Source: Bythopirellula sp. (GTDB taxonomy: Bacteria > Planctomycetota > Planctomycetia > Pirellulales > Lacipirellulaceae). From it: 64,000 nucleotides of DNA. The stretch spans positions 2,080,001 to 2,144,000 of the forward strand of contig OZ244170.1 of NCBI GenBank assembly GCA_965216565.1. Direction: 5' to 3'. Positions 1-64,000 of the stretch are shown here, piece by piece; position 1 is the first letter of the stretch; the number at the start of each line of letters is the position of its first letter. The translations under genes and the position numbers were made by a program. The notes beneath the pieces were generated by a model. That model was not told where the DNA came from. It ran no database searches and was given only the letters and a program-made list of their open reading frames with translations.

Positions 1-494
1 GGAAACTTCACGACGCCTCCATGATAAGCTCCATGGAAGGCGAGAATTTTGTTTCGACCAGTCACCATTCGCGCCGTCGTCAGCGCCATGATGCCAGCTT
101 CGGTTCCTGAATTGCAGAATCGCAATTGTTCCACCGAGGGAAAACGCTCGCAGATTAAACCCGCCAGCTCCCTTTCCAGCTCAGTCGGGGCGCCCATCAC
201 GATGCCCCTCTCCAATGCCTGTTGAACCGCCGACTTGATGGCTTGGTCCGAATGGCCAAACAGGCCGGCAGAAAACTCACCGACGAAGTCGACGTACCGA
301 TGCCCATCCAAGTCGACCAGCTCTGCCCCTTCGCCTCGAACCATGGTCAAGGGAAAAGGTTCGTAATGCAACACATTGCGTGTATTTCCCCCGGGCAAGT
401 AGCGCTGGGCCTCTTCGTCGGCTGCCATGCTCTGCGGATTGGCTGCCGCGTAGCGGTTACGTGCATCACTTAGTGCTTGTTGTAATGCTTCCAT
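1..494 (-). CDS. Class-III PLP aminotransferase, beta-amino-acid (beta-phenylalanine-type) transaminase; partial, 3' part beyond window start
   Basis: Not in the ORF track. Hand translation from ATG 494: MEALQQALSDARNRYAAANPQSMAADEEAQRYLPGGNTRNVLHYEPFPLTMVRGEGAELVDLDGHRYVDFVGEFSAGLFGHS...ICERFPSVEQLRFCNSGTEAGIMALTTARMVTGRNKILAFHGAYHGGVVKF. It has a GSA-aminotransferase-like fold. PGGNTRxVL, EF(S/T)AGxxGHS and YHGGV match my recollection of Variovorax/Mesorhizobium beta-transaminases better than HemL. Starts 8 bp after the thiolase stop. Confidence 0.85.
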   Translation of the reverse strand, partial: MEALQQALSDARNRYAAANPQSMAADEEAQRYLPGGNTRNVLHYEPFPLTMVRGEGAELVDLDGHRYVDFVGEFSAGLFGHSDQAIKSAVQQALERGIVMGAPTELERELAGLICERFPSVEQLRFCNSGTEAGIMALTTARMVTGRNKILAFHGAYHGGVVKF

Positions 495-502
495 AACTAG
501 CG

Positions 503-1705
503 CTACCCGACCTTCTCGATCGCCAGCGCAATTCCCTGGCCAACACCAACGCACATTGTGCAGAGGGCTCGTTTGCCTTCCCCGCGACGTAATTGATCGA
601 ATGCGGTCAGTGCCAGTCGGGCACCGCTCATACCCAAGGGATGGCCCAAGGCGATAGCTCCGCCGCGAGTATTGAGTCGGGAATCGTCATCCGCTAGCCC
701 TAGCTCTCTAGTACAGGCTAAAGCCTGCGCCGCAAATGCTTCGTTGAGTTCTAAGATATCGAAGCTATCCAACGTAACGCCTAACCGCTCGAGCAACTTG
801 TTCGTTGCGGGAACGGGACCAATGCCCATAATTCGCGGAGGCACACCGGCTACAGACATTCCAAGCACGCGAGCCACGGGTTCGAGTTGGTGACGCTTAG
901 CCCCAACTTCGGATGCCAGGAGCAATGCTGCGGCGCCGTCGTTGATGCCCGACGCATTTCCTGCGGTCACAGTGCCCTCTGGAAGAATTGGCTTCAGTTT
1001 GGCGAGTTTCTCGAGTGTTACTTCACGTGGATGCTCGTCCCGATCAACGAGGATCGGATCTTGCTTACGTCGCGGAACACTCACGGCGCAGATCTCACCA
1101 GCAAGTCGGCCGTCTTGCTGAGCAGTGGCGGCTTTGGTTTGACTCCAAATCGCAAACTGGTCTTGATCCTCGCGGCTGATGGAGCGTTCTCTGGCGAGGT
1201 TTTCAGCCGTTTCCGGCATCGATTCTGTGCCGTACTGCTCCTGCAGATTAGAGTTAATAAATCTCCATCCCATCGTGGTATCAAACATTTCCTGCTGTCG
1301 TCCAAAGGCCGCCTCCGGTTTGCCGATGACAAAAGGAGATCGAGACATACTCTCCACACCGCCGGCAATCATGAGATCGCCTTCTCCCGACTGGATTGCC
1401 GAAGCGCAGTTGCCCAAAGCGTTGAGCCCCGATGCACAGAGGCGATTGATTGTGTAGGCTGGCACTTCTTGCGGCACGCCGGCTAACAAACTGCTCATAC
1501 GCGCAACATTGCGATTGTCTTCCCCCGACTGATTGGTGCAGCCCAGCACAACATCGTCTAGCTCATGCCAGTCGACGCTAGGGTTTCGCTCCATCAGCGA
1601 CTTAATCGGTATCGCTGCCAGATCGTCGGTTCGAATCGTTGACAAACATCCTCCGTAACGCCCCACAGGTGTCCGGATTCCATCGCATAGGTAGACTTCA
1701 GTCAT
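503..1705 (-). CDS. pcaF: 3-oxoadipyl-CoA thiolase-like acetyl-CoA C-acyltransferase (PcaF/PaaJ type)
   Basis: RTPVGRYGG, NQSGEDNRNVARM, INRLCASG (catalytic Cys), NEAFAAQ, GGAIALGHPLG and TMCVGVGQG motifs. Confidence 0.93.
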   Translation of the reverse strand: MTEVYLCDGIRTPVGRYGGCLSTIRTDDLAAIPIKSLMERNPSVDWHELDDVVLGCTNQSGEDNRNVARMSSLLAGVPQEVPAYTINRLCASGLNALGNCASAIQSGEGDLMIAGGVESMSRSPFVIGKPEAAFGRQQEMFDTTMGWRFINSNLQEQYGTESMPETAENLARERSISREDQDQFAIWSQTKAATAQQDGRLAGEICAVSVPRRKQDPILVDRDEHPREVTLEKLAKLKPILPEGTVTAGNASGINDGAAALLLASEVGAKRHQLEPVARVLGMSVAGVPPRIMGIGPVPATNKLLERLGVTLDSFDILELNEAFAAQALACTRELGLADDDSRLNTRGGAIALGHPLGMSGARLALTAFDQLRRGEGKRALCTMCVGVGQGIALAIEKVG

Positions 1706-1745
1706 GATTCTGTTCTCATTGTTACTGCGGCACGCTCACGAGTAG

Positions 1746-2405
1746 CTAATTTGCAGGCAACTGGTTTGCGGGTAATATCGCTGTCCCCGTTTTCTGCTCG
1801 ACCTCTGCAAACCTAATTCCGGGCGCCAATTCGGCAACTTGAAAACCCTCAGGAGTAATATCAACCACCGCCAAATCGGTGTAAACACGAGATATTACAC
1901 CCACGCCCGTCAGTGGATAGGAGCACTGTTTCACCAGTTTAGGTTCGCCAGTTTTGGTCGTGTGTTGGGTGAGTACGTAGATGTTTTTCACACCCTGCAC
2001 CAGATCCATCGCGCCGCCAACTGCAGGGATGGCATCGGGAGCCCCGGTGGACCAATTCGCAATATCTCCATGGGCTGACACTTGCATAGTGCCTAACACA
2101 CAGACATCAATATGACCGCCTCGGATCATGCTGAAACTGTCGGCATGATGAAAATACGCCGCTCCAGGCACGGCTGTCACGTACTTCTTCCCAGCATTCA
2201 TCAGGTCGAGATCGATTTTGTCCTCGGCCGGCGCGGGTCCCATGCCTAGCAAACCATTTTCGGTGTGATACATGAATTCACGACCCGCAGGCACAAATTT
2301 GGTGACCAGCTCTGGTATGCCGATGCCTAAATTGACGTACGATCCGTCGGGAATGTCCTGGGCCACTCGTGCCGCCATCTGCTCCCTTGTCCAACCATTA
2401 CTCAT
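1746..2405 (-). CDS. pcaJ: 3-oxoacid (3-oxoadipate-type) CoA-transferase subunit B
   Basis: YVNLGIGIP, TENG (catalytic Glu), SFSMIRGGH and PAVGGAMDL motifs. Start reassigned to ATG 2405 (MSNGWTREQMA), which overlaps the subunit A stop as ATGA. Confidence 0.92.
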   Translation of the reverse strand: MSNGWTREQMAARVAQDIPDGSYVNLGIGIPELVTKFVPAGREFMYHTENGLLGMGPAPAEDKIDLDLMNAGKKYVTAVPGAAYFHHADSFSMIRGGHIDVCVLGTMQVSAHGDIANWSTGAPDAIPAVGGAMDLVQGVKNIYVLTQHTTKTGEPKLVKQCSYPLTGVGVISRVYTDLAVVDITPEGFQVAELAPGIRFAEVEQKTGTAILPANQLPAN

Positions 2406-3112
2406 GGGTAACTCTTGCCCTCCGCAATCAGCGTGTCTTCGTGAATAGGCTGAGAAACTTCTACAACGCGATTGACAAAAATCCCAGGAGTGACGACGCA
2501 CTCGGGATCGATTTCTCCCCGTTCGACTAAATTTCTTGTCTGAACGATCGTGGTTGTAGCTGCCATGCACATCAGTGGGCTAAAGTTGCGGGCAGTTTTA
2601 TTGTAGGTCAAGTTGCCGAGGGGATCGGCACACTCACTCTTGATCAATGCAAAGTCTGCTTTCAACCACGGCTCTAACACATACGTCCGACCATCAAACT
2701 CACGTTGCTCTTTGCCCTCCGCCAGGACCGTACCCACAGTAGTAGGAGTATAGAAGGCAGGTATTCCCGCGCCGGCCGAACGAATGCGTTCCGCCAGGGT
2801 GCCTTGAGGAACCAGGTCGAGTTCTATCTTTCCTTCTCGAAATAGCTTGGGAAAAACACGCGATTGACTCGATCTAGGAAAAGAGCAAATCATCTTTCTC
2901 ACCTGTCCATTGCCAATCAGGGCAGCCAGGCCTACTTCGCCGTTGCCCGTGTTGTTGTTGATCAAAGTCAGATCCTTCGCACCTTGATCAATGAGCGCAT
3001 GGATCAATTCGATCGGACTACCCGATGCACCGAAACCGCCAACCATTACGGTTGCACCGTCAGGGATATCGGCCACGGCTTCCGCCACGGATGGGCATGT
3101 TTTGTTGATCAC
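2402..3112 (-). CDS. pcaI: 3-oxoacid (3-oxoadipate-type) CoA-transferase subunit A
   Basis: DGATVMVGGFG, NNTGNGEVGLAAL, ICSFPR, PQGTLAERIR and TARNFSP motifs. Start reassigned to GTG 3112 (MINKT...), with GGAGA just upstream. Confidence 0.92.
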   Translation of the reverse strand: MINKTCPSVAEAVADIPDGATVMVGGFGASGSPIELIHALIDQGAKDLTLINNNTGNGEVGLAALIGNGQVRKMICSFPRSSQSRVFPKLFREGKIELDLVPQGTLAERIRSAGAGIPAFYTPTTVGTVLAEGKEQREFDGRTYVLEPWLKADFALIKSECADPLGNLTYNKTARNFSPLMCMAATTTIVQTRNLVERGEIDPECVVTPGIFVNRVVEVSQPIHEDTLIAEGKSYP

Positions 3113-3153
3113 CTGCAATCTCTCCGGCAAGCTATGAGATTTTGAAAAGCCAC

Positions 3154-3987
3154 CTATCGAAAAACGTCCGTCGATTCCCAAAGTTCTTCAATTCGGTCGA
3201 TACGCTCAGTCGCTTCCTCCTTCAACTCTTTGGCAATCTTTGACACAAGCAACTCGGCGATCGCCACTACGGGGACGGAACTATCAAACGGCCCGATAGC
3301 CGGCACTGAAATTTCGCACCAAATATCTGCCAATTCGACAAGAGGAGACAGCGGGCCATCGGTAATCGCAACTATCTCTACTCCATTATCGGCTAGCAGT
3401 TCGGTTGCCGTCACGACTAACCGCCGATAGCGGAAAAAGTCGAACACAACGGCGACATCTTTCGGGCCTGCATTCCCAATTTCGCTACCAAGGGAACGGT
3501 CATCCAACATTTGCACGCCTGGCCGAACCATCGATAGTCCGCTCTTAAATGCAATCGCGCCGGCTTGCGACGTCTCGCCAGACAGGATCCAAACATTCTT
3601 TGCACGCACTATCGACCGGACGAGTTTTGTTATTTTTTGTCTCTGAATTGCATCAAAAACAGAGTCGATCGCGCCATCTATCGTCTCGCGAACTGACAGA
3701 TCTGGTTTTTCGTCGCCCCGAATCCTTTCACTAGGACGAGCCAGACGACGCGACACATCGCTGCGGACCAACCGCTGTAATTGTGTGAAACCTTCGAAGC
3801 CCAGTTTGTTGGCAAAACGTACTACCGAAGGTCGACTCGTGCCGATGCGAGTTGCCAGATCTGACACCGTTCCAAAAGCGAGCAACATCGGCTCGGCGAG
3901 CACTGTCTCTGCAATACGTCGGTCGGTGGGCGTAAATTGCCCTCCTGCCGCAACTACCAGATCGGTTAGTGGAGAATTTTCCCTCAT
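3154..3987 (-). CDS. MurR/RpiR family transcriptional regulator (HTH + SIS domain)
   Basis: TVSDLATRIGTSRPSVVRFANKLGFEGFTQLQ HTH. SIS-like DVAVVFDFFRY...IVAITDGPLSPL...FDS. Start likely ATG 3987. Confidence 0.92.
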   Translation of the reverse strand: MRENSPLTDLVVAAGGQFTPTDRRIAETVLAEPMLLAFGTVSDLATRIGTSRPSVVRFANKLGFEGFTQLQRLVRSDVSRRLARPSERIRGDEKPDLSVRETIDGAIDSVFDAIQRQKITKLVRSIVRAKNVWILSGETSQAGAIAFKSGLSMVRPGVQMLDDRSLGSEIGNAGPKDVAVVFDFFRYRRLVVTATELLADNGVEIVAITDGPLSPLVELADIWCEISVPAIGPFDSSVPVVAIAELLVSKIAKELKEEATERIDRIEELWESTDVFR

Positions 3988-3989
3988 GC

Positions 3990-4036
3990 TGTTCACTATG
4001 TTACACAGTTGTACCACTCTGTTCAACCTGTTACAC
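3990..4036. promoter_or_regulatory. Five ~10-bp-phased direct repeats (TGTTACAC-like) in the RpiR/aminomutase divergent intergenic region; candidate operator
   Basis: TGTTCAC 3990, TGTTACAC 3999, TGTACCAC 4010, TGTTCAAC 4020, TGTTACAC 4029. Confidence 0.55.
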
Positions 4037-4091
4037 TGGCTATTCGGAAGCGAAGTATAGGTTGAATGAAGAAAACATAGCGAGGTAACCC

Positions 4092-5555
4092 GTGGCTAAC
4101 GATGACACATATGAGATGACAGACCGTCAGCAGGAATTTCTGGATTCAATTGATAGTCCGAAATACGAGCGAGAGATCATCAACGGCCTGAAGCCTTTTT
4201 TTGAAGAGAAGGCTCCGGAAGATATTAGAAACTTCTATTCCTCTGAGGAACTTGAGTCGTTGCGCGTCATTACCGACACCGAACGCGACGTGGAAACGCG
4301 GATGCCGGTGAAGGTTACCCGGCACTATTTCGAGTTGGCCAGAAACAGCCTGCCGCTGCAACGACTTGTGAAAGCCAGCCCGGACGAAACACTCAATCTG
4401 GAAGGGTCAGAAGATCCCGGTTATCAAATGGACTTCTCTCCGGTCGAGGGAATGTTGCACAAGTACGAGATGGGCTTGCTCTATACGGTCTCCACATGCT
4501 CGGCACATTGTCGTTTTTGTTACCGCGAAGAGCTGATCGGAAACAAAGAAGTAGAACGCCAAGATGGTTCGGTCGCCAGAAAAGGCATCGCTAAGATCAA
4601 AGACGTGACGGACTATATCCGCACACACAACGCCATGGTTGATTCCAATGGTGGAGTTCACCCAACGACAGGCCGCGAGAAACTTCGCGAAGTACTACTC
4701 TCGGGTGGCGATGCCATGATGCTTCCCAATAAGAAGATTGGTGAATGGCTGGCTGCCCTGGCAGAAGCAGGCGTGGAATCAATCCGCCTCGGCACGAAGG
4801 ACATGGCCTTCTACCCCAAACGCTTCGACAGCACCTTTTTGGCGATGATGGATAGTTTTCACGAAAAGTATCCAGACGTCGGATTCCGGTTGATGATTCA
4901 CTTTAATCATCCTGACGAATTCTTACTCAAAACGCCTGATGGCGAATATGCCACCAATCCAAATGGCACTCTCAAATGGCACGAAGACACGAAGCAGGCC
5001 ATGGAAGGCGTTGTCTCCCGCGGTTGGCTTAACGTCGAAAACCAAGCGCCGATCATCAAGGGCATCAATGACAATGTGGAAGCACTAAGGCTCATGCAAC
5101 GTGCCTTGTACCGATGTGGAATCAACAATCATTACTTTTTCTGTGGTAGAGATATCGTTGCTTACCGCGCCTTCAATGTCCCCATCGAAACCGCCTGGAC
5201 TCTTCTCAACGAATCCCAAAAAGGCTTGTCCGGCGTCGAAGCCCACGCGCGTCTCTCGATCACTCACTACAAGGGAAAAACCGAGGTTGCCGCGGTGACT
5301 AATGAACCGATGTCGGGAGTCCCTGGGGCAGAAAACGGCGTGCTAATTTTCAAGATTCTTCGCAACGCGTTGGATGCTCCAGACCGCGGCAAAGTATGCA
5401 TCGTGGGCCGCAACCCCGAAGCGATCTGGTTCGACGATTATGAAGACCGAGTGCTCTTTGACGAAGCCGGCTTGTACGAGTATTCGCGAGTCGACAAGAA
5501 GAAAGTCGAGATCAAGCAAACCGCAGATCTCGATACTGCGCTGAGCCAGAAGTAG
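4092..5555 (+). CDS. KamA-family radical SAM / PLP amino-acid 2,3-aminomutase-like protein (substrate probably not lysine)
   Basis: HKYE...CSAHCRFCYR (CxxxCxxC plus Arg), VLLSGGD, IRLGTK, HFNHPDE, NQAPIIKGINDN, and C-terminal KGKT (putative PLP lysine). GTG start with GAGG RBS. Confidence 0.9.
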   Translation: MANDDTYEMTDRQQEFLDSIDSPKYEREIINGLKPFFEEKAPEDIRNFYSSEELESLRVITDTERDVETRMPVKVTRHYFELARNSLPLQRLVKASPDETLNLEGSEDPGYQMDFSPVEGMLHKYEMGLLYTVSTCSAHCRFCYREELIGNKEVERQDGSVARKGIAKIKDVTDYIRTHNAMVDSNGGVHPTTGREKLREVLLSGGDAMMLPNKKIGEWLAALAEAGVESIRLGTKDMAFYPKRFDSTFLAMMDSFHEKYPDVGFRLMIHFNHPDEFLLKTPDGEYATNPNGTLKWHEDTKQAMEGVVSRGWLNVENQAPIIKGINDNVEALRLMQRALYRCGINNHYFFCGRDIVAYRAFNVPIETAWTLLNESQKGLSGVEAHARLSITHYKGKTEVAAVTNEPMSGVPGAENGVLIFKILRNALDAPDRGKVCIVGRNPEAIWFDDYEDRVLFDEAGLYEYSRVDKKKVEIKQTADLDTALSQK

Positions 5556-5590
5556 AAATAACACGCGGCAATGAAACGAATTCTTCGGCG

Positions 5591-5878
5591 GTTGGCTGCT
5601 CAGACTGTGAGTCGTGGCTTTGCTACGAGTGTGCAGCAACTTGCTCGAGTTGTGGAGAAGGACACTGCCATCAGTGCCTTCGATCCTGTGGCCGCTGCGA
5701 GGAACCGTTTTGCGCGAAGTGCCTTAAAACCTGCTCAGGCTGTCTGGAGCAAGTCTGTAACTGTTGTTTCATCTCAGACGAAAGGTGTGGTGATTGTTAT
5801 GAAGAAAATCAAGAGTCAACCAAATCCGTCTCTACGGTTCTCTCCCACCGCCTGGGCCAAGCTGCAATATCTCCATGA
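5591..5878 (+). pseudogene. Orphan 3' fragment of a Cys-rich (CxxC repeat) protein with no start codon
   Basis: The frame starting at 5591 reads VGCSDCESWLCYECAATCSSCGEGHCHQCLRSCGRCEEPFCAKCLKTCSGCLEQVCNCCFISDERCGDCYEENQES...ISP-stop (TGA 5876-5878). Not in the ORF track. Confidence 0.65.
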
Positions 5879-5995
5879 TGCAGGGGATACCGAACTCTGA
5901 GATTTCGGGATCGCCAGTGCCGAGGATCTCTTGTTGATCGAGGATGTGGTGCTCGTTGACCAGCGGTGCAGTGTGGTGGAAGTTGAACTAGTGGA
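5799..5995 (+). pseudogene. 5' fragment of a JAB/MPN-like peptidase gene with an in-frame stop, truncated before the metal-binding motif
   Basis: [63 protein letters not shown]. This resembles the planctomycete JAB-type N-terminus (LRFSPxAWAKL...TExGGFGI). TGA at 5898-5900 replaces the expected Gly, and no HTHP follows. Confidence 0.6.
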
Positions 5996-6149
5996 CTCGG
6001 TCGTGACAGATGCAATGCTGCGCCTTGTTCCAGCAAATAGATAGTCTGGAAGGGGAATTTGCGTTGTGCACATTTCCCCTTTTAGCTATCAACGCTTTCT
6101 AGATTCGTGGGACTCGATATTCGCTTCAAATTACCGACTTGCAAGCCAC

Positions 6150-6270
6150 TAAATACCGCTCCGATGAATACCATAACGAGTCCACCAGTCGCGATATCCA
6201 TTCGACCATCATCGTCGATTTCTGCGAGCTTCACGCCATCTGCTCCCGTGGCAGAATTTAATCGTCGAAA
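6150..6270 (-). pseudogene. Fragment of an FG-GAP/VCBS repeat protein
   Basis: TGADGVKLAEIDDDGRMDIATG in the 6082-6342 ORF is a single isolated FG-GAP-like repeat. The flanks look non-coding. Confidence 0.45.
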
Positions 6271-6389
6271 ACTTGGAGTACCCAGTGAGATCCCATCGGT
6301 TCCACGGCATTGGACTTCAACGCTTCGAAAACTAAGCTGCAAAGATTAGCGGGCGCTGGGATAGGCTAACTTTCACAAAGACAGATCAA

Positions 6390-7796
6390 CTAAGGAGAGG
6401 CCACCAACAATTTGCGGTGCTTGAGCGGATACCAATCAGCGATTCGCTTCGACAATCGTTCCACAATCTCGGGGTGTTGATCTGCAAGGTTCGACAGCTC
6501 GTTTGGATCAGCTTCCAAATCGAACAGCTGCGGACCTTTGATCGTGCGTGGATGGCTACTACGATAGCGATGTGCCTCGCCGTCATAAGTCAGCAGGAGC
6601 TTCCACTTGCCCTCGATGCACCAGCGATAGAGGAGCGAAGCCTCGGGGTCTTCGATGTCAGCGATGTCGTGGGCAAATCCCTCGCCGAAGATTGCGTCGC
6701 GGCCGATGGGATCCCCCCCGGTTAGAGATTGCCAAAGGTCGAGTCCTGGCAGATCCTCAGGCTGTCGCGCACCAGCGGCGCTCAGGATTGTGGGAACCAG
6801 GTCAATGCTACTGACTAGTTCGGATCGATCGGCTGGCTTCAGTTTGCCCGGCCAGGAAAACAAGATTGGCGTTCGCACGCCACCTTCATAGGGCGATTGC
6901 TTCGATCGGGCTGCGTAGCTGTCTTTATCGGGATGTTGAATCCAACCGTTGTCCGTAACGTAGACAATCAGAGTATTTTCGCGCAAACCCTTCTGGTCGA
7001 TCATTCCAATCAACTGCCCACAGGTTTCGTTAAACCAATCGCACATCGCGTAGTACTTAGCAACTGTGATTGGCCGGCTTTCGGTGCGATATTTGTCCAG
7101 AATTCTTTCCGGCGGATTGTGTGGAGTATGAGGTAGAAACGGTGCGTACCAAAGGAAGAATGGTTTTTCCTCTGCCTGGGCCATATCGACGAACTCTTCA
7201 ATCGGCTCCATGCCATGGCGTCCAATCTTCAGGCCGTCGTCTCCGTGTCGCCCGCCCGGCTTGGGGAAACCGCGCGTCATGCCATGTGTAAAGCCAGCAC
7301 GCTTGTAATTGCCTTCCCAATACTTACCGCTTTGGTGAGACAAATACCCCTGTTCGGCGAGCAGTTCCGGCAACGTATCGAACCGATCGATGTATGAGAT
7401 GAGTTGAGCACACCGCTGCTTATACAAATCGGAACCCTTCTCCGCATACTTCGGCGAAGGGTCGTTGCCGGTCACACCATGCTTGGACGCGTAGTGGCCG
7501 GTGAGTAGCGTTACCAAAGAAGGACGGCACAATGCAGTCGGTACATAGCCGCGTTTGAACACCACGCTATCACGGGCCAATTGATCCAGATGGGGTGTTT
7601 GAATATCAGGATGCCCCATAAAGCCATAGTCGGTCCAACTTTGATCATCCGAGATGATCAGCACAATGTTGGGCCGATCGGCTGCCAGAACATCGTTACT
7701 CGCTGCGCCCATTAGTGAGCCGACGAGGACGAGCAGCAATTGAGCTGCCGGTGAAACTTTGGGCATTTGCATACTTGGTGATTTTTTTAGGGACAA
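6390..7796 (-). CDS. Sulfatase (S1 family), secreted
   Basis: Signal peptide, RPNIVLIISDDQ, LCRPSL...LTG (variant signature), GKYW, PHTPH, TDNG and K.SPYEGGVRTP. The true start may be a few codons downstream. Confidence 0.93.
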   Translation of the reverse strand: MSLKKSPSMQMPKVSPAAQLLLVLVGSLMGAASNDVLAADRPNIVLIISDDQSWTDYGFMGHPDIQTPHLDQLARDSVVFKRGYVPTALCRPSLVTLLTGHYASKHGVTGNDPSPKYAEKGSDLYKQRCAQLISYIDRFDTLPELLAEQGYLSHQSGKYWEGNYKRAGFTHGMTRGFPKPGGRHGDDGLKIGRHGMEPIEEFVDMAQAEEKPFFLWYAPFLPHTPHNPPERILDKYRTESRPITVAKYYAMCDWFNETCGQLIGMIDQKGLRENTLIVYVTDNGWIQHPDKDSYAARSKQSPYEGGVRTPILFSWPGKLKPADRSELVSSIDLVPTILSAAGARQPEDLPGLDLWQSLTGGDPIGRDAIFGEGFAHDIADIEDPEASLLYRWCIEGKWKLLLTYDGEAHRYRSSHPRTIKGPQLFDLEADPNELSNLADQHPEIVERLSKRIADWYPLKHRKLLVASP

Positions 7797-8018
7797 CGTT
7801 CAACGGCCTGATTCACAATTGCGGCCTGCTGGATACGTAAGGTTTGCTCAGGCCAGCTAGTCTTGAAATCGTAAAGTGCACACTCTGCAGATCGTCTAAG
7901 ATGAAGGAGCACCTGGACGCAATTGGGCACTCGCTAATTAATAGGGCTTTACTTCACAACTGGATGACCAATCCTTCTATTCTTTGCGTAGCGGTAGCCA
8001 TAAGCGAGAATCGACTAC

Positions 8019-8045
8019 AACGTCGCAGCCTCTCAGATTTGGACA
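8019..8045 (-). promoter_or_regulatory. Putative ECF-sigma promoter TGTCCA-N17-CGTT for the sulfatase at 7796
   Basis: Minus strand TGTCCA aatctgagaggctgcga CGTT gtag; one of 8 copies with an exact 17-nt spacer. Confidence 0.7.
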
Positions 8046-8230
8046 AGATTTCTCAGAAACTTTGGGGTAGCTTGAATCGCCCTAGAAACGAGGGTCTTCC
8101 CGAAATTTGTTGAGTTCGAGGAAGCAGTGCAGTTCTCCGCAATGGCTGACTACAGATACACTTGGAACGAGCCGTTGGGGCTTAATCTGCGGGTTCTACG
8201 AACATTTCGCACAATTTGCCTTGAATAGTC

Positions 8231-8256
8231 GTCCATTTTCCCGCCTTTGGGCCGTG
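8231..8256 (+). promoter_or_regulatory. Putative ECF-sigma promoter GTCCA-N17-CGTG for the PEP-CTERM operon
   Basis: GTCCA ttttcccgcctttgggc CGTG atac. Confidence 0.7.
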
Positions 8257-8395
8257 ATACTCAAGAAGAACAGTGTGAAAACACTTATTTTGCTGGGTAT
8301 GGTGCGCTCGAAGGGTCATCAACGATCCCTTAAGTGAGCCTGGGAAAGAACTAATGAACAAAAGCAGCTAACTTTTCAGAGAGGGAGCCTCACCG

Positions 8396-9877
8396 ATGAG
8401 GAATTATCTATTTCTAACAATAACGGCGCTCGGTCTTGCCACATTTCTTAATGGTTCTTCTGCTTCTGCGCAATTTATTGCCGGCTGGGAACAATGGGCT
8501 TCTGGGGCTGGAGTAAAGGATGCAACCCAAACCGACGGATTCACCACAGCCACCACCCTCAACAACATGGGCAACAACAATGGTTTCGGTCTCGATTTCA
8601 CCGGGAACACCGACGGGACTTGGGGAACCTTAGCTGATCCCAATGCTGATGCGACAACAGACGAAAATTCTGATGGTTATCGGCTGACTAACGGTGAAGA
8701 TGGCTCGATCGATTTCATGTTGACAGACACCAGTGGTATCCCCAGAGATTTAAACACTTTTCATTTCGATACCGCCACTTGGAGACCTAACGCTGCCAAT
8801 GATTGGGAACTGTCGGTGATATCAGGTGATCTCACCGTGGGATCGATAGCGACCGGAAACGCTCCGAATGTCACGGGCGGTACCCCAGATTGGTCTGACT
8901 TCGATATCGATCTTACGGGGCTGGCTGACAATACACTGGACGGGAATGGTTCTGTAACGTTCCGCCTTAATTTTACAGGTGGCGTGTTAGGCAGTGCTGG
9001 CCACCATCAGTCGCTTGACAACGTGGCAATCTCTGGCGATGTTCCGACCTTGCCACCTAGCACTCTGCTCGCTGGTTGGGACGTCTGGGAATCAGACGGA
9101 GTCATTTCTCCCTCCTTCACCGAGGCAAATACAACAGGCTTCACGAGCAACAACGGTGGCGTTGCCGATCCCAACGGAAGCGGGTTTGGCCTGGATTTTG
9201 ACGGCAACACCGACGGGACTTGGGGTACTTTAGATACTCCTGCGGCCGACACAACAACAGACGACAACATGGATGTCTTCCGGTTGGTTAATGGTGAAGA
9301 TGGTTCTCTAGATTTCACGATCACCGACACGGGCGGTGTCGATCGAGACTTGGCTATTTTCCATTTTGACTCGGCTACGTTGCGACCAAATTCCTCTCGA
9401 GACTACGAGCTATCGATCGTAGCCGGTGACCTGACTTTAGGCACAGTAGCAACGGGTACCGTGCCGTCTCTTACAGGAGGTGTTCAGGATTGGACCGATT
9501 TTGATATCGTTCTCACCAATCTTGCTGACTTTACCTTGGATGCAAACGGGTCGGTCACTTTCCGGTTGCAATTTACCGGAAGCGATCCGAACTCTTCGCA
9601 AGCTGGTCACCATCAGTACCTAGATAATGTTGGCATTTCTGAGCTAGCGGCTCTCCCTGGTGACTTCGACTTCAGTGGAGTCGTCGATGGGTTGGATTTC
9701 CTTTTCTGGCAAGTAAACCTTGGCGACGCTGCCAATCTCACTCTGTGGGAAAACAACTACGGTAATTCACTGTCTGTAGGGGCATCCACAGCGGTTCCTG
9801 AACCTTCGAGTGCCGCACTCTTGACGTTGTTGACGGCCGGTGTGCTCTCTCGAAGGCGCCATCGTCGGATTCATTGA
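8396..9877 (+). CDS. PEP-CTERM surface protein made of two copies of the locus-specific ~190-aa module
   Basis: Signal peptide; two AGWxxW...GHHQxLDNVxIS repeats; PGDFD..DGLDFLFWQ motif; VPEP + TM + RRR. Confidence 0.9.
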   Translation: MRNYLFLTITALGLATFLNGSSASAQFIAGWEQWASGAGVKDATQTDGFTTATTLNNMGNNNGFGLDFTGNTDGTWGTLADPNADATTDENSDGYRLTNGEDGSIDFMLTDTSGIPRDLNTFHFDTATWRPNAANDWELSVISGDLTVGSIATGNAPNVTGGTPDWSDFDIDLTGLADNTLDGNGSVTFRLNFTGGVLGSAGHHQSLDNVAISGDVPTLPPSTLLAGWDVWESDGVISPSFTEANTTGFTSNNGGVADPNGSGFGLDFDGNTDGTWGTLDTPAADTTTDDNMDVFRLVNGEDGSLDFTITDTGGVDRDLAIFHFDSATLRPNSSRDYELSIVAGDLTLGTVATGTVPSLTGGVQDWTDFDIVLTNLADFTLDANGSVTFRLQFTGSDPNSSQAGHHQYLDNVGISELAALPGDFDFSGVVDGLDFLFWQVNLGDAANLTLWENNYGNSLSVGASTAVPEPSSAALLTLLTAGVLSRRRHRRIH

Positions 9878-9972
9878 TCCTGTTAGTTCACTGTTTTGAA
9901 CCACAGAAATTTCAAATTGTTTGTCATGTTTTTTGATCTAACCTTTTACCACTTTTCTTGAGGAGAAGACTA

Positions 9973-10692
9973 ATGATTTTGAGAGGATTAATTGTAACGT
10001 GTTTAGCGTTAGGCTTGCACGCCAACTGTTCGGCGGCCCTGATCGTGGCTTTTGATCAGGTTCGAAGTTCGAACGGCACTGATCCATTGAACTACGTAGT
10101 GCAAGACAGCGTCGACGTGATCACCACGCGCAGTGGCACCAACTCCTCCGGCGGTTCTGCTACTCCAGGCGTCAACAAAGAAGGCTCTACTGATGGCACA
10201 ATTGGTAGCGTCGCCGCTGCTGGCGTGAGTACTGATACAACAATAAACGGTGAGTCATGGCGTTGGACAAACGGCGCACAGACTGCCAATTTCGACTTCG
10301 ATTTCACTGATACCAGTGGTGCGGCCAGAACTGTATCAACATTCCATTTCGATGGTGGAACGAATCGTCCGAATGTAGCACAGGACTGGGAATTGTTTCA
10401 CGTCACAGGCGGAGGTGATGTTAGCCTCGGCACTGGAACGATTCCTCTTGTTTCTGGCGGCGCACTCCCAGAATACACAGACTTCGACGTTGCTTTGGGA
10501 GGCTTGACGTTACCTGCTAATGGTACGCTCAGCCTGAGTCTTCGCTTCACGAGGGATGATACAAACTCAGGCGTCAGCGGCCATCACGGTTACATCGATA
10601 ACATCGGACTCAGTGTTGTTCCAGAACCAAGCAGCTTGGCTCTGTTGACAATGATGTCCGTCGTCGCGCTCGGCAGAAAACGCCGTTCGTAA
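9973..10692 (+). CDS. PEP-CTERM surface protein with one diverged copy of the module
   Basis: AGGAG RBS before ATG 9973; signal peptide; STDGT...RWTNG...FHFDGGTNRP...GHHGYIDNIGLS; VPEPSS + TM + RKRRS. Confidence 0.9.
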   Translation: MILRGLIVTCLALGLHANCSAALIVAFDQVRSSNGTDPLNYVVQDSVDVITTRSGTNSSGGSATPGVNKEGSTDGTIGSVAAAGVSTDTTINGESWRWTNGAQTANFDFDFTDTSGAARTVSTFHFDGGTNRPNVAQDWELFHVTGGGDVSLGTGTIPLVSGGALPEYTDFDVALGGLTLPANGTLSLSLRFTRDDTNSGVSGHHGYIDNIGLSVVPEPSSLALLTMMSVVALGRKRRS

Positions 10693-10727
10693 CAAGTAAT
10701 TTTGGAATTTGTTAGACACTAATTGAG

Positions 10728-10765
10728 ACAGGTTCGGTGCACTATGCAGCGCCGAACCTGTTTTT
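10728..10765 (+). terminator. Rho-independent terminator inside the PEP-CTERM gene run
   Basis: 13-bp stem ACAGGTTCGGTGC / GCGCCGAACCTGT (one G-U pair) followed by a T-tract. Confidence 0.75.
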
Positions 10766-10781
10766 CGATTGAAGGAATGGG

Positions 10782-13013
10782 ATGTACAGCTTCCGCTTGA
10801 TTCTTGTCCTGCTTATCTGTCAGGCCTGTGGGTTGGCGTTTGCTGTAGAGTACCCCTATTCCAACGTTGGGCCGCAGAGCGCTTCACTAAGCGTCAGCAC
10901 CTTCAACCCAACGCCTTTCAATAGCAAGCTGCTCGGGCTAAACACCAATTTTCCCGAGAATCAGTATGGTAGTGATGGCTACAACGACGCCGATGGGCAG
11001 GCGTTGATCACAGCCTGGTCGCCACCAGCATTGAGGTTTCCACATGGAGTGTGGTCCAACTTCTACGACTGGGAAGTCGATGGTCGCCGAATCTACGACA
11101 ACTACATGGGCACGTACTACAATGCTGTCGTGAATCACCCGAATTTGCGGTATGGATATGACGGCTTCAAAACGCTGCATGACAGTCTGGGTTTCGATGT
11201 TCTTCATACTTGGAACGTGAATTATGACAGTCCCGCTAAAGGTGTTGCCAGGCTTCAGGACCGAAGAGCCGATGGATTTGACGTCAATCGTATTGAGCTC
11301 GGCAATGAGACCTTCTGGGTGAATCAGCGTAGCGAAGCTGTTGCTACTCCCGCACTGTACGTGTCGGTCGCCCAGGCACACTCTGCGGCGCTGAAAGCCG
11401 AGGATCCGAACATTCAAATCTCAGTACCCGTTTCCTGGAGGACGACAGGCCACCATGTGCCTTGGAACGCTGCCCTGGAAGCCGACCAGTCCTATTACGA
11501 CGCAGTCACACTCCATAAGTACATTCGACCAGGCGATTCGACCGCTGGGTTGCAGGAAGTACTCGACGCCCGCGCACAAATGATTCAGACCGCTGAGGCC
11601 ACCCGTGCGCAGTTTCCAGGTAAGCCGATCTGGCTATCGGAGTGGAGTATCGATGGAGGCGATAACGCCATCAGCGTGCTGGGGCTCTCGGATACGTATT
11701 TGGGGCTTATCGATCGACCCGATCTGTTCGATTCTGCCGAATACTTCCAAATCCACAATCACGATCCCTTGGTAATCTACGACAAGAATGCAAACCCCAA
11801 GCACGTGAAGACAACCCGCGGAGCTGGCTACGATATTCTTCGCAACGTGTTCCTCGACAGCGAACTGCTTTCTGGACAGGTCACCTCCAGCGAGATCGTG
11901 CCCGGCTTGGAAGCGACTTCGGCGAAGGCAGTCCTCAGAAATGGAGAACTAGTAGTCTACGCGGTTAACAAATCGCCAGTCAGCGTCCCGTTCAGCCTGG
12001 ATGTCGACAATACTGCCTATAGTGGAGCCTATACCCACGAGACACTACAGTTTAACGACGTCAACGACTTCCCTACTTTTGATCTCGGCGATAGTGGGCT
12101 AACGACTATCTCGTCCACGCCAGGCTCTATCACTCTCCCGCCGCTTTCGATCAGTGTGCTTTCCGGATTCGATCCAATTGAACCGAGCACTCTAGTAGCG
12201 GGTTGGGACACATGGAATGAAGTTGCCCCAGATTCGTGGGACGCTTCTCACTCTGCGGGAGTTTCGGCCCAAGCGGTCGGCACGGCGGAGGCTGGGGGTA
12301 TTTGGTTTAACTTTAGTAATGCAACAGTAGAAAATGGGGCCAGCAGCGATGGGCAGTTTGGAGCGACTGGCCCAGCTGAAGCCGAAACCTCAGTTGCCGT
12401 GAACACCGATGGGACGACTCTGTCCAACGGTTACGATGGGTCGATCGACTTCGTGTTAACTGATACTACTGGGACTGATAGGGCCCTAACCGGGTTTCAT
12501 TTTGATACGGGTGCTTTCCGACCGAACGCTGCCACAGATTGGGAGCTGGAAGTACTGGCAGGCGGCGATCTCACTGCGGGTTCTTTGGCTGCCGGAACTA
12601 CGACCATTAACCAAGGCCCCATACAAGACGATGAATCGATTAGTCTCAACGGACTCGCTGACAACACGCTAGAAGCATTTGGGTCAGTCACTTTTCGACT
12701 TAGTTTCACTGGAGGCGTCGACGGCTCGGCTGGTCACCATCTATTCTTGGACAATGTCGGGATCAGCGGATTTGCTCTTGGATTGCCGGGGGACTTCGAC
12801 AGCGATGGCGATGTGGATGGGCTCGACTTTATTGAGTGGCAAATGAACGACGGCACCGCTGCTGGGCTAGCGGACTGGCAGAACAACTATGGAACACAAT
12901 CACCTCAAGTCGCGGCAGCAGCGACCGTACCCGAGCCATCCTCGATGCTGCTGCTGACGTTGGGGACGATTCTATTTGCGAAGAGAAAAAGGCATGAGCC
13001 ATATGATAAATAA
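10782..13013 (+). CDS. PEP-CTERM-anchored clan GH-A glycoside hydrolase (GH51/GH79/GH39-like TIM barrel + beta-sandwich) plus one module copy
   Basis: LRFPHGVWSNFYDW, IELGNE (acid/base), DAVTLHKY, PIWLSEWS (nucleophile), VYAVNK...ITLPPLS; then module, PGDFD motif and VPEP. Confidence 0.8.
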   Translation: MYSFRLILVLLICQACGLAFAVEYPYSNVGPQSASLSVSTFNPTPFNSKLLGLNTNFPENQYGSDGYNDADGQALITAWSPPALRFPHGVWSNFYDWEVDGRRIYDNYMGTYYNAVVNHPNLRYGYDGFKTLHDSLGFDVLHTWNVNYDSPAKGVARLQDRRADGFDVNRIELGNETFWVNQRSEAVATPALYVSVAQAHSAALKAEDPNIQISVPVSWRTTGHHVPWNAALEADQSYYDAVTLHKYIRPGDSTAGLQEVLDARAQMIQTAEATRAQFPGKPIWLSEWSIDGGDNAISVLGLSDTYLGLIDRPDLFDSAEYFQIHNHDPLVIYDKNANPKHVKTTRGAGYDILRNVFLDSELLSGQVTSSEIVPGLEATSAKAVLRNGELVVYAVNKSPVSVPFSLDVDNTAYSGAYTHETLQFNDVNDFPTFDLGDSGLTTISSTPGSITLPPLSISVLSGFDPIEPSTLVAGWDTWNEVAPDSWDASHSAGVSAQAVGTAEAGGIWFNFSNATVENGASSDGQFGATGPAEAETSVAVNTDGTTLSNGYDGSIDFVLTDTTGTDRALTGFHFDTGAFRPNAATDWELEVLAGGDLTAGSLAAGTTTINQGPIQDDESISLNGLADNTLEAFGSVTFRLSFTGGVDGSAGHHLFLDNVGISGFALGLPGDFDSDGDVDGLDFIEWQMNDGTAAGLADWQNNYGTQSPQVAAAATVPEPSSMLLLTLGTILFAKRKRHEPYDK

Positions 13014-14700
13014 AACGGTTCTGATTGGTTTGATCTTTTCAGTAGTAGCTTGCTGTAACGTACTCTGTTACGCGCAGGGCGTTCTCTACACAGAAGGTCC
13101 GGGTACCAATCCGCCATTTGAAGATATCCGGGACGATATTACGAACGGATACTCGGGAACCGTGATCGATGTGAACAACGCGTTGGTCGAGGGCGGGCTA
13201 TACGGTTCCCTAGGTATCGAAGACAACCTGCGACTCCACACACTCGCGAATAGTTCGATAAGCCAGAGCAACTTTGATAACTGGAGCCGGTGGTATCAGA
13301 CCGATGGGGCGACGCAAATCTTCCGGCTCTTCCCAGGTGAGGAGAATGTTCGCAATAGTCGGCCGCTGGCAGCTCGAGTCGAGGCCTTTGACGCAAACAC
13401 TGGCTGGAACGTCGGCGACGGAGAGTGGCACGACTGGGTTGCTCGCTACACCATAGTAAAACCGATAAACGCGGCGATCTTCCAAGCAAAAGACCAAGAT
13501 GACGAGGCGTGGTCTGTGCATCTGAATATGAATCAGGATGGACGAGTCTCTGTGACACATAGGCGCCCATTGCCGGGGCAACCCAAGACCGAGACTCTGG
13601 TGGAGAATGCAATCGGTCAGCCTTTTGACGTTCGTGTTCGAGACAATGGACTCGACTACGAGGTTTACTTTGGCGACCAGACCCAACCGTTCACGACAGG
13701 GCAATATGTTCGGAATGCTGATCCTGGAGACAATTCAGACACACGATTCCGTTGGGGAATTTATGTTGGAGCCCAGGAGGTCTTAAGCGAAGCGATGATC
13801 TTTGTCAGTCACGCGTCCGTAGACCCAGTCATTGACATTCCTACCGAACCCGACCCGGAATACGGCACGCTCATTGCCGGTTGGGATACTTGGGATAGCG
13901 GAGCTACTCCTACCGCATCTGTCACCGCGGCTGGTATTGCTGCATCGGCTGTTACAACAACTGAAGGAATAAACTGGCATACGACCGACGAACGGGGTGC
14001 CAGCGCTGACGGCGATTGGGGAACTTTTGCGGGTGCCCCTGCAGCAGACACTTCTGTTGCTGATACGGACAATCAAAATCTAGAGTTGTCCAATGCCACG
14101 TCAGGCGGAACGATTACCTTTACGATCACTAACAATGGCACAGAGGACATCGAACTGGACGGCTTTCATTTCGATGCGTATGCCTTCCGTCCCAAAGCAG
14201 CTAGAGCCTACGAATTGAGCGTGGCGTCGGGCGATATCTCGAACGGTGTGATTTATACTTCTAGCGATGATGAGATCACCAGCGTTTCGGGGGCATGGGA
14301 CAACAATGCTCACGACGATATCAGCCATTCCTTGTTGGGACTCACCGACAATGTCCTCGAAGTTGGCGGAACAGTGGATTTTCTACTGGCTTTTTCAAGT
14401 GGAGCAGGCGATGGTACCGGCGGGCATGATCTTTGGGTCGATAATGTTGCCATCACTGCGGTGGTAGACATAGCGGACGGCGACTTCGATGGCGATGGCG
14501 ATGTCGATGGACTCGACTTCCTAGAATGGCAGACTAGCAATGGCACAGCGGCTGGCATAACGGCTTGGCAAGAAAACTATGGAAACCAGCCACCATTGAA
14601 TGCTACCTCCACAGCTGTGCCTGAGCCCAGCGGGATTTTATTGATCGCCATACTTTCTCTCCACCTGACCAACAGAAGCTGCAAGCGGTTGGTGAGCTAA
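13003..14700 (+). CDS. PEP-CTERM-anchored jelly-roll polysaccharide lyase-like protein (PL7/PL28-like) plus one module copy
   Basis: ARVEA, IFQAK and FRWGIY resemble the RxE / QxK(H) / YFKxGxY strands of jelly-roll lyases; then module, GDFDGDGDVDGLDFLEWQ and VPEP. Start likely ATG 13003. Confidence 0.7.
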   Translation: MINKTVLIGLIFSVVACCNVLCYAQGVLYTEGPGTNPPFEDIRDDITNGYSGTVIDVNNALVEGGLYGSLGIEDNLRLHTLANSSISQSNFDNWSRWYQTDGATQIFRLFPGEENVRNSRPLAARVEAFDANTGWNVGDGEWHDWVARYTIVKPINAAIFQAKDQDDEAWSVHLNMNQDGRVSVTHRRPLPGQPKTETLVENAIGQPFDVRVRDNGLDYEVYFGDQTQPFTTGQYVRNADPGDNSDTRFRWGIYVGAQEVLSEAMIFVSHASVDPVIDIPTEPDPEYGTLIAGWDTWDSGATPTASVTAAGIAASAVTTTEGINWHTTDERGASADGDWGTFAGAPAADTSVADTDNQNLELSNATSGGTITFTITNNGTEDIELDGFHFDAYAFRPKAARAYELSVASGDISNGVIYTSSDDEITSVSGAWDNNAHDDISHSLLGLTDNVLEVGGTVDFLLAFSSGAGDGTGGHDLWVDNVAITAVVDIADGDFDGDGDVDGLDFLEWQTSNGTAAGITAWQENYGNQPPLNATSTAVPEPSGILLIAILSLHLTNRSCKRLVS

Positions 14701-14783
14701 AGCGGACACAATGGAATTAATAAAATTCTATGGTGAGGAAAGGAACAACCCTTTAGCAAAGTGCTTCATTCATGGGTTTTAAG

Positions 14784-14810
14784 TGTCCAGAACCCGGGAT
14801 ATGGAACGTT
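14784..14810 (+). promoter_or_regulatory. Putative ECF-sigma promoter TGTCCA-N17-CGTT for the DUF1559 operon
   Basis: TGTCCA gaacccgggatatggaa CGTT ctac. Confidence 0.7.
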
Positions 14811-14870
14811 CTACAAAAGAGTGGTGTATCTATTCTTCATGCCGGGATTCACAGGAATACTAACTGAATC

Positions 14871-15854
14871 ATGACGAACTTAGACATCCGTCACGATCGC
14901 GATAGCTCCAAGGCTTTCACGCTGGTTGAGCTGCTGGTCGTGATAGCCATTATTGGTGTTCTTGTGGCCCTGTTGTTACCTGCTGTACAAGCCGCACGCG
15001 AGGCAGCACGCCGCATGCAGTGCAGCAACCAGCTCAGGCAGATAGGATTAGCCACCCAGAATTACCATGATACCAATCTGAAGCTCCCCATCGCGTCCGC
15101 GGAGGGCACGAATATCAGCTGCCTTGCTCAGATCCTTCCCTTTCTGGAACAGCAAAGCTTGCGAGACTTGGTGAACGAGGAGAGAAGCTGGTCGCACTCT
15201 TCAAACGAATCGGCAAAGCTGACTCTCGTATCCGTGTTTCTATGCCCATCAACCGGGCCCGACCTGGGAGCGTTTCTTACGCAGCCAGGTCAGTCCTCTG
15301 CTTATGTAGAATCAACGCCGCTAAGAGCTCACTACTTTGGAGTGATGGGGGCCAAGTCGGAGCATTGCCCGATCGATTCATCGACGCCTTGGCCTGATTC
15401 CGGCTACGAATTCGTGGAATGCAATCACAGGTCGGGTGGCTATGCGGCGAACGGGGCGATTGCTTTGCGGGAGAATGTCGCGTTCAATGAAATTACCGAT
15501 GGATTGTCGAATACGATGGTGTTTGCCGAGCAGTCGTGGGTATCTCCTGACAATGGAGTTGGCCCCTCTAGGGTCTGGATTGTGGGTTTGTCGGGGAAGT
15601 TCGTTTACAACGCAGAAAATATTTTCAAACCGATGAGGGTTGCATATCGCGACGTACCCGGATCGTCGAACAACAGCAGTGGCTACTTCAATAACGATGG
15701 CAGCATGGGCAGTGAACACCCTGGAGGTGCTCACGTCAATCTAATCGATGGCTCGGTCCAGTTTTTTAATGAGGACATTGATTTGCGAGTACTCAAGGCC
15801 TATGCCACCCGTGCCAATGAAGACAACTTGAATCCAGAAGTCATTGGTTCCTAA
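14871..15854 (+). CDS. DUF1559 prepilin-type N-terminal cleavage/methylation domain protein
   Basis: [42 protein letters not shown] and [14 protein letters not shown] (H-X9-DG). Confidence 0.95.
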
Positions 15855-15935
15855 AGGTCTAGAAATCTTCTGTAAATGCTTGCGTCCGGCGATGGCGACC
15901 TAGTAGCGGAAGTCACGGTGCTGTTTAGAAATTAT

Positions 15936-15965
15936 CATGACAACGAATACCATGACAACGAATAC
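15936..15965 (+). repeat. Perfect 15-bp tandem duplication CATGACAACGAATAC x2 containing the start codon
   Basis: 15936-15950 is identical to 15951-15965. Confidence 0.9.
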
Positions 15966-16437
15966 ACCAGCTTACCGCTTCCCAATAGCTATCCCACACA
16001 GCTTCGCAAAGCGAAGCTTTCACTATGGATGCTTTGTGTTTTTCTCCAGTGCCTGCACTTTGATAGGGGGTTGCTCGACCCATGATCATCCTTTGGTGCC
16101 TGCAACTGGCACAGTCATTCTCGATGGTAAGCCGCTTACGTTAGGGGTCGTCATTGCGACGGCTGAGAATGGGCGGGACGCGCGAGGTGATATTGCGCCG
16201 GATGGGTCATTCAGCTTAGAAACACGTCCCTGGGGTCAGGGAGCGTTGGTTGGTGTTCACCGCGTTTCTGTCAAGGCATACAAACTGAATGACCCTTCTA
16301 ACCCAGAGTCGATGGGTGTCTCTTTAGTGCCTGCGAAATACACAAATGCCTATAACTCGGGAATCTCAATCGAAGTTACTGAGGATGGAGAAAACGACTT
16401 CCGCATTGAGCTCTCTAGTAAACCCCGTCGACCTTAG
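15937..16437 (+). CDS. DUF1559-associated small lipoprotein (carboxypeptidase-regulatory-like/transthyretin-like fold)
   Basis: LIGGC lipobox-like, GTVILDGKPL, DGSFSL, GALVGVHRVSV, VPAKY and N.F.IEL. Confidence 0.85.
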   Translation: MTTNTMTTNTPAYRFPIAIPHSFAKRSFHYGCFVFFSSACTLIGGCSTHDHPLVPATGTVILDGKPLTLGVVIATAENGRDARGDIAPDGSFSLETRPWGQGALVGVHRVSVKAYKLNDPSNPESMGVSLVPAKYTNAYNSGISIEVTEDGENDFRIELSSKPRRP

Positions 16438-16631
16438 CCGATTCTAGACTTTCTCTTATGGCAGGCCACGCGATAATCGAGGTGTGATAGGTTGAGCAAA
16501 GGTGCTTCCCTCCTGGAAATCTTCCATTCGATTGCCCCAACGTCTTATAAACTCGAATGGAGATCTCTACCAGTCAGGCCTTTAATAATTCCGTTGATCA
16601 CCCAGCATGAGACACTCCGAAGGATACCGTT

Positions 16632-18110
16632 TTGATCTATCGCACTTACTCAATCAGCAAATGGCTAATTCTATTTCTGATAGTGGTTATAGAGTGCAGT
16701 CTCGTTCACGCTGAGCCAATCACGAGAAGTAGCAGGCCGAACTTCCTGATCTTCATTGCTGACGACTTGAACAAAGAATACTTCAAGTGTTATGGCAATA
16801 AGCATACTGCGGCACCGACCACTTCGCGTCTAGCAGCGGAGGGCATGGTATTCGATAGCGCCTTCACTGGGCAGGCGATTTGTACTCCGTCGCGGGCGAT
16901 GCTCTATACAGGCAAATACCCGTTGAGAAACGGGGCGTTTATGAACCATTCGCATGTGTTCGAGGGGACTCGAAGCGTCTGTCACTATCTTCGTGATGCC
17001 TCTTACAACGTCATTCTCTGTGGAAAGTCGCATGTTAACCCAGATAGTGCGTTCCCTTGGACGATTGCCATGGATTCTGTTGAGCCGGCCGGTGATCCCG
17101 CAATGTATACGAGGCCTACGATGCCGCTGGATAGGGTGGAGACCTATTTAGCTAACAAGAGCAATGACGATGAACGCCCCTTCTGTATCATGGCCTCCAG
17201 CTTCTACCCTCATGGGGAGCATCCTCAGAACACCAACTTCACCGCAGATTCGATCAGCGTCACCCGATTTCAAGAAGACAACAGACGGACGAGACAGTCC
17301 GAGGCTAGGTTTAGCCAGGCCGTTCAGAATAGTGACGACGAACTCTCCCAGATGCTTGGCCTCTTGGAGAAGTATGGTCTATCTAGGAACACGATGGTGA
17401 TTTTCGCTTCTGATCATGGGCGTTTCGGTAAATGGTCCGTCTACGACAAGGGACTCAATGTTCCCTTCATTGTGCGGTGGCCGGGAGTTGTTAAGGCAGG
17501 AACAAGAACCAATGCCCTCATTTCTTTTGCAGATGTTCTTCCGACGATGCTAGAGTTAGCAGGCGCAGAACCCGTCGAAGATCTTGACGGCAGGAGTTTC
17601 TTAAGCCTCCTCAACGGTAGTACAACGACACACCAGGACTACGTCTATGGTGTGATGACCAATCAGGGAATTATTAACGCCCATGTATTTCCCGGAAGAA
17701 TGATTCGGTCGAAGCGATACAAATACATTCGGAATTACAACGCGATGGAAGTCGTAGAGCGTCGCGAGAGGGCAGGGGAGAAGTGGATTGATTTCCTAAG
17801 AATGGGAGCTGAACAGCATCCGGGTGTGCCCGAAGAGGAGCTTTTCGATATTCTTAACGATCCAGAAGAGCAAAACAATTTGGCTGCCGATCCGAACTAC
17901 CGCGAAATCAAAGCAGATTTGAAAAAGAAGCTGCAAGACTGGCTGGTTGCTCAGAACGACTTTTTAAGATTGGAAGGACATATGCCTTTCTTGGCTACTC
18001 AAAAACATTTTAGATTGGATTTGTTAAGCCATCCCAAGAATAGAGTTGTGCTGCCCTCCAGTCTGAAGCACTCCCTTGATGGGTATGAGTTTTACACTCA
18101 TCAAAACTGA
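16632..18110 (+). CDS. Sulfatase (S1, N-sulfoglucosamine sulfohydrolase-like)
   Basis: RPNFLIFIADD, CTPSR..LYTG, GKSHV, SDHG and KWSVYDKGLNVPFIVRWPG. Confidence 0.93.
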   Translation: MIYRTYSISKWLILFLIVVIECSLVHAEPITRSSRPNFLIFIADDLNKEYFKCYGNKHTAAPTTSRLAAEGMVFDSAFTGQAICTPSRAMLYTGKYPLRNGAFMNHSHVFEGTRSVCHYLRDASYNVILCGKSHVNPDSAFPWTIAMDSVEPAGDPAMYTRPTMPLDRVETYLANKSNDDERPFCIMASSFYPHGEHPQNTNFTADSISVTRFQEDNRRTRQSEARFSQAVQNSDDELSQMLGLLEKYGLSRNTMVIFASDHGRFGKWSVYDKGLNVPFIVRWPGVVKAGTRTNALISFADVLPTMLELAGAEPVEDLDGRSFLSLLNGSTTTHQDYVYGVMTNQGIINAHVFPGRMIRSKRYKYIRNYNAMEVVERRERAGEKWIDFLRMGAEQHPGVPEEELFDILNDPEEQNNLAADPNYREIKADLKKKLQDWLVAQNDFLRLEGHMPFLATQKHFRLDLLSHPKNRVVLPSSLKHSLDGYEFYTHQN

Positions 18111-18170
18111 CCTTCCAGAGGACAACAGTCACACAATCGACCCTCAGAAGAATGAATAGTGTAGAAGACT

Positions 18171-19553
18171 ATGAGAGCCCTAAGCTTAGCAGTACTACTT
18201 GTCTTAACGCTTTTCGCGTCCCCGGCTATCGCTGAGAATACTAAGCCGAATGTCTTGTTCATCGCAATCGATGATCTGCGTCCCGAACTCGGCTGCTATG
18301 GCAATGCGGTTGTGAAGTCGCCGAATATCGACAAGCTGGCATCACATGGAATGAGGTTTGATCGAGCGTATTGCCAGGTCGCGGTATGCGGTGCCTCTCG
18401 TGCCAGTATGATGACTAGCATCCTCCCAACAAGCACGCGCTTTACACGCTTCAATTCACGAGCGGATGAAGATACCCCTGGTGCTATTACCATGGCCCAG
18501 GTTTTCAAAGAAGCCGGATATACCACTTTGGCAAATGGCAAAATCTTCCACGTCAGCTCCGATACAGCCGAGCGTAGCTGGAGCCGACCCGTCCAAGCTC
18601 CGGGGATAGCTCACACAAAATACCTTGATCCCACTACAGGCAGTGTGATGTCTGAGGAAGGCCACGGACTTTTCTTTGAATGCGTTGAGGCAGCTGACGA
18701 GGAATATGGAGATGGAATTGTAGCCCAAGACACCATCGCCGACCTGCGCAGACTCAAGCAATCTGGAGAACCCTTTTTCTTAGCCTGCGGGTTTATACGT
18801 CCGCACCTTCCCTTCTATGCTCCGAAGAAATATTGGGATCTTTACGATGAAGCAACCCTTCCGCTCGCCACCAACCAATACCGACCTCAAGATGCCCCGA
18901 AATCACTGCGAGGGTTCAAGGAATACGCCGTCTATTTCTTGGATGATTACGAGCCGGGGACGGAAGCCTTTCATCGAAAGATGCGTCACGGATACTACGC
19001 TGCGACCAGCTATGCTGACAAACTGACGGGCGATGTGCTGAACGAGCTCGAAGCGTTGGGTTTAGCTGACAATACCATCGTCGTCATTTGGGGAGATCAT
19101 GGCTGGCACCTCGGCGAGCATGACTTCTGGGGAAAGCACAACACTCTGCACAATGCACTTCGCATTCCGCTCATCGTAAAAGTGCCAGGGAAAACGGCCG
19201 GTACTTCCGAGTCACTGGTGCAGGCAGTCGACATCTTTCCAACTCTTTGCTCACTCGCGGGACTCGACGTCCCGAATTCGGTTCAAGGGTATAGTTTCGA
19301 ATCGCTACTGGATGATCCAAAAAAGAATATCTATGACGATGTCTATTCCCGCTTCAAGAATGCCGATGCCGTGGTCACGCATCGCTTTACTTATTCGCTG
19401 TTCGCGAATGGTGAAGAGATGCTTTTTGACCTGGAAAAGGACCCAGAAGAAAATCGTAACCTAGCCAATCGGCCGGACTATGCCAGCACTCTTCAGGCCA
19501 TGCGAAGTAAGCTGAAAGACCGGGTCAAGCTCGCGAAAGCAGCCACCTACTAA
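18171..19553 (+). CDS. Sulfatase (S1, iduronate-2-sulfatase/S1_7-like)
   Basis: KPNVLFIAIDDLRPEL, CGASR, GKIFH, GFIRPHLPF and WGDHGWHLGEH..WGKH. Confidence 0.93.
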   Translation: MRALSLAVLLVLTLFASPAIAENTKPNVLFIAIDDLRPELGCYGNAVVKSPNIDKLASHGMRFDRAYCQVAVCGASRASMMTSILPTSTRFTRFNSRADEDTPGAITMAQVFKEAGYTTLANGKIFHVSSDTAERSWSRPVQAPGIAHTKYLDPTTGSVMSEEGHGLFFECVEAADEEYGDGIVAQDTIADLRRLKQSGEPFFLACGFIRPHLPFYAPKKYWDLYDEATLPLATNQYRPQDAPKSLRGFKEYAVYFLDDYEPGTEAFHRKMRHGYYAATSYADKLTGDVLNELEALGLADNTIVVIWGDHGWHLGEHDFWGKHNTLHNALRIPLIVKVPGKTAGTSESLVQAVDIFPTLCSLAGLDVPNSVQGYSFESLLDDPKKNIYDDVYSRFKNADAVVTHRFTYSLFANGEEMLFDLEKDPEENRNLANRPDYASTLQAMRSKLKDRVKLAKAATY

Positions 19554-19640
19554 TTGCAGAGTTTCGGCAGAAAACTGCTCCTGTAGAGGATCAATAGAGC
19601 ACTTAGAGGAACTTTTTTGAACCCGTTCGGTTGCAATAAA

Positions 19641-19681
19641 CATGCAAGGGAGGCGTACTGCCCCGACGCTCCCCTTGCATG
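19641..19681. terminator. Hairpin between convergent genes, likely terminator
   Basis: CATGCAAGGG...CCCTTGCATG stem, extendable inward by GCGT/ACGC. Confidence 0.6.
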
Positions 19682-19728
19682 CTGCTATTGTGACTAGCAC
19701 GAAAGCGTATCTCTCGCTCGAGAGTCAA

Positions 19729-21573
19729 TTAGTTGGCACGTCTCCGAATGAAGGCTGCCGAGAGTGCCATCCCAAGGAGTGCCAACGAGCTGGGCTCCGG
19801 AACAGCACTCACTGCCGACAAACCTCCTACACCGTAGTTGGATTGCCAAGTTGGGATCTGCGAGGGGTCGTTTACTTGCCAACCCAAGAAGTCGAGCCCG
19901 TCTACATCTCCATCTCCGTCGAAATCACCGGGGACCGTAGTAACTAGAGCGGCAATTGCTGCCACGTCGGCGGCGTCGAAGGTATCGAACGGGGCGGCCA
20001 AATCGAACTCAGATAGATTCAGAGCCTCCAATATTTCGGACGCCAGGTTGCCGCTTCCGGTGTTGAGTAGAGTACTCTGACGAACGGCTGCCGTATCGCC
20101 ACCATTTCCGTCTAGGTAGAGCTGTGCCAAATTGACGTCGGCTTGCGTGACCAATCCGTCCTTGTTGACGTCACCGGCTACAAAGCCACTCAAAGCTAGC
20201 GAGAAGTTATCGAGCCGCGTTTGAGAAACAATCGCAGTGGTGGCATGGTCGTTCGGAGTGACAGTTCCTCCAGGAAAGCCGGGAATGGAAGTAGTGTTAA
20301 CGGCCTGAGCAATCAGGTTCACCTCACCACTATCTTGTGCCGCCTTCAGATCGGAACCACTGATGGTCAGGGTTTGTGTACTCCCTGGCGTGATGTTGGG
20401 CAACAGCTGACTGAAGAGTGAGCCATTCACGGCAGTATTGGGATTGGTGGAGTTAGTTCCAGTGGTCAAAGCAACGGTGAGAGTTGTGCTTCCATCATTG
20501 AAAGCGTAGTCGACATCGAAAGAGAGCTCATACGTTGCATTCGGATCAACCGTCACACCGTTAAGAATATCTGTCTGCGTCATACCATTCAGGTAGCCTG
20601 CTGCAGAGTTTAGCGAGAAGCGTTCCGAGGTGGTGCTCCAGTGGGTATCGAGATAGTAGGAGCCTTGATTGCCGCTGCCAGCATTGAGGAGATTTAGCCC
20701 AGTACCATCAGGGCCGTTTACAGCTGCAACAATCCCATCCGGGTCGTTGTTGTAGGGTGCCCAGTGATCGACATCCACGGCACTTCCACGGAAGGGGCCG
20801 AAGTGGCCATGCCCTCCGTTAATGTTAGCCGCTGTTGAATTTGAGCCAGTCGCTAAGCCAGTAACGTCAGAGAGGTCGCCGTTTTGAACGATATTGGCAG
20901 GAGAAATAGCGGGGAAGGGTTGGATGCTGTTACTACGGCCCAGTACGATGTTGTCAAACGACATCTCGGTGCCAATAGCGGAGTTTTCTCTAATTGGGTC
21001 GATTCGAAGTTCTTTGACATTCATCGCCCACGTACCATCGCTTACATCGTGCTGCACGGTATAGGTGTGATATTGGCCGTCTGTTTGGAGCTCCGGAGCC
21101 GTATCACCGCTTGACGTCCAAGTTCCAGTGCCCGTATTCACATAGAAGTGCACGTTACTCGGACTTCCTGAGACGGGTACCATGAACTGTTGCCCACGCA
21201 CGGCGGAATCCGAGATCGCAGCTCCGGGTAGGCTATCGAAGCGTAGGTCGAATTGCACAATGTCATACTGCCCAGGAAGGTCGCCAATTACGAAGGATTG
21301 TCCCGTTAGTCTTAGATAGGGGTCGTTGGCTGTAGTTGGAGTAATGTTTCGAAGATCGTTGTTGTTTGGATCGAGACCTCCAAAGTCGCTGCTGGGGTCT
21401 TGCTTCCAACCCTGAACAGTTCCATCATCGAAGTCACCGCGGACTAGTATGTCACTTACTACAGGGGCAGGGTTGCCATTGGGATCGAATCCGTCCAAAT
21501 AAGTAACCGCTGCCTGGGCAGAGCTTACGGCCAATACAATCGTGAAGCAGCTTAACGCCTGAAGAACTCTCAT
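19729..21573 (-). CDS. PEP-CTERM surface protein with two putative beta-sandwich domains and a dockerin-like repeat
   Basis: Signal peptide; NDPY...DGQYHTY...W...LRIDP domain; AGDVNKDGLVTQADV; PGDFDGDGDVDGLDFLGWQ; VPEPSS + TM + RRR. Confidence 0.88.
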   Translation of the reverse strand: MRVLQALSCFTIVLAVSSAQAAVTYLDGFDPNGNPAPVVSDILVRGDFDDGTVQGWKQDPSSDFGGLDPNNNDLRNITPTTANDPYLRLTGQSFVIGDLPGQYDIVQFDLRFDSLPGAAISDSAVRGQQFMVPVSGSPSNVHFYVNTGTGTWTSSGDTAPELQTDGQYHTYTVQHDVSDGTWAMNVKELRIDPIRENSAIGTEMSFDNIVLGRSNSIQPFPAISPANIVQNGDLSDVTGLATGSNSTAANINGGHGHFGPFRGSAVDVDHWAPYNNDPDGIVAAVNGPDGTGLNLLNAGSGNQGSYYLDTHWSTTSERFSLNSAAGYLNGMTQTDILNGVTVDPNATYELSFDVDYAFNDGSTTLTVALTTGTNSTNPNTAVNGSLFSQLLPNITPGSTQTLTISGSDLKAAQDSGEVNLIAQAVNTTSIPGFPGGTVTPNDHATTAIVSQTRLDNFSLALSGFVAGDVNKDGLVTQADVNLAQLYLDGNGGDTAAVRQSTLLNTGSGNLASEILEALNLSEFDLAAPFDTFDAADVAAIAALVTTVPGDFDGDGDVDGLDFLGWQVNDPSQIPTWQSNYGVGGLSAVSAVPEPSSLALLGMALSAAFIRRRAN

Positions 21574-21748
21574 CTTAGATCCCCTCCGAGTACAAGAACC
21601 AATTTTCTATGTCTGAAGAATCAGGACAACTTGACTGGCATCGCTCTAGCCATGCCAATGTCGTCAATTGAAACAAAGTGTTTGAAAAAAGTCCGTCAGG
21701 ACGAATGAAAAGGGCAGTCTATCGGGCAAGTCGCCCGATCCACCTTAG

Positions 21749-21775
21749 AACGACCGAGGGGACACAACTTAGACA
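21749..21775 (-). promoter_or_regulatory. Putative ECF-sigma promoter TGTCTA-N17-CGTT for the PEP-CTERM gene at 21573
   Basis: Minus strand TGTCTA agttgtgtcccctcggt CGTT ctaa (one mismatch to TGTCCA). Confidence 0.6.
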
Positions 21776-21970
21776 GAAAATCTTCGATGTTTTCAAAAAA
21801 GAAATGCGCGTGCTAGAGCTTGCTTACTTGAAACGCTAGGGCTGACTTTCGTTGCGGCGCAACACTACGAATAGCCATAGAGGCCCATGAAGAAATACTG
21901 TGATACCACGTCGGTCGCTAAGATAATTCTCAGTCGAGGTCGATGGCCAGTTCATCCAGACCTGCAGTGT

Positions 21971-23017
21971 TTATTTGGGGCCGTCAGTCTGGAGCGACGC
22001 TAGTCTGCTGCGATATTCCGTCAAGTTCTCTGCTTTGACAGCTAAACAAGGTATGTAGCGAGTGCTAGGCACGGCAAAGAGTCCTGCAGAAGCCTGTTGC
22101 TCGTTCTTCGAAAACTCCACCAACGCCTTCACTACTTCGTATCCGTATTCGTACGGCGTTTGCGCAACAGTTGCATAGATGTGGCCTGCCTCGATCCCAG
22201 CGAGAGTCGGGGCTTGGTCATCGAAAGTAACTAACTTGACGTCACCAAGTTTTTGCCCCTCCTCGAGGGCTTTCAAGCACATTGGCCCGTTGTAGCCGTA
22301 CAGGGCGATCATCCCTGCAAGGTCGGGATGCTCTTCTAGGGCACGGGTGGCATTCTCTTTTGCCGCTGCCGGCTTCATGCCATCGACATAGGTGGCAACA
22401 ATCGTAAAATCGCCCGCCTCAATTGGTTGGCCAATGGGATCGAGGTTCGCACCGGGCGTTCTTGCGATTCCTTTTAAGGCATCCACCAAACCTTGCCTAC
22501 GAAGCTGCGCATTCTGGCGATCGTGTGTTCCGACAAATAACGCGATTTTTCCCCCCTCAGGTAGCGCTTCCCTGATGAGTTGCCCACACAATGTGCCGGC
22601 TACATAGTTGTTTGTACCTACATGGCGATGGCAAACAGCTTCCGGAGTTTCGTTGTCATAAGTGACTACTTTGGTGCGGGTTGCCAGGGAACTAATAATT
22701 CGTGCCTGTTCTCCTGGTTGTAGAGGACTAATGGCAACTCCATGGAAATCGCTCGGGTCGAATTTCATCAGCAGTTCGGTCTGGCTTGAGGCACCTTCCT
22801 CTGGAACGATGAACTCGAGGCTTGCTTTGAATTGCTTGGCAGCATCTTTTGCCCCACTAGAAACTTGTTTACGGAATGGCTCTGAGCCTCCCAGGACAAC
22901 TGCAATACGAGGGTTTTCAGATGTACTTGGCGTATCAACTTCGCCTTGATTGTAGGAATAAGCGACGAAGACAGCCAAACACACCGACACCCAAAACCAG
23001 ATATTCTTGATCACCAT
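21971..23017 (-). CDS. Periplasmic sugar-binding protein (RbsB/Peripla_BP_4 type) with N-terminal membrane anchor
   Basis: GVAISP, VVTYD, VGTNNYVAG, R.QGL, LVTFDD...GHIYATVAQTPYEYGY. Confidence 0.9.
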   Translation of the reverse strand: MVIKNIWFWVSVCLAVFVAYSYNQGEVDTPSTSENPRIAVVLGGSEPFRKQVSSGAKDAAKQFKASLEFIVPEEGASSQTELLMKFDPSDFHGVAISPLQPGEQARIISSLATRTKVVTYDNETPEAVCHRHVGTNNYVAGTLCGQLIREALPEGGKIALFVGTHDRQNAQLRRQGLVDALKGIARTPGANLDPIGQPIEAGDFTIVATYVDGMKPAAAKENATRALEEHPDLAGMIALYGYNGPMCLKALEEGQKLGDVKLVTFDDQAPTLAGIEAGHIYATVAQTPYEYGYEVVKALVEFSKNEQQASAGLFAVPSTRYIPCLAVKAENLTEYRSRLASLQTDGPK

Positions 23018-23365
23018 GTACCTCTAGTTATTCGTAAAATGTGAGTTGGATGTGTGGGGTTAGAATAATAAATCTAGGGGCCGACTCCCCAAGCAAGTTC
23101 TGGTGCCCTAGTAGCAATGTACAATAATGCAGTCTTAGGAATGGATTTCAACTCGCAACGCGGCGGTCGACGGACTCGAAAGCCATCAAGCAGAGAGGCC
23201 CTATCAATTAGATTCATCGAGTCCGTCGAGGCCCGTTAGCAAGTCCGAACACCTTCCCTACGAAAGCCTGGGATTCAAAGCATCGCTGCGCCCATCAATC
23301 GACTGCTCAAAATCCGTAAGCTACCTACTGTGGTCTTGTGTTAGCGGCATTTTCCTCTGTTGAGT

Positions 23366-23392
23366 TACGTCCTAGCAACCGGATTGTGGACA
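23366..23392 (-). promoter_or_regulatory. Putative ECF-sigma promoter TGTCCA-N17-CGTA for the sugar-binding protein gene
   Basis: Minus strand TGTCCA caatccggttgctagga CGTA actc. Confidence 0.68.
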
Positions 23393-23411
23393 GAAATATT
23401 CACATTTTTTT

Positions 23412-23438
23412 TGTCCACCATCACCCGCATATTGCGTG
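23412..23438 (+). promoter_or_regulatory. Putative ECF-sigma promoter TGTCCA-N17-CGTG for the DUF1559 gene at 23614
   Basis: TGTCCA ccatcacccgcatattg CGTG tttt; back-to-back with the 23366-23392 site. Confidence 0.68.
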
Positions 23439-23613
23439 TTTTGTAGGAGGTTAAGAGCAAAGCTGCTTCTTAATGGCTCGGCAGAAAGGTGCTTCAAGGA
23501 AGAATCACTGACAGATGATTTGACCTGTAATAATCGATGTTGAGCACCCAAATGCGACAATACCAAGCTGGGCTTGAAAAGAGGCCCTCCCTAAACACAA
23601 AACGGATTACACC

Positions 23614-24663
23614 ATGAATCGATTTAGAAGAAGCAACCCTCTTCAGGTATCTAGCAACTACAGCCTTCGTATGGGTGGATTTACGCTCGTCGAACTGCTG
23701 GTTGTGATCGCCATTATTGGCGTATTGGTCGCTTTGTTGCTGCCTGCCGTTCAGGCAGCGCGTGAGGCCGCACGCCGTGCGCAATGTCAGAATCATTTGA
23801 GACAGCTTGGGATTGCCTGTCAAAACTATGCGTCGGCACGCAAGAGTTTTCCGCCTGCGAACGGAAAGTTGTCTCCTGACGAGGAGAAACGTAATAGCCG
23901 CGATGTAGGAAATTGGAGCTATCTTGCTTTTTTGACTCCCTATGTTGAGCAGGAGAATCTGAAGGACCTTTTAGACCCGAAGTTCGCATACGATCGACAA
24001 ACTCCTGAGGTCCGTGAGTTTTTAAATACGACTCCCATTCCGGGTTTCAAGTGTCCGTCATTCGCTTCTGAGCAACCGGTGATTATTGGTGACTTTGGAA
24101 TGGGAAATGAGTTTGAGACTCTAGGAACTGCCACGCATTACCTCGCCGTGCTGGGTGCCAATCTCGATGAGTACACGGGGACCGATCTCGTGCCCGGTTG
24201 TGGGGCAGGAAACCGTGTTAATGAGAGTAGTCCCTACACAATGCTAGAGAATTCTTCCGGTAACGGGCGATGCCATACTGGTGGCGAAGGGAAAGTTGCA
24301 ATCAATGGAGTGATCACTTTTCAGGGCAAGGTCGACTTCCGCAACATTACGGACGGCACCAGCCATACGTTTATCATCGGCGAGACGGGATTTGGCGAAC
24401 CCGAGGAGCAACGGACACGCGGCTGGTGGATCGGGGCTGCCACAACTTGGTTCTACAACGCCCACAATCTTACCTATCCCCTGAATAGTGCTCCAATGCG
24501 TGGCCCGCGACGAAACGAACTCGGTTTTGGGTCCGTGCATCCGGGAGGTTGTCATTTTGCGATGGCTGATGGATCGGTGCATTTTATCCAAGAAGACATT
24601 AGGCTCCGAGACCTCTACGCATTTGCAAGTCGTGCAGGGAATGAGGTTATGAACATTCCCTAG
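23614..24663 (+). CDS. DUF1559 prepilin-type domain protein
   Basis: [15 protein letters not shown]...AREAARR, ITDGTSHT and HPGGCHFAMADGSV. Confidence 0.95.
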   Translation: MNRFRRSNPLQVSSNYSLRMGGFTLVELLVVIAIIGVLVALLLPAVQAAREAARRAQCQNHLRQLGIACQNYASARKSFPPANGKLSPDEEKRNSRDVGNWSYLAFLTPYVEQENLKDLLDPKFAYDRQTPEVREFLNTTPIPGFKCPSFASEQPVIIGDFGMGNEFETLGTATHYLAVLGANLDEYTGTDLVPGCGAGNRVNESSPYTMLENSSGNGRCHTGGEGKVAINGVITFQGKVDFRNITDGTSHTFIIGETGFGEPEEQRTRGWWIGAATTWFYNAHNLTYPLNSAPMRGPRRNELGFGSVHPGGCHFAMADGSVHFIQEDIRLRDLYAFASRAGNEVMNIP

Positions 24664-24728
24664 TTGACCGCCCCCTAGGAGACTGCCGGTCTAATCAAGA
24701 GAACTTGCTAGGCAGTTGTATCTGTCGA

Positions 24729-27700
24729 TCATCGAAGGGGCAGAGCGACTACCTTTCCCAGATGCAGCCGTACTGATTGACTTAGTCCAGCGAAATCTAG
24801 TGGCGATTTAGGAGGGGGGGTGTGAAAGGTCCAAGTCTTGCGTTGTGTCTTAGGCAATTCTGCGTCATAAGCCAGGCGGTTATGCCAGGTGTTTGTGACA
24901 GATACGGTCAGTTCGTTTTCTCCTGCTGTGACGTACTTGGTGATGTCCTGGCGAAACGGCGCGGCCCACATTACTCCAGCCTCTTGCCCATTTATTTCGA
25001 CTTTCGCAATGTTTCCCACCCGACCAAGGTCTAACATCAGTCGCTCATCAGCTTTCAGTTGACTGTGCGAGAATACTGTTCGATACGTCGCAGTACCAGA
25101 AAAGTGACGAGTTGCTTTGTCCCTCAGTTCAGACCACGGTTTGATATGGTTGAGTTCCACCGATTTCTTCGTATCCCATCCTGAGGGAAACTCCAAGGTC
25201 CAATTCTCTTTGAGTGGTATCATTTTTGTTCCAGCGATGTTCACGGAAGAAGTTTCTTTGTTAGTTCGCGTAAACCGATACTCTCCGTCATTCCAAGCAA
25301 CTAGGGTCTGACCACTTTCGACTAGATCGAATGTTAGTGGGTTCGGTTCAACCCAAGGTTGGATTGGCTCGGTGCGAGACAGACCAAAAGGTGGAAACGG
25401 GCCGGCAGTGTCTTTGCGACTTTGGTCGCTGGCGTCCGTAAGAACTTTGCCGTCAAGCTCGACCCTTTGGATTGACGGCTGCGTTTGGCCCGTTCGAAAT
25501 ACCAGGAATGCGGAACCGGCTACAGGCAAACGCATCGGAATTGTGGTGCCCTGGTCATCACTATGGAAGACTGAAATTGGGCTAACTTCGCCGCTGATAG
25601 GATCCCAAATTTCGGGCACACCCTTGGCGCGAAACTTAAGATTCGCAACAAGGGGTACTGTCCGATCTCCAATCACAAAATAGATATCTGTGTCGTCAAC
25701 ACGACGATGGCACCATCTTGCGGGAAGAACCCCACTCACATCGGGCAGGATTTCTAGCTTCTCGAGCGAATGTGCCAGATCACCTCCCCAGAGCAACCTC
25801 CCTTTGCCAATGCGACGGTCACCCGTCTCCGTAGGCTCATTTCCCCAGAGCTCTTCTGTTAGAGATTGAAATGCCTCTTCGGCTTTTGCTCCATTAGTCA
25901 AGGAGGGATTCATTATGGGTGCTTCACCAACAACAGTCGCACCAGCAGTCAGAAGCTCTTTGATCTTTGCAAGCGTGCTGGACGTAAGCCTTTGGCATTG
26001 CTCGCTCGGGAGCCATAGCACCCGCCAACTCGTACCCTCGGGCACAACCAACTCTCCATCGCGAACCGTAAGTCGAGTCTGCAATGCGTCGGCATTCAGG
26101 TAATCGAAGTGGTATCCAGAAGGAAACGGTGCATTCTGCCTGGGCCTGTGATCGATATCATCACCGAGGTACCACAGTACATCGGCAACGGGTTGCCCCT
26201 GCTCGAGCATGGTCCCGCATCGCGATAGATATTCGGTGAATAACGGCATATGCTTCCACCACGTTTGCCCGCGCAGAAAAGGGGTGCCGATCCGATTGCC
26301 GAATGATGTTCCAGGCACCCGGTCGAGAGGATTGTGCGTGTAGGTATGAAATACTAAATGCGTCACACCGAGAGCAAAACTGCGGTCCGCAAGATGCTTC
26401 AGTGCGAATGGATGCTCGCGCCAATCTATCGGAATGCTAGTGAACGACTCAGCCGCGACGCGCGGTTTTCCATAGATGTGTGCCGCCGATGCAGTAACCG
26501 CGATTGGCTTGGCCTCTAATCCCCCATCGTGCGGATCATTCGGCTGCCAAAACTCACACATCGGGACGTCTGCCGCTTTGTAGTACTCCAATATGTCGCC
26601 GGGCGACACGTCCCCAACAGATGTTTCAAACGATAATTGCAGATCACGCTCGTGCCCCAGCTTAGCCAATCGCCCGTAATAGTTCTCGACAATCAAATCG
26701 CTGATCGTCGCCCGCCAGTCTCGCAAAAAGCGTTCGCTGGTCTGGTGATCGTTCACTACCCAGCCCGCCAAAGCCGGTAGCCAAGGACGCAATGCATATC
26801 CTCTGCGACTCTCAAACTCCTGCTCCATCGCTGGTGTCCAGGTTTGGGTGTAGCATTCCCAGCTATCGATCAACATGCCATGCAGTCGGCCGGCATCGGC
26901 TGCGCCACCAGGTTTGGATAATCGACCAATGTATCCTTCAAAGTGTTGGTCTGCCCCAACAGTCGAGAGTTTGTCACATTCAAAGCCGGTTGCCTCGGGG
27001 GGGGCTGGTTTATTCTTAACCCCGGTGTTGACGTGACCAAATCGGGTTACTATCCAGTCACCGGGCGGTGCATCCCAATTCAAATGCCCCGACCGACCGA
27101 CGTAGTCGGTCAAATCAATCACGGATTCTCTTTTTATCCAGGCACCAGGTGACTGGATTGGGTTGGAGGCTCGCTCAAGGCTCCTTAATGCATAGCCAGC
27201 CTGTGCTCGCCAGTCTTGTGTTCGTGCCAATGCGGAAAGACGAAGGTAGGAAATCTCCATCGGTCGGTTGTTGTAGAAATCGATTCGATAGTGAGTGGAC
27301 TTCGCATCGGGAACGGCCAACACATACGGATACTCACTCTGCCGATCTTGCCAGGTGCCTCGAGGTACAACGTGTCGAACCAATTCTCTCCAGACACTAC
27401 CATCTTGGATGCAGACGGCAATCGTTGTATCTGGATCAAAGTTCGCACGCTTCATCAGGTGTTCAATCGGCGGCAACTCGATTGATCTCACAGTTGTGGG
27501 ATTCTTAAAGGTAAGTTCTAACTGTGCGGGCTTGTCTCCAACGGGGATCTGAACCACTGCTTCATTTCCAGCCAGCCAGTCATTCCATGCCGGATCGGGC
27601 GGGTTGCTGACAACTTTTTCTGGCATCAACCACGCCTCGCTATTGCCTTCAGGAGCAGGGAAAGCGAGTACTGCGATATCCTTGTAATCTCGCCAATCTT

Positions 27701-28208
27701 CTTCGCTGGGTTGGGGAACTTTCAGGTCGATCGAAATATGCCTGCCGCCAATGATGCTGTGGCGACTAGAAATGAGGTGACGCATTGCCTTGTCGGGGGT
27801 GATCCAAGGGCCCCCAGACATCGCCCAACCAGGACAATTTTGCATCGTGAATCGAAGCCCCAAACGCTCGGTCTCGTCTGCGACGTGGCTAATCAGTGAG
27901 TCCCAGGTCGGGCTGAGGGTTTGGATTTGGGGTTCCACGCCCGGCCATGGTCGTCCTTTTCCGTGGAACAACTGGATCCCGCTGATACCCGCCTGATGAA
28001 CTGCTGCTAGGTCTTTCGTCAACGCACCTTTGTCAACGTTGCCCCCAATCAAGTGGAACCATGTCTCTGGAAACGAGTCGCGAGGAGGGGACCTGAAGGT
28101 AGTTGCCAGTTGCGACTCATCTAATCCTTTTGCAGGAGACAGGCTGCAAGCAGCTATGCTAATAGTGATCGCAGATACAATTCGAATAATATGACAGTGT
28201 TTCTTCAT
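24729..28208 (-). CDS. Glycoside hydrolase family 106 (alpha-L-rhamnosidase-like)
   Basis: PETWFHLIGGNV, GWAMSGGPWITP, GFECDK, IDSWE, PMCEFW, AAESFT, FHTYTH and FSGTATY...LDLG.V...N.L.V.VTNTW.NRL. Confidence 0.9.
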   Translation of the reverse strand: MKKHCHIIRIVSAITISIAACSLSPAKGLDESQLATTFRSPPRDSFPETWFHLIGGNVDKGALTKDLAAVHQAGISGIQLFHGKGRPWPGVEPQIQTLSPTWDSLISHVADETERLGLRFTMQNCPGWAMSGGPWITPDKAMRHLISSRHSIIGGRHISIDLKVPQPSEEDWRDYKDIAVLAFPAPEGNSEAWLMPEKVVSNPPDPAWNDWLAGNEAVVQIPVGDKPAQLELTFKNPTTVRSIELPPIEHLMKRANFDPDTTIAVCIQDGSVWRELVRHVVPRGTWQDRQSEYPYVLAVPDAKSTHYRIDFYNNRPMEISYLRLSALARTQDWRAQAGYALRSLERASNPIQSPGAWIKRESVIDLTDYVGRSGHLNWDAPPGDWIVTRFGHVNTGVKNKPAPPEATGFECDKLSTVGADQHFEGYIGRLSKPGGAADAGRLHGMLIDSWECYTQTWTPAMEQEFESRRGYALRPWLPALAGWVVNDHQTSERFLRDWRATISDLIVENYYGRLAKLGHERDLQLSFETSVGDVSPGDILEYYKAADVPMCEFWQPNDPHDGGLEAKPIAVTASAAHIYGKPRVAAESFTSIPIDWREHPFALKHLADRSFALGVTHLVFHTYTHNPLDRVPGTSFGNRIGTPFLRGQTWWKHMPLFTEYLSRCGTMLEQGQPVADVLWYLGDDIDHRPRQNAPFPSGYHFDYLNADALQTRLTVRDGELVVPEGTSWRVLWLPSEQCQRLTSSTLAKIKELLTAGATVVGEAPIMNPSLTNGAKAEEAFQSLTEELWGNEPTETGDRRIGKGRLLWGGDLAHSLEKLEILPDVSGVLPARWCHRRVDDTDIYFVIGDRTVPLVANLKFRAKGVPEIWDPISGEVSPISVFHSDDQGTTIPMRLPVAGSAFLVFRTGQTQPSIQRVELDGKVLTDASDQSRKDTAGPFPPFGLSRTEPIQPWVEPNPLTFDLVESGQTLVAWNDGEYRFTRTNKETSSVNIAGTKMIPLKENWTLEFPSGWDTKKSVELNHIKPWSELRDKATRHFSGTATYRTVFSHSQLKADERLMLDLGRVGNIAKVEINGQEAGVMWAAPFRQDITKYVTAGENELTVSVTNTWHNRLAYDAELPKTQRKTWTFHTPPPKSPLDFAGLSQSVRLHLGKVVALPLR

Positions 28209-28358
28209 TGAATGACCATGAACGGATCTTTTGAGACATGCGATTTAAATCATCTCTACAATCTTCCGCCGCGACTCCAAACCGCAATCCTGTTTTCTAT
28301 ACCAGTCAGTTAGACAATCTTGCGTTGGGAAGGAGGATTTGAATGTCCAAGTTCGGCA

Positions 28359-28892
28359 TCAATTCGTGGACAACTCAATCGGCAATTCGTTGTCGGTATC
28401 GGGCTTTACCGTCACAGTGAGTCCAGAAGTCCGCGCACTCGTATAATGCCGCGGGATTATTTTCGCGGTGACGGAGAGGGGCATCCCTTCCTGCGGAGGC
28501 GGTGGAAGTACAGAAACGGCATGCGACCCGATTTGCGCCCCATCGCTATCCGTGTCAGTACCCAAGATAAATGTGCCATCCGTCTGGATACTCCCCTTGG
28601 CCATCTTGCCTTCTACTGGTGTCACAAATACGAAACCCTCAGTCAACGGCTTTCCGTCAAGAGTTACAAAGCCATGCACCGGGGCTAAACCATCTCTTGA
28701 GCCTCCACACCCAACTAGGCCCATTGTGCCAATTACTAAAGGCAATAGGATTCGACGTGTACTCGGCGTTAGCCCAGAGTCAACTGTCGAAGCTTTAATG
28801 TTGGATCCCTGGGAACGTTCGTTTCGCGGACTCACCACGTAGCAAATGTCTCCGACCATGTTAAAGTTCTTCCCAGTTGCGCTAGTGATCAA
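28359..28892 (-). CDS. DUF1559-associated small lipoprotein
   Basis: LVGC lipobox, V.G.VTLDGKPL, DGTFILGT..DGAQIGSH.V and IPRHY. The start is probably downstream of the one called. Confidence 0.85.
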   Translation of the reverse strand: MITSATGKNFNMVGDICYVVSPRNERSQGSNIKASTVDSGLTPSTRRILLPLVIGTMGLVGCGGSRDGLAPVHGFVTLDGKPLTEGFVFVTPVEGKMAKGSIQTDGTFILGTDTDSDGAQIGSHAVSVLPPPPQEGMPLSVTAKIIPRHYTSARTSGLTVTVKPDTDNELPIELSTN

Positions 28893-28924
28893 TGGGCATA
28901 GGTCAATGATTATCGGGACACGCG

Positions 28925-29200
28925 ACTCGAGAGCGGCAGTGTTTTCTGCAGGCTATCGATAGGCCTGCTAGTATCATTGCGATTGATTCCGGAACGCCGG
29001 TTACATTAAGAAGAAAAGTGTTTCCGTAAGCCATTTGCCATTCGATCAAATCTTCTCAGCTAAATGGACTGGGCGAATCGCCAACTTGCCAGTTTAAGAA
29101 ATCCAGCCCGTCAATATTGGCGTTGCTGTCGAAGTCGCCCGGAGTGAGAACCGTCAGTGTGCCGCCACCTGTGAATCTTCCGCTGGTTCCAAGAATCTGT
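28925..29200 (-). pseudogene. Decayed 3' end of a PEP-CTERM protein gene
   Basis: Minus-strand translation SGRFTGGGTLTVLTPGDFDSNANIDGLDFLNWQVGDSPSPFS*EDLIEWQMAYGNTF, then after a frameshift VTGVPESIAMILAGLSIAC. Stops and a frameshift, no 5' part. Confidence 0.75.
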
Positions 29201-29248
29201 TGACCGAACCGAGCTGCCCAGATGGGCCGCCCGCCAAGAATTCGAATC

Positions 29249-29752
29249 TTATTTACTGGAGAGTTTCAGTTCTTTAAAATTGTCTTCGCCCGCTTTCACG
29301 TCGATGGTCAGTCCTGAAGATTTTGCGGTCGAGTACTTGGGAGGAATAGGAACTGTGCCCGGGGCAGGTTTCTCGCCCTCACCGAGTGGTATCGCAACAA
29401 CGGTAACGTTGTGAGTTCCGACCTGAGCACCATCATCAGCCTCATAAGTGCCGACAACAAATGAGCCATCCTGATTAATCACTCCCTTAGCCATCCGCCC
29501 CTTCGCCGGAACAATGTAAACGAATCCATTCGGCAAAGGCTTGCCATCTAGGGTAACCGTACCGCTTACCGGCGCCGTTTCCAACTCATGCGCATTTCCA
29601 CCACAGCCAACTACAAATAACAAGGTGGCCGATAAAGTCAGAACTTGACTCATCCTCGCAAGCCGTGCTGCCAGCTTGGTTTGAAGAAAAAGCGATTTGT
29701 ATGTCGGCGCCTGCTGCTGGTCACACACTTTTGTTTTTGTTTCCATTCTCAA
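29249..29752 (-). CDS. DUF1559-associated small lipoprotein
   Basis: VVGC lipobox, APVSGTVTLDGKPL, GRMAKG, DGAQVGTH.V and IPPKY. Close paralog of 28359-28892. Confidence 0.87.
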   Translation of the reverse strand: MRMETKTKVCDQQQAPTYKSLFLQTKLAARLARMSQVLTLSATLLFVVGCGGNAHELETAPVSGTVTLDGKPLPNGFVYIVPAKGRMAKGVINQDGSFVVGTYEADDGAQVGTHNVTVVAIPLGEGEKPAPGTVPIPPKYSTAKSSGLTIDVKAGEDNFKELKLSSK

Positions 29753-29832
29753 CTTCTTACTTTAAGAGATACCTATTAGTGAGAAACCAATCAACTGTTT
29801 AAGGGATAAAGGCAGTCTTCGGCAAAGCAGAG

Positions 29833-30936
29833 CTAATTGAAATCGGCAATCTCGCCTCCCTCACGGCTAGAGAGCATCATCAGAGTCTCCAATTCAACGT
29901 TTTCGCCGACAAATTGGACCGATCCGTCTGCCATTGCAAAGTGACATCCGCCTGGATGCTCAGACCCGAAACTTACGTCGTTGCGCGTGGTCTGTCTAAA
30001 TTCCAATGCGTTTAGCGGATTCGTCATGTTTCTTGCCGTATAGTAGAAGCTGCCTGATTTCCCAACCCACCAAGGCCTGGTGGTCTGAACATCCGGGTCG
30101 CCCCAAGCAGACTCGCCAATGAGAAAGGTATTGCTCGTACCATCGGTAATCTGTTGAAAAGAGACTTTATTGTCGGCAATAATAATGCCATTTTGTGCCA
30201 CTCTACCGGGACCATTCCCACTTGCGTTTCTGCATGTGGTACTAGTTGGAGAAGTAGTTTCCATGACTAGAGGACTTGAATCGTTGTCACAATAGTCAAT
30301 GAGTCGAGTTCCACCATAGTTGATGAGATTCGCACCCAGCACTGCTACGTAGTGAGTCGCTAAGTGTGACTCACGATTATAGGATCCTCCGTCGTGAGGA
30401 GATTGGCCAGAGCCAAACGGGTTCACCATTTGGAAGGGTTCGTAACTTGGACATTTAAACGTAGCGATTTCAGGCGTATGTAGCACCGAGGATAGTGGAT
30501 TTCCCGGCTCAGCAAGGGGCTGTTGGTACCAGAGCTTGGACTTGTCGATGGAATCATAGATAGTTCCGAGTTCAAGGTAGGGGAGAACAAAGGTAAGGTA
30601 TCCCCACTGATTGGCATGTTGGTGATTTAGGCTGGAGTCAAGTTTACTGCTTGAAGCTGGGAATTTGTTAGCAGCGACGGAATAGTTTTGACAGGCTAAC
30701 GAGACTTGTCTCATATGGTTCTGGCAGGTCATACGACGGGCCGCTTCTCGAGCCGCCTGCACCGCCGGAAGAAGCAGTGAAACCAGCACACCGATGATCG
30801 AAATCACAACCAGTAATTCTACGAGTGTAAAACCTCTGGGCATATTTGATCTAGCAGCGTGATGCTGCCCAGTAATGACTTTACTGCTATTGTCCCGCAC
30901 GGAGAGTCCTAGAAAAAATTTACGACTATGGATCAT
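29833..30936 (-). CDS. DUF1559 prepilin-type domain protein
   Basis: [15 protein letters not shown]...AREAARR, ITDGTSNT and HPGGCHFAMADGSV. Start likely ATG 30936 (or 30843) rather than 31092. Confidence 0.93.
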   Translation of the reverse strand: MIHSRKFFLGLSVRDNSSKVITGQHHAARSNMPRGFTLVELLVVISIIGVLVSLLLPAVQAAREAARRMTCQNHMRQVSLACQNYSVAANKFPASSSKLDSSLNHQHANQWGYLTFVLPYLELGTIYDSIDKSKLWYQQPLAEPGNPLSSVLHTPEIATFKCPSYEPFQMVNPFGSGQSPHDGGSYNRESHLATHYVAVLGANLINYGGTRLIDYCDNDSSPLVMETTSPTSTTCRNASGNGPGRVAQNGIIIADNKVSFQQITDGTSNTFLIGESAWGDPDVQTTRPWWVGKSGSFYYTARNMTNPLNALEFRQTTRNDVSFGSEHPGGCHFAMADGSVQFVGENVELETLMMLSSREGGEIADFN

Positions 30937-31168
30937 GATTCTTTGAATCCTATTTAGTGACTTCGCGTACCGGAATCGATGCCCTTCGAAACTCGAATTC
31001 CGCAAGAAATCTGGGGCCTTTTCTCGACAAGAACGATGGGGTCGCCCAATAAGCAAAGTGCCAACCAACCAGAAAGTAGCGATAGGAAACACGCATGATT
31101 GCAGCCACCATCAACCGCCAGAATCTACACAGTTAAGCTCGAGCACTCCACACTCGTTCTACTTTTCC

Positions 31169-31195
31169 TACGTCAATTTACTGCCAGATTGGACA
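31169..31195 (-). promoter_or_regulatory. Putative ECF-sigma promoter TGTCCA-N17-CGTA for the DUF1559/lipoprotein/GH106 run
   Basis: Minus strand TGTCCA atctggcagtaaattga CGTA ggaa. Confidence 0.7.
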
Positions 31196-31366
31196 AAGAA
31201 AATCCTTGAAACCATGCATTTACAACTGTTAAAAGAAGCGTTTTGATCGGCTCAGAATACCCTTGCCATACAGTCTCCGGCTACTGAGCCTTGGCTCTGC
31301 CAGAAGCCCATCTAGCGACTCAGAAGGCATAAGAACGGGTTTCGCCTCTTTTTCTCTATTTTTTTA

Positions 31367-31392
31367 GTCCATTCTCTCGCATCTGGGGCGTA
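31367..31392 (+). promoter_or_regulatory. Putative autoregulatory ECF promoter GTCCA-N17-CGTA, 8 nt before the sigma factor ATG (near-leaderless mRNA)
   Basis: GTCCA ttctctcgcatctgggg CGTA tttctacg ATG; no Shine-Dalgarno sequence. Confidence 0.72.
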
Positions 31393-31400
31393 TTTCTACG

Positions 31401-31952
31401 ATGTCAGATTCCACGAAAAAACCCGGCCCACCCGCTGATTCTCAGCGATACGAACTATTCGTCAAGCTCTTGCTAGAGCATGAGCCGAGTGTGCGTGCTT
31501 TCCTGCGTGGATTACTTCCAACTTGGCAGGATGTTGAAGAAGTCACCCAAGAAGCAAGCTTGGTGGCATGGCGGAAATTTTCTGAATTCGAAGAAGGCTC
31601 ATCATTCGGCGGCTGGTTGCTGACAATAGCTCGGTATGAAGCAATGAGTCATCGACGACGTCTGGCACGAACGCCAATGGTATTTTCCTCCGATGTTTGG
31701 GAACTCTTGGCATCAGAGGCGGCTAAGGAGGATTACAGCCTTTTGCGTCGCCAATATCTTGAAGATTGTCTAAAAAAACTGGATGCTACTAGTCGCGAGC
31801 TACTGATGAAAGTTTACTCCCCTGGCGTTGTGATGCGTGAAGTTGCAAAGCAATCGGGTAAGGGCGAGCAAGCATTTTATAAAGTCATTCAACGTTTGCG
31901 GTCCGCACTCCTGAAATGCATTTCGAAGGCCATGGCCAAGGAAGGTGTGTGA
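31401..31952 (+). CDS. ECF RNA polymerase sigma-70 factor (Rhodopirellula/Verrucomicrobium-type)
   Basis: DVEEVTQEASLVAWRKF, FGGWLLTIARY, and region 4 LEDCLKKL...YKVIQRLRSALLKCI. Confidence 0.95.
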   Translation: MSDSTKKPGPPADSQRYELFVKLLLEHEPSVRAFLRGLLPTWQDVEEVTQEASLVAWRKFSEFEEGSSFGGWLLTIARYEAMSHRRRLARTPMVFSSDVWELLASEAAKEDYSLLRRQYLEDCLKKLDATSRELLMKVYSPGVVMREVAKQSGKGEQAFYKVIQRLRSALLKCISKAMAKEGV

Positions 31953-33643
31953 TGGCTGAAAGTAATATGAAACAAACAGAATTTGAAAATTTAATCGCGG
32001 CATGGCTTGACGGTCGGCTCGACGAGGATGGCTCGCAAGCACTGCAAAAGAAATTGTGTCAGTCTGCATCGGCCAGAGAGGAATTTCTTAGGTACGCAGG
32101 TCTCGATGTGGCTCTTCACGAGGTTGCTGACACCAGCGGAATGATGAACCCCTCGAAGCTAGCTGCCATTGTTGCCGAGGCAAATACTGCTGAATTAAGT
32201 TCAACTGATTCGCAAGAGCGAGTTCTATTGCAATCGATCAAGGCGGATGAGAAAAGAGTTGGTTCTGCAAATCGAGCTACATTCTCTAGCATGCCGTCCT
32301 CTAGTATGTCGTCTTGGTTCATGGCTCTTGCTGTGGGCATGCTGCTCGCCGTGACGCTGATTGGCTATGTCTTGACAATGGGTGACCCGCAGGCGGGATC
32401 TGTTGCTGGACTCGCTTCGGACAATGAGCTGGCAAACAACAGTCCGGAAAAACGTGTTCTTCTGCGAAGGCCCCCAGCACCCGTTGCCACGTTGTCATCG
32501 GTCGAGGGAGCCCTGTGGGAGAAGTCGCAGCGTGAAGTGGGCGAGGCCCTGTACGAAGGAGAGTGGGTCAGCTTATTGGAGGGCAAGGCGCGTATTAGTA
32601 TCGGTTTTGGGGCAGAAATCGTTGCTAGCGCGCCTTGCTCGCTAACTGTGTTGTCCAAGGATCGTGTCGAGTTACACGAAGGCAACGTTGCGGTCGACGT
32701 AGCGCCATGGGCCGTCGGGTTCACGGTGGCTACTGAGGAAATGGACGTTGTCGATCTCGGAACGACGTTTACGGTCTCTGCCACTCCAGGAATGAAGTCG
32801 GAAACGACAGTTCTCAAAGGCGTCGTCCGGGTACATCCTTCAAAGTTTGCAGAGAATGAACGTCGGGGGCTGCTAGTCTCAGAGGGACGTCGTATGTCGA
32901 TCGACGGTATGGGATCGCATGAGAACGTTCGTGAAGAGAACGTGCAACAGTTACTTGGTAGCTTGGATTTTGGAGCTACTGGTCCCTATCGACCCGTCGA
33001 TTTGAAGAATACCGGAATTGGGCTTTCCGCTGGCGATGAAGATCAGCACTGGCGGGTGGTAGCCGGGCCTGAAAAGAACTTCGGTGGTCAGCAATTCGCC
33101 TCGGTGTGTGTTCCTCACGAAGCGTACTTGCCGAACGATCCCCAAAAATCGCAATGGATATCCGTTGCTGATTGGGAGACCGCCGCGGCCAATTCTACTT
33201 ATACATTTCGAACTGAGTTTGATCTGAACGATTACAACCTTTCCACTATTCAATTGTTTGGCCGTTTCTTAGCGGACAATGGAATTGAGGCAGTCCGGGT
33301 TAACGGTAATCCAGTGCGAGTACAGTCTTGGGTTGACAATGTGTGGCTTCAACCGTTTGGCGATTCACAATTTCGTTTTGTCAATATTACCGAGGGTTTG
33401 GCCCAAGGTCGAAATGTTATAGAAGTGGACGTGCGAAATGGCATGATGCGCCAGTGGGACAAGAACGAGGAAAACGTAATACTTAGTTCCATTCCTAATC
33501 CAATGGCCCTGCGTGTTGAGTGGTATGCTTTTGGTCGACCGAATCGTATTGCAGGGCTGAACGAAAACTCTCAGCTATTCCATTCAATCCACAATCGAGC
33601 CAAGCCTTTGTTGACGCTTTCTCACAGGAAGACTGGAAGTTGA
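31952..33643 (+). CDS. FecR-like transmembrane anti-sigma factor with C-terminal carbohydrate-binding-like domain
   Basis: TGATG coupling to the sigma gene; N-terminal LIAAWLDGRL; one TM; FecR core GFTV.T...VVDLGTTF.V...V..G.V; C-terminal WIS...FRTEFDL...ADN...VNG...G.N.IEV.V.N. Confidence 0.9.
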   Translation: MAESNMKQTEFENLIAAWLDGRLDEDGSQALQKKLCQSASAREEFLRYAGLDVALHEVADTSGMMNPSKLAAIVAEANTAELSSTDSQERVLLQSIKADEKRVGSANRATFSSMPSSSMSSWFMALAVGMLLAVTLIGYVLTMGDPQAGSVAGLASDNELANNSPEKRVLLRRPPAPVATLSSVEGALWEKSQREVGEALYEGEWVSLLEGKARISIGFGAEIVASAPCSLTVLSKDRVELHEGNVAVDVAPWAVGFTVATEEMDVVDLGTTFTVSATPGMKSETTVLKGVVRVHPSKFAENERRGLLVSEGRRMSIDGMGSHENVREENVQQLLGSLDFGATGPYRPVDLKNTGIGLSAGDEDQHWRVVAGPEKNFGGQQFASVCVPHEAYLPNDPQKSQWISVADWETAAANSTYTFRTEFDLNDYNLSTIQLFGRFLADNGIEAVRVNGNPVRVQSWVDNVWLQPFGDSQFRFVNITEGLAQGRNVIEVDVRNGMMRQWDKNEENVILSSIPNPMALRVEWYAFGRPNRIAGLNENSQLFHSIHNRAKPLLTLSHRKTGS

Positions 33644-33740
33644 GATAGCGGCTTCAGTTCGTTACTGCCGACGTCTCTTGCTTTTCCCACCTCCGATAAG
33701 TCGCCGCTGAGTCTTTTACAGAAGAAGAGATTGGTAACGA

Positions 33741-35630
33741 ATGAAACTCTCTAAACTCAACCCTGCCTGGATTGTTGCAGTCGCGGTAGCGATCCTGTCT
33801 TGGAGCGAGCCAACTTGTTTAGCAGAGTCCGTAGATTCTCCACCGGCGACGCAAGTCGCTATGCGAGGTCCATCGCAATCTTTCGATGCATCGAAACCCC
33901 CTGCATCTGACTCGATTGTTCTCATTGAGCAAGAGCCGCAATCCATCCGTAGATTAGCCTCGGGTGCAGTATTGGTAGACTTCGGCAAGGTAGCATTTGG
34001 CAATCTGAAGCTGTTCTCACCAGCAGAGTTCGACGGCCCGGTGAAAGTACGGCTTGGTGAGAAGCTACTTAATGGCGTTATTGATCGAAAGCCACCGGGG
34101 ACTGTTCGATTTAGCGAAGTCGATGTCCAGCTAACCCCAGGTGCGGTAATGATTGTTGCTCCGCTAGCTGACGAAAGAAATTCACAGCAATCGAGAGAAG
34201 TCGGCCGTAGGGGAAATGTAACGCCACCTGCGGTTCTGACTCCGCCCGCCTGGGGAGTGGTCACTCCATTCCGTTGGGTCGAAATTGAAGGCTTGCCTGG
34301 CAATCTAAGCCCAGAGCAGGTTGTCCGTAGGGCTGCTTTCCCAAAGCATTGGAATGAGGATTCTGCCTCGTTCGCATGTTCAGACGAAACACTAAACCGC
34401 GTGTGGGAACTGTGCCGCTATTCAATCAAGGCAACCATGTTCGCTGGAGTATACGTCGATGGCGATCGCGAGCGAATACCCTACGAAGCCGATGCGTACC
34501 TTAATCAATTGAGCCACTATTACGTAGACCACGATCCAAGTATGGCACGCCAGACCTTTGACTGGCTGATGGAGTATCCCACGTGGCCCACTGAATGGGG
34601 GCCCCACATGGTCTTCATGGCACATGCTGAGTGGATGCAAAATGGCGATGTCGAGTGGATCTCTCAGCGGTACGAAAGCTTGAAATCGAAAACACTTATC
34701 GAACGCTGCCGCGATTCGGGATTGGTACATAGCAATCAGGAGCAGATCGAATGGAACGATATCGTTGATTGGCCTCCAGCCGAGCGAGATGGTTACATAC
34801 GTTCGGAAGTGAATACCGTCATCAATGCATTCCACCTGGCAGCAATAGAAAAAATGGCTGACCTTGCTGCCGTGGTCGGGGCAAAGGAAGACGTTCAACG
34901 ATTCAAAGAACATGCTCAATTCACCAGGCAAGTCTTTCAAAATCATTTGTTCGACTCGGCCACGGGGCTTTACCGCGATGGTCTTGGCGTCAACAACTAT
35001 TCTCAACATGCCAATTTTTTCCCGCTAGCCTTCGGTCTTGTAGAAGAGAATGATCGTCAAAAGATTACGGACTGGCTCTGCGAGCGAGGAATAAAATGTT
35101 CCGTGTATGCAGCCCAATATCTTCTGGAGGGGCTTTTTGAAAGTGGAGCTGGTCAGTGCGCAGTCGAATTGATGATCGCACCGGATGAAAGAAGCTGGCG
35201 ACATATGCTCGAAGGCGATGCGACGATTACCTGGGAAGCGTGGAGTGATCGGATCAAAACCAATCTAGATTGGAATCATGCCTGGGGAGCCGCTCCCGCC
35301 AATTTATTGCCGCGGTATGTTCTAGGTGCTCGGCCTGCTTCACCTGGGTGGACTCGCGCTAAAATTCGACCAAACCCGAGCGGACTTCGGTTCGCTCGAG
35401 GTATAATACCGACTCCGCATGGGCCAATTTCTATCGATTGGCAGCGCAAGGATAGTTTTCGAATGGAACTGAGCTTACCTGCCGAAATGACTGCTTCGGT
35501 TCACATTCCAACGGCACCCAATACGAAGGGTGTGTTCGTGGATGGACAACATGTCGAAGCCGAACTGGATGGCAACTATTGGATCCTTGCCGACGACCTA
35601 TCGGGTGATTCGCTGATCGAACTCCGCTAG
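33741..35630 (+). CDS. Glycoside hydrolase family 78 (alpha-L-rhamnosidase-like), short architecture
   Basis: LVDFGKVAFG, FRWVEI, F.CSDE.LN.VW, DGDRERIPYEAD, TITWEAW, NHAWGAAP and TPHGPISIDW. Confidence 0.88.
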   Translation: MKLSKLNPAWIVAVAVAILSWSEPTCLAESVDSPPATQVAMRGPSQSFDASKPPASDSIVLIEQEPQSIRRLASGAVLVDFGKVAFGNLKLFSPAEFDGPVKVRLGEKLLNGVIDRKPPGTVRFSEVDVQLTPGAVMIVAPLADERNSQQSREVGRRGNVTPPAVLTPPAWGVVTPFRWVEIEGLPGNLSPEQVVRRAAFPKHWNEDSASFACSDETLNRVWELCRYSIKATMFAGVYVDGDRERIPYEADAYLNQLSHYYVDHDPSMARQTFDWLMEYPTWPTEWGPHMVFMAHAEWMQNGDVEWISQRYESLKSKTLIERCRDSGLVHSNQEQIEWNDIVDWPPAERDGYIRSEVNTVINAFHLAAIEKMADLAAVVGAKEDVQRFKEHAQFTRQVFQNHLFDSATGLYRDGLGVNNYSQHANFFPLAFGLVEENDRQKITDWLCERGIKCSVYAAQYLLEGLFESGAGQCAVELMIAPDERSWRHMLEGDATITWEAWSDRIKTNLDWNHAWGAAPANLLPRYVLGARPASPGWTRAKIRPNPSGLRFARGIIPTPHGPISIDWQRKDSFRMELSLPAEMTASVHIPTAPNTKGVFVDGQHVEAELDGNYWILADDLSGDSLIELR

Positions 35631-35675
35631 GAATCGTCGTCATCCGAAAATTTAGAGACTGAAGAGGCGCTACGT

Positions 35676-38636
35676 ATGTTTGGGAATTATTGGAAAGGCA
35701 CCGAATCCATGCAACATCAACTAAAGACGATCCCGATGGCTTTGTTTCAACAGCTTTTAAGCTTCCGTTCTAAGAGAGAGGCACTGAAGCACGTGGGATT
35801 GGCAGTTGCCCTCATTTGCCTCCTCATCACTCCCTCGATGGGACAGCTTAGCGTAAGTCTAACGAACGACATGTTATTAGACTCCGATGCTTTGATTTTG
35901 CCTACGGCCGGCAACTTCGCCACAACGATCAATGGCCAGCCGTATCAGCAAGAAGCGCTTATCACACACGAAGGCTATCAGTATGCAACCTGGTACCACA
36001 ATAGTCCTACTGACGAAGACGTCTATATTTCTCGCCGCGACTTAACTGGAACGACTTGGGAGACCTTTGACACCGGGTTCGGCTTAGAAAACGGCGATGG
36101 CACAGCCACAACAACCAACAAGGAATGGGATTCGCACAATGTCATTGGGTTGGGGATTTCCGGTGATGGACGTATCCACTTGTCCTTCGATCATCACGAT
36201 CATCCACTACGTTATGCCACTACAAATACTGGAGTCGCCACTAGTTCAGGTGGCACCTGGAACAGTACGATCTTTAACGCCGAGCGAGATTCGTTGAACG
36301 TAAGTGGCAGTACAGTTTCACGCGTCACCTATCCTCGTTTCACCAATGTGGGCGACGACCTCGTGTTTACCTACCGCGAACGCGGCAGCGGTAACGGCGA
36401 CGTAAGAATTGCAGACTACGACTCTCAAACAGGTCTCTGGAGTAGCACTCGTTTTGTCAATGAGGGAGCTGTTGGAACTGGAATTTATGACGACATCAAT
36501 AGTAATCCGTCAGATAGGCGCAACGCATACCATAATGGGTTCCATACCGACAGTACCGGTAGGTTGCACACGACTTGGACTTGGCGTGAATCTACTCAGG
36601 ATGGAAACCACGACCTCTTGTACGCCTATAGTGATGACAAGGGAGTCACCTGGTACAATACTGACGATGTCTTAGTGGGAACGAATTCCTCACCCATCTC
36701 TTTGAACTCCGACGTTGAGGTTGTCGATCTTGATCGCCGCCAGGCATTACTCAATCAGCAGGGCCAGATTGTTGATCCAGACGGAGGCGTTCACGCGCTG
36801 ATGTTCCATCGCACTCCGGGGCATTCTTTCACGAATTCGCCTTTCAGCGATCGGCCAAATTCCGAGTATTTTCACTATTATCGTGACCCGCAAACGGGCA
36901 CCTGGGATGTTAGCGCGTTTCCGGCTGGGACAACAGTGGGGAGCCGCCCCAGGATCACTACAGATAGCAACGGCCATCTATTCGGCCTTTTCACTGAAGG
37001 CGACGACCTAGTTATCGCTGGCGCAGAGAAAACTTTGAGTGGCTATGAAGACTGGCAGATTCTACACCGAGACCAAACATACAATTACGATGGTACACCA
37101 CTGATTGACAATCAGCGTTTGCTCGATGAAGGGATTTTGTCGGTCTTTATTCAAGATGAAGGTAGCCCTCACCCAACTAATCCAACCGGTAGCCCGCTGC
37201 GTGTTCTTGAATTTAACACCAATGTGCCATCCGTATCACCGGGCACACTGATCGCTGGCTGGGATAACTGGAATAGTTCTGGGATACATGCCCCGAATGT
37301 TACCGATGGTTTTACCACAGGCACAACCGCCACTAGCGGCTTTAGTCTCGACTCAGACCAAAGGGCCAGCACCGACGGTACCTGGGGAACTTTGGATACA
37401 CCTGTCGCAGACATAACGTCAGACGAAAATAGCGATGCTGTGAGATTGACTAACGGTACATCTGGTCATTACGACTTTACGGTGACGGACACAGGCGGTG
37501 CCGCCAGAGATTTGAGTTCATTTCTATTCGATGCTGCAACCTTCCGACCAAACTCTGCACGGGATTATGAACTGTCGGTGCTTTCAGGTGACCTCACCAT
37601 TGGTAGTGTTGCCACTGGGAACGTGCCCTCGTTTGCTGCGGGAGTTCAAGATTGGTCGAACTTCAATATCAACCTTACGGGCTTAGCTGACCACACTTTG
37701 GATGCAAACGGAACTGTCACGTTTCGGCTTGAGTTCACCGGGGGGACGCCTGGCTCTTCGGGCCACCATCAGGGCCTCGACAACGTTGCAATAGCTGCCT
37801 CCATGGAGGTGCCAGATCCTCAGAGCACTCTCATTGCTGGCTGGGAGCAATGGGCTTCAGGGGCTGGCGTAAAAGCTGCGACCCAATCCGTTGCTGGTCT
37901 AACAGCCACGACCACCAACAATACTGGTAACAACAATGGATTCGGACTCGACAGTGACGGCAGCACTGACGGGACATGGGGAACACTTGATACCCCTTCA
38001 GCTGATGCGACAACCGATGAAAACGCTGATGGATATAGGTTGACTAATGGTGAGGACGGATCTTTGGATTTTGTGCTGACTGACACAAGCGGAGTCGCCA
38101 GAGACTTGACCATGTTCCATTTCGATACAGGTACCTTTAGGCCTGACGCAGCCCATTTATGGGAGCTAGAAGTGGTTTCTGGTGATCTCACTATTGGTTC
38201 GGTTATGAGTGGAGATGCTGCGAATATCACAGGTGGCGTCATCGATTGGTACGATTATGACATCGACCTCACCGGCCTGGCTGATTTCACTTTGGATGCC
38301 AACGGCACAGTCACGTTCCGACTGAGTTTTACGGGCGGCAGTCTTGGAACAAGTGGCCACCACCAGTATCTCGACAATGTGGCCATCTCTGCGATCGTCG
38401 ATGCAGGTCTCCCCGGCGACTTCGACGGAAATGGCATCGTCGATGGCTTGGATTTCCTCTACTGGCAGGTTAATCTCGGCGATTCTGCAAATCTTGCCTT
38501 GTGGGAGACGAACTATGGAATGCAGGCTCCAGCAACAGCCTCTTCAGCTGCTGTGCCAGAGCCAAGTGCACCGCTATTGATTGTTTGTGGAATGTTGATG
38601 AGCCTTTTCTCGAGAAGAAGCACATTCCTGAGATGA
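35676..38636 (+). CDS. PEP-CTERM-anchored BNR_4 beta-propeller (PL24/PL42/GH145-like) plus two module copies
   Basis: YQYATWY, WDSHNVIGLGISGDGRIHLSFDHH, VTYPRF, YRE..SGNG, LHTTWTWRE, NHDLLYAYSDDKG.TW; two modules; VPEP. The start may be 35709 or 35736. Confidence 0.85.
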   Translation: MFGNYWKGTESMQHQLKTIPMALFQQLLSFRSKREALKHVGLAVALICLLITPSMGQLSVSLTNDMLLDSDALILPTAGNFATTINGQPYQQEALITHEGYQYATWYHNSPTDEDVYISRRDLTGTTWETFDTGFGLENGDGTATTTNKEWDSHNVIGLGISGDGRIHLSFDHHDHPLRYATTNTGVATSSGGTWNSTIFNAERDSLNVSGSTVSRVTYPRFTNVGDDLVFTYRERGSGNGDVRIADYDSQTGLWSSTRFVNEGAVGTGIYDDINSNPSDRRNAYHNGFHTDSTGRLHTTWTWRESTQDGNHDLLYAYSDDKGVTWYNTDDVLVGTNSSPISLNSDVEVVDLDRRQALLNQQGQIVDPDGGVHALMFHRTPGHSFTNSPFSDRPNSEYFHYYRDPQTGTWDVSAFPAGTTVGSRPRITTDSNGHLFGLFTEGDDLVIAGAEKTLSGYEDWQILHRDQTYNYDGTPLIDNQRLLDEGILSVFIQDEGSPHPTNPTGSPLRVLEFNTNVPSVSPGTLIAGWDNWNSSGIHAPNVTDGFTTGTTATSGFSLDSDQRASTDGTWGTLDTPVADITSDENSDAVRLTNGTSGHYDFTVTDTGGAARDLSSFLFDAATFRPNSARDYELSVLSGDLTIGSVATGNVPSFAAGVQDWSNFNINLTGLADHTLDANGTVTFRLEFTGGTPGSSGHHQGLDNVAIAASMEVPDPQSTLIAGWEQWASGAGVKAATQSVAGLTATTTNNTGNNNGFGLDSDGSTDGTWGTLDTPSADATTDENADGYRLTNGEDGSLDFVLTDTSGVARDLTMFHFDTGTFRPDAAHLWELEVVSGDLTIGSVMSGDAANITGGVIDWYDYDIDLTGLADFTLDANGTVTFRLSFTGGSLGTSGHHQYLDNVAISAIVDAGLPGDFDGNGIVDGLDFLYWQVNLGDSANLALWETNYGMQAPATASSAAVPEPSAPLLIVCGMLMSLFSRRSTFLR

Positions 38637-40996
38637 ATAACCGTTCAAGCCATGGAACGAGTTCCGGAATAGAATCGGATGTAGATGGCGTAGCTGGAAG
38701 ATTTCCCGTAGTAGCAACTTTAATAGCTATCTTTATCCTTCACTCGATCTCTCCTGCTGCGGCACAACTAACCGTCACACCTCTGAACGACATGGTGTTG
38801 GACCCCAATGCCTTGGTGTTGGGAACCGGCGGTAATTTTGCTCGCACCATCAACGGCCGCACGTTTCAGCAAGAAGCTCTGATTACGCACCAAGGGTATC
38901 AATTCAGCACTTGGTATCACAATGGCAACAACGGAGCGGACCTGGACATCTATCTCTCGCGTCGAGATTTAACAGGGAATGCCTGGGAAACTATCGACAC
39001 GGGTTACGACATGATCAATGGCAATCAAAATTGGGATGCTCACAATGCCATTTCTATGGGAATCTCTGGCGATGGCCGTATTCATATGGCCTACGACCAC
39101 CATGTCGACGAGCTTCGGTACCTCACAACCAGTGCGGGTTTTGCCACGAGTTCCAGTAGCACATGGAACCAAGCGAACTTTGAACTAGAACGCAATTCTT
39201 TGAATTTCAATGGCACCACGATTCCTAAAGTCACCTACCCACGATTTACGAGTGTGGGCAACGATTTAGCATTCACCTATCGCGATCGGTCCAGCAGCAA
39301 CGGCGATCATTATATCGCCAACTACGATTCGCAAACGGGGCTTTGGAACAGCACAATGAAGTTTACAGATGGCCAAGTCGGAACCTATGTCGACATCGAC
39401 GGCAATTCTTCGACAAGACGCAATGCCTATCTCAATGGTGTTGATGTGGACTCTCAAGGCAGAATGCACATTACCTGGACTTGGCGCGAAAACACGCCGA
39501 ACGCCAATCACGACGTCAACTACGCCTACAGTGACAATAATGGTTTGACATGGAATAACAATGCAGGCACCTCCCTCGGAAGCACAATCACCCTGAATTC
39601 TCCTGGGATCGAAGTCGTTGATCTAGACATTCGGCAGGCACTGATCAATCAACAGGGACAGGTCGTAGATAGCGAAGGGGGTGTGCACGCACTACTGCGT
39701 CATCGCAGGCAAGAACCCGGCTTTGAATGGCAACCGGGTGATGGTGCATTCGACGCGACAGATGCTGCCTATCACCACTATTATCGCAACCCATCGACCG
39801 GTGTGTGGAGTTCAAGCCGATTGCCCGTCGACGAACCGGTGGGCGCCCGACCCAAAATTGGCGTCGATCCTGATGGCAATTTGTTTGGCGTTTATACCTC
39901 GGGTAACGACTTAATCATCACGGGGGCAGCGAAAACTGGTGGAGGCTTTTCAGATTGGGAAATCCTCTATACCGAAAGTGCTTACAACTTCGAAGGTGAT
40001 CCGCTGCTAGACCCGGTGCGTTTGACTGAGGAAGGAATCCTTTCAGTCTTCCTGCAAGAACGAGCTACAAACAGTCCCGTAAATACGCCGACCCAAAGCC
40101 CTCTTCACGTACTTGAGTACAGCATCGCCGCGATGCCACCGACATTGCCAACAGGCACGCTTCTTGCGGGCTGGGAACAGTGGGCTTCAGGTGCTGGCGT
40201 TAAGGCTGCTACCCAGACTGTCGCAGGTATAACCGCAACGACCGGCAATAATACCGGCAACAGCAATGGGTTCGGGCTGTTCGCGGACGGCAGTACCGAC
40301 GGAACGTGGGGAACCTTGGCTGATCCTAACGCTGACCCAACAACAGATCAAAACGCTGATGGCTATCGGCTGACCAACGGTGAAGATGGCTCAATCGATT
40401 TCACTTTGACAGACACAGGCGGAGTTGATCGAGAATTGGCCGTGTTTCATTTCGATACTGCCACCTTCAGGCCCGACGCGGCTCATATGTGGGAGCTATC
40501 GGTGGTCTCAGGGGATCTCACCCTGGGAACGATAGCGAGCGGAGATGCCCCGAATATTACGGGCGGGACTTACGATTGGCACGATATTGATATCGACCTC
40601 ACTGGCTTAGCCGACAACACCTTGGATGCTAATGGCACGGTCACGTTCCGCCTGGAATTCTCCGGGGGCACCCTGGGGTCCGCGGGTCACCATCAGGTCC
40701 TTGATAATGTTGCCATCTCTGAACTTAGTTCTGTCCCAGGTGACTTTGACGGAAGCGGTGTTGTCGACGGCTTGGACTTTCTCTTCTGGCAGGTGAATCT
40801 CGGTGATTCCGCCAATCTCGCTCTGTGGGAAAGCAACTATGGCGGGTCACCAGCGACGCCCTCCTCGTCAGCTGTGCCCGAGCCTGGCGGACTGATGCTG
40901 ATTGTTTGCGGCATGCTGATTTACCTCGCTTCCGAACGAACAATTCTGACCGGAATGAGTAAATCACCTGCTCTCGCAAGTAAATGCGTTGGGTAG
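38633..40996 (+). CDS. PEP-CTERM-anchored BNR_4 beta-propeller plus one module copy (paralog of the upstream gene)
   Basis: ATGA overlap at 38633; WDAHNAISMGISGDGRIHMAYDHH, VTYPRF, NHDVNYAYSDNNG.TW; module; VPEP. Confidence 0.85.
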   Translation: MNNRSSHGTSSGIESDVDGVAGRFPVVATLIAIFILHSISPAAAQLTVTPLNDMVLDPNALVLGTGGNFARTINGRTFQQEALITHQGYQFSTWYHNGNNGADLDIYLSRRDLTGNAWETIDTGYDMINGNQNWDAHNAISMGISGDGRIHMAYDHHVDELRYLTTSAGFATSSSSTWNQANFELERNSLNFNGTTIPKVTYPRFTSVGNDLAFTYRDRSSSNGDHYIANYDSQTGLWNSTMKFTDGQVGTYVDIDGNSSTRRNAYLNGVDVDSQGRMHITWTWRENTPNANHDVNYAYSDNNGLTWNNNAGTSLGSTITLNSPGIEVVDLDIRQALINQQGQVVDSEGGVHALLRHRRQEPGFEWQPGDGAFDATDAAYHHYYRNPSTGVWSSSRLPVDEPVGARPKIGVDPDGNLFGVYTSGNDLIITGAAKTGGGFSDWEILYTESAYNFEGDPLLDPVRLTEEGILSVFLQERATNSPVNTPTQSPLHVLEYSIAAMPPTLPTGTLLAGWEQWASGAGVKAATQTVAGITATTGNNTGNSNGFGLFADGSTDGTWGTLADPNADPTTDQNADGYRLTNGEDGSIDFTLTDTGGVDRELAVFHFDTATFRPDAAHMWELSVVSGDLTLGTIASGDAPNITGGTYDWHDIDIDLTGLADNTLDANGTVTFRLEFSGGTLGSAGHHQVLDNVAISELSSVPGDFDGSGVVDGLDFLFWQVNLGDSANLALWESNYGGSPATPSSSAVPEPGGLMLIVCGMLIYLASERTILTGMSKSPALASKCVG

Positions 40997-41110
40997 CCTC
41001 TCAGTTGCAGACTCTTCCTATATCATTGGGACGGTTTTTTGAGAGAATCTACTCTCAAGCAAGATCAGTCAGCGCGACCAAGATATCTTACTACCCAAAG
41101 GAAGTTGGCG

Positions 41111-42742
41111 ATGTCACCTTTTCTATATCACCGATTAGCACTCAGCCTCTTGATGCTATTCTGGTGTGGCACTTGTTTCGCGGCCGAACAGAAACCTAAT
41201 ATCCTCTGGATCACTTGTGAGGACATGAGTCCGCGACTGGCTTGTTATGGTGATCACACTGTGGCCACGCCACATCTGAATCAGCTCGCACAGGAAAGCG
41301 TGCGATATACTCACGCATATGGCACCTACGGGGTGTGCGCTCCGAATCGTCACACACTCATCACAGGCATGTATCCTGCCTCGACAGGTGCCATGGCCAT
41401 GCGTACGTTCAGGAGGACTACTGCCCTAAATCTGATAAAAGACCCTGAAATGCTGGCGATTCCAACGTACGAAGCGACGCCACCGGATGGAGTGAAATGT
41501 TTCAGCGAATATCTCCGTGCCGCCGGATACTACTGTACCAACAATGTTAAAACCGACTATCAATTCCGCTACATTCCAACGGCCTGGAACGAAAGCAGTC
41601 ATAAAGCTCATTGGCGAAATCGACCCAACAGTGAAACACCATTTTTTGCAGTCTTTAATTCAACCGCTACACATGAGAGCCAGATTTTTAAGCAGAATTC
41701 TCCGAAGGTCGTTGATCCTGACTCTGTTACTTTGCCGCCCTATTATCCCGACACACCAATTGTCCGACGGGATTTGGCGAGACACTACGATAATATTGCC
41801 AAAATGGATGCCTGGGTGGGGGGCTTATTGAAGCAGCTCGAAGAAGACGGTCTCGATGACAATACCATGGTATTCTTCTTCAGCGATCATGGAGATGGCC
41901 TGCCACGCATGAAACGCTGGGTCTACGATTCGGGTCTGCGTGTCCCTCTTCTTGTGCGTAATCCAGATCACAAGAATGCTAACTCCGTCAATGACGAGCT
42001 AGTCAGCTTCGTTGATTTCGCTCCCACGGTTCTTTCACTGGTTGGCCTACACATCCCCGACTACATGCAAGGCCAGGCATTTCTCGGAAAGCAGAAGACT
42101 GCTCGACGCAAATACGTCTTTGCAGCACGGGATCGCATGGACCCCGCTCCCGAAACAATCCGCGCCGTGCGCGACAAGCAGTTTAAGTACGTTCGCAACT
42201 ATCGTCCCGATTTGCCCTACATTGGTCCTATTCCATACCGGGATCAGCAAGAGATCATGCAGGAAATCCTGCGACTCGACGAAAGGAACGAACTGGGTGC
42301 AAACCAATGGCAGTTCTCAGCGCGGAACAAGCCCTTGGAAGAGCTTTACGACACAACAGCAGATCCCCATGAAATCAACAATCTAGCTGCCGACCCTCAA
42401 TACTTCGACAAATTGGCGGAGCTTCGGGAAGCCCATGAAGAGTGGACCGAAGAAACTGGTGACCTTGGTCATATGTCAGAGCACGATCTGGTCCGTCACC
42501 TTTGGCCACCCGAGGGAGTACAGCCAACGACTTCTACCCCTGTAGCAAGTGTCGATGGAAATCAGGTGGCTATTGAGTGTGAAACAATTGGTGCTTCGAT
42601 AGGCTACCGTCAGAAAAGTAAAAAGGGTTGGTCTCTCTACAGCAAACCATTCCAATTGAATCCAGGAAGCCAAATCCAAGTGCAAGCCTTTCGCATTGGT
42701 TGGAAGCCCAGTGAGGTAGTTGCAGTGCAGTCAAAGGACTGA
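41111..42742 (+). CDS. Sulfatase (S1) with C-terminal Fn3-associated/chitobiase-like domain
   Basis: KPNILWITCEDMS, CAPNR..LITG, KTDY, SDHG.G.PR.KRW.YDSG; C-terminal CETIGASIGY...W..YSKP...AFRIG. Start likely ATG 41111. Confidence 0.92.
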   Translation: MSPFLYHRLALSLLMLFWCGTCFAAEQKPNILWITCEDMSPRLACYGDHTVATPHLNQLAQESVRYTHAYGTYGVCAPNRHTLITGMYPASTGAMAMRTFRRTTALNLIKDPEMLAIPTYEATPPDGVKCFSEYLRAAGYYCTNNVKTDYQFRYIPTAWNESSHKAHWRNRPNSETPFFAVFNSTATHESQIFKQNSPKVVDPDSVTLPPYYPDTPIVRRDLARHYDNIAKMDAWVGGLLKQLEEDGLDDNTMVFFFSDHGDGLPRMKRWVYDSGLRVPLLVRNPDHKNANSVNDELVSFVDFAPTVLSLVGLHIPDYMQGQAFLGKQKTARRKYVFAARDRMDPAPETIRAVRDKQFKYVRNYRPDLPYIGPIPYRDQQEIMQEILRLDERNELGANQWQFSARNKPLEELYDTTADPHEINNLAADPQYFDKLAELREAHEEWTEETGDLGHMSEHDLVRHLWPPEGVQPTTSTPVASVDGNQVAIECETIGASIGYRQKSKKGWSLYSKPFQLNPGSQIQVQAFRIGWKPSEVVAVQSKD

Positions 42743-42758
42743 ACGCGTCGTGTAGTTC

Positions 42759-44237
42759 CTAGTTGCGATGCTCATCGAACAATTGAACAAACTCACTGTG
42801 GACCTCAGAGTGCTTGTCGGATAGGTTACTTCGCTCACCGGGATCAGTTTCGATATTGTAGAGTTCCACAGGAGCGTCATCCCCATAGCGCACGGCCTTC
42901 CAGTGACCACGTCGAGCTGCTTGAAACACCTCGCCGACAATGCCTGAATTAGGTCCTCCCACTTGCTTCCCGAATTCCCAATAAAGAGTTCTCTCAGGCA
43001 TCGTTCCGGGATTGTCTTGCAGGAGCCTTAGGATCGAGACACCGTTCGTCTCGACGCGAGGCACAGTTTCGAGAGGTACTCCAGCAACTTCTGCGAGCGT
43101 TGGCAGCACGTCGGCAAATGCCCAAGGCGTGTCGTCGACTCTTGCTTGAGTGATGGATTGCGGCCAGGAGGCAATCGCGGGAATATGAATTCCACCATCG
43201 TAGACATCGCGTTTCATGCCACGATAGGGTTTCGACGCCTGGAAAAACTTAGGATCACCGCCCCCTTCGTCATGGGGACCATTGTCCGAAGTGAAAAAAA
43301 TCAGGGTATTGTCTGCAATTCCTTTCTCTTCCAGAACCGCAACGATTTTTCCAACATAATCGTCCAGTGCCGAGACCATACCGGCAAATGTTGCATGTGG
43401 CTTTTCTACAGGCTCAGGATAGTACCAAGCGTATTTGTCGCTGGGTTTGCCGCCTGACATGCCGCCATACGGTGTTTCAGAAAACATGTCTCCATATTGC
43501 CGGACATATTTCTGAGGTGCAGCCAATTCCGCATGGGGTGACGAGAAGGCTAGGAAGACGAAGAACGGATTGTCATGCGGCTGCTCGATGTATTTGATCG
43601 CTTCCTCGGTAAACAGTTTTTGCGCATAGGCTTCTTTCTTACCGCCCTCGTTCGACTTAATCCTCAGCTTCTTGCCGTCTCGCCAAAGAATTGTTGGATA
43701 CTGACGATGACCCTCAAGAATCGAGTACATGCCGTACCAGGTATCAAATCCCATCGCGAGCGGGTCCGTAACCCCCATCTGCGATCCGATCGAGTACTTA
43801 CCGAACAGGGCCGTATCGTAGCCTGCATACTTTAGGACGTGAGCAATCGTGACATCAATTGCCTGGAGCTGAACAGTGTTCGAATTGTTGTCCATCAATC
43901 GTCCGTCGCGTCCCGTAAACAGCGAAACGCGAGACGGGGAACAAACCGTATTTCCAGCATAGGCTTGGGTAAATCGTATCCCCCCACCTGCAAGCCGATC
44001 GAGGTTCGGTGTTCTGATGGGAGTCGTCCCGTAGCAACCGAGTTGATTGAAACCGAGGTCGTCAGCAAGAATGAATATGACGTTTGGTTTTTCGCCGGAG
44101 GGTGCCGCTATCACCATTTCGCAATGAACCGCAGATCCCACAATGACAAGACATGCGAATAGTGAACGCAACGAGATTGGGAATAACGTTGGGCGAGCGG
44201 CGAAAAGAATGAAGCCGAGTGGACGTTTAAGTTTCAT
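42759..44237 (-). CDS. Arylsulfatase-type sulfatase (S1)
   Basis: KPNVIFILADDLG, CSPSR..LFTG, TSDNGPH.EGG and RGMKRDVYDGG. Confidence 0.93.
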   Translation of the reverse strand: MKLKRPLGFILFAARPTLFPISLRSLFACLVIVGSAVHCEMVIAAPSGEKPNVIFILADDLGFNQLGCYGTTPIRTPNLDRLAGGGIRFTQAYAGNTVCSPSRVSLFTGRDGRLMDNNSNTVQLQAIDVTIAHVLKYAGYDTALFGKYSIGSQMGVTDPLAMGFDTWYGMYSILEGHRQYPTILWRDGKKLRIKSNEGGKKEAYAQKLFTEEAIKYIEQPHDNPFFVFLAFSSPHAELAAPQKYVRQYGDMFSETPYGGMSGGKPSDKYAWYYPEPVEKPHATFAGMVSALDDYVGKIVAVLEEKGIADNTLIFFTSDNGPHDEGGGDPKFFQASKPYRGMKRDVYDGGIHIPAIASWPQSITQARVDDTPWAFADVLPTLAEVAGVPLETVPRVETNGVSILRLLQDNPGTMPERTLYWEFGKQVGGPNSGIVGEVFQAARRGHWKAVRYGDDAPVELYNIETDPGERSNLSDKHSEVHSEFVQLFDEHRN

Positions 44238-44413
44238 AGCTTTACTTACTTGGGTTGAATCGATAAGAAGCCTACTGTGAGAATAATACCTTGCGTGTTC
44301 ACTCTACAAAATCGTGGACAATTCCGGGTCTATGCAAGTTACGATGATGTTTCGCTATTTGAAACGGTTGGTCTCACCCTACAGAACTCCCATTGCAAAA
44401 CGGTGAAGGCAAG

Positions 44414-46732
44414 TCACCTCGACTGCAGGCGAAAGGATGCCTTCTCGTAGTTTGCAGAGGATGTTCCGACCATCACTTCATAGTCGCCATCTTCCAACAC
44501 TCGTTTCATTTCTTTGCCTGTGAACTTCAACATATCTGGCGCAATTACAAAGCTCACTTGACGGGTTTCCCCGGGCTTCAATTCGATTTTTTGGAATCCC
44601 TTCAGCTCCTTGTCTGGACGGGTGACGGAGCCAATCAAGTCTTTCAGGTACAGCTGGACGACTTCTTTGGATGTGTATTCGCCGGTGTTGGCAACATCGA
44701 CGCTGATTTCCAATTTTCCATCAGGCGACATTTCGTTGCCGGAGAGTTTGAGATTGTCATACTTGAATGAGGTGTAGCTCAGACCATGGCCAAACGGAAA
44801 CAAGGGCCCAGGCTTAGAGAACAGATAACCCTTCTTGTAGTTGATCTCTTTTTGACTGTAGTGGAATGGAATCCGACCAATCGAGCGCGGAACTGAGACC
44901 GGCAGTTTGCCGGAAGGTGAGGTTTCACCAAATATCATTTGTGCCACCACCTCGTCGCCACGCTCACTTAAGTCCCAGCAGTCCAGAATGGCATCTGCCT
45001 GTTTAGCGATGACGTTGATAGACAAAGTGCGACGATGCTTGAGCACCACCACTACCGGCTTGCCAACCGCTTTGATCTTCCGAATCAACTCGTCCTGCTG
45101 ACCAACAGGATCGATACTGTCCCGATCGCCTTGAGCGTTGTTAAAAAACGCTTCTTTCGCGGTGAATTCGTCGCCCCCTAGGAACAGCACAGCGACATCC
45201 GCATTGCGAGCCAGGGAAATCAGATTCTCCATGTCCTCCTCACTGCCTTTAACGAGATTCGGGTTTCCTCGCTTCTCATCTGTTAGCTTGAATCCACGTT
45301 CCGCAGTAAACGTCACGTTGCTGCCTGCTACTGCTTCGAAAGCAGCTTGAGTGTCGTCGTCGAGTAGAGGCCCCAATAGTGCCACGGTGCGAGCTTCCGG
45401 TTTACGCAGCGGAAGGGTATTCTCTTCATTTTTTAGAAGAATAATCGATTCCTCATCCATCTGTTTCGCCAACTCGAGTGAGGATTCCGCACGAACTCCA
45501 TGCTCGACTTTTTCGAGATCGATAAAAGGGTCTTCGAATAGACCCAAGATGAACTTTGTGCGTAAGACATTGCTGACAGAACGGTCGATATGGTTCTGCA
45601 GACTGTTGTCCTGCTTCGCCATTTCTGGCAACAATGCGTAGGCTACGTCGCTGTACAAATCCACATCGATCCCGGCCTTGAGTGCCATTTCTACAGCAGC
45701 TTCTGGTGTTTCGGCCACCTTCATGAACGAATGTAGGCGGGCGATATCGTTCGAATCGGATACGACATAACCCTGAAAGCCCCACTGATTGCGAAGTACG
45801 TCGGTCAGCAGCCAAGGATTTGCATGACTAGCTACGCCATTGAGATCACCATGCGAAGCCATTATTCCAAGCGTGTGGGCACGCTGAACTGCAGCTTGAA
45901 ACGGGGGGAAGATCTCGTCGCGTAGAGTACGTGGGGAAATCTCGATCGCCGCAAAGTTGGAACCGCCAAGTACCTGACCGTAGCCCGCGAAATGCTTGGT
46001 CACCGCTCCAATATGAGTTGTGTTCTTCCTCAATCCATCGTAGCCACCTTGCACACCCGTTACTGCTGCTGTGACCATTTCTGTTGTGAGATGCGTGTCC
46101 TCGCCGAATGCCTCGCTCATTCGCCCAAATCTTGGATCCCTCACAATATCTGCCTCTGGCGAATGACACATGTGCATCCCACGCAAACGTGCCTCACGGC
46201 CAATGACGTCCCAAATTCTACGGGTCAACCCTACATTCCACGTTGCGGCCATGTTGATCGGCCGACCAAATCGGGTGCAACCGTGGGCATCCACTCCGTT
46301 GTAGGATTCGGTGACAAATAGAGCTGGAATGTTGAGTCGGCTTTTCTCGATAATATATTCTTGAAGTTGGTTATTTAACGTAGCAGCACGAATAGGAGAC
46401 AACTTTTCACCAGGATTCTTAATGCCAGCAATTCCGTTCACTAGGCGCCCCTGAACGTCTTTCGACAGCACCATTTGATCTTCATTATTAAAGCGGATTC
46501 CTTTATTCGCGTGAAACATCCGCATCTGGGCAACTTTTTCTTCCAACGTCATGCGGCTCAGTAGATCTTTTACCCGTGCTTCAACCTCCAAAGAGGAATC
46601 CTTATAAGCAGGGTTTGTTTCCGCAAAGGACGGCATGTCAATCAATGCCACGAGTACAAAGGCAGCACACATCCACTTCGAGATGAAAAGACATCTAACC
46701 TTTAAGATCTCACCTATTTCATCGTATGCCAT
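44414..46732 (-). CDS. Glycoside hydrolase family 3 (beta-xylosidase/beta-glucosidase)
   Basis: RMTLEEK, RDPRFGR..E.FGED, KHFAGYG, VVSDS (nucleophile Asp), SPSGKLP, PLFPFGHGLSYT and EVVQLY Fn3-like tail. Confidence 0.95.
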   Translation of the reverse strand: MAYDEIGEILKVRCLFISKWMCAAFVLVALIDMPSFAETNPAYKDSSLEVEARVKDLLSRMTLEEKVAQMRMFHANKGIRFNNEDQMVLSKDVQGRLVNGIAGIKNPGEKLSPIRAATLNNQLQEYIIEKSRLNIPALFVTESYNGVDAHGCTRFGRPINMAATWNVGLTRRIWDVIGREARLRGMHMCHSPEADIVRDPRFGRMSEAFGEDTHLTTEMVTAAVTGVQGGYDGLRKNTTHIGAVTKHFAGYGQVLGGSNFAAIEISPRTLRDEIFPPFQAAVQRAHTLGIMASHGDLNGVASHANPWLLTDVLRNQWGFQGYVVSDSNDIARLHSFMKVAETPEAAVEMALKAGIDVDLYSDVAYALLPEMAKQDNSLQNHIDRSVSNVLRTKFILGLFEDPFIDLEKVEHGVRAESSLELAKQMDEESIILLKNEENTLPLRKPEARTVALLGPLLDDDTQAAFEAVAGSNVTFTAERGFKLTDEKRGNPNLVKGSEEDMENLISLARNADVAVLFLGGDEFTAKEAFFNNAQGDRDSIDPVGQQDELIRKIKAVGKPVVVVLKHRRTLSINVIAKQADAILDCWDLSERGDEVVAQMIFGETSPSGKLPVSVPRSIGRIPFHYSQKEINYKKGYLFSKPGPLFPFGHGLSYTSFKYDNLKLSGNEMSPDGKLEISVDVANTGEYTSKEVVQLYLKDLIGSVTRPDKELKGFQKIELKPGETRQVSFVIAPDMLKFTGKEMKRVLEDGDYEVMVGTSSANYEKASFRLQSR

Positions 46733-46759
46733 AAAACACTCCGTGCCTTTCGCGTTAGA

Positions 46760-49700
46760 TCAATACTTTTTAGAAGAAGAGTTTTTGAGCTCGCTCACTG
46801 ATCCAAATGTCATTGTGGAGCGAACGTAGGGCTGAATTGTTACTGGACCTAACATGCCGGATGATGGCAAAGGTGAATCCTTTTGCCAATGCTTATATCC
46901 GGCAAATGAAACGCGATCGGAAGGGCGGTGCGTCGCATTTAATAGCCACTTCGGCCATTTCTTTATAGCACGACCTCTACGTTCAAAGTCTTGTGACAAG
47001 TGTTCATCACCAATCAGCCTATTCGGCCAGAGATTGGTCACTCTAACCTCAAGGTCGTTTTCCCCTTCATGAACAATTCCTTCTAAGCTCATCCTGAACG
47101 GAAACTTCCACAGTATTCCAAGCTTCTTTCCGTTTACCAAAACTTCGGCAATCACGCGGACGCTGCCTAGATCTAGTTCCAGCGCAATATCGGGCTGTAT
47201 TAGACGACTTGGAATGACTAGCTGCTGACTGTAGGTCGCAGTCCCGGAAAAATGCTTTATCTTCTCATTGCTAGAAGACGACCAGGAAGTCAATTCGTCA
47301 TATGTTTCGTGCAAAGTCTCTCCCTCTGAGTTTGGAAATCGCACTTCCCAAGGACCAGGCAACTCTAGAGGTTCTGGTACTGTTTCCACTTCGATCGTTC
47401 CTGTTGCGCCTGACGAAGTGCTATAGATCAACTGGCCTGGGTAAGGAGTTTCCCAAGTGACTTCATTGTCTTCAGATGTAAACCTTGATGCGGGAAGACT
47501 CCGAGTTAGTTCGAGCATGCCTCCCTCAGCAAGTGCCCTCTTTTGCACCACGCCGTCGGTCGAGTAAACAATACGCAACTCTTTCGCAGTTTCAAGATCA
47601 GCCGATTCGTCGCTCAGCCCGTCGTCAACAGAGATTCCAAAAGTCCCTGATGCTACCATGGATTTAACTTCTTCGGTGACATCTTTCGCCAGGGAATCCG
47701 CGGGAACACTTTTCGTTTTGTCATCAAACTTGCCAAAGACGGCCCTTAATATTTCTAGTTCGCCTTTGCCATCAGAACTGATGGCTATTGTTTCCTGTTC
47801 CATAGCGTGAGTTTCGTGAACAGTATCTCCGACTCTATATCTGATTCGAAGTTCTTTTTTGTAGCCGGGGGCAGGGTCACAATCGCAAAGTTTTCTGGAA
47901 ACTTTCGTGCGAAGATGATTCTCCACAACGCCTTCAGCCACTGATTCAGTTACATCAACTAAGCCATCAGGTAAAAACGTGCCGTACTTAGCATTCATTA
48001 TCTCTAGGTTGGGTAGCGGCATTGGTAAGCCTTGGAGAAGTCTCACCTTGCTTTTAACAATGTGCTCAGATGTCGCTGGCTGCCTGAAGACCACTAAAAC
48101 GGAACCTTCCGGTTCGAACTGAATCGAAACACTCGTAGTGCCATCGCTGTTTTGCTTCCATTCCGGAGCATTGCTAATGCCGCCAGTCTCAGCATTCCAC
48201 AATTCGGGCTGTTTTCCGGACACCCGGAAGCGGCAGAGTACTTTACGTCCTTCTTTGGCAGAGTTGGCGACAAAGTAGATGTCGCATTCATCCACCCTCC
48301 GATGAATATATGAAAGACCCTCTGGAGTGCCCTCCTCGACGTCAAAATCTGGAGGAGTAGCATCACTCTTGAGAAACTCAACGATTGAAACGTCTTCGAC
48401 TAACCTCTTGCCCCATAATCTCTCGGAAATCTGGCTGACCTGTTCATCACAGTCAGGAAAACCTTGAAGGCTCGGAGATTTCTCAGGTTTAGGGCCAAGA
48501 ATCTTTACACCAGCTTCAACCAGTTCCTCTAGTTTTTTGAGAGTTTCAGGCCTCATCCAAGAAGTCTTGGGCAGCACCAGTGCTCGATACGAGGAACCTG
48601 CAGAAGTATGCACTAATCCATCTTCTGCTCTCAAAGAACCAATCTTGTTCGCCCCAATCAAATCATAGTCGTATCCCGACGCTTTGATCTCTGGCATCAA
48701 CATCGCATTGTTGGGGGAGGCTTCCCCAGTGAAAACCAACACGTCGGCTACACTCTGACCTTGTTGGAGCATGAATTGAGAACGGGCGATATAGTCTAGA
48801 AAGGCTTCTGCCGGTTCCCACCAAGTATTTAGTCGGTTGAACTCTAGACCGTGGTAGCTCAACGTTAGGCCAGGCCCCACGTTCCAGGGCTGGTGAACGT
48901 AGCTGTGAAAAATAAATCGGTTAATTCCCTGCGCCCACGCCTTGTCGCCGATGGACTTGATCGTAGCGGGATGCTCAACCCAACCTCCCGTGCCGGTAAA
49001 CGCTTCGGCGCCAACTATTCGATCGCCGTTTAACTTGGCGATGGAGGCCACAAATTTTGGAGAGTCAAAGAAAGCTACGTCCCCGCTCCAGAATTCACAC
49101 ATGACTATGTTGCCGGCTTCGCCAATTTGCATATTGTCGAAGGGTCCCCAATAGGGCTCGACCGAGAACTGCATACCATGTTGATGACAACGTTCGCGGA
49201 AGTATGCGTAATAGTTCTTCGCCATCAGATCGCCAATAGTACGTCGGAAATCCCAGAGGAAGCGTTCTGAGATCTCTCCACTCTCAACATAATAGCCTGC
49301 CAATGCGGGCAAATACGGCGAACAGTCGTAGCCGCTTAGGCTATGAAACTCCCTCTGGAAATTCGGTGTCCAATTGCACGCCCCAACTTCATAGCTATCA
49401 ATCAGGCAACTCTTGAGGACTGGACCTACCAGTGGCCCTAATCCATTGATGATTGGAGTGATGCCACCTTCCCAAAACGCATCAACTGCCTCTCGACTCA
49501 TCTTGTCACACTCTAGGCCGTGCCCACCGAAGGCGGCAGGACGGTTCCTCTTACCTGTCGGAGTGTGCCCAAGTCGCAAGATGACCCACTCGCCGGGAGG
49601 CGGCATCCATTCCAAATATCCGTCATCGGCAACTCGCGAAGTTAAATCAATGATCTCCAATTGACTAACCACGGCGGACGCAGGTATTGGTTTAGAGTCA

Positions 49701-50371
49701 GGGGCAAGATGATTGCGAATCCTTCCTGATAGGCTCTTGTAGTCCAGGCCGTCGATACGTTTATTACTGTTCGGTTTCGGAAAAGCCAGAACGGCAATAT
49801 CCCGGTAGTAACCCAAGCGAGATTTGGGCTGAGCCAGACAAGCGTTGAAAGGTGTGCCTCCTTTATGAGTCACTTCGCTGAATACTACCCTTTGCATAGA
49901 GTGCTCAGGAGTAACCCAAGGGCCACCGCTGGAGGACCAACCTGCGGCGTTGTGAAATCCCAGTTCAAGTCCCAATCGCTTTGCTTCGTAAGCCGAGTGT
50001 TTCAACAGATCTAACCAGAGTGGGCTTAAGTAGGCGGCAGGCCCGCGAGGATCTCCCAAGTTGACATTGAATATTTGGGCTTCTTGAATGCCCACCCTCT
50101 TCATTGCCTCCAGATCCGCAGTGATTCCCTCTCTAGTGACATTTCCGTTAATCCAGTGCCACCATGTTTGTGCTTTAGCTGAAGCGGGCGGATTGTTGAA
50201 TCCTTCTACAAGTGGATCGTTCGCGTACGACAGAGAGGCAAACGCATAGAGCGTGAGGACTAAAGAAAAAACCTGCTTCTTTGAGCGATTCTTGGTTTTT
50301 ATATTGAGCATTGCAATGATCATTGCAGAGAGTTTTAACATCAGCATTTGCAATTTTTGCAGATGACCCAT
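46760..50371 (-). CDS. Glycoside hydrolase family 106 (alpha-L-rhamnosidase-like) with inserted lectin-like repeats
   Basis: TWWHWINGNVT, GWSSSGGPWVTP, GLECDK, IDSYE, MCEFW, AEAFT, FHSYVHQP and VTNLWPNRLIGD. Start uncertain (50371 or slightly later). Confidence 0.92.
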   Translation of the reverse strand: MGHLQKLQMLMLKLSAMIIAMLNIKTKNRSKKQVFSLVLTLYAFASLSYANDPLVEGFNNPPASAKAQTWWHWINGNVTREGITADLEAMKRVGIQEAQIFNVNLGDPRGPAAYLSPLWLDLLKHSAYEAKRLGLELGFHNAAGWSSSGGPWVTPEHSMQRVVFSEVTHKGGTPFNACLAQPKSRLGYYRDIAVLAFPKPNSNKRIDGLDYKSLSGRIRNHLAPDSKPIPASAVVSQLEIIDLTSRVADDGYLEWMPPPGEWVILRLGHTPTGKRNRPAAFGGHGLECDKMSREAVDAFWEGGITPIINGLGPLVGPVLKSCLIDSYEVGACNWTPNFQREFHSLSGYDCSPYLPALAGYYVESGEISERFLWDFRRTIGDLMAKNYYAYFRERCHQHGMQFSVEPYWGPFDNMQIGEAGNIVMCEFWSGDVAFFDSPKFVASIAKLNGDRIVGAEAFTGTGGWVEHPATIKSIGDKAWAQGINRFIFHSYVHQPWNVGPGLTLSYHGLEFNRLNTWWEPAEAFLDYIARSQFMLQQGQSVADVLVFTGEASPNNAMLMPEIKASGYDYDLIGANKIGSLRAEDGLVHTSAGSSYRALVLPKTSWMRPETLKKLEELVEAGVKILGPKPEKSPSLQGFPDCDEQVSQISERLWGKRLVEDVSIVEFLKSDATPPDFDVEEGTPEGLSYIHRRVDECDIYFVANSAKEGRKVLCRFRVSGKQPELWNAETGGISNAPEWKQNSDGTTSVSIQFEPEGSVLVVFRQPATSEHIVKSKVRLLQGLPMPLPNLEIMNAKYGTFLPDGLVDVTESVAEGVVENHLRTKVSRKLCDCDPAPGYKKELRIRYRVGDTVHETHAMEQETIAISSDGKGELEILRAVFGKFDDKTKSVPADSLAKDVTEEVKSMVASGTFGISVDDGLSDESADLETAKELRIVYSTDGVVQKRALAEGGMLELTRSLPASRFTSEDNEVTWETPYPGQLIYSTSSGATGTIEVETVPEPLELPGPWEVRFPNSEGETLHETYDELTSWSSSSNEKIKHFSGTATYSQQLVIPSRLIQPDIALELDLGSVRVIAEVLVNGKKLGILWKFPFRMSLEGIVHEGENDLEVRVTNLWPNRLIGDEHLSQDFERRGRAIKKWPKWLLNATHRPSDRVSFAGYKHWQKDSPLPSSGMLGPVTIQPYVRSTMTFGSVSELKNSSSKKY

Positions 50372-50405
50372 TATTGCACCCTGTCGCAGATCGACACGGG
50401 CTTCG

Positions 50406-52406
50406 CTATTCGATTCGAATGACAATCCGCGAACCCTCACGATCAAGAGACATATCTATCGTTTTTGATGCGCCTTCGTGCTCCACCGTCACTTCGTATT
50501 CGCCCAGATATCCACGGACCCGACAGTTACCATCGGAATCTGTCGTCACTATTTCATTAGTTTTCCATTGATTGGCGACCAGGTCGACGAAGACTTCACC
50601 ACAGGGCTTGAGAGTCCAATCCTTTCGCCACAAAGCGGCTGCCGGTTTCCAGTGTATTGGTTCCCAGAAGCCCCATTGGACAATCGCTTCGAAGTTGGGG
50701 TGGCTGAAAGTAGCGATCATCACATCGCGGTAGTAGTCTGCTTGTAGCTCTTCGTCGTCGCCGGCTTCGACATCGAATTCGCTCAGTTGCATTCGGGGCG
50801 CGATTTCGGCAAACTCATCGTAAACCTCCAGTAGTTCTTCGGGAGGAGTAAGCGTGGTCAAGCCGAAGTGCGCCATGAACCCGACAACATCTGGTGCCTG
50901 ATTTTGCTCGTTTAGAAAACGGATGATTTGTTTGTAAGGGTCACGCTTGTAGCCATCTGGCAGAACCTTGCCCTCATTAATTGCGTGAGTTGCGTCAGGA
51001 GCTAACCGCCTTGCCTCGGCAAGGATCTCGGCATAGATCGCGGGCCCACCGTATTCTTTCTCGTAGGTGTGTTTGCCCCAGCCGATAATGTGATTGATCG
51101 TATCCCACTCGGTGACAAACTCTGTCGTTGCAGGTAGCACATCAGCCATGTGCTCCCATAGCCATGCTCGGTGACCTTCGGGGTTGCCAATGAAGGGCTT
51201 TTCTACGGCGGTAAAATCCATCGGCGCCCAGGCAATATAATGTCCACGTGCGGCAATATTGTTGGCGTTGAGCCATGGCAGAGTGCTCTCCATTAATATC
51301 CGACGCTTGCGGCGCCAACCAGGATGTCCGCTCTTCATTCGGATCCAGTTTCCAGGGCGGAGTTCCGACTCGAAAGTGACGCGGTCAAAGTACTCTTTGA
51401 CGACCTCGCGGTACTTTTGAGCATCTTCCCACGTGACAATCACCTTGCCTTTGGGTCGGATCGGAAATTCACTCTTGTCTGCGCCAAGCACTTCGGAGTT
51501 AACGGCATTGCCAAATCCAAAGGCATGCTTCCGCATGGCTACAGTGACGGTCGCGTCGGCGACCGGGTCACCATTCTCGTTGACAGCACGGATCTGGATG
51601 TCGCCCTTGCGAATTCTCTCGATTCGCTCTAACGCTTCTCTTCGCCATGCTGCGTTCTTGGCACGTCCTTGATACATTACAGTCGACTTCGGGAGCGAGG
51701 CGGGGTTACGATCTGGGCCGTAATTGATGAGCCGTAAGTCAGCAATTTCAGCTATCTTCCCCGCTTCTCCCAGGTCGATGCGAATGCTGCTGTCAGTCTC
51801 GAAATCCTTAGAAGCAACAAACGATCGCACGTGCTGCTTCCACACTCGGTAAGCCGACAGATGATAATGGTACCCCGATTTCTGGTTTTCGGAGGTTAGT
51901 GTGAAGAAAGCGTTGTTAGGTTGCCCGCCAGCGTGGGGGCGTCGCATCCAAAAAGAAATGAGTAGGACATCATTCTTCTGAATAGGTATGTGAATGGGGA
52001 CAATCACCTGCAGATTCTTAGGATCGCTGAATCGCGTGTCCGACTCTATGCGATAGATCTGCTGGAAAGGCATCCCTTTGATAGCTACCCACCGGGCTTT
52101 GGCCTCGACATTCTTATTCCTCAATTGCAGGGCTTCATTTTGATTGAACTCGACTAGATCTTTACCACCTTGCGGCGGGATGATCGTCTCCACACCGAAT
52201 GCGAGGCCTAGCTGTAAGTAAAGCAGCACAACAAATGCTATGAGCTTCGAGATCTCGCGAGAGAAGGAGAGGCCTTGTTCAAGTTGTCTAAAGAATCTAT
52301 CGACGGACATGGAAAGGCAATTCGATGTGCAAGTACTTTCGAGACGTGGGACAATACATGTTGCTGAGGCGAGGCTACTATTACTTCTTGATTCTTGCTT
52401 TCTCAA
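50406..52406 (-). CDS. GH10-like glycoside hydrolase with N-terminal CBM-like domain; acid/base Glu replaced by His
   Basis: IERIRKGD, H.FGFG.AV, FESELRP, RGHYIAW, WDTINH, INE, GFMAHF, LSEFDV and WGFWE. The true start is probably ~30-50 codons downstream. Confidence 0.85.
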   Translation of the reverse strand: MRKQESRSNSSLASATCIVPRLESTCTSNCLSMSVDRFFRQLEQGLSFSREISKLIAFVVLLYLQLGLAFGVETIIPPQGGKDLVEFNQNEALQLRNKNVEAKARWVAIKGMPFQQIYRIESDTRFSDPKNLQVIVPIHIPIQKNDVLLISFWMRRPHAGGQPNNAFFTLTSENQKSGYHYHLSAYRVWKQHVRSFVASKDFETDSSIRIDLGEAGKIAEIADLRLINYGPDRNPASLPKSTVMYQGRAKNAAWRREALERIERIRKGDIQIRAVNENGDPVADATVTVAMRKHAFGFGNAVNSEVLGADKSEFPIRPKGKVIVTWEDAQKYREVVKEYFDRVTFESELRPGNWIRMKSGHPGWRRKRRILMESTLPWLNANNIAARGHYIAWAPMDFTAVEKPFIGNPEGHRAWLWEHMADVLPATTEFVTEWDTINHIIGWGKHTYEKEYGGPAIYAEILAEARRLAPDATHAINEGKVLPDGYKRDPYKQIIRFLNEQNQAPDVVGFMAHFGLTTLTPPEELLEVYDEFAEIAPRMQLSEFDVEAGDDEELQADYYRDVMIATFSHPNFEAIVQWGFWEPIHWKPAAALWRKDWTLKPCGEVFVDLVANQWKTNEIVTTDSDGNCRVRGYLGEYEVTVEHEGASKTIDMSLDREGSRIVIRIE

Positions 52407-53832
52407 TTCGCTGAGGGGAGTTGAGCTGTTTCGAAAGGCTAGAAATCAAGTCCGCATGACTGGGTTCGTCGACAAGGTTACGTCGGGCGATTTGTGAATC
52501 GAGGTGATCGTAGAGTTCTCTTCCCACTACTTTCTGGGTGTCGTGATTGATCCACTCGGTATAACGCCAGCGACTTGTACGCATGCTGTATCCCATGTTG
52601 ATGCCCCGCGGATACTGGCTTAGCGCGTAGGTCCGTGGCGTTTTGCTAGGGTCTCTGAGCGTGTCCTGGAGACTTCTTCCCTCGCAGGATGCTGGAATCT
52701 CTCCTCCAGTGAGTTTCGCCAAAGTTGGGAACACGTCGATCATCTCAACCAAAGCTTCCGAGCGTTCTTCTTGGGCATACCCTGGCGCGGAGATGATCAA
52801 AGGCACCCGAGTATCCAATTCGAGATTTGTGTGTTTACACCACAAACCATAATCACCAAGCTTGTATCCATGATCGCCCCATAGAATGACGATTGTGTTG
52901 TCGCGCAAATCGAGTCGATCGAGTTCAGCCATCACTCTTCCGACCTGAGCATCAGCGTAACTCACGCAAGCAGCATAGCCGTGCATCAGTTCCTGAGTTT
53001 GCTCGTCACCCAGAGGGCCCTCTTTTGGTATTCCAAGATACGATCTCAATTCACCCCACTTCGTAAACGCAAATCGAGGGGCTCCCTGCGGAAGAGTTCG
53101 CTGAGGAACGTCGAATTGTTCTCGCTGATACATGTCCCAGTAACACTTTGGGGCTGCAAAAGGCAAGTGCGGTTTTGCAAAACCAACGCACATGAAAAAC
53201 GGCTCTTCCCCGACTTGTTTCAGTGCATTGATCGCCTGTGCTGCAACTGCCCCATCTCTATAGGCATCGTCTTCCACGTCGGCCGATTCTACTGCCGGAC
53301 CCTTTGTTGCTGAGGACAGGGCTACCCGCCTAAGGCCTTTGGCTCTCGCTTCTTTTCTTCGTTGGGCAATCGATTCCAAGACGGCCGGATCTGCGTACTT
53401 TTCACCTGGCATATCAGGTAGGTGCGACCAGTACGTCCGATCGTCGATATGGTGATGGTATACTTTTCCAAATGATGAGGTTTCATAACCTCTTTCATAG
53501 AAGTATCGAGGCATACTCATTGCATCGGGGACCGTGCGACGGAGCGGAGACCACAGATCGTGGATCCCTATCGTGTCGGGGTATTGCCCCGTCATCATGC
53601 TGATTCGCGAAGGCGCGCAGATCGCCTGTTGGCAATACGCTCGTTCAAAGAGTAGGCCTTCTGATGCCAGAGCATCAATGTTCGGACTCTCGATATGTTC
53701 CTGACCGTAACAGCCCAATTCTGGCCTTAGGTCGTCGATGAAGAATATCAGTACATTCGTGTTCTCGCTTGCTTTCGCAACGAGAGACGAAAACGATAGC
53801 GCTAGACTAAACAGGAACGGTAAGTATTTCAT
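52381..53832 (-). CDS. Sulfatase (S1, iduronate-2-sulfatase/S1_7-like)
   Basis: NVLIFFIDDLRPEL, CAPSR..MTG, GKVYH, GFAKPHLPF and WGDHGYKLGDYG.WCKH. Confidence 0.93.
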   Translation of the reverse strand: MKYLPFLFSLALSFSSLVAKASENTNVLIFFIDDLRPELGCYGQEHIESPNIDALASEGLLFERAYCQQAICAPSRISMMTGQYPDTIGIHDLWSPLRRTVPDAMSMPRYFYERGYETSSFGKVYHHHIDDRTYWSHLPDMPGEKYADPAVLESIAQRRKEARAKGLRRVALSSATKGPAVESADVEDDAYRDGAVAAQAINALKQVGEEPFFMCVGFAKPHLPFAAPKCYWDMYQREQFDVPQRTLPQGAPRFAFTKWGELRSYLGIPKEGPLGDEQTQELMHGYAACVSYADAQVGRVMAELDRLDLRDNTIVILWGDHGYKLGDYGLWCKHTNLELDTRVPLIISAPGYAQEERSEALVEMIDVFPTLAKLTGGEIPASCEGRSLQDTLRDPSKTPRTYALSQYPRGINMGYSMRTSRWRYTEWINHDTQKVVGRELYDHLDSQIARRNLVDEPSHADLISSLSKQLNSPQRIEKARIKK

Positions 53833-54255
53833 GCCTTTGACAATCCTTCGCGGTGGTCACATCTCACAATCAGTGGGTACTAATGAGTCTCCTAAGGACT
53901 ACAGGAGTGGGGAGTATGCTTGCCGTTCGCCCAGAATTACGTCCGTCAAACCCTTCCTGGCCCTCCCTCCAGGTTGCATTTGCCCGCAAAGGCGACAAAG
54001 AAACCACGACAACTCTACCACTTCCGCTTCACTCGAGATTGGACATGAAATTTGAGTGAGATACGATGATTCGATGATCCGGCCTAGATTGGGTCGGGAT
54101 CTGACGAGCGACGCCATTCAGCCATCGTTGAGTCGATGCTGGTCGTTAGAAAACTCTTAGCCGGTTCCCAACGGGACATGCACCCTATTCTGACGCCTGA
54201 CATAGAGCCGAGTGCAATTGAGCCACTGCCAATTGACCACAACAGGTTGATAGAA

Positions 54256-55752
54256 CTATTGCGGTTCCTGCTGCGTTTGATTGACCTCGACCGATGCGGG
54301 TAGAGTAATAGTTTCTGTAATGCGGTAGTCCACCACCCGCAGGGGCGAGGGTATTCCATCAACGGGGCCAGATTGTGTGGTTCGGATTTCTGTTACAGGT
54401 TCTGCTTGGCTGTAGACAGACAGTATCTTATCACTCTCCCATCTCCTGAGGTCAAGAACTGCATCGCCATAGTTGGAATGCCGATGGGGAAGATTCAAAC
54501 TCTTCCATCGCCAACCATTATCGTTGCGACGAGGACGCCCTGTTGCAACAAGCAGCTCGCCTTCGCAGCTGTAGACAAGAACTAATGTACGGGCCTGCGA
54601 TCCGATTATCTTGGGTCGATCTCCTGTTAGCGGCAGAACCTCACGGTGCCACGTGCCTTCGCTAGTCCGCCAGTAGTGCTGATAATTGCTTTTTTTAGTG
54701 CCCTCCAAAAAATGGCGCATCAGTACATGAACACTCCCATCGGCATAGGCATAGTGAGTGTTAGAATTGGTGAGACCATGGTTTGTGGGGATGGGCGCAA
54801 CTACAAGACCAGGAGAATTGAGATGGATAGGATCTCGACCAGTCTTTCCGATGAGCTTTCCTGCCGAGTTGTGCCACGTACGCCCATGGTCATTGCTATA
54901 GGCGTAGCACAAATCGTGTTGGTTGCGAACATTTGTCTTCTCGAAACGGTCTCTCCAAACCCAAGACGCATGGAGCCGCTGCCCCGCGTAGGATAGAGAA
55001 TTCATATAGGGGTTACGATAAAGACTTGTTTTACCGTTGGCTTTGTAAGTTCCAATATCTCGCGCAATGAATTTACCCAAACCGGCTGTCCAGTCGTGCT
55101 TGTTCCCATCATATTCCTCAATCATCCCATCTCCATTTCCCGAAGTGACCGCGCGGTAGTAGAACATGAGGTTTCCGTTGGAAGCTGGAAAAAACCTTGG
55201 ATAGGTAACCTGGTCGTCAGGCACAACCGATCCGAGCGTATGCTTGATCGGACTGAAAAGTTCAGCATTCCATTCTACGGATTCAGGATGATGAGCGGCT
55301 TCCAATTCTGAGACGCGATAGTTCAACCGGGAAGCATGATGATCAAAGGCCATGTGGATCGTACCGTCCTTGTCGCAAATGCCGAGGACCGCGGTATTGT
55401 GCGAATCGTTGGACTCAAATTTGTGGTCGTCAAAGTGGATGACCTCCCACGCCCCACTTGGAAGCTTCCTGCGGCCAATGCAAACACGTCTTTTAGCATC
55501 GAAATAGGTTACATACTGAAACCCACCATAAGTTGTCAGTGAAGTTTGCTGATGGGTTCGCCCATTGGCCGTCCTCGAGAAACGTGTCGACTGCCCCTCC
55601 GCAAAGGTAAGGGTTCTACTTTCAACGGTAGTTTCTCCAATCAGCTCAATTTTCTGCGCAGGAGATTGCGAAGGAGCGAATGCTATCATCGCTCCCAAAA
55701 GGAAGCAGCACAATCCAACGCCATCGAGTCTAATAATTTGGTCAACTGACAT
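54256..55752 (-). CDS. Secreted BNR_4 beta-propeller protein (PL24/PL42/GH145-like), no anchor
   Basis: FQYVTYF, DSHNTAVLGIC..DGTIHMAFDHH, VTYPRF, YR..TSGNG, WVWRD and NQHDLCYAYSNDHGRTW. Confidence 0.85.
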   Translation of the reverse strand: MSVDQIIRLDGVGLCCFLLGAMIAFAPSQSPAQKIELIGETTVESRTLTFAEGQSTRFSRTANGRTHQQTSLTTYGGFQYVTYFDAKRRVCIGRRKLPSGAWEVIHFDDHKFESNDSHNTAVLGICDKDGTIHMAFDHHASRLNYRVSELEAAHHPESVEWNAELFSPIKHTLGSVVPDDQVTYPRFFPASNGNLMFYYRAVTSGNGDGMIEEYDGNKHDWTAGLGKFIARDIGTYKANGKTSLYRNPYMNSLSYAGQRLHASWVWRDRFEKTNVRNQHDLCYAYSNDHGRTWHNSAGKLIGKTGRDPIHLNSPGLVVAPIPTNHGLTNSNTHYAYADGSVHVLMRHFLEGTKKSNYQHYWRTSEGTWHREVLPLTGDRPKIIGSQARTLVLVYSCEGELLVATGRPRRNDNGWRWKSLNLPHRHSNYGDAVLDLRRWESDKILSVYSQAEPVTEIRTTQSGPVDGIPSPLRVVDYRITETITLPASVEVNQTQQEPQ

Positions 55753-55865
55753 AATAGTTATAAAGAACGTGTAGGTCTGAGTTCATCGGAAGTAGCTAAT
55801 TCTTCACCAAAGACGACACAATCTAACACACCACGCAGGTGCTCCAGCCCCGATTCACCAATGAA

Positions 55866-58736
55866 TCATCTCACGGTGAAGTGGTAAATCCCTGATCCGG
55901 CTTCGTATTTCAACCAGTGGCGATGATGTGCAAAGATTGGAACAGCGTTCTCTTGGATTTTTCTCTCATCTTCCATGACTTCGTCCTCCGGCGATTTGGG
56001 GATAAAGATCGTTGCAGTTGTATTGGCGGGAACTTCCACATCCCATAAAAACGCGGCACCGGTATTTCTCCATTCACTGCGAATTTTGCCGTAGGGCGAT
56101 TCGACGCTTGTTTTTACCCACTCGAGTTGATCCGTCAGCTGCGGCTTCAGGTAGAAATGCTTGTATCCGGCAGCCTGCTCATCTGGCCGGACGCCGCCAA
56201 GAGACTCATGCATGAATGCCGCAAAGCCGCCATTCATGGGATGATTAAACGAATTGCTGAACCTCCTCTTCTTCCACTCAAACCGACGCTCTGGCCAAGT
56301 GGATAAACCACAGCTGAGGACGTAGCCAGGGCTTGGAAACGTGGTGTCCGTTAGCATTTGAAAGGCCAGATCATCCTGGCCATGGTCGGCCAACACAGTA
56401 TAAAGATGTCGCAATCCATGAATACCACACGAGTGGTGTCCCTCATGCAGCTCATTGATGTCATACAGCAAACCGGACACTTTGTTCGTACTATCCGCGG
56501 CAGCAACCATTCCTAACTTGAGGGCCATCACTGTAGCCGTTTGGCTTCCGAAATGTTCGAACTTTGTGCCCTCCAGAGGTTTGGCATAAACCTCATTAAA
56601 AGCCGTAAGGACCTCTTCCGCCTCGTCCACACACCACTCGCTATACTCCATGTCGCCAAGGATGCGTGCCATTTCGCTGACGATTTGTAATGCTTGGTAA
56701 TAAAACGCTGTTCCAGAAACGTGAGGATGACATTCCATATGCTCGGGAGCATTTTTCCTATCCCAGCGAGGTGGGCACCAATCGCCCAATCCATCTTCTA
56801 TGACGCCAAGTTCGTTTTTGAAGGACCCGTAATACTTGATGGAATTCTTGATGTTGTCATAGTGTGGCTTGAATGCCTCAACGTCACCCGTGTGCACGTA
56901 CAGTCTCCACGGCAGTATCACATAGGCAACACCCCAATCGATATTGGCAACTCGGTTTGCGCGATGCCCAGGGGCTACCATTGTCGGAACTCCCACACTG
57001 TTTGGAATTATTCTGCGCACTCGTTTGTCCACCCGCAGACTATCCTCGATGTCGCGCAAGTATTTTAAGTAAAATCTTGCCATGTCGTAGTTGTAGAGAC
57101 TGAGGTCTGCAGTAGCGTGGGCGTCTCCCAGCCAGCCACATTTTTCACGGTGGGGGCAATCTTCTGGAAGGGAATGCCAGTTGCCTTCGAGGCTCAGCAA
57201 GCTGGCCTCGTATTGTCTATTGAGTAAGTCATTGGAAGAAGAAAAGGTACCTGTTCTTTCGACATCGCTTCGCACGAAGACAGCTTGTACATCATCCATA
57301 TGGGGTGCTTTATCTAACCCACTAATTTCCGCATATTGAAATCCGGAGTAGGTGAATCGAGGCGACCATGTCTCGGAGCCACTCCCCTTACATATGTAGT
57401 AGAGCTCATGCGGACTGCCCGGGGCTCCGCCAAAAGTGACTTGGTCGGCACGCTTGGTGTCCTTCGTGAGCACCTCTGCTGGGAAGATCTTTAGGACGTC
57501 GCCTTCGTCTTGATTCACACTCAAACGAATCCATCCAGAAATGTTCTTACCAAAGTCAAAGAGGTATGTGTCAGATTCAACTTTTCGAACATCCACCGGT
57601 GTAAGCCGCTCAACTTCCTTAATAGGTGGCAGCATTTGTGGACGTAATCGGTCATCTGGACAAGGAGGCGGAAGCTGCACGGCCGGCTGCCAATCCGAAT
57701 CGTCGAAGCCTGGCATAGTCCAATCAGGAATTTCCAGACGTGCATCGTATGTTTCGCCCCAATAGACGTTGTCGAATACGACAGGGCTGACGCATGTCTT
57801 CCAGTTAGTGTCCGTTGCAAATTCTTGCGAGCTGCCGTCGGCGTAGTCAATAAACAGCTTCAATCGCACCCTTGGTTGTCCATAGCCAAACTTCGTATTG
57901 AATGCGAGGTTCTGGCCATAGAAACCGTTCCCTAACCATATGCCCAGGGCGTTTTCGCCGAGTTTCAGATTGTGTGTAACATCGTGCGCTACATAGAGCG
58001 TGTGCTTCTGATAGTTAGTTTGGCCTGGATCCAATACATGGTCACCAATCTTGTTTCCGTTGATGTAAAACTCAGAATATCCTATACCGCTGACATAAGC
58101 TCTGGCCCTGCGCACCTCTTTGCTTATGGAAATTTTTTTTCGGAGCAACGGGGACGGATGGGGACTCAGCTGCTCGTTTAGTGCATGATGGGCGCGAGTG
58201 GAGAATTCGTGGTCACGCGTTTCTGGCTTCAAGCCGATCCACTGAGATTCAGACCAGTCGTTGGGCTTCAGAAGAGCCATCTCCCAACTTGCGACATCGG
58301 ACCAGTTGCTTCTATGGCCCTGGTTGTCAGAAATCTGTACTTTCCAGTAGCAAGTTTGTCGGCTGCGCAGTTCTCGGCCTTGATAGGGAATTAAGACCGA
58401 TTGGTGGGATATCATCTGACCGCTATCCCACAGGTCAGCCTGGTTACGGAGAAGCATCTCCGGGGTACTTGCAACCAAAATACGATAAGAGTGCTGCAAC
58501 ACCCCCTTCGCCTTGGAATTCTGGACTCGAATCTTCCAGCTTAGCCTCGGATGCTTGGTGTCTAACTGAGTCGGGTTGCGAAGATGATCGACCCGCAGAT
58601 CATACAGTTGGATGGCATTGCTATTCTCATTATTGGCAGCGACTGCTCCAGTCGAGAATAGAGCAACAAGAAGCAGGGGGATATTTCTCATATTGCAAAC
58701 AGATAACGCAATCAACTGAATAACTCTCACGCTCAA
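55866..58736 (-). CDS. Glycoside hydrolase family 78 alpha-L-rhamnosidase
   Basis: PRLSW, DLWDSG, ARAYVSGIG...NG, FDFGKN.SG, FTYSGFQY, DCPHREKCGWLGD, SFNHPM and SPYGKI.S.W. Confidence 0.93.
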   Translation of the reverse strand: MSVRVIQLIALSVCNMRNIPLLLVALFSTGAVAANNENSNAIQLYDLRVDHLRNPTQLDTKHPRLSWKIRVQNSKAKGVLQHSYRILVASTPEMLLRNQADLWDSGQMISHQSVLIPYQGRELRSRQTCYWKVQISDNQGHRSNWSDVASWEMALLKPNDWSESQWIGLKPETRDHEFSTRAHHALNEQLSPHPSPLLRKKISISKEVRRARAYVSGIGYSEFYINGNKIGDHVLDPGQTNYQKHTLYVAHDVTHNLKLGENALGIWLGNGFYGQNLAFNTKFGYGQPRVRLKLFIDYADGSSQEFATDTNWKTCVSPVVFDNVYWGETYDARLEIPDWTMPGFDDSDWQPAVQLPPPCPDDRLRPQMLPPIKEVERLTPVDVRKVESDTYLFDFGKNISGWIRLSVNQDEGDVLKIFPAEVLTKDTKRADQVTFGGAPGSPHELYYICKGSGSETWSPRFTYSGFQYAEISGLDKAPHMDDVQAVFVRSDVERTGTFSSSNDLLNRQYEASLLSLEGNWHSLPEDCPHREKCGWLGDAHATADLSLYNYDMARFYLKYLRDIEDSLRVDKRVRRIIPNSVGVPTMVAPGHRANRVANIDWGVAYVILPWRLYVHTGDVEAFKPHYDNIKNSIKYYGSFKNELGVIEDGLGDWCPPRWDRKNAPEHMECHPHVSGTAFYYQALQIVSEMARILGDMEYSEWCVDEAEEVLTAFNEVYAKPLEGTKFEHFGSQTATVMALKLGMVAAADSTNKVSGLLYDINELHEGHHSCGIHGLRHLYTVLADHGQDDLAFQMLTDTTFPSPGYVLSCGLSTWPERRFEWKKRRFSNSFNHPMNGGFAAFMHESLGGVRPDEQAAGYKHFYLKPQLTDQLEWVKTSVESPYGKIRSEWRNTGAAFLWDVEVPANTTATIFIPKSPEDEVMEDERKIQENAVPIFAHHRHWLKYEAGSGIYHFTVR

Positions 58737-58809
58737 TCGATAGAGGCTGGCAGTATTACCTAAAGAGCTAAACGACCCGATTGCAGGAAAGCCCCCTATC
58801 TACATAGCC

Positions 58810-60195
58810 TCAATTCGCTGCCGTCTTTAGCTCCTGGAATTTGTTTCTCATCTCAAGGAGTTTCGCTGCATATGCGGGGTCGCTTGCCAGATCATTCTCT
58901 TCCAACGGGTCGGCCCTGAGATCGAAAAGTTGTTCATAGTCGAATTCAGGCCAGTAAAAGTACTTCCAGTCCTTCCGCACCAGCGCTTCCGAGGCGGGAA
59001 TGAAGTCTGTCCTTTTTAGCATTGGATGCTCGTAGAAAAACTCGTCTCGCCATTTCGGCTTTTCCTCTGCTAGATACAACGGGCTAAGATTCTCTCCTTG
59101 CATCGATTCTGGAGCATCAACCCGAGCCGCTGCCAGGATTGTGGGCGCGAGGTCGACATTGAGAGTAATATCTTCGTTCACGTCACCTTTTACATTCGTG
59201 TCCATTCGTGGATCTCGGACGATTAACGGAACCCGAATACTCTCCTGGTGCGGATACCACTTATCAGCCAAACCGTGCTCAGCGTGATAATACCCATTGT
59301 CGGTAGTGAATATGACCAATGTGTTGTCATCGAGTCCCTGGCTTGTCAATTCCGCTAGAATTTTTTCGCATGTCGAATCGACTTCCGTAGCCAAGCGAAA
59401 GTAATTCTTCATCATGGTCTGGTATTTCTCTGGCGTATCAAATCTCCAGTGCCAACGGTTGCGTCCTTCGTTTTTCTCGTTACCCACGAAATCTGGTAAT
59501 CGCTCAAACGATTCCTGCGTAGCGCTAGCTGCAACCGGAATGGTTGTATCTTCATACAGTTTCATGCTCTCGGGTTGAGGAAGAAACTGGAGTGGATTCT
59601 TGTCCTCCGCATGTGTCGCGAAGAAGGCAACCGTCAGGCAAAACGGCTTATCGACCGGCCGATTCTTCAAGAACTCTAAAGCATCCTTCTCGTTCTTCTG
59701 GGTGACATGGATTTTCGAGCCATCTGGCTGCTCCATCCAGTGGGTCCCGGAATAGGCACGTGCAAAGTCGAAGTGTTCTTCAGGAATCTTACCGTTATGC
59801 CACTTGCCGACATGACCCACGTAATAGCCGTTTTCTCGAAGCAGCCCTGGATAGGTTTCTGACCAGGGAGTCTTCCACATCCGAAAAGATCGGCATCCAT
59901 GGCGCGCCATCCACTGGCCCGTGAATAGCGTTGCACGGCTGACACAGCAAATTGAGGTCGAGACATAATTGTGAGCAAAACGCACTCCCTGGCTCGCTAA
60001 GCGATCAAGTGTTGGCGTTTGCACAACCGGATTACCTGCGACACCAAGAGTGTCGTATCGCCAATCGTCAGCGTAGAGCACCAGGATGTTCAGTCGGCCA
60101 GCATCACCGGCGGCCGATGCGGCGTTCGATGAGCCAAGTAGGAGCCCAGCATGTAGCAGGCATGCCAAGGCAATAAGTGTGAAATTGTATTTCAT
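58810..60195 (-). CDS. Sulfatase (S1)
   Basis: [26 protein letters not shown]...EHGLADKW and ESIRVPLI. Confidence 0.93.
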
Positions 60196-60220
60196 TAGAT
60201 TCCCTGACGATGCATTGAGA

Positions 60221-61615
60221 TCAGGCTAGGCTAGGCTCGCCCAGGTACTTTTCTCTACTCGGTCGCGACATCAGTTGGTTTGCCATGGGATTGTCAATAA
60301 AGATTTCCTTGGTCGGATCCCACTGCAAGTCTTCGCCTACCATCAATGCGATATTGCACATGTGGCAACTTGTCATCGTGCGGTGATGCGAGTAGACGTC
60401 CGAAATAGGCTCAGTTCGGTCTTTGACGCATTCAAAGAAGTTTTGCATATGTGAGGTGATCGGCTTGTTTTTGTACAACTTCGCCATCCGATCTTCGAGA
60501 TCCTTCTTATCGGCCTCGGTTAGCTCCTCGACCGGTTTTCCAGTCAACTTACCGCGGTTCACGAAGATCCGCCCCCCACTACCTTCGAATAGAATCCCAT
60601 TGGGGAATTTTGTCCGGCCATCTTCCGATTCGTACTCGTCGTTGACGTTCAGGACAGAGCCATTCTCAAATGTTAGGTCTAGATTGAAGTGCGTGGCAGC
60701 ATTGTAACCGTTATCAAGGTCCTGTTCCCCTGCAAAGAAACTGGCCCAATCAAAACCCGCGGGCACCACATCGCCAAAACTGCCCGTGCCACTGATCTTC
60801 ACTGGGCCACTGTGATCCATACCGATGGCCCACTGAGCAATATCAATATGATGGGCCCCCCAATCCGTCATTTTTCCGCCCGAGTATTCCATATACCAGC
60901 GGAAGAACTTGTGCCGCTGGAGCGAATAGTCCGCCGATTTAGCAGGGCCCAACCAGAAGTCCCAATCTAGCTTTTCCGGCACAGCGGTATTCGGGAATGG
61001 CCCTTCACCGGGAGCAGCCCCAATTGCTATGTGCGCGTTGATATTGTCGCCAATGTAACCACCCTGAACCATCGCAATGGCTTTGAGAAAATTCCGATCC
61101 ATTTCGGTACGTTGCTGGGTTCCTACTTGGAATACCTGTCCAGTTTCCTTTGCAACTTTGCAAATCTGCTTGCCTTCGTTGATGGTCAGAGTGAGTGGTT
61201 TTTCACAATAGACGTCGCAACCAGCTCGCAGAGCATAGGCTGCAATCGGAACGTGCCAATGATCGTTTGTTCCGATGACAACGATGTCTGGCCGCTCTTT
61301 GTCGATCATCTTGCGGTAGTCGACATATTCCGCAAGTTTGCCCTCGAATAACTGGTCTGCGTTGAACTCGGCACTGTGGAGCTGATCCACATCGCATACG
61401 GCAATGGTCTTGCCGAATCTGGCGGCTTGCCGAGCTATCTTTCCCCCGCGGTTGTAACGTCCTCGGCTACCACCTACACCAATAGCGGCGATCGTTAGGT
61501 TGTCGTCGTAAAGACTATCGGCCGCAGCTGCGCTGGTCCAAGAGTAAGGGACGCCTGCCAGGGCTCCTGCTGCAGCAGTGGTACTCTTCAGAAAATGCCT
61601 TCGAGACGTGATCAT
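60221..61615 (-). CDS. Tat-exported Gfo/Idh/MocA family NAD(P)-dependent oxidoreductase
   Basis: SRRHFLK twin-arginine signal, IGVGG, DHWH, YCEKPLT, QVGTQQR and [13 protein letters not shown]. Confidence 0.93.
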
Positions 61616-61768
61616 AAAAGATTCCTGTTTTGAGCGAGTACTGTTTACGAGCGTAGATTGCTAGGTTTGCGTGTTTGTCAGAAAGCTCTGGGCTATTGTG
61701 AAAACTATCCGTTCCTATTGTACTCAGATCCTTGGCAGGCGAGCCTTGTCCGATTTCACCTTTAGCTA

Positions 61769-64000
61769 CTACCTAACGATCAAACGATACTTGCCTGGCG
61801 AGAGTAGGTAGGTCTGTCCATTATCCATTGAGGTTAGTTGCTCTCCTGAATCTCGTCGGACTGATGGTACATCATCAGATGTCCGTGGTGGCTTGAAAGT
61901 GGCAGTCGTATTGGGTGGCACAATGGCCGTCACCACTAGACCGTCTGACTCCTTTTCCCAGCCGCAGAATGCTTGTCCGTAGGGCGTCTCGAGCGAAGCC
62001 GAGGCAGACTCAAGCGGGCCGCCAGGATTAGGCTGAAGAAAAAAGTGCTTGTAGCCAGGATTCTTGGGATCGGGTGCCAATCCTGCAATGCGTTCGTACA
62101 TCCACTGCCCAATTGCACCATATGCATAGTGGTTGAACGAGTTCATGGACGCACTGCCAAAGCCCTCTTTATGACTATAGCTATTCCAGCGCTCCCACAT
62201 TGTGGTAGCCCCTTGATTGATGGAATAAAACCAGGACGGGTAGGTTTCTTTGAACAGCACATCATAGGCCAAGTCCGAGTGTCCCAATTGGTCTAACTGA
62301 GGTGCCAACAGCGGAGTACCGAGAAAGCCAGTGCGGAGGTGGCCATCAGCCTTTTCAATCAGGAGCAAAAGGTTCTCTACCGCCGGCTCTTGAAGCGGAG
62401 GTGTGAGCAGATCAAACGCTATAGCGAGAAGATATCCTGTTTGCGTTTCGTACTTTGATTTCATTCGTCCCTTCTCGTCAAAGTACTCTGTGGAGAACGC
62501 CTGTCGAATCTGTTCGTGCATGGCTTCATACTTTGCCACATCTTCAGTTCGATCTAGCTCCTTCGCGGCCTTCGCCATCAGTGCAGTGCAACGTCCAAAG
62601 TACGCGGTTGCGATCAAATCTAAAGGCGTGTCCGAGCGAGAGTTCTTGGTTTCTGGATAGGGTTGCAGCCAGTCGCCAAAACCTGGGCGACGAACAATGA
62701 AGTTTTTTGCCTCGCGCTCATAAGCTGCAGTCCACTTGGCCATCATTTCATAATTGTCACGAAGCAGGCGTAGATCGCCGGTCCGAACATACACTTCCCA
62801 AGGTCCAACCACCGCTACGTCGCCCCAGCCGGGGCTTCCACCGGGATCGAGCGTATTGGGAATAACATTGGGCACAATTCCGGTGTCTGATTGCTCTTCC
62901 CGAATGCTCTGCAACCAACTCGCCCAAAAGGAATGAACATCGTAGTTGAACAACGAAGTTGGACAAAACACCTGAGCGTCGCCGGTCCAGCCAAGTCGTT
63001 CATCACGCTGAGGACAATCTGTTGGAATATCCAGGTAGTTACCTCGTTGACCCCATGTGATGTTCTGCTGCAGCTTATTGAGCTTCTTGTGGGAGCTCGC
63101 AAAACTGCCCGTTCTGTCAAAATCAGAATGAAGAACAACGCCCTTCACCCAATCCAGGCTGGGCTCAGCCCCTGGAGCAACCCCGCTCACTTCCACATAA
63201 CGAAATCCATGAAATGTAAAAGTCGGCTGCCAATGGGCTATGCCAGTAGTGGCAGGCACGTAATGATCCGTTGACTTCGCGCTTCGATAATTTTCCGTAT
63301 AGAGCGTACCATCGGAGTTCAACATTTCTGCAAAACGGAGCGTGATTGGCTTGTCTTTTTCAGCTGGCACACTGACCCGAGGCCAACCAACAATATTCTG
63401 TCCCAAATCGAATACAAATTTCCCATCCACTGGTTCACTTACTGCGATTGCATTCAACACTTGTGTCACGCGGACTGGGTAGTGTCGTTTGGGTACGAGG
63501 GACACATTGTTGCCCACAGGTTCTGAAACAACTGACGACCATGACGAATCGTCGAAGCCTGCCTTGTTCCAGTCAGGCATCTTTTTTCGAGCGTCGTACT
63601 CCTCGCCATCGTAGATGCCTGAGATCCTTATCGGCCCGTCTATTGAAGCTTTCCAGTTTTCGTCTGTGGCGATTGTTTGCTTGGTTCCGTCTTTGTAGAG
63701 AATTTCAAGCTGGGCAAGGACCATAGGCACGGAGAGCGGATAGGTGTCTTTCTTATGCATCATCTTGCCCGCATACCAACCCTCTCCCAGAATCAAGCCG
63801 ATTGCATTTTCACCCGAACTGAGTAGAGACGTCACGTCGTAGGTAAGCGTCTCGATGCGAGAGTGATAAGGTGTCCAACCAGGAGCCATCTGATCTTCGC
63901 CGACACGCTGGCCATTGAGGTAGGCTTCGAACACTCCTTTGGCCGTAACATACAAACGAGCTGACACTGGAGGCGATGCGACCGTAAATTCTTTGCGATG
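61769..64000 (-). CDS. Glycoside hydrolase family 78 alpha-L-rhamnosidase; partial, 5' end beyond window
   Basis: Frame is open to the edge (HRKEFTVASPPVSARLY); FDLGQN, FTFHGFRY, PTDCPQRDERLGWTGD, TTMWERW and MNSFNHYAYG. Confidence 0.95.
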   Translation of the reverse strand, partial: HRKEFTVASPPVSARLYVTAKGVFEAYLNGQRVGEDQMAPGWTPYHSRIETLTYDVTSLLSSGENAIGLILGEGWYAGKMMHKKDTYPLSVPMVLAQLEILYKDGTKQTIATDENWKASIDGPIRISGIYDGEEYDARKKMPDWNKAGFDDSSWSSVVSEPVGNNVSLVPKRHYPVRVTQVLNAIAVSEPVDGKFVFDLGQNIVGWPRVSVPAEKDKPITLRFAEMLNSDGTLYTENYRSAKSTDHYVPATTGIAHWQPTFTFHGFRYVEVSGVAPGAEPSLDWVKGVVLHSDFDRTGSFASSHKKLNKLQQNITWGQRGNYLDIPTDCPQRDERLGWTGDAQVFCPTSLFNYDVHSFWASWLQSIREEQSDTGIVPNVIPNTLDPGGSPGWGDVAVVGPWEVYVRTGDLRLLRDNYEMMAKWTAAYEREAKNFIVRRPGFGDWLQPYPETKNSRSDTPLDLIATAYFGRCTALMAKAAKELDRTEDVAKYEAMHEQIRQAFSTEYFDEKGRMKSKYETQTGYLLAIAFDLLTPPLQEPAVENLLLLIEKADGHLRTGFLGTPLLAPQLDQLGHSDLAYDVLFKETYPSWFYSINQGATTMWERWNSYSHKEGFGSASMNSFNHYAYGAIGQWMYERIAGLAPDPKNPGYKHFFLQPNPGGPLESASASLETPYGQAFCGWEKESDGLVVTAIVPPNTTATFKPPRTSDDVPSVRRDSGEQLTSMDNGQTYLLSPGKYRLIVR

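Follow-up and report, generated by a model that had tools for sequence, protein, structure and literature searches.

At the left end of the window (the whole stretch of DNA that we analysed, 64,000 nucleotides), a gene for a KamA-like radical SAM enzyme, here called the mutase, diverges from a row encoding an RpiR-family regulator, CoA-transferase subunits A and B, a thiolase, and an aminotransferase. A sequence-only reading had placed six genes here, and we confirmed its layout, including gaps of 41, −4, 40, and 8 bp from the regulator to the aminotransferase with the chosen start codons; the negative value reflects a 4-bp overlap between the start of CoA-transferase B and the stop of subunit A. 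One point was corrected, the start of the regulator, as discussed below. The features are as follows.

<1..494, minus strand: class-III aminotransferase, beta-transaminase family, N-terminal 164 aa inside the window
503-1705, minus strand: thiolase, 3-oxoadipyl-CoA (beta-ketoadipyl-CoA), PcaF class, 400 aa
1746-2405, minus strand: 3-oxoacid CoA-transferase subunit B (PcaJ/ScoB subfamily), 219 aa, from ATG 2405
2402-3112, minus strand: 3-oxoacid CoA-transferase subunit A (PcaI/ScoA subfamily), 236 aa, from GTG 3112
3154-3987 (ATG) or 4026 (TTG, longest ORF), minus strand: RpiR/MurR-family regulator, HTH_6 and SIS (PF01418 and PF01380)
3990-4005 and 4020-4035, plus strand: candidate RpiR operator, two direct repeats in the divergent promoter region
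4092-5555, plus strand: KamA-like radical SAM, PLP-dependent amino-acid 2,3-aminomutase, 487 aa, uncharacterised branch

The aminotransferase gene extends 816 bases beyond the left end of the window, and the whole gene (G000:C1:2079184-2080494) encodes 437 aa from ATG 494. Ring-cleavage and lysine-fermentation genes, which the sequence-only reading had reported as absent while proposing a look further left, were found neither in the window nor in the 18 kb to its left.

A conserved module and its candidate operator

Using the mutase as query, we gathered 80 loci and searched for the partner genes within 8 kb (tblastn, E ≤ 1e-8, at least 50% query coverage). CoA-transferase A was present in 68 of the 80 loci, subunit B in 65, an aminotransferase in 61, and a thiolase in 48; contig ends truncate many of the loci in which a partner was missed. 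The loci come from Gammaproteobacteria, Acidobacteriota, Planctomycetota, Gemmatimonadota, Actinomycetota, Bacteroidota, Eiseniibacteriota, and Alphaproteobacteria, and the module occurs in two gene orders. The neighbourhood check that the sequence-only reading had suggested thus shows a conserved module, in an arrangement that is far from chance. That the mutase merely lies by chance beside an unrelated beta-ketoadipate or ketone-body module is highly improbable, as the same neighbours accompany it across phyla and in both gene orders. No further family recurred across the loci in a rough ORF clustering, done without a family scan.

The regulator is present in 26 of the 80 loci and is divergent from the mutase in every one. 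The repeats between it and the mutase have the sequence TGTTCA-N3-TGTTACA, which matches twice in the 64-kb window against 0.02 matches expected by chance. Allowing up to two mismatches, each of the 26 RpiR-type loci has one copy or more in the 200 bp preceding the mutase, 22 of them have two copies spaced exactly 31 bp apart, and only 2 matches occur elsewhere in the 318,820 bp of these loci. The conserved repeats would fall inside the regulator gene if it began at TTG 4026, and ATG 3987 is therefore the more likely start. RpiR probably binds the two repeats and is a probable repressor of the divergent pair. The usual effectors of RpiR proteins are sugar phosphates, which counts against a module devoted to 2-aminoadipate, the substrate that we favour below.

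Enzyme families and what they say about the substrate

The mutase was compared with the KamA family, which includes KamA or lysine 2,3-aminomutase (LAM; Clostridium subterminale, 2a5h), AblA, EpmB, and the glutamate and arginine 2,3-aminomutases. Its family profile matches 2a5h with an E-value of 1e-84 over residues 9-356. In the alignment, C136-x3-C140-x2-C143 corresponds to the cluster cysteines of 2a5h, R145 to its next-but-one arginine, and K396 to its PLP lysine, Lys337. An AlphaFold model (pLDDT 91.3) retrieved 2a5h as the best Foldseek match (E = 1.3e-17; next entry, 3.8e-06). The mutase thus has the fold of lysine 2,3-aminomutase and keeps its CxxxCxxC motif, the carboxylate arginine that follows, its GGD motif, and its PLP lysine. 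It differs in being only about 19% identical to 2a5h, in carrying about 25 extra residues after the HFNHPDE motif, in being about 70 residues longer overall, and in sitting in a CoA-transferase/thiolase operon rather than in the fermentation or EF-P context of the KamA family. Many members of the mutase family are labelled “lysine 2,3-aminomutase” in source databases.

The mutase reaches none of the curated NCBIfam cut-offs for the KamA group (bits/cut-off: KamA 85.7/199, LAM 72.6/525, glutamate 83/650, arginine 76.6/600, EpmB 82.7/369). In the family profile alignment, R353 falls on Asp293 of 2a5h and S389 on Asp330, the lysine-binding pair. Both aspartates are replaced in all of the 15 close family members that were aligned, whereas the two alignment rows classed by NCBIfam as lysine 2,3-aminomutase retain both. 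The sequence-only reading had listed, among the findings that would refute it, a mutase acting only on lysine whose product the transaminase does not accept. An ordinary lysine 2,3-aminomutase feeding beta-lysine degradation would fit the database names, the fold, and the cofactor motifs, but the loss of the aspartates, the LAM score far under its cut-off, and the lack of any lysine-fermentation enzyme among the families recognised in the window and its left flank make it as improbable as chance adjacency. Arg353 also occurs in most uncharacterised relatives at 25-45% identity (alignment A1), so it is a sign of some substrate other than lysine and does not single out 2-aminoadipate.

The thiolase exceeds the curated pcaF cut-off, in line with its earlier assignment (TIGR02430, 659.1 bits against 597; NF006551, 677.4 against 605), and nothing else in the genome passes the pcaF cut-off. 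Against the solved beta-ketoadipyl-CoA thiolase 6pca, one of its closest solved relatives, it scores 540 bits, versus at most 316 for chains named acetoacetyl- or acetyl-CoA thiolase. In loci with the other gene order, three thiolases from Planctomycetota reach 553-561 bits, just below the pcaF cut-off of 597, and their top family is still pcaF or the sister 3-oxoadipyl-CoA thiolase model NF006551. Both transferase subunits exceed their PcaI/ScoA and PcaJ/ScoB cut-offs (A: TIGR02429, 356.4 bits against 128.5; B: TIGR02428, 296.2 against 243.55). Since this subfamily also takes in the acetoacetate-specific ScoAB, and the best solved relative of subunit A is the succinyl-CoA:3-ketoacid CoA-transferase 3cdk (ScoA), the CoA-transferase step does not point specifically to a C6 substrate. 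The set resembles the lower beta-ketoadipate pathway and differs from it in having no upper aromatic pathway here; 3-oxoadipate would derive from an amino acid.

These comparisons leave room for the same enzymes and logic acting on another acidic or neutral alpha-amino acid, which we regard as unlikely though worth keeping in view. Glutamate could pass through beta-glutamate and 3-oxoglutarate to malonyl-CoA and acetyl-CoA, 2-aminopimelate through 3-oxopimelate to glutaryl-CoA and acetyl-CoA, or a short neutral amino acid to acetoacetate. Two lost aspartates and a gained Arg353 are compatible with any anionic side chain, the CoA-transferase is indistinguishable from the acetoacetate type, and glutamate 2,3-aminomutase is the equivalog (single-function) model with the highest score for the mutase of the window, while for the Wocania mutase it leads all models. 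However, 83 bits is far from that model's cut-off of 650, the thiolase is of the PcaF class and far above acetoacetyl-CoA thiolases, and the operon and genome links described below point to formation of 2-aminoadipate, not glutamate.

The full-length aminotransferase matches PF00202 (180 bits). Among solved structures it is closest to the Variovorax beta-phenylalanine aminotransferase 4ao9 (E = 1.3e-122), along with two beta-transaminases, 6iz9 and 2yku (Mesorhizobium), at about 405-413 bits over nearly the full length; glutamate-1-semialdehyde aminomutases match more weakly (E = 2e-74 or worse). This agrees with the beta-transaminase function proposed earlier. Work on the three solved enzymes used aromatic and aliphatic beta-amino acids; unlike them, the window's enzyme has an aminomutase and CoA enzymes as partners. 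The RpiR-type loci carry a 63-71% identical gene in the same slot. Half of the loci have another subfamily in this slot, one that is HemL-like and whose nearest relatives are not the beta-transaminases.

The second subfamily bears on the order of steps. In a variant lysine fermentation (PMC3149608), a true lysine 2,3-aminomutase leads via beta-lysine and 3,5-diaminohexanoate to 3-aminobutyryl-CoA, and Kat, a HemL-like class-III acyl-CoA beta-transaminase, acts only on this CoA ester. By analogy, the CoA-transferase here might activate 3-aminoadipate first, with the aminotransferase then working on the CoA ester. The two routes would share a lysine-derived beta-amino compound, HemL-like class-III transamination to a 3-oxo compound, and thiolase cleavage, but the other enzymes of the Kat route are missing among the families recognised in the window and its left flank. 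We consider this order improbable: the window's aminotransferase is nearest to enzymes that use free beta-amino acids, PcaI/ScoA-type transferases are known (by family name only) for 3-oxo acids, and Mesorhizobium has the mutase, a ferredoxin, and the aminotransferase without an adjacent CoA-transferase.

Links to lysine and 2-aminoadipate supply

Oxidation of lysine by lysine 6-dehydrogenase and piperideine-6-carboxylate (P6C) dehydrogenase yields L-2-aminoadipate. In the cultured Wocania arenilitoris, genes for the mutase, a ferredoxin, CoA-transferase A and B, the aminotransferase, PcaF (651 bits against 597), and P6C dehydrogenase (817 against 730) form a single row in this order, all in the same direction. 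In Mesorhizobium australafricanum, one contig has the genes for the mutase, ferredoxin, and aminotransferase about 20 kb or less from a lysine-dehydrogenase-like gene and P6C dehydrogenase, and the same stretch holds PcaR, two CoA-transferase subunits, and PcaF, which exceeds its cut-off in all four Mesorhizobium genomes. The known 2-oxoadipate enzyme HglS (729 against 550) lies between the lysine-dehydrogenase-like and P6C dehydrogenase genes in Mesorhizobium and could alone explain these two neighbours.

Among the metagenome-assembled genomes of 50 of the 80 loci, 46 carry P6C dehydrogenase (E ≤ 1e-100); the other four lack it at this threshold. Across 401 sampled genomes of the window's phylum, P6C dehydrogenase occurs in 18 of 19 carriers of the mutase (the exception is G435) and in 158 of 382 non-carriers. 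This co-occurrence is only moderately informative, given that 41% of non-carriers have the gene and that related genomes do not count as independent cases. HglS is found in 5 of the 19 carriers, so its route and the proposed one are not cleanly complementary. Elsewhere in the window's own genome, a lysine-dehydrogenase-like gene overlaps P6C dehydrogenase (788 against 730), while neither PcaD nor PcaH exceeds its curated cut-off anywhere. In this genome, therefore, 2-aminoadipate has a source but 3-oxoadipate has no aromatic one, which, together with the left flank, argues against aromatic degradation as the reason for pcaIJF. The earlier preference for 2-aminoadipate gains support from the PcaF class of the thiolase and from P6C dehydrogenase, which is in the Wocania operon, near the mutase in Mesorhizobium, and in nearly all carriers.

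The same links bear on direction. All four reaction types are reversible in principle, and the module might instead build 2-aminoadipate from succinyl-CoA and acetyl-CoA via 3-oxoadipate and 3-aminoadipate as a lysine or secondary-metabolite precursor. The association with the catabolic P6C dehydrogenase and with substrate-type regulators (RpiR, LysR), as well as the lack of another recurring family in the rough clustering, makes this very doubtful.

A proposed route from 2-aminoadipate

The gene families, the conservation of the module, the retained cofactor residues, the lost lysine-binding aspartates, and the operator repeats are observed directly. From them we infer which substrate is used, how the steps are ordered, and in which direction they run, and predict that the cluster encodes catabolism of L-2-aminoadipate to succinyl-CoA and acetyl-CoA, with a probability of roughly 0.6. 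The mutase, probably a 2-aminoadipate 2,3-aminomutase, would use a [4Fe-4S] cluster, SAM, and PLP to shift the amino group from C2 to C3, giving 3-aminoadipate. The beta-transaminase would pass this amino group to a 2-oxo acid, giving 3-oxoadipate; the PcaIJ-type transferase would form 3-oxoadipyl-CoA with succinyl-CoA as donor, and the PcaF-type thiolase would cleave it to succinyl-CoA and acetyl-CoA. The net reaction would be 2-aminoadipate + 2-oxo acid + CoA → succinate + acetyl-CoA + amino acid, proceeding without oxygen, a redox cofactor, or loss of carbon. The sequence-only reading had arrived at this route, and as far as computation goes it is supported; its statement that no pathway with this gene set had been described agrees with the literature we searched, in which the route has no counterpart.

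Known fates of 2-aminoadipate begin with transamination to 2-oxoadipate, followed by HglS or the glutaryl-CoA route; one or two carbons are lost as CO2, and O2 or a dehydrogenase complex is needed. The proposed route would share their input from lysine dehydrogenase and P6C dehydrogenase, beside which HglS lies in Mesorhizobium; HglS has no match in the window's genome. If the proposal is true, 2-aminoadipate, a product of lysine, would be broken down to succinate and acetyl-CoA with all six of its carbons kept.

Gene cluster and its distribution

The Bythopirellula sp. genome consists of a single 5.2 Mb contig. We identified the genes of the window from an ORF listing and from family scans with Pfam and NCBIfam. 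These confirmed the cluster as the sequence-only reading had described it and, with the start codons as read, reproduced its intergenic gaps of 41, -4, 40, and 8 bp.

Genes of the cluster (window coordinates and strand)
left window end to 494, minus strand: class-III aminotransferase, continuing for 816 more bases leftward
503-1705, minus strand: thiolase
1746-2405, minus strand: CoA-transferase subunit B
2402-3112, minus strand: CoA-transferase subunit A
3154-3987, minus strand: RpiR-family regulator (PF01418, HTH_6, 47.9 bits; PF01380, SIS, 39.2 bits)
4092-5555, plus strand: KamA-like mutase, 487 aa

The mutase family proved to be large and tightly conserved: of 7999 candidates scored, 2065 matched at E ≤ 0.001. 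The best 120 of these 2065 were all 75-100% identical, and source names among the best matches include Woeseiaceae, Lysobacterales, Chromatiales, and Bythopirellula. A scan limited to one genome per species yielded 157 relatives, from which 80 loci were kept and searched by tblastn with the proteins of the window (E ≤ 1e-8, at least 50% coverage). The gene set is conserved in other genomes: CoA-transferase subunit A was found in 68/80 loci, subunit B in 65/80, the aminotransferase in 61/80, the thiolase in 48/80, and the RpiR regulator in 26/80, with many of the misses falling in loci truncated by contig ends. The sulfatase had a counterpart in one of the 80 loci, and the symporter, UxaC, and the 109-aa ORF downstream of the mutase had none. 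When 934 roughly called ORFs of these loci were clustered directly, with no family assignment, no further family common across lineages emerged; the other ORF clusters present in at least nine loci were opposite-strand overlaps of the six known parts and were judged, from their coordinates alone, to be shadow ORFs.

Two layouts recur. Gammaproteobacteria and Acidobacteriota have the arrangement of the window, with RpiR, subunits A and B, thiolase, and an aminotransferase (63-71% identical to that of the window) in a row and the mutase divergent. A single Phycisphaeraceae locus and a single Acidimicrobiia locus share its RpiR-mutase pair. In the co-directional layout, present in Planctomycetota, Flavobacteriaceae, and Gemmatimonadota, the mutase is followed by subunits A and B and a HemL-like aminotransferase (30-35% identical), and the thiolase is usually convergent. 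Within the window's own phylum, the mutase is confined to 19 of 401 sampled genomes, and the 11 sampled members of the window's order all lack it. Given this patchy distribution, the mutase looks to have spread horizontally.

The regulator has both the N-terminal HTH_6 and the SIS domain of the RpiR/MurR family. Between it and the mutase, the repeat TGTTCA-N3-TGTTACA occurs twice, at 3990-4005 and 4020-4035, for a chance expectation of 0.02 matches in the window. Allowing up to 2 mismatches, every one of the 26 RpiR-type loci has at least one copy in the 200 bp preceding the mutase, and paired copies stand exactly 31 bp apart in 22 of them; elsewhere in the 318,820 bp of these loci, the repeat has only two matches. 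The pair makes a strong operator candidate for RpiR, and its position at 3990-4035 argues for ATG 3987 as the start of the regulator. A promoter and terminator scan of 3900-6100 yielded nothing above chance.

To the left of the aminotransferase lie genes for a sodium:solute symporter, a glucuronate isomerase, a DUF6807 protein, DUF1501/DUF1553 proteins of planctomycete type, and a xylose isomerase. The symporter (G000:C1:2077181-2079028 on the genome's contig; L003:15181-17028, minus strand, in the fetched flank; 615 aa; TIGR00813, 339 bits) shares the strand of the aminotransferase gene, follows it downstream at a distance of 155 bp, and could import the substrate of the pathway. On the other side, the 109-aa ORF (5571-5900, plus strand) begins 16 bp past the mutase; having neither a Pfam or NCBIfam match nor a counterpart in the related loci, it may not be a gene. 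Farther right (6390-13013), three proteins with PEP-CTERM tails and a sulfatase (PF00884) are encoded; they fit a planctomycete-like host and are unconnected to the cluster.

Cofactor and substrate residues of the mutase

The mutase retains the cofactor residues of the lysine 2,3-aminomutase (LAM) with solved structure 2a5h. The three cysteines of its CxxxCxxC motif (C136, C140, and C143) are invariant in 42/42 aligned sequences and align with the motif of 2a5h. The GGD motif and K396 are likewise invariant, and K396 pairs with the lysine of GGGGK in 2a5h, the PLP-binding Lys337. A profile built from 42 sequences, drawn from the family and its relatives, matched 2a5h across residues 9-356 (E 1e-84). 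With the AlphaFold model of the mutase (pLDDT 91.3), Foldseek placed 2a5h first (E 1.3e-17), eleven orders of magnitude ahead of the next entry (3.8e-06).

The protein nevertheless scores below all curated cut-offs of the KamA group: 85.7 bits against 199.2 for the group model TIGR00238, 72.6 against 525 for lysine 2,3-aminomutase (TIGR03820), and 83 against 650 for the glutamate 2,3-aminomutase equivalog (TIGR04368). By these profile scores, the family is a distant branch outside the reach of TIGR00238. An insertion of ~25 residues relative to 2a5h follows the HFNHPDE motif (residues ~279-305 of the protein, P0001; window ~4926-5006), and it led phmmer to match designed beta-propeller 'Cake' proteins spuriously.

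The substrate pocket differs from that of LAM. In 2a5h, Asp293 and Asp330 bind lysine by its epsilon-amino group. R353 and S389 occupy these positions in the mutase and are identical in 15/15 close family members aligned; in our alignment of the family and its relatives (A1), the rows of the NCBIfam LAM class (n = 2) keep Asp at both. With the cofactor residues kept and the lysine-binding aspartates replaced, we predict a cofactor-complete aminomutase that is not expected to bind lysine and that probably binds a substrate with an anionic side chain. Arginine at the R353 position is common to most uncharacterised relatives of 25-45% identity and so is alone no pointer to 2-aminoadipate. Other uncharacterised KamA-like clades (P0126-P0147 and others, 37-46% identical) also have Arg at the Asp293 position. 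In glutamate 2,3-aminomutase, the two aspartates are replaced by Lys and Asn; none of the A1 rows was a clear member of that class, and one LAM-class row cross-matched its model.

Partner enzymes and the proposed route

The thiolase scored 659.1 bits against the pcaF equivalog TIGR02430, passing its cut-off of 597. In a genome-wide search with this model (658.7 bits), it was the sole gene over the cut-off, which was reached in 0/14 control genomes. Its score to the solved beta-ketoadipyl-CoA thiolase 6pca was 540 bits, with chains named acetoacetyl- or acetyl-CoA thiolase at 316 or less. Three scanned Planctomycetota thiolases from the co-directional layout fell slightly below the pcaF cut-off, at 553-561, a point against the 2-aminoadipate reading. 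The class of the thiolase implies 3-oxoadipyl-CoA as an intermediate. CoA-transferase subunits A and B passed TIGR02429 (PcaI/ScoA; 356.4, cut-off 128.5) and TIGR02428 (PcaJ/ScoB; 296.2, cut-off 243.55), models that cover 3-oxoadipate and acetoacetate enzymes alike and do not separate PcaIJ from ScoAB. Their best solved relatives are ScoA-type, and the matches include no chain named PcaI or 3-oxoadipate CoA-transferase.

PcaIJF-like genes might serve the degradation of aromatic compounds. Neither PcaD nor PcaH exceeded its cut-off anywhere in the genome (best matches 145.4 against 255.85 and 101.7 against 296.4, respectively), and a family scan of the 18 kb left of the window found no ring-cleavage genes, in line with what had been read from the window; we therefore rejected this source. 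The best PcaH-model match, at G000:C1:4860407-4860946, is the genome's only intradiol-dioxygenase-like match and lies 2.7 Mb from the window. The lysine-fermentation genes kamDE, kdd, kce, and kal, noted as missing from view in the sequence-only reading, are likewise absent among the families recognised in the window genes and the left flank.

Among solved chains, the window aminotransferase is closest to 4ao9, 6iz9, and 2yku (405-413 bits), of which 4ao9 is a beta-phenylalanine aminotransferase (E 1.3e-122) and the other two are beta-transaminases; the first chain named glutamate-1-semialdehyde (GSA) aminomutase follows at 254 bits. These similarities place it in the class-III beta-transaminase group (MesAT/VpAT type), nearer to it than to the GSA aminomutases. 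The HemL-like type of the co-directional layout has 6k8h and ForI as its best solved relatives.

Taken together, these assignments make it very probable that a non-lysine aminomutase feeds a beta-transaminase, followed by a 3-oxoacid CoA-transferase and a thiolase. For the specific substrate, we favor 2-aminoadipate with modest confidence. The mutase would convert L-2-aminoadipate to 3-aminoadipate by a radical SAM/PLP 1,2-amino shift, and the beta-transaminase would convert 3-aminoadipate to 3-oxoadipate. The CoA-transferase would then form 3-oxoadipyl-CoA with succinyl-CoA as the CoA donor, and the thiolase would cleave it to succinyl-CoA and acetyl-CoA; these last two steps are the established lower beta-ketoadipate pathway. 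The succinyl-CoA released in the last step would pay for the preceding one, leaving succinate, acetyl-CoA, and one transferred amino group as net products.

A different order of the same steps is possible by analogy, with CoA transfer ahead of transamination and the aminotransferase acting as the acyl-CoA beta-transaminase Kat does (PMC3149608). This order is especially conceivable for the HemL-like aminotransferase type.

Links to lysine catabolism and significance

The choice of 2-aminoadipate draws on the company that the mutase keeps. Piperideine-6-carboxylate (P6C) dehydrogenase is the enzyme that makes 2-aminoadipate. In the cultured Wocania arenilitoris, a single co-directional row contains the mutase, a 7Fe-type ferredoxin (DUF3470), CoA-transferase A and B, an aminotransferase, PcaF (651 against a cut-off of 597), and P6C dehydrogenase (817 against 730). 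Four Mesorhizobium species have the mutase, ferredoxin, and aminotransferase without a local CoA-transferase, and PcaF exceeds its cut-off in all four genomes. Three of these four loci include a lysine-6-dehydrogenase-like gene within 8 kb, and in one, P6C dehydrogenase is found as well, 2 kb upstream. In M. australafricanum, the ~20 kb of contig after this trio contain LysR, Lrp, a lysine-dehydrogenase-like gene, HglS, P6C dehydrogenase, an IS66 element, PcaR, two CoA-transferase subunits, and PcaF. There, TnpB and fragments of an IS66 transposase (L100:7866-10202 in the fetched region) separate P6C dehydrogenase from the pcaR-pcaIJF-like genes, and the present neighbourhood may therefore be rearranged.

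The ferredoxin, a 107-aa protein with Fer4 and DUF3470 domains, is encoded directly 3' of the mutase in Wocania (L057:9474-9797) and in the Mesorhizobium loci (L024:9478-9801, L025, L026, and L029). It is a likely electron donor to the radical SAM cluster of the mutase; in window-type loci, no ferredoxin adjoins the mutase.

The association extends to whole genomes. Of the 80 loci, the genomes of the first 50 were searched: P6C dehydrogenase was found at E ≤ 1e-100 in 46 and over its cut-off in 31. In the 401-genome phylum sample, with lists compared by eye, it occurred in 18/19 carriers of the mutase and 158/382 non-carriers, but the enzyme is common in the phylum and related genomes are not independent, which weakens the 2-aminoadipate reading. 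At the thresholds used, it was missing from one phylum-sample carrier and from four metagenome-assembled genomes. The Bythopirellula genome has its own copy (788 against 730), whose start is overlapped by 4 bp by a saccharopine/lysine-6-dehydrogenase-like gene of 376 aa. This pair (G000:C1:1098274-1100948; L099:7274-9948, plus strand) lies ~1 Mb from the window and is probably the operon that leads from lysine to 2-aminoadipate in this genome.

HglS is the known 2-oxoadipate enzyme. In Mesorhizobium it is flanked by the lysine-dehydrogenase-like gene on one side and P6C dehydrogenase on the other, a position that could alone explain those two neighbours. The Bythopirellula genome has no HglS match. 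Across the phylum sample, HglS is present in 34/401 genomes, including 5 of the 19 mutase carriers, and we set aside the idea of a clean complementary distribution of the two routes. The 2-aminoadipate transaminase model NF049976 found nothing over its cut-off in the Bythopirellula genome and is little informative, as 0/14 control genomes pass it either.

With its PcaF-class thiolase, lost lysine-binding aspartates, beta-transaminase kin, and P6C dehydrogenase links, the cluster computationally supports the pathway first proposed from the window, in which an aminomutase, a beta-transaminase, and PcaIJF act in a chain, with 2-aminoadipate as the favored substrate. We put at slightly better than even (about 0.55) the full reading, in which a new enzyme activity, L-2-aminoadipate 2,3-aminomutase, stands at the head of a terminal route of bacterial lysine catabolism that is widespread, has spread horizontally, needs no oxygen, and loses no carbon. 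This route would reach central metabolism by way of the beta-ketoadipate enzymes, and 3-aminoadipate would be a natural intermediate new to biology. Searches of an openly available full-text library yielded no account of an aminomutase for 2-aminoadipate, of the breakdown of 3-aminoadipate, or of a cluster with these genes. Each of the enzyme families is a known one; what appears to be new is the substrate branch and the logic of the pathway.

If true, this reading would bring the substrate classes of radical SAM aminomutases to four and make 3-aminoadipate a new natural metabolite. It would account for PcaIJF-like genes in genomes without an aromatic pathway and correct thousands of 'lysine 2,3-aminomutase' annotations. 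A route that keeps all six carbons and needs no oxygen would also hold interest for efforts to engineer adipate-family and beta-amino-acid chemistry. The pathway is open to direct testing in cultured carriers, and it would open a new path for the carbon of lysine in bacteria that abound in sediment, freshwater, and soil (Woeseiaceae, Phycisphaerales, Acidobacteriota, Mesorhizobium, and Flavobacteriaceae).

Follow-up and report, generated by a model that had tools for sequence, protein, structure and literature searches.

The window analysed here is a stretch of 64,000 nucleotides from Bythopirellula sp. (contig OZ244170.1, positions 2,080,001 to 2,144,000), whose genome is a single 5.2-Mb contig. 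It holds an open reading frame that starts with GTG and encodes a putative radical SAM aminomutase and, on the opposite strand, the genes of a regulator, two CoA-transferase subunits, a thiolase and a transaminase (Table 1). The top PDB matches of the thiolase include the beta-ketoadipyl-CoA thiolase 6PCA, and the L007 orthologue (68%) of the transaminase has the Mesorhizobium beta-transaminase 2YKU as its best match. Boxes similar to the two that separate the divergent genes occur in the 23 loci aligned, and the RpiR-family protein probably controls both arms through them.

Table 1. Genes, motifs and other features of the aminomutase locus (positions in the window)
Feature	Position	Strand	Basis
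Class III beta-transaminase, 5' part	1..494	-	Runs past the left edge (816 bases beyond it to the end of the gene); start predicted
3-Oxoadipyl-CoA thiolase PcaF	503..1705	-	659 bits; TIGR02430 cut-off 597
3-Oxoacid CoA-transferase subunit B, PcaJ type	1746..2405	-	54%; start predicted
3-Oxoacid CoA-transferase subunit A, PcaI type	2402..3112	-	67% to PcaI of pca cluster
RpiR-family regulator (HTH_6 + SIS), divergent from aminomutase	3154..3987	-	Domains; start at 3987 predicted
Two 16-bp boxes TGTTCA-N3-TGTTACA, likely RpiR operator	3990-4005, 4020-4035	.	Between divergent genes
KamA-family radical SAM/PLP aminomutase, predicted 2-aminoadipate 2,3-aminomutase	4092..5555	+	487 aa; profile scores, motifs, fold
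CxxxCxxC [4Fe-4S] motif (Cys136, 140, 143) and Arg145 (= LAM Arg134)	4497..4526	+	Motif, profile alignment, clade conservation
Third insertion relative to LAM, ~19 aa after HPDEF	4929..4985	+	Profile alignment, hhalign
Arg353 at LAM Asp293 position, proposed side-chain carboxylate anchor	5148..5150	+	HMMER, MAFFT, hhalign
Ser389-Ile-Thr-His392, Ser389 at LAM Asp330 position	5256..5267	+	Profile alignment, MAFFT, conservation
Lys396 (= LAM Lys337), predicted PLP Schiff-base lysine, codon AAA	5277..5279	+	Alignments, conservation

The aminomutase had no match in Pfam, and all six KamA-type NCBIfam models matched it weakly (73-86 bits), far under their cut-offs. It scored 85.7 bits against a curated cut-off of 199.2 for the KamA family (TIGR00238), 72.6 against 525.4 for the AblA/KamA lysine 2,3-aminomutases (TIGR03820), 83 against 650 for Eam (TIGR04368), 77 against 600 for BlsG (TIGR04468), and 83 against 369 for EpmB (TIGR03821), while two reference AblA proteins reached 756 and 628 bits on TIGR03820. 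An AF2 model built from a 59-row alignment had a pLDDT of 92.8 (an earlier model from 21 close sequences, with a pLDDT of 61, was discarded), and the top structure that Foldseek returned for it was the lysine 2,3-aminomutase (LAM) 2A5H (E 1e-18). In VIA, the model and 2A5H gave a Z of 34.2 with an rmsd of 2.3 over 311 residues, against a Z of 14.2 for the runner-up. The model places CxxxCxxC in a radical SAM barrel of the LAM fold, and the positions of the PLP lysine (Lys337) and of the alpha-carboxylate arginine (Arg134) of LAM are taken by Lys396 and Arg145. The protein is a divergent branch outside the curated TIGR00238, although its fold and motifs fit the KamA family. Among the protein matches, an 82%-identical relative is named Bythopirellula and many others bear the database name lysine 2,3-aminomutase; a search of the ESM Atlas returned only generic KamA or hypothetical clusters. 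Designed beta-propellers (Cake, Scone) matched a short part of the third insertion in phmmer, which we took as chance.

In LAM, Asp293 and Asp330 bind the epsilon-amine of the substrate. The clostridial glutamate 2,3-aminomutase reportedly has Lys and Asn at these two positions, where the aminomutase described here has Arg and Ser. Our register to LAM comes from two HMMER profiles (A1 and A2) aligned to 2A5H (E 3.8e-79 for the second), from a MAFFT alignment that took in two AblA proteins above the cut-off, BlsG, and EpmB, and from hhalign against an Asp-clade profile (probability 100). All three programs put Arg353 (codon AGA) at the Asp293 position, gap-free and with the downstream F-x-x-P as an anchor. 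Ser389 falls on Asp330 and Lys396 on Lys337 in every alignment that reaches the PLP loop, one of the two HMMER profile alignments ending before it. The preliminary description of this DNA had already proposed an Arg at the Asp293 position and the loss of both lysine-binding Asp residues, and both proposals hold in these alignments; the elements on which it built them, namely the motifs HYFFCGRD (with His347 at 5130-5132) and RLSITHYKGKT, the Arg and Lys codons, and the Arg that follows the Cys triad (Arg145, codon at 4524-4526), lie where it had put them. Some details needed correction. It had read Ser/Thr at the Asp330 position, which is true of Ser389 and not of Thr391, and its two insertions after the Cys motif (~8 aa and ~16 aa by hhalign) are joined by a third one of 19 aa after HPDEF, which it had missed.

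An alternative register that it had raised itself, with Asp354 rather than Arg353 at the Asp293 position, is disfavoured by the three aligners and by the conservation pattern. Among the 47 rows of the Arg branch described below that lie outside the query clade, position 353 is Arg in 46, whereas position 354 varies (Pro in 24, Glu in 11, Asp in 8, and another residue in 4); in the Asp branch, position 353 is Asp in 10 of 11 rows. In the close clade, a redundant set of 200 related rows (120 protein matches including the query, plus 80 loci), Arg353, Ser389, and Lys396 are invariant in the rows that cover each site (197/197, 196/196, and 195/195), the remaining rows being incomplete sequences. 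According to one review (PMC9850924), an active-site Asp governs the substrate scope of LAM, and the change of a single active-site Asp (D331G or D339H) gave LAMs that act as alanine mutases. In the Bacillus AblA aligned here, the equivalent of Asp330 is residue 339, seven before Lys346. A sequence of the clostridial Eam was also sought, with none in 301 genomes and none in the 60 of 140 plasmid matches that were listed. The pocket by itself cannot separate glutamate from 2-aminoadipate. A long Arg in the place of an Asp can also be read as a fit for the shorter glutamate, an observation that counts against 2-aminoadipate.

The Arg is not confined to the close relatives of this protein. A quick tree of 66 rows, an uneven sample made of matches to the query and references, separated an Asp293 branch of 11 rows (AblA, BlsG, and EpmB) from an Arg293 branch of 55 rows, eight of which form the query clade. 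Arg293 is thus old and widespread and not a mark of the query subfamily. What is specific to the clade is the Ser-Ile-Thr of the loop leading to the PLP lysine, in contrast to the Val/Ile-Met-Ser of most other rows; Ser389 is typical of the query clade, and Val, Ile, or Ala mostly stand in its place in other Arg-branch rows. The distinct subfamily that had been proposed is supported as a tight and distinct clade, but not by its Arg, which most other rows of the branch share.

For one member of the Arg branch, L114, the gene context is informative: its neighbours encode PKS proteins, an adenylation enzyme, and a PLP enzyme, together with a proline iminopeptidase. The best PDB match of the adenylation enzyme is 5JJQ (619 bits), which we take to be IdnL1, and the two are identical over the stretch expected to hold Leu220. 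This residue is reported to select 3-aminobutyrate (PMC9169493). In the incednine pathway, beta-glutamate is supplied by IdnL4, a radical SAM enzyme, as judged by feeding and knockout, and the activity of IdnL4 in vitro was never observed (PMC11284099). By its context, L114 is IdnL4-like and a probable glutamate mutase of an incednine-type beta-glutamate cassette. In this sole traceable case, Arg293 thus seems to go with an acidic substrate, and the substrate there would be glutamate. The Arg marks a large branch, to which a probable glutamate mutase belongs, so that it hints at an acidic substrate but does not tell which one. The single functional anchor of this branch points, indirectly, to glutamate, an observation that counts against 2-aminoadipate. 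Two other leads were followed. A metagenome scan with P0126 for the context of the sister clade gave two loci with no similar cluster by eye, and a Mycetohabitans KamA beside an NRPS (L111) was left unused as a functional anchor, as no link was made to HabB, which PMC9802438 describes as a phenylalanine aminomutase akin to the hitachimycin and andrimid enzymes.

The neighbour genes, which the preliminary description had not used, do most of the work of separating glutamate from 2-aminoadipate. A scan of GTDB gave at least 572 relatives of the aminomutase, of which the best 80, 66-79% identical and from 8 phyla, were kept. Near the aminomutase in these 80 loci (our own excluded), CoA-transferase subunits A and B were found in 67 and 66, an RpiR gene in 64, a class III transaminase in 60, and a thiolase in 25. 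The two subunits and the transaminase occur jointly in 58 of the 80 loci and in 33 of the 37 with long flanks; 11 loci, some of them incomplete, have neither CoA-transferase nor transaminase nearby. In an even sample of 200 genomes from the same phylum, the clade is present in only five, and all five hold both subunits and the transaminase. That the thiolase is linked in just 25 of 80 loci is an observation that counts against 2-aminoadipate, as are the 11 loci with neither CoA-transferase nor transaminase. Several rearrangements of the gene order occur among the loci, and two lineages of transaminase fill the same slot, one at 63-73% and the other at 29-36% to the transaminase of the window, with the beta-transaminase 2YKU/4AO9 and 6K8H/ForI as their respective best PDB matches. 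The one cultured carrier found is a Mesorhizobium plasmid, with an aminomutase 64% identical to ours in a cluster with a ferredoxin, a transaminase, and a GctAB-like CoA-transferase of another, distantly related family.

The logic of the cluster is the conversion of an alpha-amino acid into a beta-amino acid, then into a 3-oxo acid and a 3-oxoacyl-CoA, followed by thiolysis. Such logic suits any side chain, and a hydrophobic or aromatic amino acid such as Phe or Leu could be degraded in this way through its beta form. The closest solved relatives of the transaminase are known for beta-phenylalanine, beta-phenylalanine aminotransferase being among them. The invariant Arg at the side-chain position and the 3-oxoadipate type of the downstream enzymes make a hydrophobic substrate very unlikely. 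These same genes give independent support to the acidic, dicarboxylic substrate first suggested from the pocket, and we consider a dicarboxylic substrate highly probable.

The downstream enzymes point to 3-oxoadipate as the acid that is formed. Compared with a full protocatechuate cluster, they reach the values of Table 1 for the two subunits and 60% to PcaF for the thiolase. The HMM that covers the CoA-transferases spans all 3-oxoacid CoA-transferases. Of three regions opened around top plasmid relatives of our CoA-transferase, two have pcaF next to it or hold a complete pca cluster; the third, from Tistrella, has no pca genes and lies near genes for a DUF1338 protein and an aldehyde dehydrogenase. 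Three regions with the closest relatives (78-81%) of the GctAB-type CoA-transferase of Mesorhizobium were opened, and in the two that are annotated these relatives are part of pca operons. Two unlike transferases beside the same mutase, both apparently of 3-oxoadipate type, are the strongest single argument for this acid, although the second comes from one locus and its alpha gene appears to be frameshifted. The ring-cleavage branch that normally feeds 3-oxoadipate was not detected in the carriers. Neither pcaH nor pcaD was above its cut-off in any of 53 carrier genomes, mostly incomplete MAGs picked for having the cluster (our own, five from the same phylum, and 47 of the 80 loci), with matches below the cut-off in 17 (pcaH) and 11 (pcaD), while each was above it in 2 of 14 controls. 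Reading the steps of a beta-transaminase and a 2,3-mutase backwards from 3-oxoadipate leads to 2-aminoadipate.

2-Aminoadipate could be supplied by a saccharopine/lysine dehydrogenase-like enzyme and Pcd, acting on lysine and encoded elsewhere in the genome. The Bythopirellula genome encodes a Pcd/aminoadipate-semialdehyde dehydrogenase (788 bits against a cut-off of 730), directly after a saccharopine-dehydrogenase-like gene. A homologue of this 2-aminoadipate-forming dehydrogenase is present in 49 of the 53 carriers and missing from four, with only our own copy scored against the Pcd cut-off and the others assigned by close homology (E <= 1e-120). In two even samples it was found in 6/6 carriers versus 84/195 other genomes and in 4/4 carriers (two of them also among the 53) versus 41/147, small numbers in which kin are not independent and the backgrounds lack gammaproteobacteria. 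That the dehydrogenase is common in non-carriers, at 28-43%, is one of the observations that count against 2-aminoadipate. HglS is a known onward route; it was found in 2 of the 53 carriers and not in our own genome. Lysine epsilon-aminotransferase (Lat) was dropped as a general supply, being above the cut-off in just 7 of 53. No lysine-catabolic gene is a fixed member of the cluster, which also counts against 2-aminoadipate. Among 86 loci, a single one has a saccharopine-dehydrogenase-like gene as the direct neighbour of the regulator, and an extra Pcd-like copy is present ~13 kb from the mutase in two related genomes.

The link with a Pcd-like dehydrogenase would also be accounted for if the mutase acted on lysine or an N-acyl-lysine, whose terminal carbon would be oxidised later to give 3-aminoadipate or the 3-oxo acid. 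The database name of many relatives agrees with this, and so does the amidase gene that G382/G285 and Mesorhizobium carry close to the cluster. We regard it as decidedly unlikely, as both Asp positions are gone and an Arg would face the amine, Asp293 is kept in AblA, BlsG, and EpmB, the score on the AblA model is far below its cut-off, and searches of the 85 GTDB loci with the two amidases gave no homologue.

Glutamate deserves more attention. A glutamate 2,3-aminomutase would give beta-glutamate and then 3-oxoglutarate, to be activated by CoA transfer and cleaved, or the cluster could serve the breakdown of beta-glutamate, which is a known osmolyte (PMC1224877). Arg293 is common to our protein and the enzyme of the incednine-type cassette, and the long Arg could reach the shorter side chain. 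We nevertheless hold glutamate to be unlikely. The thiolase and both recruited CoA-transferase families are of the 3-oxoadipate type, the PLP loop reads Ser-Ile-Thr-His instead of the Val-Met-Ser-Thr of the L114 type, and the score on the Eam model is far from its cut-off. With 2-oxoglutarate as the acceptor of the transaminase, the net result would presumably be only a conversion of 2-oxoglutarate into 3-oxoglutarate, and the Pcd link would be left unexplained. The true substrate could also be a different dicarboxylic amino acid, for instance 2-aminopimelate or 2-aminoadipate with a substituent, handled by PcaIJF-like enzymes of broad specificity, given that the pocket argues for a distal anion only and that CoA-transferases at 54-67% to PcaIJ have room for drift. 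This is quite unlikely, with no such acid obviously abundant, a Mesorhizobium beta subunit ~80% to pca-operon genes, and a co-occurrence with Pcd that favours the lysine route.

We return to 2-aminoadipate, for which the chemistry can be proposed by homology with LAM. L-2-aminoadipate would form an external aldimine with the PLP released from Lys396, and Arg145 would hold its alpha-carboxylate. The 5'-deoxyadenosyl radical would then take a hydrogen from C3, and the amino group would shift from C2 to C3. Arg353 and the loop with Ser389, Thr391, and His392 may grip the distal C6 carboxylate where the Asp pair of LAM grips the epsilon-amine; 2-aminoadipate has the chain length of lysine. The beta-transaminase, whose linkage to the mutase was observed, would convert 3-aminoadipate into 3-oxoadipate, PcaIJ would convert 3-oxoadipate into 3-oxoadipyl-CoA, and PcaF would cleave the latter into succinyl-CoA and acetyl-CoA. 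From 2-aminoadipate on, such a route would release no CO2 and involve no oxidation, and would gain a C4 unit. From the sequence evidence, we judge it likely that 2-aminoadipate is converted in this way, through 3-aminoadipate and 3-oxoadipate, to succinyl-CoA and acetyl-CoA in the catabolic direction. In principle, each of the four steps can also run backwards, and the cluster could instead make 2-aminoadipate from succinyl-CoA and acetyl-CoA. This biosynthetic direction is extremely improbable, as the reactions favour thiolysis and the beta isomer and the carriers hold an oxidative dehydrogenase that forms 2-aminoadipate.

Compared with known systems, the aminomutase works like LAM and Eam, as far as its predicted chemistry goes, yet fits none of their curated models. 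It shares with the LAM of Clostridium subterminale (2A5H) the fold and the Cys triad, as well as residues that correspond to Arg134, Ser169, Asp172, Arg198, His230, Gln258, Tyr288, and Lys337. It differs by an identity of only ~24%, Asp293 replaced by Arg and Asp330 by Ser, the three insertions, another gene context, and the loss of the Arg116 and Cys268 positions. A methanogen glutamate 2,3-aminomutase was reportedly described by Tunckanat in 2022; like Eam, it belongs to the same family and has an acidic substrate. The IdnL4-type enzymes, with L114 as the example, are also in the Arg293 branch, with Arg followed by Asp and no acid at position 330. They form a long separate branch of the quick tree with their own PLP loop, and their cassette is biosynthetic, with decarboxylase-like and adenylation genes where our locus has a transaminase and PcaIJF; neither their clade nor a macrolactam starter cassette is found here. 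BlsG, an arginine 2,3-aminomutase, and EpmB have the KamA fold and the PLP lysine in common with our protein, but they keep Asp293 and lie on the other branch, and Asp293, scores above their family cut-offs, and a bls or efp context are all absent here. The PcaIJ- and PcaF-like genes are common to this locus and the lower beta-ketoadipate pathway, with PcaF above its cut-off. Unlike in the classical pathway, 3-oxoadipate would come from an amino acid in genomes where pcaH and pcaD stay below their cut-offs. A literature search that covered few subscription papers found neither a 2-aminoadipate aminomutase nor a pathway of this kind, which does not prove their absence from print.

On balance, we think it probable that an undescribed 2-aminoadipate 2,3-aminomutase opens an undescribed route from lysine into the lower beta-ketoadipate pathway, that this regulated module spread sideways through at least 8 bacterial phyla in sediments and soils, and that it recruited 3-oxoadipate CoA-transferases twice. 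More broadly, the mutases of the KamA family with Arg293 may form a large branch that acts on acidic amino acids and is for the most part mis-annotated. If true, this would add a new substrate to the few known for radical 2,3-aminomutases and a new route of lysine degradation. All six carbons of 2-aminoadipate would be kept and succinyl-CoA obtained without oxidation, which could suit low-oxygen sediments. The presence of PcaIJF genes in genomes without the aromatic ring-cleavage branch would be accounted for. Lysine would be linked directly to 3-oxoadipate, which is of interest as a precursor in making adipate. Finally, many labels of lysine 2,3-aminomutase would have to be corrected.

The 3' end of the aminomutase gene lies within a repeat. 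A 170-base stretch made up of the end of the gene and the sequence just past it (window 5425-5594) recurs at G000:C1:2154817-2154986 on the organism's own contig with 92% identity, this second copy (L094:4818-4987) being located ~69.4 kb downstream. Sulfatase and PEP-CTERM genes are abundant in the examined part of the stretch between the two copies, and the repeat may reflect either an island inserted at the 3' end of the gene or an old duplication. Within the window, a series of PEP-CTERM proteins sharing, as judged by eye, a LIAGWDxW-like motif is found together with sulfatases at 8396-21573, which looks like a locus for polysaccharide use. The aminomutase gene is also followed by a gene remnant (see table) with an internal in-frame stop near 5900. 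Its first part (window 5587-6000) matches G000:C1:4219051-4219465 at 94% and its second part (5993-6135) matches G000:C1:4220921-4221070 at 81%, so that the remnant lacks ~1.4 kb that the other copy contains.

Additional features and loci
Feature	Position	Source	Remark
Gene remnant after the aminomutase gene	window 5587-6135	Bythopirellula sp.	matches elsewhere in own genome (G000:C1)
Second KamA-like paralogue	G000:C1:1330653-1331624 (L092/L135)	Bythopirellula sp.	very long branch in quick tree
CoA-transferase alpha gene of aminomutase cluster	L104 13257-13970	Mesorhizobium sp. 113-3-3 plasmid	absent from annotation table
Arg-branch KamA locus	L110 3750-15954	Amycolatopsis sp. AA4 plasmid	
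Arg-branch KamA locus	L109 4517-9083	Rhizobium sp. NXC24 plasmid	

The Bythopirellula genome encodes a second KamA-like protein, in which the Asp293 position (lysine 2,3-aminomutase numbering) is occupied by His and whose gene is followed by a small Cys-rich gene.

The CoA-transferase alpha gene on the Mesorhizobium plasmid carries an apparent frameshift and could be a pseudogene or the product of a sequence error. Neither a CoA-transferase nor a transaminase gene was found in the flanks, kilobases of which are present, of six other loci encoding clade members (L024, L055, L060, L077, L079, and L080).

Other KamA proteins of the Arg branch, which carry Arg at the Asp293 position, are found in different gene contexts. 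In Amycolatopsis, the neighbors encode a Glu/Leu/Phe/Val dehydrogenase, two CoA ester lyases, two MaoC dehydratases, and a CoA transferase, a set that resembles a further pathway for breaking down an acidic amino acid. The Rhizobium gene adjoins those for an RpiR regulator and an ectB-like transaminase; KamA proteins of this type are common on rhizobial plasmids and are annotated as lysine 2,3-aminomutase, although they have neither Asp residue. Finally, six sister-clade proteins (P0134, P0137, P0142, P0145, P0131, and P0158) retain Arg293 but have lost the alpha-carboxylate Arg at the Arg134 position, which is replaced by Gln in five and by Val in one. Judging from these residues, the six proteins may act on a different kind of substrate.
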